Positions 1 through 64,000 of a DNA stretch of 64,000 nt are shown here, one piece after another (position 1 is the stretch's first letter; each line of letters starts with the position of its first letter). The translations under genes were made by a program, and so were the position numbers. The stretch comes from Marsupella aquatica (lineage: Eukaryota; Plantae; Marchantiophyta). The stretch covers positions 18,976,857-19,040,856 of the forward strand of contig OZ316893.1 of NCBI GenBank assembly GCA_973895155.1, given 5' to 3'. The notes beneath the pieces were generated by a model. It had not been told where the DNA came from. It ran no database searches and saw only the letters and a program-made list of their open reading frames with translations.

Positions 1-300
1 ACGGTGTTCCGTAAATTGCTTAGTTGCGGGACAGTGTTCCGCAACCCTCCATCACCAATAGCCAAGCTATTTGGCGGAACAGTGTTCCGTGAGTTGCCTA
101 GTTGCGGGACAGTGTTCCGCAACCAACCCTTCTTCATAACGTAGACGAGACGTGTGCTGGGGCATATCAATCTTCAATATGCATCCACGACGGAACAATG
201 TTCCGTGGAAGACCAATCTTCCCAAAATTACCACAATGGAACGGTGTTCCGCAATCGATCAATCTCCAATATGCCCCCTCAACGGAATAGTGTTCCGTGA
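1..300. repeat. Dispersed 12-bp motif array, consensus AC(A/G)GTGTTCCG(C/T), about 7 copies
   Basis: Copies start near 1, 31, 79, 109, 196, 241 and 287 with irregular spacing. The segments 1-45 and 79-123 are near duplicates. Confidence 0.7.
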
Positions 301-1265
301 AAGACCTTCACAATCCTGTTGCTGCAAAAACCCCACCGCAACTCCCGAACAAAGCACTGTTCACTAACTTTGTCATTTTCCTTGTGCCATAGGTTGCCGC
401 CGCACCTCGCCTCTCCGCGGTGCGCTACGTCGCCGCAGGCAATGCAATTCGCCAACATTCAACATCGCTTTCTTCAAAGGAATGCACTGTCCGTCAACAT
501 CAAACTTGATGAATCTCAATTCCGCAACATACAACTTCAACGATCAACTCCCGATTGGGACCATCCCCGAACCAGAATCACAAACAATCACAAGTCTGAC
601 CGACTTGCCTTCACAAAACCGCAGCGAATACTCTCAACAATCCGCGCACAATAGTCGACAATAGCTTCCGATCATCGACCGCACACTTTGTCTTCCAAAA
701 TGCTGCAATGTCGATCGATGTGAACCGCAACTCCAAACGCGCACTCAACAACTCAAAGCTCCACATTCACTAGAGCTTTCTCAACACCAACTTGTAACAG
801 ATCGAGATACCAGCGATCCGTTCAACACCAAAACCCGATCCGAGATACCACGAATCGTCAACAACAACACCACAACAAAATTGAACTTCTATTTGCACAA
901 TCCGTACATCAGAATTCGAAGCTGATCTTTCAATGTAATCTTCTTCAATAGTGCAAATCGAACAATGATCGGTGCTAATCCAACAATGATCCCATCCGAC
1001 GCGATCACACATGTATGTCAAGCCCAACGCACCTTGTGCTTCAAGGAATCCACGTTACATGCACACAACCTGGTCAGCCATACCATAGCCACCAAGCTCA
1101 TGCTCAAAGGCTCAACATTTAAAGATGAGGCCTTTGAGCCAACACAAGGGGATAACTATCCCTCACACCAACTCAAACTAAACACAGTGCTCATATAGCA
1201 CACATACAAAACCTCTATACCTAGCTAGTACAATATACTTTACTACCACTCTAAATGGTGTGACA
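1..1265. mobile_element. Terminal part of an LTR retrotransposon (LTR end ...GGTGTGACA) nested in the gypsy gag and running off the window's left edge
   Basis: The minus-strand gag frame breaks just after its second zinc knuckle at TGTCACACC (plus strand GGTGTGACA, 1257-1265), a typical LTR terminus. The sequence to the left is non-coding and repeat-rich. The other end and the TSD are outside the window. Confidence 0.55.
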
Positions 1266-1907
1266 TGGCTCGGTGCATTCCCTGGCAAAGTGGCTCGGCT
1301 TCTCACAGTTGTAACAGACCGGGGATCGCCAAATCCCAGGTTTAGGAGGGATGCTCGGGTTACTGATAACCTGGACATTCCTACCATTGTTTGGGTAAGG
1401 GTAGGTCGTTCTACCCATCATGGCAATCTGGTATACAAAATCCATGGAGTCTTTGAAGAAGTACTCGGTGGACTCTGGTTTTGGTTCCGGGCTATCAGCA
1501 TCCTCCAATTCCACCTGATGGACCCTATTCTTCCATCGCGGGCATTCTTGCACCATGTGCCCGGATTGGAAACACTTGGAGCACTATGCGTGTGCTCGGG
1601 TCACAGAAGGTTTCTTTTTCTCCACGGGCTTGTTCGCAAGGTGTATCGATAGTGCTTTGAGATGATCCGTAATTTCATTGAGCTTGTCTGCTTCAGCGGC
1701 CTTCGGATCGGGGATCGCTCGTCGAACACGAGGCTTGACCTTCTCTTCCTTCTTAGCATGGCATTTCTTCTTCTTGCTCCGGCCTTCACTCTCTGAATCA
1801 CTTCCCAAAGAATTGGAAGTAAATGACCCCTTGGTCCAAGCTGAATCCAAACTGGATTCTGCGTCGGAACTAGACGAGGTCGACTGGTGCTTTTTCTTCT
1901 TCTTGCG

Positions 1908-3414
1908 AGTGGTGGACCTCGCCACCCAACGCCCTCACCAATCCTAGCACTAGCGCCTAAGTGCCCTTGGTGCCCAAACGCCTCCACGGAATACCTCGAG
2001 CAAGCATCCAAGTGCCTGTAGCACCACCTGCGGCCACTCCCATATGAAGCCGCACTTGCTCACCTACATGACCGCTGCTCAACGGTCCTCATTGTCTGCA
2101 CAAAAAACCAAGCACCTCGGTAAGTAACCCCTCCGGATCTAGAACTCGCCCAGTCTAGCATCCTAGCTCAAGCTCAACAGACGTTGGTAAATAGGTCAGT
2201 GATAGGTCCTCCCGATGCCATAAGCTGAAACCAGAACCCATGCCCACTGTCCGTCCAGGACAACTCCTTCGTTGGGCGGGTAATCCAATTTCAGGGTAAT
2301 CCAATTTCAGGGACTCCCCCTCGTACCTATCCATCACCAACTGACCGCCCTGACCTTAGGACATGCTCATGGCCCAAATAGCGTAGCTTGTCCTAAAGCT
2401 TGTCTCAACACGCCGGGACCGGAACGGCCCCGACTCTAACAACGCCTCCCGGTTTGCCCCACTGATGGTCTAGGGACCGAGTGCCCTTGGGACTCAGCCT
2501 CCATACCTACTTGGCCTTGCCTCCCCAACGCAAGCTCCCTTGGGAGGTTGAACGTGGCTTGGCTGTTGTTCGGCAGGATTTGGCAAGCGGGCGATCTAAC
2601 ACCCGCAAACCACAAGAACCCATGGCACCCCCGGACCCATCTGAGCTCAAGAGGGCGTAGCCCTCCTCAAGAGATTTCCAACGCACCCAAGAAGTCCTCC
2701 AACGGACTTCTCGTTGGAAAGATATCGCCATTTCCGTTTGGCGATTTCCCTTAGTGTCGGGACCGCCGCGGCTCATGACTTCGGCTCGGCCTTAGCCCCC
2801 AAGGAGACACCACTCCCTTCATATATGCTTCTGGAGACCTGCCACCCCCGGACCAGCTTTGGTCCCTAAACATTTGGCCCCCAACCCGGATCGCATCGCG
2901 CATAATGGGCGCGCCACCAACTGGCAACGCCCATAACTTTCTTGATAGGCATCCGCAAGCGGAGTGCCTTAGCCCGTTGTGACCGGCCCGACCCGGTGCT
3001 CATGCCTAGGCCCTCAGGTCTGATTTCTGCTCAAGGCCCCCAACCGGCCCAACCCGGATCGGGCCACAACTTGCACCCCAAGCGTCCGTTCCCAATGGCG
3101 TCAACTCCATTGGCCTTGGGCCCAAGAGGAGCTCACTCCCAAGCCCTCAGAACTCAAAGTCCATCCGAAGGTCCGGACGGCCATCCTTGAGCCCGGCCCA
3201 TTTCCCCTTGACCCGACCAGCCATAGGCTAGTCCAAGTCCTTAGTGTGTGTTCCCAGCTTGGCCCATTGCCTCACCAGTGTTACGTCTCATTGCCCACAA
3301 GTCTCCCCATGCTAAGTCCTCCCCGGATGGCCTATCTGGGCCTGGACCATAAGGGAGCTCGGCGTCGGAGTCAGCGACGCCGGAGCTAAGTGTTAAGGTA
3401 GTCGAGTTCCGCGA
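1908..3414 (-). mobile_element. 1.5-kb GC-rich non-coding element, copy A (unclassified, Helitron/HUH-like ends)
   Basis: It is the reverse complement of 14654-16133 with sharp shared boundaries and it interrupts gag. It starts with TC, has a 5' subterminal hairpin and a 3' terminal hairpin, and has no TIRs. Confidence 0.8.
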
Positions 3415-3867
3415 CTTTGCGCTTCTTCTTTTTGTCCTCGTTTGAACAGAGTCTGTATCACTAAAAGTTTGATACTTGCTCTTCTTGCGTCGTGTCCGTT
3501 GACTTCGCCGAGAGTTATAAGTGGACTCCCGGTAGGTTTTGGTGCACGCTATGGCCGCTTGCATTGAAATTGGGTTATTCTGGCGCACCCAAAATTGCAT
3601 ATTTGTGGGCAAACCATGGAGGAACCACGTAAGCTGGACCGCATCACCTGGCCTGGGCCGGATCTTGGCGGCAAGTTTCTGAAACTTCTGAATGAACTTT
3701 TGCAAGGATTCCTTCTTTCCCATGCGAAGCTGGCCGATCTTTAATAAAGAGCGCTACTCTGATCCAATGGCATGAAACTCTTGCAGCAATGCAGCTTGGA
3801 ATTGTGCCCATGTAGTCCTGGATGGCAGCGAGTTGTACCATGGACGAGCTTCTCACCGCATCACACC

Positions 3868-5183
3868 GGGGAGGACGGTTAGCTTAATGGCGTTGTTGTG
3901 ATAATTCAATTATTCATGATGAAATCATTACCACTAAGTATATTAGTAAGTATATAGGTTAGATTTATATTTTGTTACGGGGTAACTAAATAATTTGACT
4001 ATTACGTACGTGCATGCAAGGTAAACAACTATCCAAACCACAAGATGCATGCACAAATTGTTTGGATGCATGTGCAAATTGTTTATTTGCATGCAATAGT
4101 TATTTTATGTGCATGCAAGGTGAGCAAATGTGCAAGCCACAAGGTGCATGCACAAATTGTTTTAGATGCATGCAAATTATTTTATTTGCATGTATTAGTT
4201 ATTTTATGCGCATGCATTAGTTATTTTATGCGCATGCAAGGTGAGCAAATGTGCAAGCCACAAGGTGCATGCATGCACAAATTATTTTAGGTGCATGCAC
4301 AAATTGTTTTAGGTGCATGCATTAGTTGTTTTACTTGCATGCATTATTTGTTTTGATTGCAATAGTACTAGCACACATTCCTACGTTGGATGTGTGCCAC
4401 TTGGCTTTCATCCAAGCGTTTGGGCGTAATCCATGCCCTCTTGGATTCAATATAAATAAAGTGGTGAGGGGCACTCTCTCTTCATTCTCACATTTTGATA
4501 ATTTTTGCGTCGAAGCAATCCTCTTTTCTTTTCTCATCTTTCTCTTCTATTCTTTGCCTTATGTACATAGTAGTGGGGCATCCTTTGGCCCGGATAGCAA
4601 AGGAATGAGTGGTAGACTTATAGATAAGACCTTAGGGAACAATGTCTCTTTGGGAACTTAGGGGTGGGGCATCTTTTGGCCCGGATAGCAAAAAAACAAA
4701 AGAGTCATTATGAATCTAGGATGGAGAGATATCCCAAATCTTTCCCTTCGTAACCCATTTTTGGTTAGAGTCCATCTTTTAGACAAGCCATCCATGAGGC
4801 AGCATTTAACTTATCACTTTGGAACTCAATTTACAGCTGCTGTTATAAGTTCTAATGAGCCAATAGTATACCCAGTAGTGTCTTACCGAGAGGAGTGGGA
4901 GTGCATTATTTTTGTCCTTTATTGAAGTCATGGATCTAAATAGAAGTCCAGATGACATTCCTATTTTATTTTCTCTTGGAGATATTAGGATTGTATGTCG
5001 TAGAAAAATTAGTTTTCGAGATGTGTTGATCTGCAAGTATGGTGAAGTAGGATTTAATAATATATTAGTTTTACCTTAACCTTTCTTAATACCCACCACC
5101 CTTTTTACAAGAATTATCATTTTTATTTTAGTGTAGAACTTATGGGCATGCAAGGTTAACTTCATAAGAGCCAACATGCTCTT
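3868..5183. mobile_element. 1.3-kb AT-rich insertion in gag (unclassified)
   Basis: gag reads F-S-G at 5184-5192 and resumes G-V-M-R at 3867. The insert is flanked by ACC direct repeats (3865-3867, 5184-5186) and has a terminal hairpin TAAGAGC-caacat-GCTCTTA (5165-5184). Confidence 0.7.
4010..4345. repeat. Degenerate tandem repeat rich in TGCATGCA
   Basis: Recurrent units such as gcatgcaaggtgagcaaatgtgcaagccacaaggtgcatgc and gcacaaattgttttag. Confidence 0.8.
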
Positions 5184-5669
5184 ACCAGAAAACACGGTCA
5201 TCCGGACAACGTCTTCCCTGTTAGCCTTAGTAGTGGCTTCAAATTCATCCAACCATTCATCCGGATCGTCCCCATGACGGCCTTTGAAAGGTCGATAATG
5301 AAACCATGACCGTTGTGATATTTGTGGGGGAGCTTGAGCAATGCGGGCCATAGCCGGTGGGACTGTTGCCATCGATACTGCTGGCAGTGGTGCAGCAAGG
5401 ACCAAAGTAGGACCGTCTGGACCGGACCCCAAAGGTCCCGATGGTACGTTCATTCGTCGAGGCGATGGCGAATCCTCCAAGCCTAAGGATTTGGAGCTTG
5501 TTATGGTCGCACTCTCTTGTTTGCTGGTCAATCTCCTCAAGTAAGCTGCTTGAGAATGGGTGACGGGCATCTACTCGTATAAATGTGATGGTTAGTAACG
5601 AACTGGGGCCTGGTGTACCTCGCCTTGGTGCACTCGCACATGTCTCCCCTCTACTACACGTAGAGTGCC

Positions 5670-5686
5670 CCCTCCATCTAGCGCCA
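5670..5686 (-). promoter_or_regulatory. Primer-binding site, tRNA-Asn
   Basis: Minus strand TGGCGCTAGATGGAGGG differs by one base from the complement of the plant tRNA-Asn 3' end (TGGCGCTAGAAGGAGGG, recalled). It lies 13 nt after the LTR end and upstream of gag. Confidence 0.75.
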
Positions 5687-5699
5687 AAAACAAAGGCTA

Positions 5700-8600
5700 T
5701 GTCACGCCATCGGCCTAGTCCTTAGATTGATCTACGTCTAAGACAGACACTTTCCTTGTTAGTATTCGGGTTCGGACAGGGAGGGACGTCCGAAGTGCAA
5801 ATAATTCTCCCATACTGGCGCTAAGTGCGCATACATTTACTTACAAGTACGCTTAGATATGCTTTGTGTTCCGCGCCGGAACGTACCTTAATCGACACGG
5901 TGTCGATCCCGGCTTACGGACTTCTAAGCCTTCATATTACCGCCTTCGATCCAGATCCATTAGTACAAGTGCTCAACCCCGGCTCGCAACCCCATACCCG
6001 TAACCTACACCCCGTGCATGCTTGGCATAACGTGTTTGGCCCGACATTGATACTTGCACACGAGACTCATACATGCATTCATACATAAACATAAATCTCG
6101 ATTTACACAAAGGAATTGAGGGGAAAGGATTTCAGTCATATATGATCATACACTTACGATTGGGTGACCCGACACCTCGTGAATAAACAAGCCCAAGGCC
6201 AAGGAGTATACACTACAACGGAGCCCGGCTCCGCACTCGCCCGACAAGCTTAGTCGTATACCCTCCCCTTGGCACTCCGGCACTTCATCGAGTTCATAAC
6301 TCCCCGCACGTACCGCAAATGGCCAACTTTTGAGTCTAAAATCCCCCCCGGTGCCTCTACCGAGGGGCTGCTAAATACTAAGGGTTGAGGACCAGCCTGG
6401 CCTCGTGCCCAAATCTACGCTAACTTATATCCTCGCTAAGCTGGTTATGGCTTGTCCTATTAGTCTAACCTATTCTACACAGGCTGGCTAATGTGTCAGT
6501 GCCGCTATCTTCTGGCCGGCACTTATCCTAACAGCCTGTTTTAGCTACTCCTAGTTCTATTCTAATCCTAACCCTCCGCTAATGCCTGGTGCGCTTGCCA
6601 GAGCCATCCAAGTGGGAGCGGCCATCCCGTTGCCTACGGAGTCTTTCGTTGTCCATCTTGAGGAGCTGGACTTGGTCTAGCAGAGATTTGTTCTCTCACT
6701 TTGCCGCGTCCGTCTCCTCAATTGCCTCCTGGCATGCCTCTTCCAGTTGCTGGGTGTCGCTTGTCAGCTTGTCCACCATCTGGGTTTGCTTCTTGGCTTT
6801 GGTTTGAAGCCGCGCTACTTCGGCCAGTAGGGCGGCAATCTCCGCAGTGTCACACTGGGCCCGCTCATCTACCTCCTCCAGGTCTTTCTGCCAGATGACA
6901 GTTTGATTCTTTCTGCCTCCTTCCCAGCTTTGGCCTGTTTGGCTAAGATGGTAAGGGCGTGCGCATCTGCTAACAACTCATCGATGGCTGCAACCTTGGG
7001 TCGTAGTTGCAGAAGCTCAGCCTCTTGAGTCCCAATTTTGCCCTCTAAATACACGAACTCAACCCGGTACCGCTCTATCCTCGGAAGGGCCTCCGACTGG
7101 GCCCGACCTGCCTTTACTGCGGTAACCAACTCATGGTTGAAGAAGTAGGCTACCTTCTGGGCCATGAACTCCCCGGTATCCTAGGCAATCTATTAGGAGA
7201 AATCTCCCAACAGCCCGTTTAGAAATGTACTCGGTACAAAGAGTTCTGGGTGGTCCAGGTTGTGCCCGTCCGGAGTTGGGCACGGGCAGACGTCAACTCG
7301 CGCGGGAGCCAGGGTAGTGACATCCAGCCCTGGGGATGTAGTGTTGGAAGGGGCTGGAGTGTCCTCCTCCATCATCGTGCGGTCCTCTGGAATAGCTACC
7401 GGTGGGTCTTCTGGACCCTCGGGCTCGAGCAAGGCCTCCATCGCCCCGACTTCTGCGCTCGGCCCGGCCTGGTTGATTGCATCTAAGGTTGCGATCACTG
7501 CCTCGTCCGGTACCTCTTCGGCCACGGTTACGGCTACTTGTGGAGGTGGGGTGGGTGAGGCCTGCGTGGCTGCCAAACTTTGGGCCTCGGGTTGAGGCCG
7601 TCTCTCCAAGGCTGGGAAGACCCACCTAGTCGGGACCAACTTAGTTACATTGGCCCGGGGAAGGGTTCATCGATCAAACCGGGCGTACCACTGAAGAACG
7701 ATCTCGATGTGGCTCGCAAAATACGCCTTCCCGCCGATGTACAGCGCCTTCCTTCGCCGTTCCATCTCTTCATGGAACTTCTTAGCGAAGTACAACGCCC
7801 ACTTCTTAGGCCAATAGTTCTCGACCTGGATAACCTGGGCAGCAGAGATCTCACCTCGGATTCCATCATGTGGAAGGCGTACCTCTGGAACTCCAGCCGC
7901 TCGGCTATCTTGGGGATGAGTCAGGTCCTCATCACGAACCCATTGTCCACTGACCCCTCGAAGGGGAAACTTGAGGATTGGTACTTGGCTCCTTTGCCCC
8001 TGGGAGCCCGTGATTCGACTTGTTGATCTCCCTCGGGTAGCCCAAAGATCATCCTGAGCCGCTCCTCTGTGAGGGACATATTCCTCCTCCGTAGCCGAGT
8101 ATGCTGACGTATGTCGTCATAATTCTTGACGAACTTTGTCATGTCCTCCCTGTAGTACCTACAGATGTTCCAAGGGAGAGAGGTGAGGTGCTCGAACCCC
8201 TGAGTCTTCAAGTACACCGCATGTTTGGGGTGGAGGATGTTCTTATGCACGTTTTCCCCCATGCGGTGCATTGTTACCTTGGTCACGGCTACCGTGGCCA
8301 TCGTTAACCCGGATACAGCTGCGGGTTCCTTCCTCTTCTTTCCCCAAGACTAGCTCCCGTAATGGCTCGGAGAGGGTAACATTTCCCCATCCTCCCGATC
8401 GGGTATGGGTAGTACCACCACCGTTAGTATTGGGGCCGGGGCGGCTACGGTCACCGTGTTGTCCACCGGAGCCGCTACTCAGGTCTGGGCCTGGACAGGG
8501 GGCGATGTAGTGCCGGCTCCCTGGGTGCTCGCTCCTCTAGGCCGCCTGAGCAGGGGTGGGGTAGCCTCGTCGTCATCGCTGAGGTCCACAGCATTGATGA

Positions 8601-9321
8601 CGGATCGCACCTGTATGGGCGGGGCGACCGGCGGTGGGGATCGGCTAGGCTGAGGCGGAGCCTGAGCCTGAGCCTGAGCCGGTGTTGATGCGGGTGCGGG
8701 TACGGGCAGGGGCTCGGCTGGGCCGGCACCGGTGGTTGATGGTATGGTTGCCATGAAGTTCTGCAGGTGCCGATGGAGGTTTTCCGAAGCAAGTATAGAC
8801 GGTCTTGTCGATCGGGTAGTGTTGAACTCGCTATTGATGATGGCCTGGACCCGAGCGGGGATGTGGTGGAAGTGGTGCCGCTGTAAGTTGATCGTGCCCG
8901 GGATAGTGAAGACCTAGTCCAGAAGCCAAAGCAATGCCTCCCAAAAGCAGATGTATTTGCCCCCGTCAAAGAAGTACCCTGATATTTCTTCGGGTCGATA
9001 AAGCTTGCTCTGGGACGGGTAACCAAAGTTAAGGAGATAGTGGTGGCGGCCTGCTAGGCGGATGGCTCTCTTGTACTTGCATTCGATTTTGTATCGGCGC
9101 GGGTTGGCGTGTTTTAATGAGTCGACCAAGTGCCCGTGATAGACAAGTGACCCGCCCCAAGCCAAACACAAATGCCCCTTATTGACTAATGATTTTCTAC
9201 TCATAATGGCTACCTAAATACTATCGTTACGCTAATAATTACGGCCTAAGATACCCCTAACGTGCGTGCTGAGCGTGGTTAGGCCGAATCACTCATTACC
9301 CGCCGTACCGGCGGCGTCACA
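5700..9321 (-). mobile_element. 5' LTR (about 3.6 kb) of the Ty3/gypsy (Tat-like) element
   Basis: The termini TGTCACGCC (5700) and GGCGTCACA (9321) form an 8/9 inverted repeat. PBS and gag follow on the minus strand. A TATA-like box plus GCAGCCCCTCGGTAGAGG lies at about 6353-6380. The flanks differ (GGCTA / CTCCT), so it is not a solo LTR. Confidence 0.65.
6579..9204 (-). pseudogene. Long disrupted ORF (about 870 codons) inside the LTR: Pro/Ala-rich region, plant-transposon-protein-like domain, C-terminal coiled coil
   Basis: ORF-track pieces 9204-8914, 8754-8479 and 8301-7921 share one frame, and 7639-7193 and 7165-6869 share another. YYREDMTKFVKNYDD...MSLTEERLRMIFGLPEGD resembles the Transposase_32-type extra ORFs of Athila/Tat elements. 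A heptad-rich tail ends at the stop at 6579-6581. Confidence 0.6.
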
Positions 9322-12300
9322 CTCCTTGCAAGGGTCTTTGCATACGTGTGGACGAGTGCATCACCCACAGGCACATCAGGAATGCTAGGAAATAATTTGA
9401 GGCCAATCACTCTCAATTACTTGGCCTCCATCTGGGCGCCCATCCAATGAAGCTCACTTATGTTGCGCTACTATGGCCAGTGACACTCACTTACTGGTGC
9501 TCATTATAGAATGCCTTGCCCATGCCTGTTGTGAACGGCCGTTCTTAGCTCACACAAGTTGTGTATACATAAATTCTCTGCCTCTATTGCTCCTCACTTT
9601 TTTGGTTTACAAATACTACTTCACACTTCTTTGGTTTACGACTCGTGAAGAAGGGCATAGTTCAACTAGTACACTTGCAACTTGCTTTCTTGTTCCCTTC
9701 GTTGTTTGCTAGCCCACTCTTCCTGTTTAGGACTCTCCAGGAAGAAGGGTGTGTTGATCTAGTGTTGGAAGAAGGGTGTGTTCAACTAGCACCATTGCGG
9801 TTCATTTTTTTGTTTTGTGGGTCATTTGGCAGTTCAGATGTTGTCATTCCTTCAGAGATTTACCTAGCTTATTGACGGGAGGTTATCGATCACCCTTGCA
9901 ATCAGCATGAATACTTCCAAGTTTATTCAATCTTGCATGACTAGAATCTTAAAATTCTCCTCCGATTGACCCAAGACCTTGAATTATGCATTCGTAAAAC
10001 TTGGTACTTACCCTTTATTTTCTTCTTGATCATGTGTATATTGCCTTGTGGCCAGTTTGCATACATGTACTTTGCCTACCTTTGCAAATATGTGAATTTG
10101 TTTCCAATTGACTTTCCTTCATGCACGCATAATACTTGCTTGTTCTTGCTCAATTTGGTGTAAAATATAACCTCCATCAAGCAACAATAACCTGAGTGGC
10201 TTACTTTTCTAAGGATACTAATTGCACATCTTGAATTCACTATGTTTTGAAGGAGCGTTGAACATCAAAATAGACCGGCGGAACTGATCTCCTATGGAGA
10301 TGACATATATTGCTTATCATGGCCTATTCCTCAACCAGGGCGTCAAAAATTCCGATTGTTCACACACATAAATAGTTGCCAGGTTCCCTGATTTTTGCAG
10401 AGCAATAGACGACAACCCTTGAGGACATGAACTCTGCCCTGGAGGTTCTTTCCCCTACAAGCTTTTCATATGTGTGCGGCATGGGGCATACACTGAAACA
10501 GTTCCTCGTCGACAGAGGTATGTTATGTACCGCAAACTAGCATATGTTGCTAGCTTTGCGGACAGAAAACCCTTCCCAGCAGCAGTCACAGCTACAGTGT
10601 AGTCCACCTGGTGGGAACAACATGTGGGTTTTTGATTTTGGGCTTCTAGGTTGTATTTTTTCTTTTCATCATTGTTGTTTCATAACTTGAGTTATTTTTC
10701 ATGCGTTCTTTGTTTCACCAGTTTTTTCATGTTTGTTTCACATGTGCCTCCTTTCCTTTCCCAACTACAAGTGTAAACAACCTGGGAGTTGCTAAGCAAA
10801 GACCATGTCGGTGTATGCCTTTAGTTTTCATCCATGTTTACTTATTGTTCCAAGGTTTATTTGTTCTACGATACTATTTCATTTTCTTTGTTTGGCATGT
10901 ACCTCCTTTCTCATGATTGCACTGCAGAACCATGGGAATTGGGAGGCAAAAACCATCATGGGTTCCGCTTTTGGTTTTTGAGGTTTTGTTTTTTAATGTA
11001 TCTCTATTTGTCTATTTCCTAGTACTATCATTGTATGGTTCTTTGTGCTACTTGTTTTTGGTGTTTGTTTGGCTTGTGCCTCCTTCCCCCTCCTTTGGTT
11101 TGGAATTCCTATTGGATTGCAGCAGGGGGGTTCAATTCCACTGTGGAGTATTGTTAAATTATGATAAATATTTACAATGTATCCACTAAGTTATTTTGCA
11201 ATGCCATGCATGTTACTCTTCTATCATAGGCAGGGCACGTATGGACACTTGGTCCATGGCCATTTCCCAAACTTGTAATACAGCAATACAACTCACAACT
11301 TTCATTGATGGTGCTAAACCCTAACTTCACATCCTACAATATGGGATGGCAAGGTGATATGTGGGACTCAAAATATGGCAAATGAATATAGTAAAACCCA
11401 CAACTTATATATCTCCTAAAATAATGTCAAGCACACAAAAAGGATGGAATTTTCCAGCCAAAATAAATGTTAGTATCAAGTATCACATATCATAGTCTAC
11501 ACCTCTTCCAAATATGATATGGGCCACGTCTTTCTTCCACCTGATGCTTCTTTGTTTCTTAGTTGAAGGTATGGTTTCCATAAAATGAATGCATTTCCTA
11601 TGTAAAGTAAAGTTCCTGATTAGTTTTGCATCACTTGTCAATTTAGATTTGTTCCATAAATAAAGAAAAATAATCCCTTCCCCAGACCCCTAACCAACCC
11701 CTATAAATACCATTTGCAATGCTCAAATGGTTTTGACACCCACTAAACAAAGTATGGCAATTGATAGAAAAGATAGCGCAAAACCTGATCACTAAACGCC
11801 ACGGCCCCAAAGAAGTCAAAGGAGTAAGCTAAGCATGATATTAGGGTTTAGGGTTTAGAGTTAAAAATACAAAAAACCAAAAAAAATTATATTAGGGAAA
11901 AACCTAGTGTAACCCCATTTTGGTAGTAACCCCTCAATGATTTCTATTGTATGCAGCTTGGGCAGGGGTGAGGACTCAAAAGTTAGTCCTTTTGCTGTCA
12001 TTATTGAAATTATTCTCATTAGCATATTATGTATAGTATCTGATGTTAAAACTCAATCCTTTTGTTATCATCATATTTTGTCATTAATTCAATGTTTGCA
12101 AACAAAATAATTACAGTTTGTGCATTATATTGTACATGTGTGCTTATTTTATGGAACCAATGTAACACAAAACAAAAGGATTAAAAACCCTAAACAAAGT
12201 TACCTAGGAATCGGACATCAAAGGGCCATCTTCCACGTTTATGTTGGAATCCAGAATGTGCTATGCATCCTCCTCCCCAGACTCAATGTGGTCGGATACA

Positions 12301-14054
12301 CTAGTGTCCAAGTCTGAATCATCTTGCTCTTTGTCTGAAGGTGATGCCTCACCAGGAATGGATTTGTCATTATTTGGATTGGATGATGATGCACCACAAA
12401 ATGGCTGCAAGAAAAAAATACAAACATGGGTCGACAATACTAAATCATGATGTAGTAAAGACAAAACCTCTAAACTTTGGATAACCCTAATTTTTTTAAT
12501 ACATCAAAAAGAAGAGATGTTGAAAGAGATTTACTCGAATGAAAACCTAGAAAAACAAGGATTAGTGAAAGACTAGAATGAAAAATGGTATTAAAAATAC
12601 CTTGGCAATGATCCCAAATTTTCCAAGTCATCTTCATCAGCAAGGTGTTCATTATTTATCCATCCAAAGTCATTAGGGCCCTCAAATGCTGTTACTTCCT
12701 CTTGAGAATGTCGACAACGCCCGCTAATAGCAACAGAGATTTGCATGGACATACCATCCATGAGCCAAGCCATCAACTTCCCATGGGACCATTTGAGGGC
12801 ACCTTGTAAGGCATGGTATGTACATATATGACTTCCAGGAAGCCTACATCGAAGACTGCCCCCAACTTGGTGATAATCCCTCCTGTGTGGTTGACGGACC
12901 ATTTGTCCTACTCTGGCAACCAAAACAATAGTGACAACAACAAGTTTTTGCTAATTAGAGGTCCTTATATTTGTCTAGTACCTCAAACATCATGCTTCAA
13001 GTCTAGAATGCACTTGTGGATGAAGATGCAAGAGTTTAGTTAGTAGGTTCATACCTTCCTTCACAACAAATGCAAATGCCTTGTATTTGATCCAAGTGAG
13101 TGCCTTGCTACACGACAAGTACGAAAACAAAAGTGGGTCATCTCCCTCACCCAATCTACATTTGACCCGCATGAGTGGCCTGACTTTTGGCAGGTTATAA
13201 AAATGAATTGGTGAGACTATCATCCTCTACGAAGGGTGAAGGCTAGTTCCCTTTCCATTCCATCATCGTTGTCAATTGTGACATGAAGCTGCTACCGTGT
13301 GGTAAACCATGTCGTCCTACCCCTACCCTGTACGTTTTGTGTAAACTGAGAACATAGAACTAGCCGACTGTCATTCAATGTAAAGGATCTTGGCCCTACC
13401 ATGTCATTTTGTGTAAACCAATAATTGCACCAAAGAACTAGCCAACTCATCAAAGTGTTGAAGTGCATGGTGCAAAGAAGGAGAAGCATTGTCGATTCAC
13501 AATTCTCACAAACATTGTGTTTCTTAGGCAGGATGGACAAAGAAGATTACAATAGTTTGGCTACTCTGCTCAGCCGATTGCTTTCCCCTATCGTAGAGGT
13601 AGGATACTGAGTATGAATCAAAGTTTCATGGGGCTACTCTGCTCACCAACATACTAATGTGTTTCTAGACAATGTTGCAGCCCTGGTAAAGCTATTGGAT
13701 CTTCTGCACAACAATGTGCGAACATCATTGCTGCATGTAAATCAGCAAAGACGGAAATCAAACATGATGTTGCCAGTAATGACTCAAGAGAGTGACAACT
13801 TGATGTGCAATCGTAGCTTATAATAGAGTAATCAATGTAGTTGGTGGCTCATTGAAATGGCAGAAATTTAACAAGTTTTAGATCAGGGAAATCTCTAAGT
13901 TAATGACAGAGTTAGGGTTAAGTAGAAGTTAGGTTATCAGGGCCACTAGTACTTAAACCATGTAAAACTGATGATAGCTTCATTTTGTGTAGTCAAAGCT
14001 TAATTTTGGTCAGGCGACAGTTTGGTAGAGATGGATCAATCATGAGTCATTAGT

Positions 14055-14501
14055 TTGTTGGGAGTCACTATTGCAGCAATTTGGGGCATGCACAACAACA
14101 ACCTAGTTTATAAGGGATGCGATATCATGTTGGAAGATGGAAAGCTATGTGCTCTGGGGCCAAGTGCTCAAAAGGCTAGACTGAGTAGAGAGGAACAAAA
14201 TGTAGGGTTGCCAATGCGGAATTGGGTGAATCATTTTTGTCGACCAGTAGGTTCAAGACAATATATTTACAATTTCTTTGTGCAAATCAATGATAATGTC
14301 TATCAAGTGTGGGAAGAAGTTGGCTATCAATTGTTTGGAGTTACTGGGCATGAGTTTCTTATACAAGTTAGTGCACAGGAAAGAAATTGCTATCGTGTCA
14401 TCAATAATTGTTGGGCAGTGAGAATTGTGGAGAACAAGAGAAAGAAGACTAAACAAATATTAGGGTTTCGGAAGATGAGAACCAACCCATGCAACCTATA
14501 A
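14055..14501 (+). CDS. Divergent RPA70 C-terminal OB-fold-like ORF (possible Helitron cargo)
   Basis: YKGCDIMLEDGKLC...QYIYNFFVQIND...WEEVGYQLFGVTGHEF resembles the RPA1 DBD-C pattern YxACxxxxxxxxC...YRYILQxQIQD...FQExGEEIMGxxAxxL. Recognised by eye only. Confidence 0.4.
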   Translation: MLGVTIAAIWGMHNNNLVYKGCDIMLEDGKLCALGPSAQKARLSREEQNVGLPMRNWVNHFCRPVGSRQYIYNFFVQINDNVYQVWEEVGYQLFGVTGHEFLIQVSAQERNCYRVINNCWAVRIVENKRKKTKQILGFRKMRTNPCNL

Positions 14502-14653
14502 ACAAACAGGGGAAGGAACCAGAGAAACAAGAGTGGAACAAGTGGAGGCAGCATTGCAACCACTTACTCTTGGAGCCGTGGGAACAGAGGATGAAATCGG
14601 AAATGACAACTCAGGAGCAAGATTAACTGAAGAACGACCAGTAAGGAGATGAA

Positions 14654-16133
14654 TCGCGGAACACGACTACCTTAACACTTAGCTCCGGCGTCGCTGACTC
14701 CGACGCCGAGCTCCCTTATGGTCCAGGCCCGGATAGGTCATTTGGGGAGGACTTAGCATGGGGAGACTTGTGGGCAATGAGACATGGCACTAGCGAGGCA
14801 AGGAGCCAAGCTGGGGACACACACTAAGGACTTGGACTAGCTGATAGCTGGTCAAGTCAAGGGGAAATGGGCCAGGCTCAAGGATGGCCGTCCGGACCTC
14901 CGGATGGACTGTGAGTTTTGAGAGCTTGAGTGTGAGCTCCTCTTGGGCCCAAGGCCAATGGAGTTGACGCCATGGGCAACGGACGCTTGGGGCGCAAGTT
15001 ATGGGCCGATCTGGGTTGGGCCGGCTAGGGGCCTTGAGCAATGATGGGATCTGAGGGCCTAGGCATGAGCACTGGGTCGGCCCGATCACAACGGGCTAAG
15101 GCACTCCACTTGCGGATGCCTAACGGGAAAGTTATGGGCGTTGCCAGTTGGTGGTGCGCCCATTATGCGCGATAGGATCCGGGTTGGGGGCCAAATGTTT
15201 AGAGACCAAAGCTGGTCCGGGGGTGGCAGGTCTCCAAAAGCATATATGAGGGGAGTGGTGTCTCCTTGGGGGCTAAGGGCGAGCCGAAGTCGTGACCCGT
15301 GGCGGTCGCGACACTAAGGAAAACCGCCAAACGGAAATGACAATATCTTCCCAATGGGAAGTTCGTTGGAGGACTTCTTGGGTGCGTTGGAAAGCTCTTG
15401 AGGAGGACTACGCCCTCTTGAGCTTAGCTAGGTCTGAGGGCGCCGTGGGTTCTCGTGGTTTGCGGGTGTTAGCTCGCCCGCTTGCCAAATCATGTCGAAC
15501 AGCAGCCAAGCCGCGTTCAGTCTCCCAAGGGAGCTTGCATTGGGGAGGCAAGGCCAAGTAGGTGTGGAGGCTGAGTTCCAAGGGTGCTCGGCCCCAAGAC
15601 CATCAGTGGGGTGAACCAAGGGTTGGTTGCTTGAGGCGGGACCATTTTGGTCCCAACGTGTTGGGACAAGCTTAGAACAAGCTACGCTAACTGGGCCATG
15701 AGCATATCCTGAGGTCAGGGCGGTCAGTTGGTGATGGATAGGTACAAGGGGAACCTGGGCCGCGCCCAAGGAAGGAGTTGTTCTGGACGAACAGTGGGCG
15801 TGGGTTCTGGTTCCGGCTTATGGCATCGGGAGGACCTATCGCTGACCTATTTACCAATGTCTGTTGAGCTTGAGTTAGGATACTAGACTAGGCGAGTTCT
15901 AGATCCTGAAGGGTTACTTACCAAGGTGCTTGGTTGCTTGTGCAGACAGTGAGGACCGTTGAGTAGCGGTCGTGTAGGTGAGCAAATGTGGTTTCATATG
16001 GGAGGGGTCGTTGGCGGTGCAAGGGGCACTAGGGTGCTTGCTCGAGGTATTCCGTGGAGGCGTTCGGGCACTAGGGGCACTTAGGCGCAAGTGCTGGGAT
16101 TGGTGAGGGCGCTGGGTGGCAAGGTCCACCACT
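14654..16133 (+). mobile_element. 1.5-kb GC-rich non-coding element, copy B
   Basis: Inverted homologue of 1908-3414. It begins TCGCGGAAC and ends GGTGGCAAGGTCCACCACT. Its flanks are unrelated to those of copy A. Confidence 0.8.
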
Positions 16134-16752
16134 AGATGCATGCACTATCCAGTAGCAAGTAACAGTTAGGAGTTACTTGTCTTAATAGACAAGCAGAACA
16201 TGTGACAATTAACAAGTAGCCTTAGTTAAATAAACGGTTTCAGAAACAGAATAAGTAGTTTGGCAGTTACAACTGCTGATAGTTAGGAGAAGTTAGGAAA
16301 ACCTGTTTGTATGAAGGATATAGGGTAGTAGAGTTGGAGTGAGAAGGGTTTTTTTGTTGTGGAAACTTTCAAGATCGGGAGGCTAGGGAGGCAGCCCAAG
16401 AAGAGGTAGTGTCGAATTGCTAGACCTGGAGGTAGAGAGATGGAAGCCCATGGAAGAAAACCATGTAAAAGAAATTGAAGTGATCATTAAATGAGAGATG
16501 AAATCGAGACCTATTGGTAGAATGACAAGACGCCACCACTAAATAAGCACTACCGAGGCGTCCACTACCCAGGTGACGTCAACACCGACGCTAACTCACC
16601 CATCCAACAGACCTTGATGCTTTGAAAGGCGGAAGAGACGTTGTTGAAAAAGAAAGATCAAATTTTTGAAGACGCTTTCTGAAGTGTCCACTCAAATCCA
16701 ACACTTAGAAACATTTTCTGGATTTTCTCTTTTTGTAACACTATGACGCTTT

Positions 16753-17086
16753 TGTTAAGGATTGCTCTTAGTCTTGTGACTCATAGATTACGACACTTAG
16801 GCTAATCATAGTTAGGGTCTTAGCTGAGGTTAGGTTAGTTGTGTGTGACCTTGAATATACCAGGGCTAGTGTAAGCCGCTAGGGTGTAGTGCTTGCTCAT
16901 TGTAACGAAGCAACTGGAGGAAGAGAGAGAGTCTGTGTGTCCGACTACTCTGAAGTAAAGTTGTTGTGTTCGTGTGGACGTAGCCTTGAAGAAGAGGTGA
17001 ACCACGTATGGATTGTGTCGACTACGTGAGCATGTCACGACGAGTCATGATTGTATCATCATGAAAGAAGATGTCATAGCTCAACA
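16753..17086 (+). repeat. Copia 5' LTR
   Basis: TGTTAAGG...CTCAACA. Direct repeat of 58905-59238 with about 25 substitutions and two 3-bp indels by manual count. Confidence 0.95.
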
Positions 17087-17088
17087 AT

Positions 17089-17099
17089 TGGTATCAGAG
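17089..17099 (+). promoter_or_regulatory. Primer-binding site, tRNA-iMet
   Basis: TGGTATCAGAG lies 2 nt after the LTR end. Confidence 0.95.
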
Positions 17100-18781
17100 A
17101 AATCTTGGGAGGTGACGCTAAGGTGACAATAGGTTTTTTCGTGATGGTTTTTCCACCGATTAGTGTCGGTTGATTTCACGGAGTTCCGTCGCATAGAACT
17201 TGGAGGTGTTGGGCTCATCCGATAGATTGGGGCAAGGGCTATCTAATGGTGCAAAGGAATCTTTGAACGGAGTTTGTGGTATTGAGGAATTCATGTTTCT
17301 GTCATTCTGGATTTTTTTGTGATTCGTGTTTGACGGTTTTCTTTGATGGTTTTGTTGGGGGTGACTTGAGATTGTTTACTCGATGGTGTGAGCTTTGTGA
17401 TGCACAAGGTGTCGCATACTATATCTCAAATTGTAGATCGGGCAAAGCTGATCATTTTGGTATCTGGTGTGGTACAGGTGACAGAGTCATTTCTGGCTTT
17501 TTCATGGCTATAGAGACATAGCCTTGGCTGAAGCGGGTTTCTTGACGTCACGCTTGGCTTGGGGGGAGAAACGCAAAGTGCTACGGCTTAACAGAGAGAT
17601 TGCAATGAGGTGGTTGTCTTGAGTCCGGGATTGGTGCTTGATGCGGAGTAAGTGTGATGCAATGGAAGTTTTTTCTCTGCTATGCTTGGAGACGATGCCG
17701 GTGTAATTCGACAACTTTTTCCCATCAGTGGCGTTCACTTTCCTTGTGTAATCAACAACTCTTTAAGGTGTGTTCTCGGGCAAAATCATTTTGGGGGCCG
17801 TTATTTGGTTTTAAAGGGGTTAGAAAAACACCATACCCCCTCCCAACCCCAACGACCACCTCCTCCCCTCCTCCACGCAACTACGCACGCCGCGGCCGTG
17901 GCCATCCCACCGGCAGGCGGCTTTTTCCTATCGCACACCGCAAACCAGCCCTCTGGCTGTCCGTAAGTCACAGTAGTGACTAAGTTCCCCCCCCATCCTT
18001 TGCATCCCGTTCACCCCAACCCTATTTTTACTTGGCTGTCACTTTGCGGCATACGTTTGCATTCCCGACCAACCCTCCTCATTGGTACGCAGTCATTGCG
18101 GCTGCCAATACGCCCTCCTCACGCACTTGTAATGGCCTGGCCCGTCACGCATTTGGGCGACTCGTGTGCGCCTTTTATACATGTATTTTTTGCTAAGGGG
18201 CTTAGCACCCCCTTTAGGGCAGGTTTTAGTTTTTACCCTCCCTCTCCTCATTGGTTCTGCCGCCTCCCGAGAGTAGTGACCCTTGAATTTAACCGCTTGG
18301 ATATGGGGAATGGCCCCTTGTGAGACCTGTTGCATAGTTGGAGAATATTCCAAAAATACAGAGAGCATGTTTTCGGCCGTTCATAAAATCTTTTGATTGG
18401 AAGACGGTAACTTTTTGGATTCTTTTTTGGCAAGGTCGTAGCCACTGAAGCTAGCAACGCAATGGACCAATCAATTTACATTTCCGATGATGGGTGTTAC
18501 TTGCCATTTTGGTTATTCCCTAAGGTGGTCAAAATGGGAGAGAAATTTTGAGTTTTACCCACCCCAATCAAAATATGAAAAAAATTGATTGTCGAAACTC
18601 AATTTTGATTTCAGATTTCAGCGTTGGTTTTCTAGGCTAGTGGGCTACATGGCGATGACAAGTTTCAAGTTTTTTGAGAAGTTGCAAAAAAAGACATTTT
18701 TTATGATTTTGAGTTGAGTCACCGGGACGAAAGAAAGGAAAAAGCGACAAAAGGATATAGGAAGCAACGTAGCAATAGCAC

Positions 18782-18812
18782 ATGGAGAATGTTGGAAGGA
18801 CAGAGATGATAT
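18782..18812 (+). pseudogene. gag: Copia gag N-terminus, interrupted by CACTA copy 1
   Basis: Removing 18813-35367 restores MENVGRTEMILKLGGVKFEVEKYDGRNNYLLWEK. Confidence 0.85.
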
Positions 18813-19150
18813 CACTAGTAGAAACCGGGGGGTATTTAGACCCCATTAAACGACTATTCAGTACCGTATAGGACTTGGAAACGACTGGGAAGGACTCTAG
18901 TCCTTTATAGGACTGCGAGTCGTATGTTTTGTTACTATAATCAACTGAGTCCTTTATAGAACTGGTTTATAAGTCGTTTAATAGACTGGATTTTCAGTCT
19001 ATTTTAGTCTTTGTGTGGGTAGCTTTGGTGAGTCATTTTTAGTCTTTTATGGGCTGCGATGATGAGTCGTTGGGAACGACTAAAAAGGTTATGGAGGTAG
19101 TCTTTAAATATACTTTGTGGGGTATGTATAAGTCATTTATGTCAACTGGA
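18813..19150. repeat. CACTA subterminal repeat region (putative TnpA binding sites)
   Basis: Many direct and inverted (A/G)(A/C/G)GACT and AGTC(G/C/T)TTT motifs. Mirrored at about 56550-56885 and, more briefly, at the other ends. Confidence 0.75.
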
Positions 19151-19637
19151 TATGAGTGATGAAGACCCCACTATACTACTTGGAATGAACCCACTCTTGT
19201 GCACAAATAACATATTGCATTCATGTTTTATTGTGTACTTGGAATGAACTCACTCTATAAGTTCACCATTCATCATGTTAACATTAGAATACATAGTTTC
19301 AGAAAGCCATCTTCTATACCATGTACACTAATATGAATTCACAGATTCAAACTTCATAGACTACAAAGAAGGTCACAAAGTATTCCTCTATACCATACAC
19401 ACTAATACTGAAATGATAAAATAGATTCAAGTATCATAGACAATCACCATAGAGCCATAGTTTGACATCAATCACTTGTTTCATACATACAGAATTCAGA
19501 AATATCAATGTCACACACAACGTCTCCTTCATCCTCTTTACCAAATGGAAAAATTGGTACAGATATTTCTTGGATCTTTCCAAGGCAATGTCAAAATGTG
19601 ACACAATTCACATGATGCTATCTACACTTGCATTCAG

Positions 19638-22600
19638 TCACTGCAGACTAACACACTCTGATGGCCAGAGCACAAGAGATCCTACTGCATCTGCAATTAT
19701 TTCCTGAGGTGGATCATCGTCTCTATTCGGAAATGGCAAATTACAATCAGATACAATCACTGTAGTCAACAACACTACTACATGGTCATCCGGGACCACT
19801 TTGCCATGGAATTTTGCATGATCTGGTCGCAAAATGCCTGTACCCACACATACCTGCGAGTCATCCTCCCATGATAGAAGATTATGGACTGGCTCTGCTG
19901 TGGCTATCACCTCCACCTTACCCTGGCTGTTTTTCTTGGCTTTCCTGGGTGGCTTATACATGACATTATTCATACCTTGGTTGCGAGTCATGACTTTGGC
20001 ACGAGTGTTTTGTGCTGGTGATCGAGAATTGGCTACACTCTTCTTCAAAGAATCTGCATCCATATTTGACACTTCTGATTGTGTAGCAGGATTTCCCTGT
20101 GACATCATCTCAGTATCTGCCAACATTGTACTTGCTTCAATTGAAGCATCTACAATCTTACTTGCATCCAATGTTGCTCCCAAGTTTCAACGTCGCTTCA
20201 CCCTACTCCCACTTGGTTGAGAGTCTGTCAACTCTGCATCAACTACAATTCAGTGTCATGTCCAACATAAGTCAATCACTCATCACATGTGCTAAATGTA
20301 CATGTCATCAACCACAAAGTTGTCACTATCTCCTTACCATTATGAACAGCCTTCTTCCCCTTCTTTGCCATTGCCATATGCTCCATGTCTGCTTCTGTTG
20401 ATCAATAAACACACCACAATATTCAGGTTGAATCTATTAACCACTGAATTGTTGCTCAACATTCATATAGAGGAATTTAAAGCATCAGCTTACCTGATAC
20501 CTCCTTGGCTATGGTCACTGAGGCACTGGGCACATCTTCTTCATTATTGCTCTTTGAATCACCTGATACATCAATCATGATGTCACTTCAGATCCCAGTT
20601 CATCCAACCAGTTCTTACAGAAAAGATTACCTCCAACCGGCTTAAGCTTCACAAAACTCCATGCACTTTTCAAATGTAATGTATTGGATCATAGCAGGTT
20701 ACCTGTCTCAGCAACCTTCTTGCCCTTCTGCTTACTGATTACAGGGTCCTTCTCTGCCTCCACTCTTCCTGCATTCAAACCATTCACTCAATTCATGAAA
20801 ACTTACTTCTAACATTTGAACATAGGACACAATGAACAATGGGCCGGTGTCATTTCCATACCTGTGTCAGATTTGCCAATTCCCTTTTTTGTTAACAAGG
20901 GCACACTTTGTACAATGTTGCCCTCATTGTTTGGTTGGGAACCACCCAATTTTTCAATCACAAGCTTGAAATTAGATTCCACTGATGCAAGAAGGTTCGC
21001 TACAGATGCCTCCACAATATCCAAACGATCAGCCAATTTACTTTCCACTCGAGGGAGTCCACACTCTAATGACTTCAACCGTTCACACATCTCTGTGAGA
21101 GTTGTAACAGTTCCCTGTCATAACACAGCTTACATATCTCAGATAACTGTCCCCAAGAACTGGTTGCTTACTTCCTACTACATTTCTTTCTGATGCTCAA
21201 GGCCAAATAGTCACAGAACATACAGAATTACAACATAATCACCTGTTTGGAAGTTACACTTGTCACCTCACTCCTTTGTTTCATGAACTCCTCTCTCACT
21301 TCTTGTGCTGATGGTTCTTCACCTGTCAATTTCTTCTGCAGTCCACATCAACATACATATGAATGAAACCAAGTGTTGATTGTCAATGAAAATGTAATAA
21401 TGGTAGCAAGATGATAAGTTTGAGCCTTACTATCAGGCATGTCACTGCCTTACCAATTGTTCTTTCACTGGAGCATAACTTCCTCTCCCAGCCTGTGAAA
21501 GGTGTTTCACTTTGCCTCGAGCATTTGACATCAGTTCACTCTTGCTCTGTCCAGCCTCCGACATGAACCCTTTGATTAACCGTGTCCATTGATCCAGTTC
21601 CAATGATGGGGGTGGTGGCATTCTCCTGTTAGAACCATTGTCTATCCACATCCTTTTCAACCTATGCCTCTCTTGTTTCAAAATCCTCATTGCATAATCT
21701 GATATGCAATCTTCAACTGGGCCCTTACCATCATTACCAACATACTCCCACCGTTCAAGAATGTCCTTGCAGATAGCAGCCCAATCAGCTTTGTTCTGAC
21801 TCCTAAACTCTGTAATGCTCAAATCTAACCAATGCAATACTTCTCCTCTTAGGTCAGAATGCCAACGGTTCTTACCATCACATGTGGGAGTTATCCAACC
21901 TTCGGAATTCACTTCTACTTTACCAAATTTGTTACTGTCTCCTGCCTTGGTACTCCCTGAAGCGCTACTAGGTGTCCCTCCACGGCCTGGTGTCCCCCCA
22001 CGGCCTGGGGTCCCTCCACGGCCTGATCTCCCCCCACGGCCTGGATTGCATTGTCCAAACCTCCCTGGAGTCCCTGCACATTTACAGGATCCATTTATAG
22101 TCACTTACATTAGGTAAGTATGAATCATAAATCCCGCTGCCAAATATACAGTGGACTTCAGAGCAATTCTGCAATGACCAAGTTACCTCTCCCTTGGCGC
22201 ATAGATGGTTCTGGACCACCTGTCCTATTGCTTTGTCTTGATGAATTAGGGGCGTTTCTCCCGCCTGTGAATGATTGCCTCCTATCTGAACGTGGATGGC
22301 CTTTGTTGTTTTCATGATTGTCCCAATCAGAGTCTGCATACCAACAGGTACATGCCACACTCATGGACCTGTAAGATAAACTCTTTGCCCTAGCTACACA
22401 TCAGATAAGTGCATATTGAGCTAAATCTCTACTACCATCACAAAATCACTAGCACAAGGCACTTACTTGTCCAATCATCCTCCTCACCTTTCCATTGCCC
22501 TCTGTACCCGTCTCTACCACGCTCTGGGTGTTCATATTCATCCCATCCATCTTCTGCTCCATCATAGTCATCATCATAATCATCAGGCGTCCCTTGCCAA

Positions 22601-22809
22601 TAACTCTGGCTCCTTCTAGGGTATGGATTATGTGATTTCTCTCTAGCTGCCCACCTACCTGGGACTTGATGAGGGCCCTGTGCATCTTGCACAGGTGCAT
22701 TTTTCTGTGAGCCCCCTGCATCTGGGTCTCCATCCATATCCAATCTTTCCTCTTCACCCCACTCTCCAAGCCCCATGTCTGTCTCCATGTCATCACCCTC
22801 TTCCCCCAT
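19638..22809 (-). pseudogene. tnpA: CACTA TnpA-like multi-exon gene, copy 1
   Basis: Exons include WHSDLRGEV...QWTRLIKGFMSEAGQSKSELMSNARGKV (Ptta/En/Spm, Transposase_24-like) and C-terminal VGTG...FHGKVVPDDHVVVLL...LPFP...IADAVGSLVLWP (Tnp1-like). There is a CGA>TGA stop near 20188. Exon boundaries are approximate. Confidence 0.75.
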
Positions 22810-22986
22810 AGCTTCTGCACAGCACCCACAACCAAACAGGGAGAATCAGCACACTAAATTCAAAGTATCAATCAATTTCATGCATATCCAACTATCCTAA
22901 ACATCATTCCAGGCAGCAATTCCCGTTATGTGACTCTGTGCAGGTAGTCATCCTCAACCTCATACTTGCCAATCGCCAGCTGTTGC

Positions 22987-25900
22987 CTATTGCAAATCAT
23001 CAACCTCATCATATTCCATTTGCCCAGGTTCATCATATGTCTCTCTCAATGTTAAGGGGATGTAGTCAGTCCCTGCCCGAGTTGGAAGTACAGTCTCATG
23101 ACTAGGATGCTCGAATGCAGCATGGTCATCCAAACTGAACTCTACTTTACTTCCATCCATCCGCCTGTTCCGTGCTTGGCTATGGCATACCACCCTCTAG
23201 CCATGTGACTCCTCCACATCTGCAAAGAAAGCCTGTTCAACTTGGCTAGGGAAAACAAAAGGCTCAGACCATTCTGGTACTCTGGACCTAAAATTGGCCA
23301 ACAAGAACCCATCATGATCACGCTTCATGGTGGCCCTTGGTCTCTGCCACTCTGATTTCACCCATGATCCCTTCATCAATATCACTGGGACACTTGTGTT
23401 ACCATAATTCAACACCCAAATGTTGGTCAACTCCCCCACGTAACCCATCTTCATCCACCCCCTCTGTTCTTCAGAGGTTCTCTGCTCAAACACAGAAATC
23501 AAACCACAATCATATGATACACAATGGTCACCCTGCTCATCCCTCACTCGATAATGATTTCCATAAGCTCTCATCCGTTTGTAGGTCAGAATAGACAATC
23601 GTGGTGGCACAGATAGAAGATACAAATCCTTCTCCATATCTGGGTGATGTCTACTATGCTCTCGAATTGTCACCCGAATCCACTGCTCGAAGTGTGGGAA
23701 GGGATCCTGCTGCCCAGAGTGTGCAGCTTTTTGCATATCATATTCCCTGCATTATGAGGTACAAGCATAGTTAGGTCTAAACAACACATGACAACCTAAG
23801 ATCACCCTTGGAACAGACAAGAAGCATCACAACAAAGGCAAGTCAATTCAATCACTCACCTCTACCATGGTTGCATAGGCTCTGTGTTTGCCAGCACATA
23901 TGAATGAGCCTTGTCTCGAATCGCAACAGGCAGCTGAACAGCACGTCCCACACCTTCAACAACCTCGCCACTCACTCCATCATCTTCACCAGATTTCCAA
24001 ACTCTTGTCATAGCTTCACCAGACCCAGCCATGTACTCTGTTAGGAATCCCAACGTCTCATCCTTAATGTACCCCAATGCCATGGAAGCCTCTGGCCTAT
24101 AGTATGTTCTCACATGACCTTTCAACAACTTCATGTATCGCTCCATAGGGTACATCCATCTGGTACTGACTGGCCCATACTGCCCTAGCTCTTCTACCAC
24201 ATGGATTAGGAGATGAGTCATAACATCAAAGAAAGCAGGGGGGAAGTATATCTCCAAGTCACAGAGGACATAAGCAGCATCCTGCTTCAACTGCTCCAAT
24301 CCTTGGGGATCCCACACTTTCACACATATACGGCGAAATACATTGCACAGTCGAAGAATGACATTACGGACTGGTTTCTGCATGAGACCTCTGAGGCATA
24401 GGGGCAGAATGTGCTGCATCAACACATGGTAGTCATGTGTTTTCATACTGCCAAGTTTATTCTTTGTAATATGCTTCTTGAAGGCACCAGCATAGCCAGA
24501 GGGCACTTTCAGACAGCTCAATCTATACAAGAATGTCTTCCATTCATCCTGTGTGCACACATAGGGAGCTTGGAACTTGAGAAGTACATTGGGATTGCTT
24601 GCATGGGGCTTCAACCAAAGGTGAGGGCGAATCCCCTTCTATTGCATATCAGCTCGAACTGCTCCTGTATCTTTCTCACCCGACAAGAACTTCAGCAAGC
24701 TCTCACAAATATTTTTCTCAATGTGCATGACGTCCACATTGTGTTTGCTGGGCTCGAATTCCTGCACTCCACAAAGCAAAGAATTCAACAACAGAAACAC
24801 TAATTAACCACATAGGAGGATTGTAACCAACATCAATCCACCATTGCTCCAATCTAAAATTGCAATCATACAGGGGCTGGAGGCTAAGTACATTACCCTC
24901 CAGTACTCCAACTCCAAGTCCATCAAGGTCTGTCTTCTCACACCGTGTTTCACCACTGGATCCTCAGGTTCTCGATCAGTGGCACTTCTCTTGTCCCAAT
25001 CAGCCTTCCTGGCTGCCCACCTCAGGACTTGCTCTCTGGTGACCCTCTGTGGTGGGCCACGAAGCTCTGTTTTGTTGTTGAAGTGTGCAATTTGAGACCG
25101 TGTGTGCCTGTAAGGATGATCAACAGGCAGATACCTTCTATGCCCCTGAAATTTCATACTGTGCAGGGCATGCGACCACTCACTTGTCACATTTTTCCCA
25201 CATGGTGTGCACCCCACATAGCCCTTTGTCACTCATCCAGATATGATGCCATGGCCTGGGTAATCTGCTATATCCAGCAAACAAATTGCATGCAGTCTAA
25301 AGGGGCTGGGTCGAAGAAGCCCCTTCAGAACATCATGGGTTAACACCCCTTCTATCCACAAAGTCTTCCACTCTTCCACTGCTGGAGCCAACATGATATC
25401 TATGAATTGCTCGGTCACACAAGCTGGTCCAGGGATTAACAGCACCATCATGACAAAAAACCTCTTTGTAGTCATCCATGGGGGAAGGTTGTAATTTAGC
25501 AGCGTAACCGGCCAACATGAATAACGGTTGTTTTTGTCTCCAAATGGGTTTACTCCATCCAGTGATAGACCAAATCGAAAGTTCCGCTTCTCTGCAGCAA
25601 ACTGTGGCCACCTCTCATCAACAAATTTCCAATGGTTGGAATCTCCAATGTGACGCTGCAGGCCATCACTGCTCTTGTTATCAGGAGTCCATGTCATCAG
25701 CTTGGAAATGGCAGGGCATCTAAACAGACGTTGTAGTCTAGGAATGAGAGGAAAATGACGAAGAACCTTGGCAGGGTGTGTACATTTCCCTACATTCTTG
25801 TACCTGTGCTTACCACAATGAGGGCATGTCAATTTATCTGCATGCTCTTTGCGAAAGAGAACACACCCATCAAGGCATGCGTCAATAGACACATAGTTCA

Positions 25901-26687
25901 GCCCAAGGTTAGACATCAATTTCCTAGCCTCGTACATATTTTTTGGAATTGAATTACCATCTGGTAACACATTTCGGCGCAGGAAGGTCAACAACTCTGT
26001 CACAAATATATTGGGAACATTGTGATTGCCACAGATGTTCAACAACAACACGACAAAACCCAGCTTGGAGCAGTTCGACCCCTCGTAGATAGGAATGCAA
26101 GCTTCTTTGATGTGTTTTGGGCCCCCAAACACCCACTCCCTCTCTGCTGCACCTTCCCCAATGTCAAAGTCAGGTTGAGCTTGGCCGTCGCCAATGTGTG
26201 GCTGCGGTCCATTGTCCTCTTCTGATTCTACTATGTCGTAAAAAGCATCAAGGTCTTCAAAAATCTCTTGAACCATTCTTGGGACATCCATCCCACCGTC
26301 CTTAGTGACTGCCTCTGCATCTCCATCTTGGTCATCCATGTTCTCATGTTGGACCCCAGGACCATCCTCTGCACAGTCTATGTCCTGCTCTACGTAGTCT
26401 CTACGCCTAGCTGTATTAGAATCCACAAAGTCAGCTCTCCACTCTTCATCAGAGGAGTCTTCTTCTGCTGGTACATTCCAAACCCTCCACCGAGGGTGCC
26501 TTTCATGCCGCAGCAGGTGAAGGTGCACAGTGTTCAAACTCAACGACTTGAATCCTTGGCACTGTGTGCATGGGCATCTCATCCTCCTACTCCTACCTTG
26601 GGCGGCCCGGGCTTGTTCACGCATCCACAATTTAGAATCATGATGCCTAATCCTAAATGGGTTGTGAAGAGGCAACCTTGGAGCCAT
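22987..26687 (-). pseudogene. tnpD: CACTA TnpD DDE transposase, copy 1 (3 exons, at least 4 premature stops)
   Basis: Transposase-associated CPCxxC...H, Transposase_21 (RNFRFGLSLDGVNPF...SCWPV...YNLPPW), DVMHIEKN, DUF4218 (FPPAFFDVMTHL...RWMYPMER) and DUF4216 (FVFPSQVEQAFF). Stops at 25233, about 24640, 23862 and 23197. Confidence 0.93.
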
Positions 26688-27013
26688 CACTATACACACG
26701 CACTCAGCACCCTGTCATTTTATTATGCAAGTGAAAAATACACTTCCTGTTAAGGATTTCACCCTCGACTGTACTTGCCAAAATACGTAACGTTCCAAAA
26801 AAACAAAAAAACAAAAAATATAGGTGCCTGAGTCATGTACCTATTCTCAAGTGAATGAGACAAAATTCCTAAATGTTTGAGGGTGTCAACTCCTCCGCTG
26901 TCCTCACATGTACTGCCTCTGCACGTACATCCATGACCATATCAGAGTCCAATCATGTATAGTCATAGACACAGGTGCCAGGTGCGAGACCGGTGTGAGA
27001 TGTCCTCATCTTA

Positions 27014-27583
27014 CTACCACATCAAATACGGATACCAATCCTGTTGTCGATGCCACTCAGCCCTGAGGTACTCAGGCATGTACATTAAGTCATCAAGGTC
27101 TAAACCCTGCTCATGCCATGGTGGTCTTCGATCCGTGCCTACAAGCAGTGGCAACAGTGCCCTCCATGGTGCACATGTTGCTACCAAGTCCCTCCACTGG
27201 GTACTAATTAGTCTATATTTGCAGATATCTTGTGCGCCAGACACCACAAGAACCCTCGGCCAGACATGTGTAAGAACTATATCATCTGCCAAATTAGGCA
27301 ACAAGGAACCACCTACAGCATCGTGCTTGTCTAACTCATCTGCTGAAAAGTAAATGTCCTCTTCCGACTGTGCATCCTCATTCACCACAGCATTCACAAC
27401 ACATCCAAGGTCTGCAGGCATTATCTCGGATGGAGCTACACTCTGTCTGGTTACCAATCCACACAAGTAAGCCCAAGCAGTAGCCATGCACGATGCAACC
27501 CGTAGGAGGACCCTACATAGGGCCTGACGGTCTGGAAGAGGCAGCATACCCACCAAAGTCTTCAGCCAAACAGAGCCCAACAA
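27014..27583 (-). CDS. F-box-domain protein (CACTA cargo), copy 1
   Basis: LLPNLADDIVLTHVWPRV...ICKYRLISTQWRDLV...PW fits the F-box consensus. The start codon is uncertain. Confidence 0.65.
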   Translation of the reverse strand: MLGSVWLKTLVGMLPLPDRQALCRVLLRVASCMATAWAYLCGLVTRQSVAPSEIMPADLGCVVNAVVNEDAQSEEDIYFSADELDKHDAVGGSLLPNLADDIVLTHVWPRVLVVSGAQDICKYRLISTQWRDLVATCAPWRALLPLLVGTDRRPPWHEQGLDLDDLMYMPEYLRAEWHRQQDWYPYLMW

Positions 27584-27723
27584 GTAGATTCACAGTCACA
27601 CCCCACGCAGCAGGAAACAACAATCACTTCAACTGCGACCAACCATGACAAGATGAGTTAGTTCAAGGATCACATTTATTACAAAATTGTGTTTTATACA
27701 AAAATATGAGGGACTCCTACTCC

Positions 27724-28572
27724 TCACTCTCTCCCACCTTTGCTAAGCATACATCTCCGCTGAATCTTGGAGGGCCAGGCCTCAAAAATATCAAAGTCCC
27801 AAGCATTCTGTCGCTTCCCTCTAGCTGCTGATTCCAGAAGCCAATCAGGGGAAAGCACCCAAAGATTGTTGTTCATGACAAAATCACGCACTGTTGTCTT
27901 AAAGAATTTTCTGCATATTTTCATGTATGACAGACCTACAACATGAGTGGAGGTTTCTGTTAGACTCTCCTCCACTGTCCCACCTAGCTCAACAACTATA
28001 GACTTGTACAGTCTGCACTTAGTCTCCCCAATTCCTTCTTCTGCAAATACCACACTGAACCCCTTCATAATGGTATTTCTCTCCTTGCCATGCTCATTCA
28101 ATATAGCATCTGCACGCATAGGATGGTGTCCTATGTTGACAACAGGTCCATATTGGACAGAAGCAAAGTTGGGTTTCTCTGCCGCTGCTTCATAGGCTTC
28201 CTTTTCAGCCAAAGCCTCTGCAGTGGCCTCCTCACTCTCCCACAACTCATATTGCTCAGTACTCTGTACACACCTATGTTTAACAGAATCGGTCAGCCAA
28301 GAGACTTCAACTACTTTTAGACCTTGGTTGGTAATGGCAGAATCAATGAAGGACCATGACCACTTGTTCATCACATCCAGCCATGTCCCCGCAACAACAT
28401 GTGTAGTCTGTGGAGTGATGTCCTTGACTTCAGTCCCATGGAACTCTGAGAATCGTTTTTGTACGATTGGCCAACTCACTTGGGTGAACCCATAGTGGCC
28501 AGGAATCAAAATGGCTTTGATTCCAGCCAACAGAGGCGGGTGGTCAACCTTTGTACGTTTCCTAGAGGCCAT
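27724..28572 (-). CDS. Tandem BRCT-domain protein (CACTA cargo), copy 1
   Basis: Two BRCT repeats: (G...TTHVV...VVEVSWLTDSV...Y) and (LGG...STHVV...VLSPDWLLESA...F). The N-terminus MASRKRTKV is basic and NLS-like. Confidence 0.85.
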   Translation of the reverse strand: MASRKRTKVDHPPLLAGIKAILIPGHYGFTQVSWPIVQKRFSEFHGTEVKDITPQTTHVVAGTWLDVMNKWSWSFIDSAITNQGLKVVEVSWLTDSVKHRCVQSTEQYELWESEEATAEALAEKEAYEAAAEKPNFASVQYGPVVNIGHHPMRADAILNEHGKERNTIMKGFSVVFAEEGIGETKCRLYKSIVVELGGTVEESLTETSTHVVGLSYMKICRKFFKTTVRDFVMNNNLWVLSPDWLLESAARGKRQNAWDFDIFEAWPSKIQRRCMLSKGGRE

Positions 28573-29170
28573 GTACACACGGGCCACCTAATCACTGCAG
28601 ACCGGAAGATAATGCGTTCACCTGATAATCGGAGGGCCCTTAAAATGCTGCGTTTATAACTTGGTCCAGTCCAGTCGTCTGGTGAGTCTCTGCTCCGATT
28701 CCAAACGGGAGAAATATTGGGACAAACGTACTAGACACCTGCAAGCATGCACCTCATAGTTTGAATATGTGCCTTCACAATATTGAAGGTGACAAGTGCA
28801 ATTGTTTTGTGATGCCACATACAGATGTTGTAAATGGGCAGACATTCAATGAGAATACAAAATGTTGGTACACTTTAAGGGAATTCTCGCAAATTAAATA
28901 GCCTTGTAACTTATATGCTCATAATGAGAAGTCCTGATTTAATTTAAGCAGTGTCATGTAAGTCGTGATCAAAATGATTGCAAAGTTAAAAAAGTTCCTA
29001 GAAGGCTTAAGGGCAGTTTTTGAAGGCATGTACCCAGGAACAAGTAATGAACTTAGGGTACTTGTTGCCTAAGCATCCTCTCCTACAGAGGTCCTTCTTC
29101 TCAAAATTGGAATGTCTGCAATCTCCAAGGTATCCACATCAGGTGCACTATGCATGTATATTATTCAGGT

Positions 29171-29851
29171 TCAAAGCCAAGAAATGTGATCTCTCATGGG
29201 AGTGTGCAAAGTAGGATCTATGGCATGGTGATGACAATAGAAGATCCATCGATCAACACCATGTGCAGAGTGATCATAGATGTGTCTGTCACAAGCATAA
29301 CCTTCTGCTTGACGCTCCTTCAAACAATGAAAGTGCCACATGGTGGGACACCTAACACAGTGGACTATGTCCACCCAGAAATCTTCATCGTGCTGACCAC
29401 ATGCCTTGCACTTATGAAGTGGGCAAGCTGTGGCAAGATCGGGCAAACATGAAAAACAAAAGAACCTCACACAATATCTGTCAGGGCATTTCCTAACAAG
29501 TGGTGGAGCATCAACAGAGCCCTCATAAGACCCCAACTTCCCACAATGTGCACACTTAGCCTGCTTCTCCAAACAATCAGTGCACATCCAGCCTCCCTGG
29601 TGTGCTGACGGGAGGCCCACCCCTGGACAGTTGTTTTCTGCAGCAAGGTCAGACTCCGGGTTGAGGTGGAAATGCCTCATGCAAGGGCCCTCACATATGG
29701 CTAAGCCACCACCATCGTCACAAATGGCACAACAATGAGCTGCCTTCTGGAAAATCTGACTTGCGGAGAAGTTACTACCATCTGGCCCAACTACACCTGT
29801 GTTGCTCACCTCTGTCCCCCGCTTCTTGGCTCGGATTTTAGGGCGTGCCAT
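29171..29851 (-). CDS. EDM2-like composite PHD-finger protein (CACTA cargo), copy 1
   Basis: CAICDDGG..CEGPCMRHFH..C..CxxC..CxxCGKLGS..C....C..FF..C..CPLHKCxxC..CxRCP..WH..CL..IFYCxxHxID..LxTPxRDH is collinear with the PHD region of plant EDM2 as I recall it. Confidence 0.85.
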   Translation of the reverse strand: MARPKIRAKKRGTEVSNTGVVGPDGSNFSASQIFQKAAHCCAICDDGGGLAICEGPCMRHFHLNPESDLAAENNCPGVGLPSAHQGGWMCTDCLEKQAKCAHCGKLGSYEGSVDAPPLVRKCPDRYCVRFFCFSCLPDLATACPLHKCKACGQHDEDFWVDIVHCVRCPTMWHFHCLKERQAEGYACDRHIYDHSAHGVDRWIFYCHHHAIDPTLHTPMRDHISWL

Positions 29852-30519
29852 GCCTACGCATGAGATAGATAGTACAATTTAGCAGAGTGCACGGACAATA
29901 CAATTTAGTGCAGTGTACAAAAAGTACAGTGTAGCATATAGACTAGAGTGGCAATTGCTACTGCAATGAAATGTTCACACACATGTGCAGAGTAGACATA
30001 CTTTTTGGTTTGTTGAGCCCACACTAAAAACTGATCCCCTCGTACAATAGCTCCACCTACACCTCAATTTTGTGGCTATGATTCACCAAAGGAGATCTGC
30101 AACAAGATTTAATGCATTTGAATCACATATAACAGTCGTGACATGTAAAATAGGCATTTTTGAACAGGATTGGTATCAAGCAGTGTGATCAGGGTTGTAA
30201 TTTATACATCCTAAATAGGCTATGATAGTGAATGAGACAAATAAGTTAGGCAGAAATCACTTTTTCCAGGTTATCACATGGCCCATTAATTCCAGTCTTT
30301 GAAAGGAGACTTTTAAGTGAGCTTGCTAGCCTCTTAAATTAGGATATTGTACTTAGTGCAGCCATAATAGGATAAGTTATGTACTGTTGACCCTAAACCC
30401 TGGACCCAAAATTGGTCATAATTCAAAATCTTAAGTAAATATCCTCTCTGTTCAAGTCAAAGTGTTAAGTTATAGGTCAATGGTCTCTGGTTTGTGCATG
30501 CGGTGTGACAAGTGGTCCT

Positions 30520-30969
30520 CTAGAGCGTGTGATCCAAACATGTGTAGACACCAAAGTGACCGGTGGTGGGGTCTGGGAGGGCAGGACAAGTGACATCGCC
30601 AGGCACACTGCAGGATGGCGAGTGGTTCCAGATGATACATTGTGCTCTGTGAAAAAACCGACATCCAAGAGAACGGTCATCCAACTCTAGGCCAGAAGCC
30701 CTACAGGCAGGACAGTCATATTGGCAACTGTGCACACACCCTTGGGCCCTAATTTGTGGCGGGTCATGTATGAGAGACAGAAATACCAAGGATGTTGGGA
30801 AGGGTGGAGAAGCAGGTACAGGCCGGCTGTAGTTGTTCCTGGCAACAACTGGGTACTCAAAGTACCATGCAGACTGGGCTGGAAGGATCCCAAGTCTGAC
30901 ATACTCAAGGCGCAACATCTCTGCCTTGCGTGCAAGCCGCACATGTTCAGCGTTGCGGGTCCTCACCAT
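30520..30969 (-). CDS. 149-aa Cys/His-rich hypothetical protein (CACTA cargo), copy 1
   Basis: ATG-initiated and co-oriented with the other cargo. It contains CxHxCxxxCxxC and further C/H residues. No family recognised. Confidence 0.4.
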   Translation of the reverse strand: MVRTRNAEHVRLARKAEMLRLEYVRLGILPAQSAWYFEYPVVARNNYSRPVPASPPFPTSLVFLSLIHDPPQIRAQGCVHSCQYDCPACRASGLELDDRSLGCRFFHRAQCIIWNHSPSCSVPGDVTCPALPDPTTGHFGVYTCLDHTL

Positions 30970-33900
30970 AAGTGTTGCTTTTGTGGAGATGTCGTGTGTT
31001 CACGTCCTCTGATAAGCACCTTCGATCAGCAAGGTGAGCAGGAGCTGTACTTGCCTCACCAACAACAACCAACCTTAAATTATCAGTTCCCACTCACTGT
31101 GTCATTCCATTGGTTCCAGCTAGGGGTCACAGTGTAAACATAGCATGAAACACTCCTAATCAACTTGCTTACAAACTACAATATCCAGAAAGAGTGAAAG
31201 TCTCACCCTCCAGTGAGCAGCAGAGAGGTAGTTCACTAGATGTGTTGATGTGCAGTTAAACCTCCACTATTGCTTACTTCTGGTGTATGCTGCTCAGAAG
31301 AAGACATATTAGTAGCAGCAAATTGCAAATAATGGCCATAAGCAAACCGTGAGAGTTTGCAGAATGCTACGACAAATCCATCACAGCAGTGCTCCACAGG
31401 AATGAAACCAAGCAAAATTTGGTGACCTCGGCCAATGACAAGGCCAATGTAGTGAACAATCCTTGACCGATCAGGATATGGATTGGAATTACAATTAGTC
31501 AGCTCTTCTTCTTTGTTTTCTAACTCTGGGGGAAATGAGCATGACCAGGGAATTCTTTGAGAAATAGAAGTGCACAGGGAAAATGAAATTGGCTCATTCA
31601 GCTGCGCAAGACCGGCCATTGCAGCAAACTTGGACAGTTGTTCTGCAATACATAAAATACCCTGACTTACATGCAATCGATACAATCTGCTTCTGTTGGC
31701 TGTCCTATAGCTCACGGTAGTGCCGTTGGGATAGGGTAAGTGAATATTGCCATAGCTGAAGCACATTGAGCTTGCAGCAAGAAGTGAAGGAGCATGGCCA
31801 AAAGCAGAAAAGACAGACAGGTTTTACAAGAAGAAACTAACAACCGCCAATCTGCTCAAATCCGCTGCATAGATCAAACCCTCCAAACTACACAGCCCTC
31901 CTTTGAAAACAATCCAATGTGCTTTGGCTGGTGGATGACAAGGACTGGGAGAAGAGGAAACGTCTACACAATCAATCCCAATGACGGGACACAGAGACCA
32001 GGCACAGAGAGGATTTGTGCTTAGACAAAAACCACAAATTGTAGCATGGGCGCCATAGCATTGGGCGGCAATGGGAAGAATTACATCAAATGAGTGGACA
32101 GAGAATGAACAGTCCGGTTATAGGCAAACAGCGACTGATGCCCTGATGCAATGAAACACGCATTGACATAGCGGAGGGACATAAAAACTACATAAGCCAA
32201 CTTACTGACCTTTTAAGGCCCACAATTTCAAGGGGAGGGACAAAGACAGCAATAACAGACGCAGAGACAAAGCTGTACTCTGTCAATTGAGTAGGCAAGT
32301 GGGTGGGTGAAGATCAACAACCAATGTAGCAGCGCAACCAGAGTAGCAACAAAGAAGCAGGTTGCCCTCAGTCTCCTATTTTTCAAGCAGCTCGTGCTCG
32401 CGGTCAATCTCCTATTCTGCAAGCAGCTCACGCTCGTCCCTCTTGTTCTGCAAGCAGGTCATTCTTGTCGGCGATGGTGCAAGCTGTCCTCCTAAACTCT
32501 GACACTCAAAATGAAAAGACCAAGCACCTCCAATCTGTTTGATCCCTTCTGCAAGCAGCCGAGCGGCAGACGATAATGTAGGGATCAAGAACCAAGTGCC
32601 AGACGGACATTGCACAAAATGAGGACCGGGGGCAGAGACAAAATCTACCGAAATCTACCGAAATCTACTTCTTGGGGTCCAGCCCACGGATGGACATCAT
32701 GCAAGGTGGTCAAAAATGGTAAGTGCAATTGTTGGAGAGTTGTACTCGCGATTACTAACGGTGCATCCACAAAACGCGTCATCAAGTTGTCAGTGCGGCC
32801 ACAACAATTTTGACAATCTCAGGATCACAGGTCCACAAACAAGTTGCAAATGAAGACACACAACGTCCAGGAGGGAAAGTCCGCAACACTAACCCTTTGT
32901 AAAGCCCCCGAGCTTACCTTCTAGCTGCCGACGCAAAGAGAAAACCTACTCGGACACTGAAGCAACCCTAAACTCAAAGTCTCACCTTAGCGCAACAACT
33001 CCTGGATTGGATTCAGCTAGCTCAGGCTCAATGAAGCATGTCGCCTCGGGCTCTCCGGATCCTCCCAAGGCAGCAAACAAGTTAGGGTCCACGGTCCTTG
33101 TACCTTCACCGCACCGTTGTGTCCTTCCCAATGCCTCCTCTGTAGTTGCGTCTTGTCTGCAACTCTACAGCTCCTCGTGTTGCTCTGCCGCACTTAGTTA
33201 TATTCCAACGCCCGATCGTGACCAAAAAGAGTTTTCTCCTGCTGGACAGCACTAGGCATTTGTTCAATCTCTTGATCACGCGTAAGCAGCTACAGGTATG
33301 AATCACTCAGTTGGCAGCTCAATACGCTTACAGCAAGAGGGCGCAATAGGTAGAAGCTCGCGCTACCTAGACCAGCACAAGGACAAAGCATTAACATTGA
33401 AACTGTACCATGGAGCTAGAGAAAACCACAGAGTAATTGAAGCCTAACAATACCCTTCTTAGCTCCCGACTCCAAACTCTTGGCTCCCAGTTTGCAAGAA
33501 CAAGCACTATGAAAATATGGATTCCCACATTGACTGTGTCCGCAGAACAGATGCAACCCGCATGCAACTTCACCAGCTCAACGGCAGCTTGACAACTGAA
33601 GGACCTCCCAATGAGCCTCACGGCCTCCCGATGCTCGTTATGGGTGCAGCAAAAGGGTCTATACCACAACTGTGACCGAGATTGTCACCCAAAACCTTGA
33701 AGAAACCCCAACCTCCGACTCCTCAAACTCCGACAAGCTCCTCACGAATGTTGCAGCAGCCACAACCTTCTTCGCCCTACCAGCCAAAAACTAAATGTCC
33801 CTAAAGGAGATCGAGCAGGAATGCAGGTCTATGAGTAGACTGCAAGCGCAAGGTTAGATCACTGCAACTGCCTGAACACTGCTCCTCGAGAGCATAAACA

Positions 33901-35367
33901 AGCACATAACGCGCGGGAAGTTCACTCCGCAATGGTCGCAAAAAGTGGGCAACACTGAAAGGAAAACCCTACGTAAAACCCCGAACACTCCACCCCTCAC
34001 GTTCTAAGTTCAATGACAATGGCGAAAACTCCAAAGAGACTCCCAAAGTGAAGTTTAGTGCCTGAAACCGAATTAGGGGAAGCCACTCAGCCTTACCGTT
34101 TGAGTGAGCCGTTGAGTGTCACCCAAAGTGGGACAAAGCTACAAAGTGTTACTGCATGGCCAACTTAGGCAATGAATGGTCATATTTGCACATACATGGT
34201 CGGTAGTGATATTTTATTGCACGCCGTAATCAGGATTAAGGTTGCCCAACATTATATCCGGTCCTAAAATGCAATATTCCCGGTGCAAGAATGTGACCTA
34301 GCTCTAATGTATGAAAAAGGACCGGTACAAATCTACCTTTGTGCATCTTGACCTTTTATAGATGGATTTAGTAATGGCCAAGAATATCTTGACCGTCCCT
34401 CCATGGTCCAACCTCCATGAACCCCACTTCATTAAACCCAAAACCTTTTTGGTCACAAATAAGGAAATTTAATGAGTTATGCCCCTTGCTATCACCCTCT
34501 TTATAGATTTATTTTTTTGTTTGAAATTTTACATTTATTCCGCGTGAACCCCACGGATGGGGGAACCAGTAGGCCAAATGGCATCATAAAACCTCAACAC
34601 CCAAAGGAGGCAATAACAAAGAGTTACTCAACCAGGGTCATCAGATCAGGCAAAGATTGCGAAGCCGTTCTTCTAGTGGTCCATGCAACAAGTAACAACT
34701 AGGGAATAAGCACTAGAAGGCGCAGTAGGTCAGCATAGTGTAAGTGTAAAGTGTCAAAGCATTGTCTAGTACTAAATTAATCCACCTGATTAGTAAGAAG
34801 GGGGTGTATACTGTAATGGGAAAAAGAAAAAAAAACCAAGGCATGAGCAAGGGCCACCAAGAGTGGTGCAGCTATAAGCTATAGGGATTGAACACAATGC
34901 GGGGGGGCAGTGGCACTATGTATGAGGAAATCACGGGAGTATCGGTGTCAAATGAGTCGACAAAACTCCCAGATAGCCACACAGTATAAATCAATCTCAC
35001 AGAAGGCTGCCATCAATGGAGGAAACAATTTGACACGACCCACATCTGAGAGTGTGAATTCGCTCGATCTCTAGCAGTTCTTTGGCACTCGATAGACGTC
35101 GGTGCTTTCGGCTCAAAGATGAAGGAGAATTACCCCTCCTCAACATAGAGTGAACATTACCCATGATGTGCTAGACTATTCACCCTTCACAAAGTAGCAA
35201 GGTTACTTCTCATAGTCTTTTAGTGAACCATAAAACTCTCATAGTCTTTTCTAGTCTTCAACAAAACCGGTGCAATGGGTGCGAGTCGTTTTAAGTATGG
35301 AAAAAGGACTTAGTGGGCATAGTCCTATAAGGTATGGTCTAAATTGCCCCGGTTTCTACTAGTGTAT

Positions 35368-37445
35368 TGAAGCTTGGAGGTGTCAAGTTTGAGGTGGAAA
35401 AATACGATGGGCGAAATAATTACTTGCTATGGGAGAAGTAGGTCAAGGGAATTTGTTGTGCTATGGGCCTAGATCATCTGCTATCTACTCGGGAGGAGTC
35501 TAGCAGTGAGGAGGAGATCTCATTGAGGAAATGAAGGTAGGAGCAAGTGATTGTTGTTAATGCGATGATGCTGTATCTGAAGTCACACATCATCAAGAAG
35601 CTGGATGACTATGAGGATTGTGTATCCTTGTTCAAGGCCCTAAGTGATAAGTACTACTACGAAGATACCTTAGATCAGTTGTACAAGAAGTATCTCTTGA
35701 TGAGCTTAGCTGTGGATTTGTCAAAGATGAAGATAAGGCATTGCTTCTTCTCAACTCCTTACCCCCATTGTATCAAGGTTTGATGCAAGTTCTCTTGTAT
35801 AGAGACCTCAAAATCATTTCATATGATGAGGTGGTAAGTTCTTTGCTGTTAGATGGTGCAAAGAAGAAATTGGATCATGCCCAGACACCATCTTCATCCG
35901 GCACTACGTTGAATGTGAACTGTGGAAGGACTCAACAGCGGATAATTGGAGAAAATAGGTCTTTTTCACAATCATACCCTTCACAAAATAGAAGCAAGGA
36001 CAAGGTTAGGTCTAAGTCTAGATCTAGGTCTAGAGAAAAATCTCTAGAAAGGAAACCGATTATATGTTGGAAGTGTGGCAAGACTGGCCACATGAAAAGA
36101 GACTGTCGAGTCAAGCAGACTCATCAACCATCAGCGAATGCAACCACTGATGTTGATATGATCAATTTACTTGATGATGACATTTTATGATACCGAGGTT
36201 TTCCTCTCAACGTAGTGTCACATCCAAGTGATGATGATTGGATACATCAGTGATTTCACTAACTCTGGACATTTTTTTGTCCAATTTTTGATCATAAAAT
36301 TTCCAACACCAATTATTATTTTCCCTATAACTTGAGTTCTAGAGTACATTGTATGTTATGCATAGATTTATTAGGAGTAGCTTGTTAAGCTTCATATATC
36401 TTGATCAAAAAATTTCAAATATGATATTGATAAGTTTCATATTTATTTACAATTTAGTTGATTTAAATTTCCAAAAAGTTGTTATGAAATTTCCAAATCG
36501 TTAATAATATTCCAGAATTAGTGAAACTATTGATATACTAGATAGTGCATGTACCTTTCACATTTGCTCTAGGAGAGATCATTTTTGTTCTTACACGGAT
36601 TCCAACAGTTCAATGTTGATGGAAATAGAATCCCATGTCAAGTGGTTGGACTTGGATCTGTGAATTTCAGATGTTTGATGGTGTTGTGAGTACGTTGAGA
36701 AAATGTGAGATATATTCCCAGCATGATGAAAAATCTTATTCACTCGAAAGAAATGGCCATCGGTGGAGTTATGCTAATGGTGTCCTTCAGATTTCAACTG
36801 ATACTAAAGTTGTGTTGAATGGAAAAAGGCATAAAAATCTATACATTTTGGAGGGCAATGCATTCTGTGATGAAGCCAATGTAACCTTATCTCACAAGAA
36901 GACGACCCGACTATGGCATTTCAGATTGGATCACATGAGTGAAAAAGGTTTGGCTGTTCTTCAAAAAAAGGGATTACTTTCTAATTTGCAATCTTGTAAG
37001 GTAGATTTTTGTGAGCATTGTGTGCTTGGAAAGTAACATAGGAAACCCTTTGGAGTTGGAACTCACACCAGCAAGGAGGTACTTGAGTACATAGTGATGT
37101 GTGGGGACCAGCCGTTACTCCCTCGCATTCTGGAAGAGTTTACTATGTCACGTTCATTGACGATTACTCAAGGTACGTGTGGATATACTTTTTACACAAT
37201 AAGTCTGATGTTTTTGCCACTTTGAAGGAATGAAAAGCCCAAGTTGAGAATCAGACTGGTAACAAGGTGAGATATCTTCGATCGGATAATAGCAGTGAAT
37301 ACAGTTCTAGTAAATTTAGAACGTATTGTAAAGAGTAGGGGATTACACGCCATCACAACAAGTTATACTTCTCAGCAAAATGGTATTTTTGAGAGGCACA
37401 ACCAAACACTATTGGAGCGCTCGAGGAGTATGTTGAGCCAATCAT
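35368..37445 (+). pseudogene. gag-pol: Copia gag-protease-integrase (N-terminal part), degenerate
   Basis: LLLNSLPP.Y, zinc knuckle CWKCGKTGHMKRDC, protease WILDSACTFHIC (split by a MITE), pre-integrase LWHFRLDHMSEKGL, CEHCVLGK, DVWGP, FIDDYSR and LRSDN. Many stops and frameshifts. Confidence 0.92.
36245..36535. mobile_element. 291-bp Tc1/mariner-type MITE
   Basis: Imperfect TIRs of about 25 bp (CATCAGTGATTTCACTAACTCTGGA / TCCAGAATTAGTGAAACTATTGATA), TA TSD (36243-44, 36536-37) and an AT-rich interior. Removing it restores the protease motif WILDS. Confidence 0.88.
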
Positions 37446-40200
37446 TGTAACGCCGATGACATGGTCCTTATTCTATAATCTGAGTAACTAGGCTGTTGTA
37501 TGCAAGGAGTAGCTATTGATATTGCATAACAATTAGCAGGCTGGCAAGAATAAGGGCAATCATGGCGTTAAGAGTAGGGATAAATGTATTTCAACTTGAA
37601 GACTGCACAACCAAGGCAGACACAATTGAGGTAGTCACTATCAAGGCCACAAAGGAGAAACTGGGGAAGAGAGGATTCAGCTCTTCAAGCATACCATCTT
37701 CTTGACAAGCAAGATGGAGCATGGAGGCTCTTCAAGACGCCGGTACGGAGGTAGGCGTGGTAATTCAAGGAAGCGAGTCTCCATAGCTGAATATGAAGTT
37801 GTGGGGTATGGTGATTGTGCTCAGGATGAAATCTAAATGTCTTGGGTGTGTAGCTTCATTTTGTTAGTTAGGTTAGTGGTTCATAGTCTAGTCTTAGAAT
37901 GTTAGGGAAATAAAAGGCTATATCACGGGTGGTCGACGACCATATCTCATTCAATACGTCACCAAATCCAGATCTATAAAGAGCATTGGAAAGATCTGGT
38001 CAAGGCGAGTAAAATCAATATAAAACACTTGGGAAACAAAGGTGTATTAAGAAAGATACGACCTTATTAGTGTGACGGGTTAACTTGTGGCTGGAATGAG
38101 CGGATTCGGCTTCGGTTTCGGGTTACCCTAAGCTGAGGCCACAGCTTAGCTCAGGTCAGCTCGGCTTCAGCTTAGCTCAGGTCAGCTCGGCTTCAGCTTA
38201 GCTCAGGTCAACACAGCTTCAGCTTAGCTTAGGTTAACACGGCTTCAGCTTAGCTCAGGTCAGCACAGCTTCAGCTTAGCTCAGGTTAACACGGCTTCAG
38301 GTTAGGCTTAACCTGAACCCGGGTTAGATTGAGCCCGGGTTAGACAGAACTTCGGTTAGCCTAAGCTCGGGTTCGGGCTCAGCTTAGCCTAGGTTAGCGG
38401 ATAGCGGGTAGCAGCCTAACCCGAGACCACGGGTTAGCTCTAGTCGGGCTAGATAGGATAGCTAGGTTAGCTAAACTCAGATTAGCTATGTAACTCGGGT
38501 TAACGCAGTGGTGAGTACCCCCTCTTGGTTACGGGGGTATAACTTTCTGTGTATTTGACCAAATCGGCTATAATTGACCTCGTTGGAAAGAGGAGCTCAA
38601 GCCGCTTCCAACGCTGCTATCAACGCAGCAAATGGTTGAATAGGGAAATCGGGAGAGGAGGCGCAAGCTCACAAAAACCATGGAAGAGGGCCAAATCCGA
38701 AGTACATAGTCAATTTGAGATAGAAATAAAGTTGCGAGTTAGGGTTCAGTAGTTAGAGATAGTGGCGGCTCTATTAGGGCTGGGATGGGGCTCCAGCAGC
38801 GTAGTATCCACCCATTTGGGCTCAGTATGAGAGTATATAGAGCAGCCCCCCGGTAGAGGCAGGGGGACTTCAGTTGTGTGATCTCACGTAGACTAAGCAA
38901 CAGGGAGGAGCTCTGTGCAAGGAAGGCTGGACTTGGAAGCTGTGTGTTGGGGAGAGCTTGGTTGTGCTATTACTCAGGGAGTAATTAGCCACGCTTCACA
39001 GCAACAATTGGCCAGGTTTGCAAGCTGGATTGTGGCTCTTTCTAGTAGGCAACACAATTGGGTTCTTTTCCCCCGATATAGAGCCTTGGTGATAGGTGAT
39101 GTGTTGGTGATTGTAAACTATAGGGAGGATTTCAATAAAATTTGCGGTGAGCACATTAGGAAGGCTGAGACACTAATTGAGGGGCAGCAGGAGGAGCATT
39201 TACAGTTCAGTCTGGCAAGGCTACGTGATCCATGGGGAGTCCCGGCCTTTGTCTGGTAGAGAGCACTAAGGGATTTATGGCCAGAGCTGAGCTTGTAGGG
39301 CAAGCATGAGGCCGGGCCTTCTTGTAGTCTGGGGTAGATCGCCGTTAGGCCCGGTACCAGCTTTGAAGTCGAGTCAACTGTGCATGTGTAACTTGACATT
39401 CTGAAATGTAGGTGTGAGATCTGTGCGTGCCCCCAAGAATGAAGTGCAGTGAAGGAGGTTGAATTCAGGATTGAGTTTGCAAGGCAAGTACGGGATTGGT
39501 TCGAGTACAATCTGCCGTCACAATCTGGAGTGAGCCGGGCTCAGGTTCAGGATTGAGCTTGCATGGCAAGCACAAGGCTTGCAGGGCAAGCACGTCCCAA
39601 TCTGGAGGAGACAACCTTCGGGCCTATTGTTCGGATCAAGTATTCTCAGTGAACTATTGTGCACATCTTTGAATCTAATTGACTTTTCCTCTCAGGCCTC
39701 ATTTCTCTCATGGATGTGTGTGTGTGTGAGGCAATCTGAGTGTATGATGGGACTAGCAACGCCACTGAGAGGTGTACCGGGTGCATTGAAGTGGGTTGGG
39801 TGAGGGCTGTAATAGCTCTGATTGCTGAGAGTGGAATGGCAGAGTGGTGGGGCAATGGCTTAGAAGTCCCTAAGCCGGGAATCAATCATGAGTCACTGGT
39901 TTATGGGTACATTCCCGTGGCCCTATGAGGAAACACATGGGGCAAATCCCTGCCCATTGGATCCGAGGGAGGGAAGATCTTTGAACAAAGAAAATGTAAC
40001 TAATGAAACCTATATAAAAATCCTCAAATCTTGATTTTATAATTATCTCAAGGATATCAAGTATTGTCAAAATGTGTTTTTTTCTAAATAACAAGACAAA
40101 TTTTTATTGTTTCAAAAATAATAACAAGGGGTACTAGACGGGGGTCCGTTCACAGGGGGTAGAGATTTTTTACTGGGAGTAGGGGCCTAGGGTACGAGCA
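37446..40200 (+). mobile_element. Gypsy-type LTR fragment (possibly composite) inserted into the copia integrase
   Basis: Begins TGTAACGCC. TATATAGAGCAGCCCCCCGGTAGAGG at about 38834-38859. Possible LTR end CCGTCACA at 39522. Copia resumes at about 40208 (DYSYMKVFGCDAYV). There is no clean TSD and the right boundary is approximate. Confidence 0.65.
38142..38297. repeat. 26-bp tandem repeat x6 (CAGCTTAGCTCAGGTCAGCTCGGCTT)
   Basis: Six contiguous units. Units 3-4 and 5-6 alternate as a dimer. Degenerate GGGTTAG/GCTTAG-rich sequence continues to about 38500. Confidence 0.92.
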
Positions 40201-40207
40201 TCAAGAG

Positions 40208-40523
40208 GATTATTCATATATGAAGGTTTTTGGATGTGATGCTTATGTGCTTTTACACCTTCCCAGCTTCGGTTTAAGTTGGAGTCCAAGTCAAGGAAAT
40301 ATATTTTCTTGGATCTCAGAAAGGTGTAAAAAGTTATCGGTTATGGGATTCAGTAACCCCTAAATTAATGTTTCCTTTAATGAATCCAGATCATCAAAAG
40401 AGGGGGAGAGTTCTCAACGCTCTCATACTGACAAGGGAAAAGCTCCTATCCCAGACCCAGTTGGGGGGAGATAAGTCATGATGATGTTCATGACAAGAGA
40501 GAAAGAGATGCTCCGGGTATGGA
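40208..40523 (+). pseudogene. pol: Copia integrase C-terminal (SH3-like) fragment
   Basis: DYSYMKVFGCDAYV...KLESKSRKYIFLG...GVKSYRLWDS. Confidence 0.85.
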
Positions 40524-43500
40524 CACTAGTAGAAACCGGGGTAATTTAGACCATACCTTATAGGACTAAGCCCACTAAGTCCTTCTTCCATACTTTAAAT
40601 GACTTGCACCCATTGCCAAGGTTTTGTTAAAGACTATAAAAGACTTTGAGTGTTTTCCGGTTTAGTTAAAGACTATGAAAAGTAACCTTGCTACTTTGTG
40701 AAGGGTGAACACTCTAGGACATCATGGGTTTTGTTCTTGGAATCACTCTAAAGGTCCACACAAAGACTAGTATAAGACAAAGTCTTACAAGGGTTCATGA
40801 TAAGAGTATACTTAAGAAGGACCGCGCGACATCCTACTTTTGGGCCTAAGTGCTTAAGGACATGCCTTGTATATATCACCAACCTTAACTAACATTGCAC
40901 CATAAATATCCATGTAACGGGTACTTTTCATAACTTAGGGTACAACTGTACTGGAGGGCTTAGGGTGGTTTCTAACCAGAACCGGAACTAATGCATCACT
41001 ATAACCCTAGCTAGGTACAACTCCCACACCATGATATATTCCGCATTGCCAACTAGTGTTGTTTTGACAGGGTCATGGGCACTAATTGACACAATGAACA
41101 GTCCACAACTTGATTGATTTGAGTGTAAATGATGGTGCCTTTTGATCCAAGATTAATTCCACAAGGGGGGGGGGGGAGGGTTAGGGGGGCCCACAACTAA
41201 TTAAGTGGCCATGACTTTGTCACCAAAGGGATTTATTTAAAGTTATCCTTAACCCTCTTTAGTTTTGTGTGTTGCCTAACACTCTGGCGCAAACGTACTT
41301 ATTATGCTCAACGGGTCACCTCAACGGAAACGAGCTTACATGACTGCTTGCACTAAGTATTGGGTTAGGGTGAGTGTGCTTTGGTCATCAGGTGATTATT
41401 GGGTTTTTGTGAAGGGAACTATCGAGTACTTGCGCCCATGTGTTCGGGCCCCATTGTGCGACAGAACATTGTGCTTTGCTTCTATGAGTGGAGCATACGA
41501 GTAGGGTTTAGGGTTAACATTTTGCGAGGGAAGCTGGGAGGCGATTGTAGTCAATTGTTGCCATCCACTCCTGCGAGCGCTTTTGACAGTTCTACCTGCA
41601 TGCCCCTTACAATTGTTTGGACAAAGGAGTTCAGTAAGTGGTTTGCGCTGGTTTGGGACCTTGACAGTCGTGAGGTGGTAAGGACATTGAGGCATCCCTG
41701 AGAAGCGCTTGATGGTAAGGACATTGAGGTGTTGGAGACATTGAGGCGTTGCGGACATTGCCTTAGAGGCTCTTGAGGCCAGTGACAGCTTTTGGCGCGA
41801 AGGCAAGCGGAGATTTGTCTCCTGCCTGAGAGCTGACAGCTTCGGATTGAGACAACGTGGGCGCACCAAGATTCAGAGAAGACTGACTGGCTGGGACCGA
41901 CCGGTCTTGGGAAGTTGCAGCCGTGGAGGGACCGGGAGCGCTAAGGTACATTGCAGCTACGAGCAGCAATGCACCTGCCATAGTGACATTGAACTGCCCT
42001 GAATCACCCTGGTTAGTCCAAACTTCCATTTGCAAGTTAGTTTTGGTAGTGGCTTTGGTTTTCTAGGCGGAATGAGCTCCGATGCCATGCATTAAGAATG
42101 TGGGAAATGCTATTTTGTAGCTTGCTACCTCATAGTGCTAATTTCAACTTCAGGTTTGCGTGGTTTTGGGCGATAAGCTTGTGGCTCATTCGGACTGAGT
42201 GACCTTCCTGCGGGCCCTGCCCTAAGTGTTCACACTTCTCGCCGTCCCAAACTGCGAAAGGCTTCTCCCCATTCTGTATCCCTGCTTCAGTAATTGTATT
42301 GAGGTCTTTCAATCAGTCTCATAGGGGAGGTCATTGTCTTCTCTGTAAGTTGTTGCTCCTATCGCACTACCAAGCTTGTTGAAGGGAGCTACTATCGCGA
42401 GCTGCTACCATTGCGAGCTACTACCACCGCAAGTTGTTGAGGAGAGGGCCAATTGTTTGCGAAAGGATTTCCAGATTGTGTCGGAGGTCCAGATTTCTTG
42501 CTTGTGGGTCCCCATGTTTGCAGTTTTTTCCTGGCTTCTTGCGCAGTGCTCCGACGTAGTACCCATGATGCTAGTCTGAACGGATTCATGAGTTGTGACT
42601 GATTTGCTGTTCAAATGATGTCTTCAACTAGAGCTACAATTAGTGTCTGTGGAGCTACCAACCAGGTCCAGGTGTGATTGAGGTCAGTTCAACTGTTGGG
42701 TTGCCCGAATGTTCCGTTGCCATCATTTGTAACCACGAGCAATGGACTTTAGAGGCGGGATTTTCTAGGGATTTCTGCTCAACCCTTTGCTGGCTTTCTA
42801 CTTTGAGGTCTATTTTGGGGTTCGGGCAAAGGGCGGAGGGCAAAGATCAAGCATTGCAGTTTTGCTAACGCTGCATGGTGGAAATTGGACCAGCCAACTC
42901 CTTGTCTACGGTGTTGTGGAGCTGGGCGAGCTGCGACAAGGGACCAAGCCAGGTGACCTGTGAATCAAAGCCCATTGACCGCTGCTGAAGGTTTGATGTT
43001 CTATATTTGAAGCTCTCGTTTGCTTTCTATTTGTCAGTCTTTCACAGCTGCGCATTAGTGTTGGCCCTATCCTCCGTCCCTCTGCTGGCCTGCTACTGAC
43101 ATTTGGTTAATCATAGTTGTTCACTGCTGTGCATTAGTGTTGGCCCTATCCTTCGTCCCTCTGCTAGCCTGCTACATTTGGTTAATCAAAATGCAATGTC
43201 TGTCTGAGTGAGCTGATCATCTCCAATGTAGTATGGGCTTGGGATTTACATATATGTTTCCTGCTTCCAGCAGATAGGCAATTGCTTCCAAGCTCTTTGG
43301 TGCAGACGTCTCTATGGAATGCAATGCCCTATATGCCAGAGCTTTCATATATTGGCATGTTCACATTTGCTCTTGGAATATATGATCCCGAAAGCTTCAT
43401 GAGCAGTTTATGTTCAGAATTCTGTTTATGTTATTGTTTCCGTCAATTGCAGCTTGGATTTTTGAATATATGTCCTGTCATTGATGATAGAGGGTGGTTG

Positions 43501-44729
43501 AGATTGGTTTTCTTTCTTCTTGGTAGTGGGTCAGTGTGTTGGCATTTTCCTCATGTCACTCATTCTCATCGGACGAGCTGCGGATTGGTACTGAATAGTC
43601 ATTTAGCCTATTGCTGCCTCCCACCGCCATTGCCGATTGCCGCTATCATCGTGTATTGCTTGCTTGCTTGCCACTGCCTTTGTTGGTTGCCACCCTCTTC
43701 ACACTCTCTCGCATCTATCTTCCGATATGAATGCGCAGCCAAGCCCAGCAAAAGCTCTGTCCCTACAATCCCTCCCAAATCAACTTCCTTGTTTCTTGCT
43801 GCTCATGATCACCGCATTGTTCTTCCCTATTTTTGTTTACTTATTGGTCTCTCCACACTTGTTGCTTCACATGACTATTTTGCTCCTCCCTGGATCCGAA
43901 CATGCCTTGTGCCCAATGCTCCCACGGTGGAGTGGGGTGGTGAATAGACGACCTCAACACCATTGCAATCACATTTGGATGGGTTAGTTTTTTGCAGCTT
44001 AAACCTGTCGGGATTTTGCGCTTGTGGCGACGCTATCCTTTCTGCCACTTCATGAGTTTGTTTATGCTGCAGTGGGCGGTCTTGCGCAACTCAATGAGCC
44101 AATTTCATTTTCCCTGTGCACTTCTATTTCTCAAAGAATTCCCTGGTCATGCTCATTTGCCCCAGAGTTAGAAAACAAAGAAGAAGAAGAGCTGACTAAT
44201 TGTAATTCCAATCCATATCCTAATCGGTCAAGGATTGTGAACTACATTGGCCTTGTCATTGGCCGAGGTCACCAAATTTTGCTTGGTTTCATTCCTGTGG
44301 AGCACTGTTGTGATGGATGAATAGTTGTCGTAGCATTCTGCAAACTCTCACGGTTTGCTTATGGCCATTATTTGCAATTTGCTGCTACTAATATGTCTCC
44401 GACTGAGCAGCATACACCGGAAGTAAGCAATAGTGGAGGTTTAACTACACATCAACACATCCAGTGAACTACCTCTCTGCTGCTCACTGGAGGGTGAGAC
44501 TTTCACTCTTTCTGGATATTGTAGTTTGTAAGCAAGTTGATTAGGAGTGTTTCATGCTATGTTTACATTGTGACCCCTAGCTGGAACCAATGGAATGACA
44601 CAGTGAGTGGGAACTGATAATTTAAGGTTGGTTGCTGTTGGTGAGGCAAGTACAGCTCCTGCTCACCTTGCTGATCGAAGGTGCTTATCAGAGGACGTGA
44701 ACACACGACACTCCACAAAAGCAACACTT

Positions 44730-45179
44730 ATGGTGAGGACCCGCAATGCTGAACATGTGCGGCTTGCACGCAAGGCAGAGATGTTGCACCTTGAGTATGT
44801 CAGACTTGGGATCCTTCCAGCCCAGTCTGCATGGTACTTTGAGTACCCAGTTGTTGCCAGGAATAACTACAGTCGCCCTATACCTGCTTCTCCACCCTTC
44901 CCAACATCCTTGGTATTTTTGTCTTTCGTACATGACCCGCCACAAATTAGGGCCCAAGGGTGTGTGCACAATTGCCAGTATGACTGTCCTGCCTGTAGGG
45001 CTTCTGGCCTAGAGTTGGATGACCGTTCTCTTGGATGTCGGTTTTTTCATAGAGCATAGTGTATCATCTGGAACCACTCGCCATCCTGTAGTGTGCCTGG
45101 CGATGTCACTTGTCCTGCCCTCCCAGACCCCACCACCGGTCACTTTGGTGTCTACACATGTTTGGATCACACGTTGTAG
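44730..45179 (+). pseudogene. Cys/His-rich hypothetical ORF, copy 2 (premature stop at 45057-45059)
   Basis: Homologous to 30520-30969, with a Gln codon replaced by TAG. Confidence 0.4.
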
Positions 45180-45848
45180 AAGACCACTTGTCACACCGCA
45201 TGCACAGACCAGAGACCATTGACCTATAACTTAACACTTTGACTTGAACAGAGAGGATATTTACTTAAGATTTTGAATTATGAGCAATTTTGGGTCCAGG
45301 GTTTACGGTCAACAGTACATAACTTATCCTATTATGGCTGCACTAAGTACAATATCCTAATTTAAGAGGCTAGCAAGCTCACTTAAAAGTCTCCTTTCAA
45401 AGACTGGAATTAATGGGCCATGTGATAACCTGGAAAAAGTGATTTATGCCTAACTTATTTGTCTTATTCACTATCATAGCCTATTTAGGATGTATAAATT
45501 ACAACCCTGATCACACTGCTTGATACCAATCCTGTTCAAAAAATGCCTGTTTTACATGTCACGACTGTTATATGTGATTCAAATGCATTAAATCTTGTTG
45601 CAGATCTCCTTTGGTGAATCATAGCCACAAAATTGAGGTGTAGGTGGAGCTATTGTACGAGGGGATCAGTTTTTAGTGTGGGCTCAACAAACCAAAAAGT
45701 ATATCTACTCTGCACATGTGTGTGAACATTTCATTGCAGTAGCAATTGCCACTCTAGTCTATATGCTACACTGTACTTTTTGTACACTACACTAAATTGT
45801 ATTGTCTGTGCACTCTGCTAAATTGTACTGTCTATCTCAGGCGTAGGC

Positions 45849-46529
45849 ATGGCACGCCCTAAAATCCGAGCCAAGAAGCGGGAGACAGAGGTGAGCAACA
45901 CAGGTGTAGTTGGGCCAGATGGTATTAACTTCTCTGCAAGTCAGATTTTCCAGAAGGCAGCTCATTGTTGTGCCATTTGTGACGATGGTGGTGGCTTAGC
46001 CATATGTGAGGGCCCTTGCATGAGGCATTTCCACCTCAACCCGGAGTCTGACCTTGCTGCAGAAAACAACTGTCCAGGGGTGGGCCTCCCGTCAGCACAC
46101 CAGGGAGGCTGGATGTGCACTGATTGTTTGGAGAAGCAGGCTAAGTGTGCACAGTGTGGGAAGTTGGGGTCTTATGAGGGCTCTGTTGATGCTCCACCAC
46201 TTGTTAGGAAATGCCCTGACAGATATTGTGTGAGGTTCTTTTGTTTTTCATGTTTGCCCGATCTTGCCACAGCTTGCCCACTTCATAAGTGCAAGGCATG
46301 TGGTCAGCACGATGAAGATTTCTGGGTGGACATAGTCCACTGTGTTAGGTGTCCCACCATGTGGCACTTTCATTGTTTGAAGGAGCGTCAAGCAGAAGGC
46401 TATGCTTGTGACAGACACATCTATGATCACTCTGCACATGGTGTTGATCGATGGATCTTCTATTGTCATCGCCATGCCATAGATCCTACTTTGCACACTC
46501 CCATGAGAGATCACATTTCTTGGCTTTGA
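45849..46529 (+). CDS. EDM2-like composite PHD-finger protein (CACTA cargo), copy 2
   Basis: 226 aa, with 4 amino-acid differences from copy 1 and all Cys retained. The N-terminus MARPKIRAKKR is NLS-like. Confidence 0.85.
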   Translation: MARPKIRAKKRETEVSNTGVVGPDGINFSASQIFQKAAHCCAICDDGGGLAICEGPCMRHFHLNPESDLAAENNCPGVGLPSAHQGGWMCTDCLEKQAKCAQCGKLGSYEGSVDAPPLVRKCPDRYCVRFFCFSCLPDLATACPLHKCKACGQHDEDFWVDIVHCVRCPTMWHFHCLKERQAEGYACDRHIYDHSAHGVDRWIFYCHRHAIDPTLHTPMRDHISWL

Positions 46530-47127
46530 ACCTGAATAATGTACATGCATAGTGCACCTGATGTGGATACCTTGGAGATTGCAGACATTCCAATTTTGAG
46601 AAGAAGGACCTCTGTAGGAGAGGATGCTTAGGCAACAAGTACCCTAAGTTCATTACTTGTTCCTGGGTACATGCCTTCAAAAACTCCCCTTAAGCCTTCT
46701 AGGAACTTTTTTAACTCTGCAATCATTTTGATCACGACTTACATGACACTGCTTAAATTAAATCAGGACTTCTCATTATGAGCATATAAGTTACAAGGCT
46801 ATTTAATTTGCGAGAATTCCCTTAAAGTGTACCAACATTTTGTATTGTCATTGAATGTCTGCCCATTTACAACATCTGTATGTGGCATCACAAAACAATT
46901 GCACTTGTCACCTTCAATATTGTGAAGGCACATATTCAAACTATGAGGTGCATGCTTGCAGGTGTCTAGTACGTTTGTCCCAATATTTCTCCCGTTTGGA
47001 ATCGGAGCAGAGACTCACCAGACGACTGGACTGGACCAAGTTATAAATGCAGCATTTTAAGGGCCCTTCGATTATCAGGTGAACGCATTATCTTCCGGTC
47101 TGCAGTGATTAGGTGGCCCGTGTGTAC

Positions 47128-47976
47128 ATGGCCTCTAGGAAACGTACAAAGGTTGACCACCCGCCTCTGTTGGCTGGAATCAAAGCCATTTTGATTCCTG
47201 ACCACTATGGGTTCACCCAAGTGAGTTGGCCAATCGTACAAAAACGATTCTCAGAGTTCCATGGGACTGAAGTCAAGGACATCACTCCACAGACTACACA
47301 TGTTGTTGCGGGGACATGGCTGGATGTGATGAACAAGTGGTCATGGTCCTTCATTGATTCTGCCATTACCAACCAAGGTCTAAAAGTAGTTGAAGTCTCT
47401 TGGCTGACCGATTCTGTTAAACATAGGTGTGTACAGAGTACTGAGCAATATGAGTTGTGGGAGAGTGAGGAGGCCACTGCAGAGGCTTTGGCTGAAAAGG
47501 AAGCCTATGAAGCAGCGGCAGAGAAACCCAACTTTGCTTCTGTCCAATATGGACCTGTTGTCAACATAGGACACCATCCTATGCGTGCAGATGCTATATT
47601 GAATGAGCATGGCAAGGAGAGAAATACCATTATGAAGGGGTTCAGTGTGGTATTTGCAGAAGAAGGAATTGGGGAGACTAAGTGCAGATTGTACAAGTCT
47701 ATAGTTGTTGAGCTAGGTGGGACAGTGGAGGAGAGTCTAACAGAAACCTCCACTCATGTTGTAGGTCTGTCATACATGAAAATATGCAGAAAATTCTTTA
47801 AGACAACAGTGCATGATTTTGTCATGAACAACAATCTTTGGGTGCTTTCCCCTGATTGGCTTCTAGAATCAGCAGCTAGAGGGAAGCGACAGAATGCTTG
47901 GGACTTTGATATTTTTGAGGCCTGGCCCTCCAAGATTCAGCGGAGATGTATGCTTAGCAAAGGTGGGAGAGAGTGA
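47128..47976 (+). CDS. Tandem BRCT-domain protein (CACTA cargo), copy 2
   Basis: Intact, with 2 amino-acid differences from copy 1. First ATG at 47128. Confidence 0.85.
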   Translation: MASRKRTKVDHPPLLAGIKAILIPDHYGFTQVSWPIVQKRFSEFHGTEVKDITPQTTHVVAGTWLDVMNKWSWSFIDSAITNQGLKVVEVSWLTDSVKHRCVQSTEQYELWESEEATAEALAEKEAYEAAAEKPNFASVQYGPVVNIGHHPMRADAILNEHGKERNTIMKGFSVVFAEEGIGETKCRLYKSIVVELGGTVEESLTETSTHVVGLSYMKICRKFFKTTVHDFVMNNNLWVLSPDWLLESAARGKRQNAWDFDIFEAWPSKIQRRCMLSKGGRE

Positions 47977-48116
47977 GGAGTAGGAGTCCCTCATATTTTT
48001 ATATAAATCACAATTTTGTAATAAATGTGATCCTTGAACTAACTCATCTTGTCATGGTTGGTCGTAGTTGAAGTGATTGTTGTTTCCTGCTGCGTGGGGT
48101 GTGACTGTGAATCTAC

Positions 48117-48686
48117 TTGCTGGGCTCTGTTTGGCTGAAGACTTTGGTGGGTATGCTGCCTCTTCCAGACCGTCAGGCCCTATGTAGGGTCCTCCTATGG
48201 GTTGCATCGTGCATGGCTACTGCTTGGGCTTACTTGTGTGGATTGGTAACCAGACAGAGTGTAGCTCCATCCGAGATAATGCCTGCAGACCTTGGATGTG
48301 TTGTGAATGCTGTGGTGAATGAGGATGCACAGTCGGAAGAGGACATTTACTTTTCAGCAGATGAGTTAGACAAGCACGATGCTGTAGGTGGTTCCTTGTT
48401 GCCTGATTTGGCAAATGATATAGTTCTTACACATGTCTGGCCGAGGGTTCTTGTGGTGTCTGGCGCACAAGATATCTGCAAATATAGACTAATTAGTACC
48501 CAGTGGAGGGACTTGGTAGCAACATGTGCACCATGGAGGGCACTACTGCCACTGCTTGTAGGCACGGATCGAAGACCACCATGGCATGAGCAGGGTTTAG
48601 ACCTTGATGACTTAATGTACATGCCTGAGTACCTCAGGGCTGAGTGGCATCGACAACAGGATTGGTATCCGTATTTGATGTGGTAG
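48117..48686 (+). CDS. F-box-domain protein (CACTA cargo), copy 2
   Basis: LLPDLANDIVLTHVWPRV...KYRLISTQWRDLV, with 3 amino-acid differences from copy 1. First ATG at 48153. Confidence 0.65.
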   Translation: MLGSVWLKTLVGMLPLPDRQALCRVLLWVASCMATAWAYLCGLVTRQSVAPSEIMPADLGCVVNAVVNEDAQSEEDIYFSADELDKHDAVGGSLLPDLANDIVLTHVWPRVLVVSGAQDICKYRLISTQWRDLVATCAPWRALLPLLVGTDRRPPWHEQGLDLDDLMYMPEYLRAEWHRQQDWYPYLMW

Positions 48687-49012
48687 TAAGATGAGGACAT
48701 CTCACACCGGTCTCGCACCTGGCACCTGTGTCTATGACTATACATGATTGGACTCTGATATGGTCATGGATGTACGTGCAAAGGCAGTACATGTGAGGAC
48801 AGCGGAGGAGTTGACACCCTCAAACATTTAGGAATTTTGTCTCATTCACTTGAGAATAGGTACATGACTCAGGCACCTATATTTTTTGTTTTTTTGTTTT
48901 TTTGGAACGTTATGTATTTTGGCAAGTACAGTCGGGGGTGAAATCCTTAACAAGAAGTGTATTTTTCACTTGCATAATAAAATGACAGGGTGCTGAGTGC
49001 GTGTGTATAGTG

Positions 49013-52000
49013 ATGGCTCCAAGGTTGCCTCTTCACAACCCATTTAGGATTAGGCATCATGATTCTAAATTATGGATGCGTGAACAAGCCCGGGCCGCCC
49101 AAGGTAGGAGTAGGAGGATGAGATGCCCATGCACACAGTGCCAAGGATTCAAGTCGTTGAGTTTGAACACTGTGCACCTTCACCTGCTGCGGCATGAAAG
49201 GCACCCTCGGTGGAGGGTTTGGAATGTACCAGCAGAAGAAGACTCCTCTGATGAAGAGTGGAGAGCTGACTTTGTGGATTCTAATACAGCTAGGCGTAGA
49301 GACTACGTAGAGCAGGACATAGACTGTGCAGAGGATGGTCCTGGGGTCCAACATGAGAACGTGGATGACCAAGATGGAGATGTAGAGGCAGTCACTGAGG
49401 ACGGTGGGATGGATGTCCCAAGAATGGTTCAAGAGATTTTTGAAGACCTTGATGCTTTTTACGACACAGTGGAATCAGAAAAGGACAATGAACCGCAGCC
49501 ACACATTGGCGACGGCCAAGCTGAACCTGACTTTGACATTGGGGAAGGTGCAGCAGAGAGGGAGTGGGTGTTTGGGGGCCCAAAACACATCAAAGAAGCT
49601 TGCATTCCTATCTACGAGGGGTCGAACTGCTCCAAGCTGGGTTTTGTCGTGTTGTTGTTGAACATCTGTGGCAATCACAATGTTCCCAATATATTTGTGA
49701 CAGAGTTGTTGACCTTCCTGCGCCGAAATGTGTTACCAGATGGTAATTCAATTCCAAAAAATATGTACGAGGCTAGGAAATTGATGTCTAACCTTGGGCT
49801 GAACTATGTGTCTATTGACGCATGCCCTGATGGGTGTGTTCTCTTTCGCAAAGAGCATGCAGATAAATTGACATGCCCTCATTGTGGTAAGCACAGGTAC
49901 AAGAATGTAGGGAAATGTACACACCCTGCCAAGGTTCTTCGTCATTTTCCTCTCATTCCTAGACTACAACGTCTGTTTAGATGCCCTGCCATTTCCAAGC
50001 TGATGACATGGACTCCTGATAACAAGAGCAGTGATGGCCTGCAGCGTCACATTGGAGATTCCAACCATTGGAAATTTGTTGATGAGAGGTGGCCACAGTT
50101 TGCTGCAGAGAAGCGGAACTTTCGATTTGGTCTATCACTGGATGGAGTAAACCCATTTGGAGACAAAAACAACCGTTATTCATGTTGGCCGGTTACGCTG
50201 CTAAATTACAACCTTCCCCCATGGATGACTACAAAGAGGTTTTTTGTCATGATGGTGCTGTTAATCCCTGGACCAGCTTGTGTGACCGAGCAATTCATAG
50301 ATATCATGTTGGCTCCAGCAGTGGAAGAGTGGAAGACTTTGTGGATAGAAGGGGTGTTAACCCATGATGTTCTGAAGGGGCTTCTTCGACCCAGCCCCTT
50401 TAGACTGCATGCAATTTGTTTGCTGGATATAGCAGATTACCCAGGCCATGGCATCATATCTGGACGAGTGACAAAGGGCTATGTGGGGTGCACACCATGT
50501 GGGAAAAATGTGACAAGTGAGTGGTCGCATGCCCTGCACAGTATGAAATTTCAGGGGCATAGAAGGTATCTGCTTGTTGATCATCCTTACAGGCACACAC
50601 GGTCTCAAATTGCACACTTCAACAACAAAACAGAGCTTCGTGGCCCACCACAGAGGATCACCAGAGAGCAAGTCCTGAGGTGGGCAGCCAGGAAGGCTGA
50701 TTGGGACAAGAGAAGTGCCACTGATCGAGAACCTGAGGATCCAGTGGTGAAACACGGTGTGAAAAGACAGACCTTGATGGACTTGGAGTTGGAGTACTGG
50801 AGGGTAATGTACTTAGCCTCCAGCCCCTGTATGATTGCAATTTTAGATTGGAGCAATGGTGGATTGATGTTGGTTACAATCCTCCTATGTGGTTAATTAG
50901 TGTTTCTGTTGTTGAATTCTTTGCTTTGTGGAGTGCAGGAATTCGAGCCCAACAAACACAATGTGGACGTCATGCACATTGAGAAAAATATTTGTGAGAG
51001 CTTGCTGAAGTTCTTGTCGGGTGAGAAAGATACAGGAGCAGTTCGAGCTGATATGCAACAGAAGGGGATTCGCCCTCACCTTTGGTTGAAGCCCCATGCA
51101 AGCAATCCCAATGTACTTCTCAAGTTCCAAGCTCCCTATGTGTGCACACAGGATGAATGGAAGACATTCTTGTATAGATTGAGCTGTCTGAAAGTGCCCT
51201 CTAGCTATGCTGGTGCCTTCAAGAAGCATATTACAAAGAATAAACTTGGCAGTATGAAAACACATGACTACCATGTGTTGATGCAGCACATTCTGCCCCT
51301 ATGCCTCAGAGGTCTCATGCAGAAACCAGTCCGTAATGTCATTCTTCGACTGTGCAATGTATTTCGCCGTATATGTGTGAAAGTGTGGGATCCCCAAGGA
51401 TTGGAGCAGTTGAAGCAGGATGCTGCTTATGTCCTTTGTGACTTGGAGATATACTCCCCCCTGCTTTCTTTGATGTTATGACTCATCTCCTAATCCATGT
51501 GGTAGAAGAGCTAGGGCAGTATGGGCCAGTCAGTACCAGATGGATGTACCCTATGGAGCGATACATGAAGTTGTTGAAAGGTCATGTGAGAACATACTAC
51601 AGGCCAAAGGCTTCCATGGCATTGGGGTACATTAAGGATGAGACGTTGGGATTCCTAACAGAGTACATGGCTGGGTCTGGTGAAGCTATGACAAGAGTTT
51701 GGAAATCTGGTGAAGATGATGGAGTGAGTGGCGAGGTTGTTGAAGGTGTGGGACGTGCTGTTCAACTGCCTGTTGCGATTCGAGACAAGGCTCATTCATA
51801 TGTGCTGGCAAACACAGAGCCTATGCAACCATGGTGGAGGTGAGTGATTGAATTGACTTGCCTTTGTTGTGATGCTTCTTGTCTGTTCCAAGGGTGATCT
51901 TAGGTTGTCATGTGTTGTTTAGACCTAACTATGCCTGTACCTCATATTGCAGGGAATATGATATGCAAAAAGCTGCACACTCTGGGTAGCAGGATCCCTT

Positions 52001-52712
52001 CCCACAGTTCGAGAAGTGGATTCGGGTGACAATTCGAGAGCATAGTAGACATCACCCAGATATGGAGAAGGATTTGTATCTTCTATCTGTGCCACCATGA
52101 TTGTCTATTCTGACCTACAAACGGATGAGAGCTTATGGAAATCATTATCGAGTGAGGGATGAGCAGGGTGACCATTGTGTATCATATGATTGTGGTTTGA
52201 TTTCTGTGTTTGAGCAGAGAACCTCTGAAGAACAGAGGGGGTGGATGAAGATGGGTTACGTGGGGGAGTTGACCGACATTTGGGTGTTGAATTATGGTAA
52301 CACAAGTGTCCCAGTGATATTGATGAAGGGATCATGGGTGAAATCAGAGTGGCAGAGACCAAGGGCCACCATGAAGCGTGATCATGATGGGTTCTTGTTG
52401 GCCAATTTTAGGTCCAGAGTACCAGAATGGTCTGAGCCTTTTGTTTTCCCTAGCCAAGTTGAACAGGCTTTCTTTGCAGATGTGGAGGAGTCACATGGCT
52501 GGAGGGTGGTATGCCATAGCCAAGCACGGAACAGGCGGATGGATGGAAGTAAAGTAGAGTTCAGTTTGGATGACCATGCTGCATTCGAGCATCCTAGTCA
52601 TGAGACTGTACTTCCAACTCGGGCAGGGACTGACTACATCCCCTTAACATTGAGAGAGACATATGATGAACCTGGGCAAATGGAATATGATGAGGTTGAT
52701 GATTTGCAATAG
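49013..52712 (+). pseudogene. tnpD: CACTA TnpD DDE transposase, copy 2 (introns about 50804-50938 and 51840-51952)
   Basis: Same domains as copy 1. GT-AG introns rejoin the frame. There is a 1-bp deletion near 51455 (FPPAFF motif) and stops at 51987 and 52098. Confidence 0.93.
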
Positions 52713-52889
52713 GCAACAGCTGGCGATTGGCAAGTATGAGGTTGAGGATGACTACCTGCACAGAGTCACAGAACGGGAATTGCTGCCTGGAATGATGTTT
52801 AGGATAGTTGGATATGCATGAAATTGATTGATACTTTGAATTTAGTGTGCTGATTCTCCCTGTTTGGTTGTGGGTGCTGTGCAGAAGCT

Positions 52890-55800
52890 ATGGGGGAAGA
52901 GGGTGATGACATGGAGACAGACATGGGGCTTGGAGAGTGGGGTGAAGAGGAAAGATTGGATATGGATGGAGACCCAGATGCAGGGGGCTCACAGAAAAAT
53001 GCACCTGTGCAAGATGCACAGGGCCCTCATCAAGTCCCAGGTAGGTGGGCAGCTAGAGAGAAATCACATAATCCATACCCTAGAAGGAGCCAGAGTTATT
53101 GGCAAGGGACGCCTGATAATTATGATGATGACTATGATGGAGCAGAAGATGGATGGGATGAATATGAACACCCAGAGCGTGGTAGAGACGGGTACAGAGG
53201 GCAATGGAAAGGTGAGGAGGATGATTGGACAAGTAAGTGCCTTGTGCTAGTGATTTTGTGATGGTAGTAGAGATTTAGCTCAATATGCACTTATCTGATG
53301 TGTAGCTAGGGCAAAGAGTTTATCTTACAGGTCCATGAGTGTGGCATGTACCTGTTGGTATGCAGACTCTGATTGGGACAATCACGAAAACAACAAAGGC
53401 CATCCACGTTCAGATAGGAGGCAATCATTCACAGGCGGGAGAAACGCCCCTAATTCATCAAGACAAAGCAATAGGACAGGTGGTCCAGAACCATCTATGC
53501 GCTAAGGGAGAGGTAACTTGGTCATTGCTTGCTCTGAAGTCCACTGTATATTTGGCAGCGGGATTTATGATTCATACTTACCTAATGTAAGTGACTGTAA
53601 ATGGATCCTGTAAATGTGCAGGGACTCCAGGGAGGTTTGGACAATGCAATCCAGGCCGTGGGGGGAGATCAGGCCGTGGAGGGACCCCAGGCCGTGGGGG
53701 GACACCAGGCCATGGAGGGACACCTAGTAGCGCTTCAGGGAGTACCAAGGCAGGAGACAGTAACAAATTTGGTAAAGTAGAAGTGAATTCCGAAGGTTGG
53801 ATAACTCCCACATGTGATGGTAAGAACCGTTGGCATTCTGACCTAAGAGGAGAAGTATTGCGTTGGTTAGATTTGAGCATTATAGAGTTTAGGAGTCAGA
53901 ACAAAGCTGATTGGGCTGCTATCTGCAAGGACATTCTTGAACGGTGGGAGTATGTTGGTAATGATGGTAAGGGCCCAGTTGAAGATTGCATATCAGATTA
54001 TGCAATGAGGATTTTGAAACAAGAGAGGCATAGGTTGAAAAGGATGTGGATAGACAATGGTTCTAACAGGAGAATGCCACCACCCCCATCATTGGAACTG
54101 GATCAATGGACACGGTTAATCAAAGGGTTCATGTCGGAGGCTGGACAGAGCAAGAGTGAACTGATGTCAAATGCTCGAGGCAAAGTGAAACACCTTTCAC
54201 AGGCTGGGAGAGGAAGTTATGCTCCAGTGAAAGAACAATTGGTAAGGCAGTGACATGCCTGATAGTAAGCCTCAAACTTATCATCTTGCTACCATTATTA
54301 CATTTTCATTGACAATCAACACTTGGTTTCATTCATATGTATGTTGATGTGGACTACAGAAGAAATTGACAGGTGAAGAACCATCAGCACAAGAAGTGAG
54401 AGAGGAGTTCATGAAACAAAGGAGTGAGGTGACAAGTGTAACTTCCAAACAGGTGATTATGTTGTAATTCTGTATGTTCTGTGACTATTTGGCCTTGAGC
54501 ATCAGAAAGAAATGTAGTAGGAAGTAAGCAACCAGTTCTTGGGGACAGTTATCTGAGATATGTAAGTTGTGTTATGACAGGGAACTGTTACAACTCTCAT
54601 AGAGATGTGTGAACGGTTGAAGTCATTAGAGTGTGGACTCCCTTGAGTGGAAAGTAAATTGGCTGATCGTTTGGATATTGTGGAGGCATCTGTAGCGAAC
54701 CTTCTTGCATGAGTGGAATCTAATTTCAAGCTTGTGATTGAAAAATTGGGTGGTTCCCAACCAAACAACGAGGGCAACATTGTACAAAGTGTGCCCTTGT
54801 TAACAAAAAAGGGAATTGGCAAATCTGACACAGGTATGGAAATGACACCGGCCCATTGTTCATTGTGTCCTATGTTCAAATGTTAGAAGTAAGTTTTCAT
54901 GAATTGAGTGAATGGTTTGAATGCAGGAAGAGTGGAGGCAGAGAAGGACCCTGTAATCAGTAAGCAGAAGGGCAAGAAGGTTGCTGAGACAGGTAACCTG
55001 CTATGATCCAGTACATTACATTTGAAAAGTGCATGGAGTTTTGTGAAGCTTAAGCCGGTTGGAGGTAATCTTTTCTGTAAGAACTGGTTGGATGAACTGG
55101 GATCTGAAGTGACATCATGATTGATGTATCAGGTGATTCAAAGAGCAATAATGAAGAAGATGTGCCCAGTGCCTCAGTGACCATAGCCAAGGAGGTATCA
55201 GGTAAGCTGATGCTTTAAATTCCTCTATATGAATGTTGAGAAACAATTCAGTGGTTAATAGATTCAACTTGAATATTGTGGTGTGTTTATTGATCAACAG
55301 AAGCAGACATGGAGCATATGGCAATGGCAAAGAAGGGGAAGAAGGCTGTTCATAATGGTAAGGAGATAGTGACAACTTTGTGGTTGGTGACATGTACATT
55401 TAGCACATGTGATGAGTGATTGACTTATGTTGGACATGACACTGAATTGTAGTTGATGCAGAGTTGACAGACTCTCAACCAAGTGGGAGCAGGGTGAAGC
55501 GACGTCGAAACTTGGGAGCAACATTGGATGCAAGTAAGATTGTAGATGCTTCAATTGAAGCAAGTACAATGTTGGCAGATACTGAGATGATGTCACAGAG
55601 AAATCCTGCTACACAATCAGAAGTGTCAAATATGGATGCAGATTCTTTGAAGAAGAGTGTAGCCAATTCTCGATCACCAGCACAAAACACTCGTGCCAAA
55701 GTCATGACTCGCAACCAAGGTATGAATAATGTCATGTATAAGCCACCCAGGAAAGCCAAGAAAAACAGCCAGGGTAAGGTGGAGGTGATAGCCACAGCAG

Positions 55801-56057
55801 AGCCAGTCCATAATCTTCTATCATGGGAGGATGACTCGCAGGTATGTGTGGGTACAGGCATTTTGCGACCGGATCATGCAAAATTCCATGGCAAAGTGGT
55901 CCCGGATGACCATGTAGTAGTGTTGTTGACTACAGTGATTGTATCTGATTGTAATTTGCCATTTCCGAATAGAGACGATGATCCACCTCAGGAAATAATT
56001 GCAGATGCAGTAGGATCTCTTGTGCTTTGGCCATCAGAGTGTGTTAGTCTGCAGTGA
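52890..56057 (+). pseudogene. tnpA: CACTA TnpA-like multi-exon gene, copy 2
   Basis: Acidic N-terminal exon, RGG-repeat plus Transposase_24-like exon (about 53620-54241) and Tnp1-like last exon. Stops near 53503, 54644 and 54710. Confidence 0.75.
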
Positions 56058-56888
56058 CTGAATGCAAGTGTAGATAGAATCATGTGAATTGTGTCACATT
56101 TTGACATTGCCTTGGAAAGATCCAAGAAATATCTGTACCAATTTTTCCATTTGGTAAAGAGGATGAAGGAGCCGTTGTGTGTGACATTGATATTTCTGAA
56201 TTCTGTATGTATGAAACAAGTGATTGATGTCAAACTATGGCTCTATGGTGATTGTCTATGATATTTGAATATGTTTTGTATCATTTCAGTATTAGTGTGT
56301 ATGGTATAGAGGAATACTTTGTGACCTTCTTTGTAGTCTATGAAGTTTGAATCTGTGAATTCATATTAGTGTACATGGTATAGAAGATGGCTTTCTGAAA
56401 CTATGTATTCTAATGTTAACATGATGAATGGTGAACTTATAGAGTGAGTTCATTCCAAGTACACAATAACACATGAATGCAATATGTTATTTGTGCACAA
56501 GAGTGGGTTCATTCCAAGTAGTATAGTGGGGTCTTCATCACTCATATCCAGTTGACATGAAAGACTTATACATACCCCACAAAGTATATTTAAAGACTAC
56601 CCTCCATAATCTTTTTAGTCGTTCCCAACGACTTACCATCTCAGCCCATAAAAGACTGAAAACGACTCACCAAAGCTACCCACACAAAGACTAAAATAGA
56701 CTAAAAATCCAGTCTATTAAACGACTTATAAACCAGTTCTATAAAGGACTCAGTTGATTATAGTAACAAAACATACGACTCGCAGTCCTATAAAGGACTG
56801 GAGTCCTTCCCAGTCGTTTCCAAGTCCTACACGGTACTGAATAGTCATTTAATGGGGTCTAAATACCCCCCGGTTTCTACTAGTGGGA

Positions 56889-58700
56889 GCTAGTTCCTAT
56901 AATGGAACAAGAGGAGCAGATTGATGTTGGTGTATCTCAAATTCAGCCAGCAGCAACAGAAGATCAACAACAAAAGATCAGCCTGAATCATCTACTAGAA
57001 GAACTTCCAATCGTTCTACTAGAGCTTCTACTAGGTATGGACAATGGATAGATTCATCAAGGCTAGACGATGCTGACATTGCACTTGATGATGATGACAA
57101 GGCATTGATCTTGGAAAAAGGAGAACCTTCTTTATATCACGAGGCGTGCATTTTAGATGAGAAAGATGAATGGAATGCAGCAATCAAAAAGAGTTGCACT
57201 CTTTAAGTGACAACAAGACGTGGAAGCTAGTGAAGCTGCCAAGTGACCAACAAGTAATGGATAGCAAGTGTATTTACAAGCTAAATGATAACTCTTTAGA
57301 TGGAGGAGACAAAATATACAAGGCAAGGCTTGTTGCCAAGGGATTCACTGAGGAGAAGGGAGTGGATTACAATAAGGTCTTATCACCAGTTGCCAAGTAT
57401 TCCATGATACAAATTTTATGTCAATTTGTTATATTATTTGATCTGGTGTTAGATCAAATAGATGTTGTTATTACTTTTCTCTATGGCACCTTGGAGGAAA
57501 CAAATTTTCATGAGGCAACCATTGGGCTTTGTGAAGAAGGGCCAAGTGAGTTTAGTTTGCAGGTTGCTTAAGTCCATGTATGGATTGAAGCAAGCTCCTC
57601 GGCAATGAAACAAGCGATTTGATGTTTTCATGCTTACATAATGATTCACTAGGATGGTGTATGACCCTTGTGTGTATACAAAATCAATCAAAAATGGTGT
57701 GTTCGGTTTACTCATTGTGGTGCTCTATGTGGATGACATGTTGATTGTGGCTAAGGATCAATCTGAGGTTGACAAACTCAAAGCGAAACTGAGTTCTGAA
57801 TTCCGAATGAAGGATCTTGGGAAAGCCAAAAGGATCTTAAGGATGGAGATTACGAGGAACTTTGAGACTAGATAGTTGTGGCTGCATCAAGGCAAGTATG
57901 CTAAAAAGGTACTTGCAAGATTCAACATGGAGAATTGTAAGCTAGTAAGTATTCTTTTGGCTCAACATTTTAAGTTATCATTGGCTTTCTGCCCCACGGA
58001 TCCAGTGGAGATAGGCTTGATGACTAAGGTTCCTTATGAGAAGGCAGTGAGCAATCTAATATATTTGATGATGTGTATCAGACCTGATCTAGCCCTAGCT
58101 ATGGGCAAAGTGAGTAGATTCATGTCAAAGGTACACTGTGAGGCTGTGAAATGGATTCCCAAGTATCTCAATGGCACAATAGACTATGGTCTGTTGTTTG
58201 AAAGTAGATCAAACAAAACCAAATCTTTGATTGGCTATGTAGATTTTGACTACGGAGGCTGTCTGGAAACAAGGAGGTCAACAACTGAGTGTGTGTTTAC
58301 TCTTGGAGGAGGATGCATAAGTTGAAGATCTACCTTGCAAAAGTGTGTATCTCAGTCTACTACAAAAGCAGAATATGTTATAGTAACATAAGCAAGAAAG
58401 GAAGCAATTTGGTTGGATAAGCTGGTCATTGAGATGGGATTGGAGCATGGAAAAATGACTATTCATTGTGACAGCCAGAGTGCGTTTCACCTAGCTATTA
58501 ACCAGGTTATGGATAGCAGGGTGAAACACATTGACATCAGGTACCATTTTATTAGGCAATGAGTGTCTAATAAAATGTTTGAGCTAGTCAAGATTGATGG
58601 AAAGCTCAACCCGACTGATGCTTTTACCAAGGTGATTCCTTTGGAGAGTTACTCAAGATACCGTGCTAGTTTGCAAGTTTTGCATTTGCAGCACAATTAG
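56889..58700 (+). pseudogene. pol: Copia reverse transcriptase and RNase H, degenerate
   Basis: NKTWKLVKLP, YKARLVAKGFT, LKSMYGLKQAPRQ, LYVDDMLI, FRMKDLG, GYVDFDY, SQSTTKAEY and KHIDIRYHFIR. Confidence 0.95.
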
Positions 58701-58893
58701 AGTAACTTAACAATATGTAATTTTTGTATATGGGTTACTCAATCCTGTTATGACTACGGTTTAATTCTAGTTAACCCTTAGTTAACCTTAAATGGTTTTT
58801 AGGAAAACACTAATAGTTTTAGGTGATTGTCTAGAATTTTCTACTGAGTATCTCACATGGATAGCAGAAATTGCAGTCCCCAAGAGTAGAGTC

Positions 58894-58902
58894 AAGGGGG
58901 AG
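58894..58902 (+). promoter_or_regulatory. Polypurine tract
   Basis: AAGGGGGAG lies 2 nt before the 3' LTR. Confidence 0.9.
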
Positions 58903-58904
58903 TT

Positions 58905-59238
58905 TGTTAAAGATTGCTCTTAGTCTTGTGACTCATAGATTACGACACTTAGGCTAACCATAGGTACGGTCTTAGCTGAGGTTAGGTTAGTCGTGTGTGA
59001 CCTTGTATATACCAGGGCTAGTGTAAGCCGTTGGGGTGTAGTGCTTGTTCATTGTAATGAAGCAACTTGAGGAAGAGAGAGAGCCTACAGTGTGTTCGAC
59101 TACTCTAAAGTAAAGTTGTTGTGTTCATGTAGACGTAGCCTTGGAGAAGAGGTGAACCACGTATGGATTGTGTCGACTATGTGAGCATGTGATGAGTCAT
59201 GATTGTATCGTTATGAAGAAAAATGTCATAGTTCAACA
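58905..59238 (+). repeat. Copia 3' LTR
   Basis: TGTTAAAG...TTCAACA, a direct repeat of 16753-17086. Confidence 0.95.
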
Positions 59239-62200
59239 ACTTTTGTCAATTTATTTGAGGCACTTAGAAGTCTCAAAAAAGTTTGAAACTCATATAGATT
59301 ATACGTAGTAGAGTACCCTAGAAAAGTTTTGTTTCATTCAAACAATTAGTTTAGAAGTTAAAATTAGGATAAGATCACTGTTTATTACTGCAAACACTGA
59401 TTCTTTGCAAAGCGTCCGACCCAAATCTTGACGCTTCTTGAAGCGTCCGCTACATTTTTTATGCTTTTGAGACATCCATTTCCAGCACTTTACTTTTTCC
59501 ATCTCTTCTAAGATTATCTTTTAGATATTCAAGGTTTGAAAAGTCATGTTTCTTCAGTTCCTTTTTGTGTTAGAATTCTCCACCTATAAGATCCATTTGT
59601 TTACCAGTTCCAGGGGGGACAAAACTTTATTCAATAATCAAAATTTTGGATAGTTTTCCACCTTCCATTTTAACAAGAAGGTCTAAGTGTATGGAAGTAA
59701 ATCATGTGTTATGATGTGTGAATGAATTCAGGAGATTCCTTTTGGTGACTAAATTTTAATCACAAGCTTTTGAGATTCCCATCGAATTCAGTGTTAGGCT
59801 TGCTTGCTGTGTCAAGAATCACTAGCTAATTTGAGGATAGATGTTTGCATTAAAAGAGCAAAATTCCATCTTCACAGTATCATAGTACCATTGTTTTACT
59901 TTGGTATATGTATTAGAGTTTGATTTGAATTGCGTATCGCTGATAATCAAACCATGTTGACGGCATTTTAATATATATCTTAGTAAAACCAACCAGAAAT
60001 GTATTGTGAATTTGGTGAGCAAAAGAAACCTTTATTTCACATCTTATGATTCCAAAAGGAAAGAGAGAGTCTGGTTTGATAATTTTAATCCTGCCTATAC
60101 TAAGACCATAGTCCTTTCTAAACGAGTCGCAATAGCAAATTGAAACAAATCTATTTGCAGAATAGACTTCCTTTTGATTTCATAACTCAAAAATTATCTT
60201 TTCCCTATGTTTTTGTTAATTTTATCTTTATTTGAGATTGATAGTTTTAGAGCAAGAGCTCTAAGCTACTCAAATATGTTAATTCAGTCAATCTATTTCC
60301 AACTTGTTCTTTAAGGGACCAAATTCTGAGTTTATAAAAATATTTGTTACTTTGTGTTCTTTCGGCCATACGACAACATAGGTTTGGATAGAACCTTTAA
60401 AGGGAAGAGTAAGAATTGTATGGAATGTGGAGTTTGCAATTGTGAACTGTTAAGAAAAACCCTACAATCTTAGAATGAAGAGTAATTTGCAAGTTATGTG
60501 GTAATAGGGAGGCCCAAAGTAGTGGGACATGAAAGAACCCGCTTTTGTTTGGTCCTTTAAATTCAAGTGCATTCCATTTGGGCTACAAAATGCACCAAGT
60601 GAATGCAAACACATGATTGAAAGATGGACGAGAGTTATTGAGAAAAAAAAATTAGAAATTGAGGAATGTACCACAATGGGTTTATAAATCCTCTTTGAAG
60701 AATTATTGATTGAAAGTTAGATGAGATTTAACCTTCAATCCAAGTGACAGGCAGGGCCTGCAACCAGTGAGAGTCGGACCAATGTCTCAAGTAATTGCAC
60801 AAGTTGACACTATCTGATTGTCAGAAAGGCCAGGTAGCAAGTGAAAAGTGCACAAGAAATCAATTGAATTGAGGCGGTACAATGTCTAATTGATACGAGA
60901 AAGGACATTAATGAAAATTGAAGTTATGTTGGATAATTAATTAAAGGATTTGACTAATAGTCAACTTCAAGGGTTAACACTCATTTTAGTAGCAGTTGGG
61001 CTTTGCTTGTCGCCTTGTGCATTTTGTATCTCTAGAAAGATACAAAATTGCATGGCAAGTTTTTAGTTGCCTTTCAATTTGATGATCATTGATTACACCA
61101 ATAGAACAATGTTCAGTTGAGTCCGGATCCACATTTCTTTGAGAATTACTTTGGGATTGGACATGGTGGCCTAGTTTTGGAATTGCTAGTGCCAGATTCA
61201 AAATTGTGTGAAGCTCTTTTGGATCTGGCATGGTGGCTCCGGTTTGGGATTCCAACTCGCTTCTTTCGTCGATGGCGTGCCATTTGGAAGCATTCAAATT
61301 TTTGAGGGCTGCGTCTTTGGTTGGCATCGGGATTACTTGTTTTGAGAATTGTAGTGTTCTCGTTGACAAAACATTGGGTCCGGTATGACATGCATCTTAA
61401 TTGGGTAAGGTGGCTCTGTTCGGGAATTACCTATGTGCTCCAACATGCATCAGCTGGAGCATTCAAATCTCTCGCACACGGTACCATTTGACAATAGTAT
61501 GGAAGTTGTTTAGGATTTGAAAGATTGGCAGAACTCCCCCGTGATATCTCTGCTATAGAAACTCTCAGGTTGGTGACATTTACATGCATGCTTTTCTTAT
61601 TGTAATAACCACCCTCACTACATTTGAAGAGGATATTCACGTCGGATCTGTAATCAGGGTTGTTTTAGGTTTTTGTATATGTAGAAAGAGCCTCGTTCTT
61701 GTGCTCACACTAGTGGAAATCAAGCAGGAATAAGGATGATTGAGAAGTTCTTTGGAAGACATGAATGCGAGGGTTATATATTTGATTGGGAAATGGTCGA
61801 TCCAATGTGTTTTGGGTGCTGTTACTCACAAGGGTACAGCCATCCGCAGAACATAATAACAAGGGATGAACAGAGATCCATATGCTCAATCACATCGCTT
61901 ATCAGATTGCGCTAGTTTTGTATAGTTGGCTGTAGAAGGCTGCCAATCTGATGATCTAATTGCTTGGATCAATCACTCAACGGGTCAAGAAACTTTCACT
62001 TTCTGGATATGCTCAGGAGCGATGTTGAACACCAAACGGCAAAGTCCTTGTGTGCGACAACTGATTTGGCCTCCTATGTCAATTGCTACACTTTGGTTGA
62101 CTATGTCAATGACTAAAATATGCCAAAGGATAAGGCAATTTTGGTTGCGTTACTTCTTGAGTTCAGAGAACATGTCGATTAGGCTATTCATGCAGCCCAG

Positions 62201-64000
62201 CCCAACACACGCACAAACCCCCATGTCGATTTTGTGTGTTTTTCCAAGCCCAACACACTCACAAATGTTCATGGCTATGGCAACGTGTTTTGTAGCCCCT
62301 AAACTCACGAACCATGATGCCTACGCATTCACGTGAACAAACGACTGACGGGAAGTCCAACACACTTTTTGGACCACTACTGACCCAAATACTATTGCGG
62401 AGGGCTGGGGCTACGGGCTCTGGCAGGGACACAGAGCCTTGGCTGCGTAGGTCTGGAAGAATGAGCCTAGACCGGAGCTTGGCGCTAGCACTATTTACAT
62501 GGACAGTGGCGGTTTAAGTACAATAGCAATGTGTCTGTCCAAGAAAGAAGGAACAACAATGATTTCCTTGGCCAACTAAACAGTGGCAGTTTAGAGTGAA
62601 ACTCATTATGCCTGTCCATGAAAAAAGGAACGACAATGACTTCCTTGGCCAACTAAGTTTTACACACCTCTTCGATGGACCAGAGCCACCAAAAGTGACC
62701 AAATTTGAAATCACATGCATCCCCAAACTTGAGGATCATGTCCATTCAATGAACACCATAGATAGCAGTGACAAAGTTCACTAATACAAGAATGTCTTAG
62801 GAGTTGTTTCTTAAGCGTTGTTTCTTAGGTTGGCATTACAAGACATTGAGGCACTGGGGCACAAAGGGCTGTGAGCAAGGTATTTCCACCACACAAGCAC
62901 AATCCATTATTGCCATTTGTGGTTTTTGTAAATAGACAATGCCCAGAAAAAGGTACCATTACACATTATCATGTTTGATAGTTTGATTTTTGTGTGTTGC
63001 TTGATTGTCATTGTGCCTATGATCTTGTTGGTGTGACAATACCCATCCATGGCACAAAATAGTTGAGATGAGGCAAAGTCCAAGTGGTGATGCAATTATT
63101 GCAGTCATGCGGTCATTGGTGCAACAATACTTGGACAGGAGAGACAAAACTGGTGTACTAGTGTTTTTGCCCTTGCCAAAAAAACCCATTTATCCCATTT
63201 TGTAATCAGACCATCCTGCCATTTTTTAGGGGATTATTTATTATAATGTTTGATTACCAGCCTTCTAATTCATTAATTTTTTCAAGGAGGTGAGTGGCAA
63301 TCTCTCCATCCCCAGGGATATAGGTTTCTTTATTGTTTTCTCTCAACCATCAGATCTCCGTCAGATCTTCATACATTTAGGAGATGTTGCTCTGCTAAGG
63401 AGGTAAGTAATTGGCAAAATAGGGGAAAAAATCTATCATCGATTTCTTTGTATTGGTCCCACGCTATTTTTCTGGTTTGACAAAAAATTACCTAAATAAA
63501 CAGCTGCTACCCTCAATACTGAAGCGCATTTTGTGCTCTTACTACTCCTCAATTACAATCCTGTGTTACCTTGTCATCAGAGGAGAATTTTGTTTGTCCT
63601 AAAGTATTACAAAATCAAAGTAAACGCCATTATTAGCCATGACAAAAACATGGTGCAACCTCCACTCAATCATTATTGGGAGAACCTTAAGGAGAGGGAA
63701 CGAAGACCTGGAAATAGTTTTTCATTTATTGATAGTTTTCTCTTTTCTTATAAGGGTTTTATTTCTTTCCATTTTAGTTTTTTGGGGGAGATTGGGAGAT
63801 ATAATTTGGGAGTTTGTTATTATATGTTTATGAGCCCTATGCCCGAGCTTTGCATGGTGCAATGATGGCTGGCCCACAGGGCCAGGGGGCTGAGACTCGG
63901 GGGGTTAACTAAGTGTATATTTTGGGGTACCACATGTGATCCTAGCCTAATATAAATAGACCTATTTTATAAAAAAAATATTCTCCATTTTCAATATTAA

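Follow-up and report, generated by a model that had tools for sequence, protein, structure and literature searches.

Two complete CACTA elements of 16.4 and 16.6 kb, each with a 3-bp TSD, lie in the window (the whole 64,000-nucleotide stretch of DNA that was analysed), and both carry upstream of the transposase a cassette of four genes, three of which are, by comparison with homologous sequences, old and conserved, unlike fresh broken captures. One of these genes encodes a stand-alone EDM2-type composite PHD finger, here termed mini-EDM2. Our preferred reading, to which we assign a probability of roughly 45%, is that these are conserved accessory genes and that mini-EDM2 would bind H3K9me2-type chromatin on the element's own methylated copies, thereby aiding production of full-length transcripts. 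Support of expression from silenced chromatin is the likeliest role for mini-EDM2, and targeting of integration is the main rival.

The coordinates of the features are collected in Table 1. CACTA TIRs, the 3-bp TSD and Transposase_21 are all present, which places both copies in CACTA/En-Spm; the TIRs begin CACTA in both, and the element termini start CACTAGTAGAAACCGGGG. Copies A and B are 98.7% identical across 12.8 kb (copy A 18813-31626). At their 5′ ends, positions 40524-40736 of copy B are 89% identical to 35152-35365 of copy A, and after these first ~214 bp follow ~3.3-3.5 kb that are unrelated between the copies. In copy B this variable region holds one long ORF (43324-43947), for which a Pfam search gave no match. 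Both insertions are hosted, at different target duplications, by one older copia-type element whose LTRs (16751-17087 and 58903-59239) are 91% identical. A segmental inversion as the origin of the two copies was rejected because each has its own target duplication (TAT and GGA). Rfam and tRNA scans found nothing.

Table 1. Positions of the two CACTA elements and of their features in the window
Feature	Copy	Position	Strand	Description
CACTA element	A	18813..35364	-	16,552 bp; TSD TAT; from TIRs and TSD
F-box-like ORF	A	27014-27547	-	
Two-BRCT ORF	A	27724-28572	-	
PHD ORF	A	29171-29851	-	
ORF1	A	30520-30969	-	149 aa
CACTA element	B	40524..56885	+	16,362 bp; TSD GGA; from TIRs and TSD
5′ TIR and subterminal region	B	40524..40736	+	Short AAAGACT-type repeats
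5′ variable region	B	40737..44064	+	No relation to copy A 31627-35151
ORF1	B	44730..45059	+	109 aa, Cys/His-rich; shortened allele
PHD ORF (mini-EDM2)	B	45849..46529	+	226 aa, intronless; stand-alone EDM2-type composite PHD finger
Two-BRCT ORF	B	47128..47976	+	282 aa
F-box-like ORF	B	48153..48686	+	177 aa; weak motif at residues about 82-130
TnpD-type transposase gene	B	49013..52712	+	Spliced; Transposase_21, DUF4218, DUF4216
Probable TnpA-like gene	B	52890..56057	+	Multi-exon; from position and weak Transposase_24 match
3′ subterminal repeats and TIR	B	56500..56885	+	

The TnpD-type gene matches Transposase_21 in Pfam with an E value of 5.7e-59, and the motifs CTPC and HLLIH can be read in it by eye; C(2)C and H(3-4)H are the motif definition for Transposase_21 in the available text of PMC12730594. 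Neither copy in the window has an intact transposase, as copy B carries a 1-bp frameshift near 51454 and copy A three in-frame stops, which carries no information on other copies. The Transposase_24 match in the probable TnpA-like gene (53591-54250) has an E value of 0.014, below cut-off.

An earlier note on this DNA had described four compact, co-oriented ORFs between the 5′ end and TnpD in both copies, each with its own start and stop and two with basic N-termini. This layout is confirmed by the ORF coordinates read on the minus strand in copy A and on the plus strand in copy B, where an ATG and a stop were located for all four ORFs upstream of the Transposase_21 ORF (49013), and by the basic stretches with which the PHD and BRCT ORFs open. 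Order and orientation are identical in the two copies. By eye, sites resembling AG acceptors occur 2-20 nt upstream of the PHD, BRCT and TnpD starts, where splicing from a common leader might join. When the 4.9-kb segment was resampled 1000 times under a first-order Markov model, ORFs of at least 109 aa occurred in 19% of resamples, and those of at least 149, 177 and 226 aa in 2.1%, 0.5% and 0%, respectively. Full-length homologs were found for the PHD (five), BRCT (one, 61% identical) and F-box-like (three, 51-55% identical) ORFs, and start and stop positions are mostly common to them. The description of the ORFs as long-domesticated accessory genes thus holds as to their age and conservation, but 'domesticated' is the wrong word for host-type domains kept by a transposon.

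ORF1 was expected to be a Cys/His-rich ORF in both copies, and it is present in both, but its Cys/His-rich part is cut short in copy B (109 versus 149 aa), where a stop occupies codon 110 of a frame that, by equivalence to copy A, would reach 45179. No relatives of ORF1 were found in Pfam, Atlas (recognition 1430) or PDB, and comparison with a PHD profile gave a probability of 0.3%. Between the copies it shows 10 synonymous and 7 nonsynonymous differences (dN/dS ~0.2-0.3), and this synonymous excess is confined to its own frame (P 0.002-0.012, versus 0.22-0.98 in the other frames). Taken with the homologs of the other three ORFs, this excess makes a recent neutral capture unlikely.

One could still regard the ORFs as neutral passengers in the style of Pack-CACTA, drawn from some unsampled family of short genes in the host and then amplified along with the element, and the changes between copies in the PHD, BRCT and F-box ORFs do look neutral (nonsynonymous to synonymous 4/2, 2/2 and 3/2, counts for which dN/dS is uninformative). 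Such an origin is nevertheless improbable. The ORFs are unbroken and have no introns, whereas four of eight EDM2-like grass-type loci fetched have, by eye, intron-like frame breaks inside the PHD domain; the nearest named protein to the PHD ORF, among 10 clusters looked up, stands at about 35%; and the synonymous excess of ORF1 is frame-specific.

The PHD ORF is 31-35% identical to EDM2 and EDM2-like proteins over about 210 aa, and its homology to the EDM2-type composite PHD extends over the full domain, including the C-terminal tail. Its Pfam matches fall below the curated cut-off, and the family is assigned by homology to EDM2. The earlier call of a composite PHD finger is therefore upheld and sharpened to EDM2-type. 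Five full-length homologs among 95 candidates are 81, 75, 57, 40 and 37% identical, and in their alignment four of five share the C-terminal end residue and 53 columns are invariant. From these sequences, the PHD ORF is a member of an old clade of ~220-aa proteins, 37-81% identical, that have the same C-terminal end. A search of 1.84 billion representatives placed short members of the family in seven of the nine top rows; named EDM2 proteins and EDM2-like proteins of liverworts came next. A family-specific middle motif occurs in 14 of 157 proteins tested, all 14 of them no longer than 245 aa, and the EDM2-type tail is found in 10 of these 14, in 94 of 118 EDM2/NSD-type proteins and in none of five other NSD-type proteins.

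In the tree, all 11 stand-alone PHD rows fall on one side of a branch with support 99/99, although a quick 49-row tree gave this clade just 85-90. On a long stem, the clade forms the sister of the EDM2 group and is not nested within it, a placement for which long-branch misplacement is possible, so the tree does not by itself make mini-EDM2 a descendant of EDM2. The distant homologs are known here from sequences alone. By eye, 7 of ~15 short family members in the search of representatives pass into unrelated sequence, which would be expected if they were transposon copies in decay. A metagenome scan of 221 stretches yielded nine loci, namely eight EDM2-like plant-type sequences and one unrelated PHD protein, and none of the nine showed a transposase ORF among frames of at least 120 aa. 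A PDB search with the PHD ORF returned NSD-type relatives only. In AIRE, an acidic residue before the first Cys reads unmodified H3K4; this residue aligns to a His in the PHD ORF, so its mark specificity may differ from that of EDM2.

The tandem BRCT assignment made earlier holds as to the presence of two BRCT domains, since the Pfam BRCT profile matches two stretches of the ORF (E 8.6e-15; 55.2 bits against a cut-off of 21.3) and the two halves resemble each other at E 3e-7, with a linker of ~50 aa between the stretches. Phosphopeptide-binding tandem BRCTs of the BRCA1/MDC1 type are marked by a short linker, a packed pair and a phosphate pocket; for the window ORF, PDB matches are weak (ligase IV, E 0.007; BRCA1, E 0.05), and the AlphaFold model (pLDDT 32) is too poor for use. 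A likeness of the second BRCT to those of X-family polymerases, whose sole support is a TdT match at E 0.31 in the PDB search, is not claimed. The F-box assignment is weaker: the ORF and its homologs match the motif, but all scores lie below the curated Pfam cut-off, with E values of 0.095 in the window ORF and 0.001-0.08 in the homologs. The window ORF and two of three homologs score between 13.1 and 19.3 bits, where the cut-off is 20.5, and the third homolog matches the F-box-like family only. About 45 residues remain after the motif, matches to FBXW11 and FBXL5 are weak (E 0.6-0.7), and the AlphaFold model (pLDDT 42) is again too poor for use.

Contigs in sequencing runs from four organisms cover 30, 30, 30 and 28 of 30 element bins, and each cassette ORF region is covered in all four; among the contigs listed, none spans cassette and transposase in another organism. 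None of 13 runs listed was an RNA run, which says nothing about expression. The contigs listed also include deletion variants without ORF1 or without most of the cassette, and in runs X3 and X5 the F-box ORF has lost 43 bp, which shifts its frame. Summed contig depth over cassette and transposase is similar in X1 and X3, and in X7 it is highest on coding parts; it was given no weight, because it is not copy number and the runs were selected by cassette.

Divergence between copies A and B is 3.8% in the ORF1 region and 0.5-0.9% in the PHD, BRCT and F-box ORFs and the transposase region. Together with the swapped 5′ 3.3 kb, this indicates that the 5′ half of the element is modular. Such modularity, the deletion variants and the unequal homolog counts would suit accessory genes that are selected but functionally unrelated, gained at different times and forming no single system. 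Some of them might then act as decoys, titrate host readers, repair proteins or SKP1, or provide small-RNA camouflage. The common gene order and orientation and the coverage of every ORF region in four organisms speak against unrelated genes; we judge that account unlikely, and the decoy, titration or camouflage roles equally so.

Between the two copies, 24 of 397 CG, 60 of 1083 CHG and 31 of 4286 CHH sites differ, and this excess of CG and CHG differences is a footprint of CG and CHG methylation on the element. CHG methylation is coupled to H3K9me2, as stated in the available part of PMC3632883. In the preferred reading, mini-EDM2, whose expression and histone binding we infer, would read H3K9me2-type chromatin on CG/CHG-methylated element copies and would help the element to produce transcripts of full length, a role that host EDM2 has at heterochromatic introns. 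According to the portions available of PMC7472560 and PMC7529245, the PHD fingers of EDM2 bind the H3K9me2 mark, and transcripts of full length are promoted by the AAE complex. Mini-EDM2 might recruit the ASI1/AIPP1 machinery or shield the mark from silencing readers; being without the N-terminal RFD-like domain and the long C-terminal part, it would act solely as a reader or adaptor. On the sole basis of domain names, the BRCT protein is probably a link between DNA repair and the intermediates of transposition, and SCF may be engaged by the F-box-like protein. Two points from sources available in part weigh on the other side: EDM2 acts oppositely on different transposons, and with TnpA an anti-silencer is already present in CACTA elements (bioRxiv 10.64898/2026.08.24.746577).

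Alternatively, the PHD protein could be a targeting module that tethers the transpososome to heterochromatin and sends new copies into other repeats, with the BRCT protein aiding end repair. Chromodomains tether the integration of chromoviruses to heterochromatin in an analogous manner. A reader without an effector domain fits tethering, as does the position of both copies, with different TSDs, inside one copia-type element, but two insertions are too few as a sample, nesting is equally expected from selection against genic insertions, and the PHD is a separate ORF that is not fused to the transposase. We consider such targeting fairly unlikely. Returning to support of expression, its most extended form is itself doubtful: an old plant CACTA lineage would use its own miniature EDM2 to read H3K9me2 and hijack or compete with host AAE anti-silencing, and this protein, the Cys/His protein, an F-box mimic and a BRCT adaptor for repair would together make up a virus-like host-manipulation cassette that counters silencing by histone reading, not DNA binding.

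The DNA-binding proteins TnpA and VANC do not explain in what way the histone mark itself is dealt with by an element. If our reading is true, a transposon-borne relative of the reader with which the host transcribes through H3K9me2 chromatin would be a direct answer to this problem, and mini-EDM2 would give a natural minimal EDM2-type reader. Even if its role were targeting, few plant DNA transposons would be expected to encode a histone reader as a separate protein. No description of this cassette combination was found in the literature searched.

Like plant CACTA/En-Spm elements with TnpD and TnpA, the window elements have CACTA termini, a 3-bp TSD, subterminal repeats and a spliced Transposase_21 gene, downstream of which lies a probable TnpA-like gene; they add four co-oriented ORFs upstream of TnpD, a length of 16 kb and a swapped 5′ region. 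With EDM2 of the AAE complex (ASI1-AIPP1-EDM2), mini-EDM2 shares the composite PHD Cys/His pattern and the C-terminal tail, but it comprises 226 aa versus 1200-1600 aa, consists of the PHD only, without the DNMT1-RFD-like domain and long C-terminal part, has a His-to-Cys ligand change and a shorter spacer in its second finger, and is intronless, transposon-borne and in a separate clade.

The remaining comparisons draw on the available portions of the sources cited. TET/JBP genes are carried by fungal DNA transposons including EnSpm, with escape from silencing as the proposed role (PMC12730594); both cases join an EnSpm element to a host-type chromatin gene, but theirs is a DNA-modifying enzyme in fungi and ours a plant histone-reader-type protein next to which BRCT and F-box-like proteins are encoded. 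VANC of VANDAL MULEs and Spm TnpA are transposon-encoded, sequence-specific DNA-binding anti-silencers (PMC6446971; bioRxiv 10.64898/2026.08.24.746577), and Spm TnpA activates without removing H3K9 methylation (same preprint). Transposon-encoded anti-silencing would be the common strategy, with the PHD protein reading histone marks and not DNA motifs. Chondrus crispus has enlarged En/Spm families of 16-20 kb with 4-5 ORFs (PMC6431247), likewise large CACTA elements with extra ORFs, which are likened here by size and ORF number only. Rehavkus also places a PHD finger in a DNA transposon, within the MULE-like transposase of an animal element (PMC6446971), whereas here it is a separate ORF in a plant CACTA. 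Finally, Pack-CACTA elements hold host-type sequence captured inside CACTA ends (PMC13317346), whereas the ORFs described here are unbroken, stand far from any named host protein and are carried on a transposase-coding element.

The four ORFs that the earlier note placed ahead of the transposase (TnpD) gene of a CACTA transposon are carried by two complete elements, copies A and B. Comparison of the window with itself revealed a 12.8-kb inverted repeat of 98.7% identity (18813-31626 versus 44065-56885) and a second match between the copies of 214 bp at 89% identity. Past these first 214 bp, 3.3-3.5 kb differ wholly, the sole blastn match being one of 52 bp (E 0.03). As the ends and the 12.8-kb core are alike and the 5′ regions are unrelated, the latter are a swapped module. 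The 5′ region is followed by the four ORFs (the cassette), a spliced transposase gene with Pfam domains Transposase_21 (E 5.7e-59), DUF4218 and DUF4216, and a probable TnpA-like gene with a weak Pfam match to Transposase_24. The transposase genes are disrupted in both copies; that of B has a 1-bp frameshift, that of A three stops, and the 12 nonsynonymous and 2 synonymous changes between their first exons are what post-insertion drift would give. By its termini, target duplications and transposase domains, the element is a CACTA transposon, with neither copy autonomous. AG acceptor-like sites lie shortly 5′ of the positions where the PHD, BRCT and TnpD reading frames start (45849, 47128 and 49013), and the N-terminal extensions predicted for the listed homologs P0003 and P0014 resemble translated intron ends; together these hint that the three ORFs may be spliced from a shared leader.

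Features of the two CACTA copies and their surroundings
Feature	Position	Strand	Remarks
Inverted repeats	1908-16133		~1.5 kb each, 88% identical, 11 kb apart
Gag-like pieces inside this span	3241-3753, 5076-5570
Copia-type retroelement	16751-59239		LTRs 91% identical, tRNA-Met-type primer site, polypurine tract
CACTA copy A	18813-35364	-	complete; CACTA termini, target duplication TAT
5′ region of copy A	31627-35151		T-rich on coding strand; no Pfam match
Further insertion in retroelement	near 37450-40160
26-nt tandem repeats in this insertion	38116-38323
CACTA copy B	40524-56885	+	complete; CACTA termini, target duplication GGA
5′ region of copy B	40737-44064		T-rich on coding strand; no Pfam match; one long ORF
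PHD ORF, copy B	45849-46529
Repeats in TnpA-like gene	53651-53722		three 18-nt repeats, encoding Gly/Arg-rich (RGG-like) stretch

Both copies are nested, about 5.2 kb apart, within one older copia-type retroelement, in which pieces of gag, integrase and RT were seen by eye. Homology places the host among the land plants. The inverted repeats at the start of the window may be LTR fragments lying head to head, or else belong to a long-TIR element.

The proposal of a composite PHD protein holds as homology to readers of the type of EDM2, a plant anti-silencing PHD protein, although its three NSD-type PHD matches in Pfam all fall under the cut-off. A near-length protein search (95 candidates) gave five homologs of 217-245 aa with identities of 81, 75, 57, 40 and 37%, four of the five sharing the same end residue, and their alignment has 53 invariant columns. 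A profile run against 1.84 billion representatives returned 547 proteins; among the best 150, short family members occupy seven of the nine top rows and are followed by long proteins, which in the 10 clusters looked up bear the names of EDM2 from flowering plants and of PHD proteins from Marchantia, Riccia and Calypogeia, 31-35% identical to the window protein over ~210 aa. The family motif, in which the second finger has Cys instead of His and its spacer is short, was present in 14 of 157 proteins tested (all ≤245 aa) and the EDM2/NSD form in 118, with none having both; an EDM2-type tail is found in 10 proteins of the first group, 94 of the second and none of five other NSD-type proteins. In a tree built with care from 32 rows picked among 145 matches (fragments and most redundant EDM2 rows omitted; the outgroup label is our assumption), the 11 stand-alone rows fall on one side of a branch with support of 99/99, as sister to EDM2 and liverwort-type paralogs; a quick 49-row tree gives the same split with support of 85-90 only. 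Judged by motif, tail, homologs and tree, the PHD ORF belongs to an old, distinct family of EDM2-type readers, which the tree places beside, not inside, EDM2. Among the matches listed, seven of some 15 short members, judged by eye, join unrelated sequence, which suits transposon copies but might also be assembly error.

A separate clade (99/99) comprises EDM2-like proteins of 620-770 aa that end soon past the PHD (P0015, P0018, P0020, P0027 and P0032), three of them named from liverworts (Calypogeia, Riccia and Marchantia). Metagenome loci L001 and L003-L007, on plant-type transcript contigs, encode short EDM2-like PHD proteins of ~270-380 aa that differ from the transposon clade in the middle motif.

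The acidic residue ahead of the first Cys of AIRE, which has a role in reading H3K4, aligns with His in the window protein, and any mark specificity should be taken with caution. Between copies A and B, transitions affect 24 of 397 CG, 60 of 1083 CHG and 31 of 4286 CHH sites, and this eightfold excess at CG and CHG is the mark of CG and CHG methylation on the element. In Arabidopsis, CHG methylation is described as coupled with H3K9me2 (PMC3632883), which EDM2 PHD fingers are reported to bind, and the ASI1-AIPP1-EDM2 (AAE) complex to promote full-length transcripts across intronic heterochromatin (PMC7472560, PMC7529245, PMC9292364, PMC10241880). Our preferred reading, with a probability of about 0.45 and inferred at each step beyond homology, is that the PHD protein would read heterochromatin on behalf of the element and recruit, or compete with, the AAE pathway, thereby supporting the expression of methylated copies. 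Alternatively, the PHD protein might direct insertion targeting, which we regard as rather unlikely.

The BRCT ORF was borne out, with two BRCT stretches in Pfam and one homolog among 696 candidates (61% over 95%, start shared); its PDB matches were weak and pointed to no donor. The F-box assignment is tentative, as the Pfam scores fall below the cut-off. Three homologs among 103 candidates have 51-55% identity, with the motif and C-terminal part most conserved. That the cassette ORFs are unrelated accessories, selected nonetheless, seems to us unlikely. ORF1, the Cys/His-rich ORF, is truncated in copy B, where it breaks off at codon 110, and no relative was identified in Pfam, Atlas or PDB or against the PHD profile; yet 10 synonymous and 7 nonsynonymous changes separate the two copies across 149 codons (dN/dS 0.21-0.30; P 0.002-0.012, uncorrected for the nine regions or frames and shorter ORF1 version tested). 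With P of 0.22-0.98 in the other two frames, this synonymous excess lends modest support to ORF1 as a real gene. The PHD, BRCT and F-box-like ORFs each differ at 4-6 sites between copies, too few to inform on selection.

Parts of the cassette occur in 11 of 13 listed sequencing runs (9 studies), none of the 13 on record as RNA, and contigs from four runs cover 30, 30, 30 and 28 of 30 bins of copy B. Some contigs are deletion variants that lack a portion of ORF1 or the greater part of the cassette, and a 43-bp deletion lies inside the F-box-like ORF in runs X3 and X5. No contig bridging cassette and transposase was among the pieces listed for four runs, linkage being seen directly within the window. 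Cassette ORFs carried as neutral passengers are, in our estimate, quite improbable; it is very probable that selection acting on the element keeps the PHD, BRCT and F-box-like ORFs.

CACTA elements carrying ULP1 are known. The combination found here, of which the earlier note knew no description, was likewise not met in the titles and abstract openings searched, a scope that leaves Repbase and most subscription papers outside. A survey covering 962 Spm-encoded structures refers to accessory domains without naming them, and "PHD" is absent from its main text, supplements aside (bioRxiv 10.64898/2026.08.24.746577). The window protein resembles EDM2-type readers at the level of sequence and is probably not an EDM2 ortholog. 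Among DNA transposons, precedents for carrying chromatin genes include TnpA and VANC (bioRxiv 10.64898/2026.08.24.746577; PMC6446971), TET/JBP borne by fungal EnSpm (PMC12730594), the PHD of the Rehavkus DNA transposon (PMC6446971), the enlarged, multi-ORF En/Spm of Chondrus (PMC6431247) and Pack-CACTA, a case of capture (PMC13317346).

Follow-up and report, generated by a model that had tools for sequence, protein, structure and literature searches.

Two complete CACTA transposons lie in the 64,000 nucleotides of Marsupella aquatica DNA analysed here (the window), and each carries an uninterrupted gene for a 226 amino acid protein with an EDM2-type cluster of three PHD fingers. Very probably the gene has an accessory function, of whatever kind, and is kept by selection. 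The ORF, its second copy and the EDM2-like motifs attributed to them by the original prediction were all recovered on translation, the tail of copy B reading HHHAIDP; the assertion that a transposon encodes them was borne out by the termini, target-site duplications (TSDs) and transposase match given in Table 1.

The two CACTA elements and their genes

Both elements have CACTA-type terminal inverted repeats (TIRs) and perfect 3-bp TSDs, as expected of CACTA/EnSpm elements, with GACT-type subterminal repeats at either end. They lie 5.2 kb apart within the same Copia (identity between its two LTR-like repeats, 90.9%), and in a self-comparison of the window the 12.8 kb that they share were 98.7% identical, in inverted orientation. 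Placed in opposite orientation in one decayed Copia, the two elements form a 12.8-kb inverted repeat with a 12.4-kb spacer. A further inverted repeat pair (1.5 kb, 88% identical, 1908-3414 and 14654-16133) lies to the left of the Copia and possibly represents the termini of another element.

Table 1. Features of the window; positions are counted from its first nucleotide.
Feature	Position	Strand	Details
Older Copia retrotransposon hosting both CACTA elements	16751-59239	+	LTR-like repeats 16751-17087 and 58903-59239
CACTA element B	18813-35364	-	16,552 bp; TIR CACTAGTAGAAACCGGGG; TSD TAT/TAT
Stand-alone EDM2-type triple-PHD ORF, copy B	29171-29851	-	Intact; 6 nt / 4 aa differences from copy A
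CACTA element A	40524-56885	+	16,362 bp; TIR CACTAGTAGAAACCGGGG; TSD GGA/GGA; GACT-rich subterminal repeats
109-aa ORF with Cys cluster	44730-45059	+	Stop codon differs in copy B
Stand-alone EDM2-type triple-PHD ORF, copy A	45849-46529	+	226 aa, intact, stop-free
Basic H3-tail-like start ARPKIRAKKR	45852-45881	+	Codons 2-11; 5/10 identical to H3 1-10 in register
Twin-BRCT ORF	47128-47976	+	282 aa; Pfam BRCT E=9e-15, 2 stretches; intact in both copies
F-box-like ORF	48111-48686	+	First ATG 48153; Pfam F-box E=0.095, weak; intact in both copies
TnpD transposase	49013-52712	+	Several exons; Transposase_21 E=6e-59; Transpos_assoc, DUF4218, DUF4216
TnpA-like gene	52854-56057	+	Several exons, bounds approximate; Transposase_24, weak E=0.014

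Transitions between elements A and B amounted to 6.2% of CG, 5.7% of CHG and 0.7% of CHH sites, the pattern expected of CG/CHG methylation after insertion; the elements are exposed to silencing pressure, as is seen in this methylation-type decay of the copies. The CHG observed/expected ratio is near 1 within the element, a value inflated by CG decay. Sampled words of the element were present at 39-63% in 5 of the 13 listed runs (three coded organisms), and thousands of contigs mapped onto it in two runs; the element family is thus many-copy. No RNA run was among the 13, which has no bearing on expression. Past their first 213 bp, the left arms (40740-44064 in A and 31627-35150 in B) are unrelated over 3.3-3.5 kb, and their outer termini are 89% identical. 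Read depth is far lower over the left arm of A, where loose ends at 44063 match the left arm of B, and the region 5' of the cargo genes thus appears exchangeable.

Along one strand, the genes follow each other as 109 amino acid Cys-rich ORF, PHD ORF, twin-BRCT ORF, F-box-like ORF, TnpD, and TnpA-like gene. Neither element has the intact transposase of an autonomous copy: in A, a frameshift of 1 nt near 51454 breaks TnpD, in B three premature stops do so, and the TnpA-like gene has one premature stop in B. Close to an exon border of TnpD (51723-51840), one contig of run X2 lacks 116 bases bounded by GT..AG, which could be a spliced or a deleted form. The twin-BRCT ORF gave zero matches at E<=0.01 against the PDB; a stand-alone twin-BRCT protein could recruit or inhibit repair factors. 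The F-box-like ORF scored 0.90 with an Atlas F-box cluster on 78 shared features, which is a lead only. A Pfam search of the 109 amino acid ORF returned no family; in two runs, the bin that contains this ORF has the greatest summed depth of contigs. In run X7, read depth in coding relative to noncoding bins hints that the PHD, second BRCT, and TnpD segments are the conserved parts, a comparison that does not bear on their linkage.

A stand-alone EDM2-type PHD cluster

The stop-to-stop frame of the PHD ORF opens just nine codons upstream of the ATG, and at the DNA level the ORF is thus stand-alone; an acceptor-like AG located 9 nt before the start codon may allow a spliced N-terminal extension. 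The ORF stops three codons past the tail motif and matches PHD families only. Three PHD families of the NSD type came up in Pfam with sub-threshold scores (E 1e-5 to 6e-3), BLASTP against the PHD region of a grass EDM2 gave 29% identity over 210 amino acids (E=3e-21), and a profile of EDM2 PHD regions matched at E=2e-27 (85.5 bits). An AlphaFold model built on a 60-row alignment (pLDDT 72.5, pTM 0.67) contains PHD-type folds; residues 1-35 have pLDDT <50 in both monomer models. Fold searches with the models gave generic PHD matches only (best Z 4.9), and sequence searches found no EDM2 structure.

A search for longer homologues returned only two algal/protist NSD-type proteins, and EDM2 sequences were obtained by other routes. 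A metagenome scan yielded nine loci: seven grass-like transcripts, L008, which has no long ORF, and L009, which encodes a generic PHD protein. A full-length grass EDM2 from a metagenome transcript was the query that retrieved 120 angiosperm EDM2 proteins. Anatomy was counted in 118 EDM2 proteins with a parsable PHD1 and in seven proteins of the stand-alone family, both window copies included; the features used to tell EDM2 from NSD come from our own alignments and not from a published definition. The spacing from the PHD1 His to the next Cys is 10-12 residues in 117/118 EDM2 proteins and 11-12 in all seven family proteins, as against two residues in NSD2 and in protein P0009, and the C-terminal tail motif is present in 109/118 and 7/7, respectively. 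The long PHD1 insert and the C-terminal DHI tail thus make the PHD ORF EDM2-type, not NSD-type, in agreement with the composite PHD finger originally predicted. The PHD1-3 cluster of NSD1/2/3 does have the same three-finger arrangement, and the profile E value to NSD2 is 1.7e-19, but in NSD2 the 12-residue insert of PHD1 is missing and the match breaks off at position 170 of the 218 in the profile, short of the EDM2-type tail.

Canonical EDM2 and EDM2-like proteins (e.g., P0010 and Marchantia Mp2g00350, our P0143) resemble the PHD protein in their triple atypical PHD cluster, long PHD1 His-Cys insert, final C..H ligand pair, and [TP]xxDH[IV] tail, at ~30-35% identity. They are, however, mostly ~1,200-1,600 amino acids long and contain an RFD-like N-terminus and an ELP methyltransferase-like (MTase) domain, whereas the 226-residue PHD protein has neither, its gene is intron-less and transposon-borne, a basic H3-like start replaces the acidic run, and PHD2 is short with Cys in place of a His ligand. 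The domains of EDM2 and its ASI1-AIPP1-EDM2 (AAE) complex have been described (PMC3632883, PMC7529245, PMC3776765, PMC5364540, PMC9910501); since the PHD ORF encodes neither the ELP domain, which is N6-adenine methyltransferase-like (PMC7529245), nor an N-terminal RFD-like region (a Pfam domain), its architecture is not that of an EDM2 orthologue.

Zinc ligands are strongly retained: 19 columns are invariant across 60 sequences and four others are conserved at >=90%, the last ligand being His. An acidic residue three before the first PHD1 Cys is present in 117/118 EDM2 proteins and in 0/7 family proteins, and the net charge of the 20 residues upstream of PHD1 has a median of -10 in EDM2, compared with -3 to +5 in the family. 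The PHD2 linker is 25-29 amino acids in 114/118 EDM2 proteins but 5-9 in 7/7 family proteins, and position 132, a PHD2 ligand, is His in EDM2 and Cys in the family. Overall, 42 EDM2-conserved positions were kept and 55 changed; W88, C132, W172, and W225 are conserved residues specific to the family. The acidic residues inside PHD1 and all zinc ligands of the cluster are kept, and the missing acidic run before PHD1 could equally be a loss of H3 binding.

Relatives, selection and origin

About 20 stand-alone relatives of the PHD protein, 32-81% identical to it, have these features in common. A first homologue search found five proteins of 217-245 amino acids (36-81% identity), alike in their MAR start region and DHISW end; an exhaustive search matched 539 proteins at E<=0.001. 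At least 15 short family members, P0005 among them, are in the 150 matches listed (14 beyond the first five), after which come proteins of the EDM2 family and a few NSD-type clusters of protists; the unrelated PHD or C1 domains that would have refuted the original prediction are not the best hits. The ten aligned family members form one clade, with support of 100/97 and 100/100 in two trees. By eye, about six members trail into unrelated C-termini, which likens them to decayed transposon copies. The contigs of distant members are mostly 0.9-2 kb long, and a transposon context is thus beyond their reach. No locus of the family was found in the metagenome scan described above or in the viral contigs scanned; a single weak bacterial match (E=2e-4) among prokaryote genomes was taken as chance.

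An intact PHD ORF in two copies ~1% apart is expected by chance. Selection was assessed on sister copies of the ORF in four runs, using 40 of 65 variant rows, those with the best support; 30 single-position rows were scored, and four multi-change codons (10 rows) were set aside. Fifteen of the 30 were synonymous compared with 21-29% expected (p 0.0004-0.011), and these same rows gave a pN/pS of 0.26-0.40. Indels were absent from the best 40 of 65 rows, and the two variants in zinc-ligand codons were both synonymous. An apparent stop at codon 134 was really three co-occurring changes encoding Glu. By this measure of sequence change, the PHD ORF is under purifying selection among its sister copies.

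Liverworts have a full EDM2 (Mp2g00350) beside paralogues without MTase motifs (Marchantia Mp1g03210, P0146; Riccia P0144; Calypogeia P0141 and P0157; M. paleacea P0155). The latter terminate with the PHD tail or a short way past it and resemble the transposon family in this placement of the PHD cluster, in R[HY]FH within PHD1, in having at most a weak acidic run, and in RCPxxWH, the Trp of which is nevertheless also found in 5/9 non-angiosperm full-length proteins. Unlike the PHD protein, they retain 400-540 residues on the N-terminal side, and their PHD2 still has both its His ligand and its insert. A separate EDM2-like protein, P0267, has an N-terminal protein kinase domain fused to it.

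Phylogeny upheld the EDM2-family placement that had been predicted, the PHD ORF grouping with EDM2 proteins apart from the protist clusters; its closest kin were the MTase-less liverwort paralogues, which are sisters to the family with support of 96/89 when the long branch P0269 was included and 91/82 when it was not. A constraint joining the family to canonical EDM2 cost 4.96 log units and was not rejected (p-AU 0.14); BLAST scores are level for the two candidate donor groups (112-116 bits). The best host proteins found, in a set that did not include the source host's own paralogue, are ~33% identical. A methyltransferase-less liverwort-type EDM2 paralogue is our favoured, though unproven, donor, and methyltransferase loss would then probably have preceded capture by the transposon; such a donor would also suggest a bryophyte host. 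The original suggestion that the element itself dropped the methyltransferase part thus goes unsupported, with the reservation of the same AU value, since its closest tree relatives already have no MTase motifs. We infer a single, ancient capture from an EDM2-like host gene, followed by trimming and remodelling.

The H3-like start and possible roles

After its Met, the PHD protein reads ARPKIRAKKR; the corresponding residues of H3 (fetched locus) are ARTKQTARKS. Neither this start nor the neighbouring cargo genes figured in the original prediction. The match in this register is better than in any other upstream of PHD1 and than with the first 20 residues in shuffled order (p=0.0026). Nine of 17 family proteins match H3 at 4-5 positions (p<0.02) and eight do not, but these starts are related by descent and their matches are not independent draws. 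In 12 chosen starts, A1 occurs in 10, R2 in 12, K4 in 10, A7 in 6, and K9 in 6, and the linker that follows is unconserved. P0004 and P0005 match at only 2/10 positions, and in one sub-clade (P0136, P0285, P0142, P0266), R-x-K lies ~6 residues inside the chain. Met would be removed from such a Met-Ala-Arg start, leaving a free N-terminal amine. Many non-angiosperm EDM2-family proteins open with Met-Ala-Arg; the count was 9/26 among hand-picked EDM2-like proteins, in which this start seems to open a folded domain, and 0/120 among angiosperm EDM2 proteins. The H3-like basic start may also be a nuclear localisation signal only.

We give about even odds to the PHD protein being an accessory factor which, by binding H3 tails or imitating them, weakens host silencing of the element. 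Speculatively, the PHD cluster would dock on H3 tails, and the A-R-x-K-x-x-A-x-K start would compete for the PHD pocket or for the readers and writers of H3K4/K9 in the host; the protein would then be a decoy or dominant-negative form of a host reader and not a copy of the EDM2 polyadenylation function. Since both window copies have a broken TnpD and methylation decay, any protection was incomplete. A more elaborate version, which we consider rather unlikely, is that an ancient bryophyte CACTA lineage made an EDM2-like reader into a histone-mimic weapon: the free tail on the PHD cluster would act on host readers and methyltransferases of H3K4/H3K9 as a self-gating H3 decoy, the whole being part of a PHD/twin-BRCT/F-box-like cassette that manipulates chromatin and repair. 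Intramolecular H3 mimicry at a PHD finger, by a histone-mimicking linker, has a precedent (PMC5663869). If this version were true, the AR start, which algal and liverwort EDM2 and the reader-only paralogues of grasses have as well, would be a sign that the EDM2 family itself uses an intramolecular H3-mimic switch that has gone unrecognised.

Chromodomains of chromoviruses tether integration to a chromatin state, and the PHD protein might similarly tether TnpD/TnpA to, for instance, repeat heterochromatin; selection does maintain the reader fold, and both elements entered one older Copia. Two insertions do not make a sample, and either local hopping or a genome rich in repeats explains them; the PHD protein has an ORF of its own and is not known to be linked to the transposase. 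We regard such an integration-targeting adaptor as unlikely. Decidedly unlikely, in our estimate, is an adaptor for a non-histone partner, acting with the F-box-like and twin-BRCT proteins to degrade or sequester, for example, a host silencing or repair factor. The three cargo ORFs are indeed consecutive and intact in both copies, and the four family-specific residues and the loss of the acidic run suggest an altered surface, but the F-box assignment is weak.

In one version of the original prediction, EDM2's H3K9me2 specificity and recruitment of the AAE complex would carry over into the transposon protein, which would bind H3K9me2 and recruit ASI1-AIPP1 to secure full-length transposon transcripts. 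The EDM2-type anatomy, AAE biology as published (PMC9910501, PMC5364540), and the multi-exon genes of the element within methylated DNA fit this; the loss of the acidic residue and PHD2 insert, the His-to-Cys change, and an excess of changed over kept EDM2-conserved positions do not, the favoured donor is another paralogue, and the portions of the EDM2/AAE literature examined contain no case of AIPP1 binding by the PHD cluster alone. A faithful EDM2 reader is accordingly very doubtful from the sequence. Finally, CACTA elements do capture host DNA (PMC13317346), and several relatives are frameshifted, as a passive Pack-CACTA fragment with no role might be. Near-identity to a donor is absent among the host proteins found, however, and with the pN/pS values above this does not fit passive capture; nor does an intron-less whole domain that keeps its own conserved start and end across the identity range of the family, together with a derived ligand swap family-wide. 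We consider passive capture highly improbable and largely refuted.

A histone-binding or histone-mimicking accessory factor would counter or exploit silencing at the level of histone tails. VANC of the VANDAL MULEs, a transposon anti-silencing factor (PMC5735166), and Spm TnpA, which activates without H3K9me removal (10.64898/2026.08.24.746577), are likewise encoded by accessory genes beside a transposase and are thought to counter silencing, but both are sequence-specific DNA binders, whereas the PHD protein would be a captured histone-reader fold. A transposon-encoded EDM2-type or CACTA-borne PHD gene is undescribed in the literature searched, which was covered mostly by title and the start of the abstract, with subscription journals and repeat-database entries largely outside it. 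The accessible parts of the Spm TnpA study mention neither PHD nor EDM2, those of the gene-capture review PMC13317346 do not mention PHD, and those of 10.1101/2024.09.22.614159 do not mention EDM2.

Transposons of other superfamilies bear PHD fingers or chromodomains (Rehavkus, Academ, Transib/RAG2 PHD, and chromovirus integrases) and are similar in placing a chromatin-reader domain on a mobile element; unlike the PHD protein, these domains are mostly fused to an enzyme. To our knowledge, none of these transposons is a CACTA element or EDM2-derived. The PHD protein is a test case for histone mimicry used by a transposon; being small and encoded by a single exon, it should be easy to express, allowing a direct test of a dominant-negative, reader-only EDM2 module, and its stand-alone family is a natural substitution set for the EDM2 residues that set H3 specificity.

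Attention is also drawn to the methyltransferase-less liverwort EDM2 paralogues and to the reader-only paralogues of grasses (P0011, P0012, P0159, P0165, P0183). Four of these five stand-alone EDM2-type PHD proteins start with MARK or MARM; they differ from the transposon family in having arisen separately, beside angiosperm EDM2, and in having both the His ligand and the insert of PHD2 still in place. The grass reader-only transcripts (L001, L003-L007) contain intron-like interruptions.

Follow-up and report, generated by a model that had tools for sequence, protein, structure and literature searches.

The window analysed here is the whole 64,000-nucleotide stretch of Marsupella aquatica contig OZ316893.1, and it contains two complete CACTA elements, each of which encodes a small protein with two BRCT repeats. 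Copy 1 (18813..35364, minus strand) is 16,552 bp long and has the TSD TAT, and copy 2 (40524..56885, plus strand) is 16,362 bp long with TIRs of ~30 bp and the TSD GGA. The four CACTA/CACTG element ends carry TIRs of ~30 bp with 90% identity, and self-comparison shows a 12.8 kb inverted duplication of 98.7% identity common to the two copies. A single giant element spanning 18813-56885, with the 12.8-kb sequences as its inverted repeats, was ruled out by the four ends and the two different TSDs. A single older Copia element, with LTRs (16751-17087 and 58903-59239) that are 90.9% alike and a primer-site-like sequence after the left one, has received both copies, each at its own site. The two insertions are independent, 5 kb apart and oppositely oriented, a pattern suggestive of short-range hopping or of a preferred target, and inversion of the DNA between them could occur through the 12.8-kb inverted pair. 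Elsewhere in the window, a 1.5-kb inverted pair of 87.9% identity (1908-3414 and 14654-16133) with gag-like frames consists of decayed retroelement pieces; the frames show a zinc knuckle and, at 3241-3723, weak similarity to SCAN (E 0.003). Short tandem repeats occur at 38142-38310, 43041-43188, 4007-4354 and 62503-62656, with units of about 26, 79, 99-121 and 77 bp, respectively, and searches of the window for tRNA and Rfam matches returned none.

Each element is made up, in order, of a 213-bp left end, a variable arm, ~1.8 kb of shared sequence, a PHD ORF, the BRCT ORF, an F-box-like ORF, TnpD and a TnpA-like region. Its set of domains identifies the DNA as that of a land plant. The 213-bp left end upstream of the variable arms is 88.7% alike between the copies. 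The variable left arm of copy 2 (40737..44064, plus strand, 3.3 kb) is unrelated to the sequence at the same place in copy 1 (31627..35151, minus strand, 3.5 kb), and neither arm contains a Pfam domain. The arm looks like a cassette swapped between copies and, lying upstream of all element genes, may supply a promoter. An enrichment of the telo-box promoter motif in the left arms was considered and found to be unsupported (0.3-0.57 per kb versus 0.14-0.37 outside the elements). Within the shared sequence upstream of the PHD ORF, the segment 44065-45230 holds a minus-strand Cys-rich frame (44688-45008) that is frameshifted between the copies; this segment has the deepest contig coverage within the element in two sequencing runs and is perhaps a repeat of its own.

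The first of the three accessory ORFs (45849..46529, plus strand, 226 aa) encodes NSD-like PHD fingers recognised by Pfam, with its counterpart in copy 1 at 29171-29851 on the minus strand, and is a candidate histone-mark reader aboard the CACTA element. The last of the three (48153..48686, plus strand, 177 aa; copy 1: 27014-27547, minus strand) gives a weak F-box match (E 0.085), has an acidic stretch and sits between the BRCT ORF and TnpD. TnpD itself (49013..52712, plus strand) is divided into several exons and carries the Pfam domains Transpos_assoc, Transposase_21 (E 5.7e-59), DUF4218 and DUF4216. It is followed by the TnpA-like region (52890..56057, plus strand), also of several exons with putative limits, which lies in the usual position and has a Transposase_24 match below the cut-off (E 0.014). 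TnpD is broken in both copies, by nonsense codons in copy 1 and by a one-base frameshift in copy 2. In contrast, the PHD, BRCT and F-box-like ORFs are all open in both.

The double-BRCT ORF of copy 2 (47128..47976, plus strand) is a complete, intronless, single open frame of 282 aa with a start context, a stop codon and an AATAAA at 48020, although splicing to further exons is conceivable. Its counterpart in copy 1 (27724..28572, minus strand) is likewise open over 282 codons. Both lie at the positions given in the original prediction, which had also described the protein as transposon-borne; this is borne out by the TIRs and TSDs that bound the element around each ORF. The two ORFs have only four base differences, two of which change a residue (positions 25 and 229), and at both of these sites copy 1 has the base that predominates in contigs of other runs. 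The open BRCT frames in the two copies prove little by themselves, because the copies are young. The GC content of the BRCT ORF is close to that of the transposase (0.46 versus 0.48; CpG observed/expected 0.23 versus 0.37), and this transposase-like base composition together with the absence of an intron fits a long-resident element gene. Part of the stretch is contained in 11 of 13 listed public runs, and four of these contain at least half of its words. When the element was compared with contigs of four runs, three showed coverage along its full length and a large number of variant contigs; in three of the four, the BRCT ORF was covered in each of its 30 bins. Coverage of the BRCT bins is like that of the transposase bins, and coverage of the left arm present here is several-fold less, with the proviso that contig depth does not equal copy number. 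This distribution suggests that the BRCT gene belongs to the body of the element family and does not represent a single capture.

The original prediction of two BRCT repeats is confirmed by Pfam, with PF00533 matching the whole protein in two stretches (E 8.6e-15), and by AlphaFold2, which folds both as BRCT domains. A basic patch at residues 4-8 (47137..47151, plus strand) is, from its sequence, likely to be a nuclear localisation signal, and basic N-termini are also present in the relatives P0002, P0004, P0005 and P0018. Repeat 1 occupies about residues 12-112 (47161..47463, plus strand) and on its own matches PF00533 with E 5.5e-4 and 20.6 bits, just below the cut-off of 21.3. Repeat 2, at about residues 165-266 (47620..47925, plus strand), matches with E 5.6e-10 and is the repeat to which the resemblance to Pol-lambda discussed below refers. 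The conserved Gly-Gly and Trp of BRCT domains are present, along with the beta-alpha fold. An ungapped alignment of the two repeats spans 71 residues with 24% identity (pairwise E 2e-8), a resemblance that would fit an old internal duplication. An acidic Ala-rich helix between the repeats had been anticipated; it is predicted at residues 114-132 (47467..47523, plus strand), a position kept across the family, and is followed by a poorly conserved, unstructured linker at residues 134-163 (47527..47616, plus strand; pLDDT <50) that the original prediction had not described. The C-terminal tail (47930-47976) is without the acidic tail seen in P0002, P0006, P0007, P0029 and P0030 and may be a derived end.

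The structural model was built from a 15-sequence alignment, used instead of an alignment of three sequences only that gave a pLDDT of 33.7, and it has a mean pLDDT of 80.9, with 162 of the 282 residues at 90 or above and most values in both BRCT domains exceeding 90. A pTM of 0.50 accompanies a model in which the two domains have no fixed packing, leaving their orientation open. When the model was compared with 48,161 PDB representatives, BRCT-type domains filled the top rows throughout (best Z 15.9, rmsd 1.9 over 96 residues). No other Pfam domain was found in the protein. The 8-kDa lyase and nucleotidyltransferase domains are absent from the ORF and from 108 upstream open frames of at least 45 aa in the left parts of both elements, in agreement with the expectation that no catalytic domain is present. 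At E 0.001 these frames contain no polymerase-family match, the PHD frame being the sole match of any kind; a DNA_pol_B_N match at 44607-45056 (E 0.14) is noise that disappears at this threshold.

Proteins of this kind form what is apparently an undescribed family. A word-index search found one relative, with 61% identity. A HMMER scan of 1.84 billion representative proteins returned 22 matches, of which 18 are short (62-313 aa), BRCT-only and unnamed, and the remaining four fall outside the family with E values of 1e-4 to 8e-4. Two-repeat proteins of 225-321 aa are found in nine other clusters, most of them with the same layout of repeat 1, helix, variable linker and repeat 2, often followed by an acidic tail. 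The relatives have no informative names and lie on short contigs, and scans of metagenome loci for them gave 0 of 222 pattern matches and, in a second scan, 0 of 589. The ESM Atlas returned generic BRCT clusters only, all below 0.9, and a viral fold library returned only phage ligase-type BRCTs, with one match at E 0.001 or better. A tree of the individual domains groups the first repeats together with support and does not resolve the branching of the second repeats or of the base.

These relatives bear on whether the ORF is simply a passenger, a piece of a host BRCT gene picked up by a gene-capturing CACTA element and copied without benefit to it. The element visibly swaps left-arm segments of 3.3-3.5 kb, and a test of codon changes, which used 37 of 106 differences (40 displayed minus three at an indel), gave no significant synonymous excess: 10 of 33 changed codons are synonymous compared with 27% expected (p 0.40, not different from neutral), and in repeat 2 alone 9 of 20 (p 0.065). 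Both observations are compatible with a passenger. However, the frame is complete and intronless with its start context, stop and AATAAA, and the architecture is unchanged among six aligned two-repeat relatives as identity falls from 61% to 17%. Conservation is also concentrated in the domains, which are 67-68% identical to those of P0002 compared with about 30% in the linker and tail (136 of 202 versus 14 of 47 positions, Fisher p 4e-6). In a diverged subfamily in other runs all of the indels listed keep the frame (net +3 twice), and among the relatives and cluster members there is no named host protein with the double-BRCT architecture. Passive capture is considered improbable.

The original prediction had also proposed that repeat 2 resembles the BRCT domain of DNA polymerase lambda (Pol-lambda), as found at the N-terminus of the plant enzyme. 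For Pol-lambda in general, this is partly supported by the comparisons made here. Three of the four outside HMMER matches are Pol-lambda N-termini aligned on repeat 2 (matching PDB 2jw5 with E 2e-17, 2.5e-12 and 2e-8), although they are marginal, were selected as the best of a huge library and are N-terminal fragments of non-plant type; the fourth is a TopBP1-like multi-BRCT protein. Comparison of the family profile with the Pol-lambda fragments by hhalign gave a probability of 98.5 (E 2.7e-15), and with the TopBP1-like protein 85.9, an unequal contest since the latter is a single sequence. With a Pol-lambda profile repeat 2 reaches 43.2 bits, compared with 32.5 with a profile of TopBP1 repeats, and the best PDB match of one family member, P0016, is Pol-lambda (E 0.025). 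In helix alpha1 of repeat 2 the residues K185-x-x-L188-Y189 (47680..47694, plus strand), together with a preceding G-I-G and the Gly-Gly, are exactly in register with the R57-x-x-L60-F61 of human Pol-lambda, and Pol-lambda, unlike the TopBP1-like repeats, also has the longer loop between beta1 and alpha1 that ends in G-I-G. Plant Pol-lambda appeared neither in the HMMER scan nor in word-index searches for longer relatives (no match among 7996 candidates) and with the 15-sequence profile (two matches among 4463, neither of them Pol-lambda), the word-index results being weak evidence.

The rankings against known structures favour other BRCT classes. In PDB searches with the family profile, Rtt107 (42.6 bits, over several stretches), BRCA1 (38) and REV1 (37.4) all score above human Pol-lambda (31.7), as does Rad4/TopBP1, and repeat 2 alone gives 19 matches at E 10, none of them Pol-lambda. 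In the fold search Pol-lambda ranks 23rd with Z 11.0 and Pol-mu has 8.9, compared with 15.9 for PARP4 and 14.3 for XRCC1. Across the family the Pol-lambda profile beats the TopBP1-repeat profile in only 13 of 26 repeats. The complete Ku-docking motif is found in four of the 26, and repeat 1 of the protein described here does not have it; the place of R57 is taken by a basic residue in 10 of the 26 and in five of the 10 second repeats, and R..L also appears in one of four TopBP1-like repeats. A resemblance of repeat 2 to Pol-lambda has real support, which stands on the N-terminal fragments and one short motif; the PDB profile and fold rankings do not single out Pol-lambda, and descent of the protein from Pol-lambda is favoured only by a little.

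An alternative is a functional accessory factor that does not mimic a family X polymerase. Its BRCT repeats would bind DNA, poly-ADP-ribose, proteins of the element, or a factor of chromatin or transcription, and together with the neighbouring PHD and F-box-like proteins it might target chromatin or counteract silencing. The PDB rankings in favour of other BRCT classes, the patchiness of the Ku motif and the presence, in both copies, of open histone-reader-like and F-box-like frames beside the BRCT ORF are all consistent with such a factor. On the other hand, three of the four nearest outside sequences are Pol-lambda, the G-I-G loop is shared with it, and the canonical phosphate pocket is missing. 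At the places which we take to be those that bind phosphate in BRCA1 (S/T-G and Lys), repeat 1 has Tyr-Gly and Ser and repeat 2 has Glu-Gly; with these pocket residues missing and with a long, partly disordered spacer, the protein probably does not read phosphopeptides in the manner of BRCA1. Taken as a whole, an accessory factor of this other kind, including its co-operation with the neighbouring proteins, is seen as only a little less probable than the decoy proposed below.

Helix alpha1 of Pol-lambda docks between Ku70 and Ku80 via R57 and L60, and recruitment of the isolated BRCT domain to breaks depends mostly on Ku (PMC12056208). According to the same paper, Pol-lambda without catalytic activity depresses gap filling in human cells to less than is seen in the knockout, an effect that is lost when R57 is altered, and this dominant-negative action through R57 provides a precedent for the steering of repair suggested in the original prediction. 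In Arabidopsis, Pol-lambda binds Lig4 and XRCC4 by its BRCT domain and takes part in the repair of transposon excision sites, as stated in PMC4444747 (citing Roy 2013 and Huefner 2011). From its sequence features, the double-BRCT protein is likely to bind the host break-repair machinery, which would let the element influence the mending of its own cuts.

We tentatively propose that the double-BRCT protein acts as a catalytically empty decoy for the family X polymerase site on Ku70/80, a possibility that we regard as distinct although it falls short of even. The protein would have originated from the N-terminus of Pol-lambda, with its basic patch and BRCT domain, followed by internal duplication. 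The basic patch would direct nuclear import, and repeat 2 would then bind Ku-coated ends via K185, L188 and Y189. Host Pol-lambda would be displaced with no polymerase supplied in its place, so that end joining with gap filling would be slower at the site that the element has left, and repair of the gap with the sister chromatid as template, which restores the excised copy, would become more prominent. Repeat 1 has neither a Ku-docking motif nor the phosphate pocket of S/T-G and Lys; its conserved tryptophan-rich face and the helix that follows may hold a second partner, perhaps a protein or an end of the element, and this would keep the effect local. However, crippled end joining could also harm repair at the new insertion site, which counts against a decoy.

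The same motif could instead serve to recruit Ku, with the protein acting as an adaptor that brings end joining to the transposition complex and seals donor and target breaks fast, such that the host survives. Some transposases and integrases bind Ku. An adaptor would draw on the same evidence from K185-x-x-L188-Y189 as a decoy does, and two independent domains on a flexible linker, as modelled here, would suit a bridge. However, PMC12056208 found inhibition in human cells when the polymerase site was occupied and no polymerase supplied, and a recruiting role is seen as the least probable of the readings discussed here. Returning to the decoy, its fullest form would be that a plant CACTA lineage made the docking domain of a host repair polymerase into a dedicated, duplicated, enzyme-free protein that counters NHEJ by occupying the polymerase site on Ku and shifts the repair of excision breaks toward gap repair that restores the copy, with a histone reader and an F-box-like protein encoded alongside, and in that form it is an unlikely, though not a fanciful, proposition.

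Copy gain of cut-and-paste elements depends on the host pathway that mends the donor site, and an element gene aimed at repair would allow that question to be tested directly with a single protein of 282 residues and the alteration of two of them. Should the proposal be correct, plant cells would contain a small, naturally occurring protein that modulates end joining, and the element would be a eukaryotic DNA transposon that encodes its own factor against NHEJ; should the Ku link fail, the stand-alone double-BRCT family would still be apparently undescribed. A stand-alone double-BRCT gene in a CACTA element was not found in the literature searched, where coverage of subscription papers and Repbase is thin and a prior note may exist; the terms 'BRCT' and 'PHD' are absent from the text and one supplement of PMC12730594.

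Compared with known systems, the elements described here are like En/Spm in their CACTA-starting TIRs, their 3-bp TSDs and the order of TnpD and then a TnpA-like gene, and unlike it in the three extra ORFs (PHD, double BRCT and F-box-like) upstream of TnpD and in the swappable left arm. The protein resembles the N-terminus of Pol-lambda (2jw5, 9g9l) in having a basic patch and a BRCT domain, with the G-I-G loop and the basic-x-x-Leu-aromatic motif in repeat 2. It differs in that it has two repeats but neither the 8-kDa lyase domain nor a polymerase domain, has Lys in place of Arg57 and has lost the motif from repeat 1, and its identity to the human Pol-lambda BRCT domain is about 18%. With the phosphopeptide-binding tandem BRCTs of BRCA1, MDC1, TopBP1 and Rtt107, which give the top raw PDB scores, it shares two BRCT folds per chain. 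However, its spacer of ~50 residues is partly disordered, the S/T-G and Lys pocket is not present, and two-domain superpositions of the model, which lacks fixed packing (pTM 0.50), have an rmsd of 12-18 A. It also recalls the tandem BRCT of DNA ligase IV in having two BRCTs and a long spacer; the 255-residue NHEJ-complex chain 9cq3_f is the top Foldseek row and ligase IV the top match in one profile search (E 0.011), but there is no significant match in the spacer, and the scores are within the range of unrelated BRCT pairs. To our knowledge, transposon accessory genes mostly counter silencing, and known accessory proteins, such as VANC of VANDAL, act on silencing and not on repair. As in Pack-CACTA and other elements with accessory proteins, non-transposase cargo is carried and the left arm differs between copies. 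However, Pack-CACTA cargo is usually fragmentary and decaying, whereas the double-BRCT ORF is whole and its architecture is conserved.
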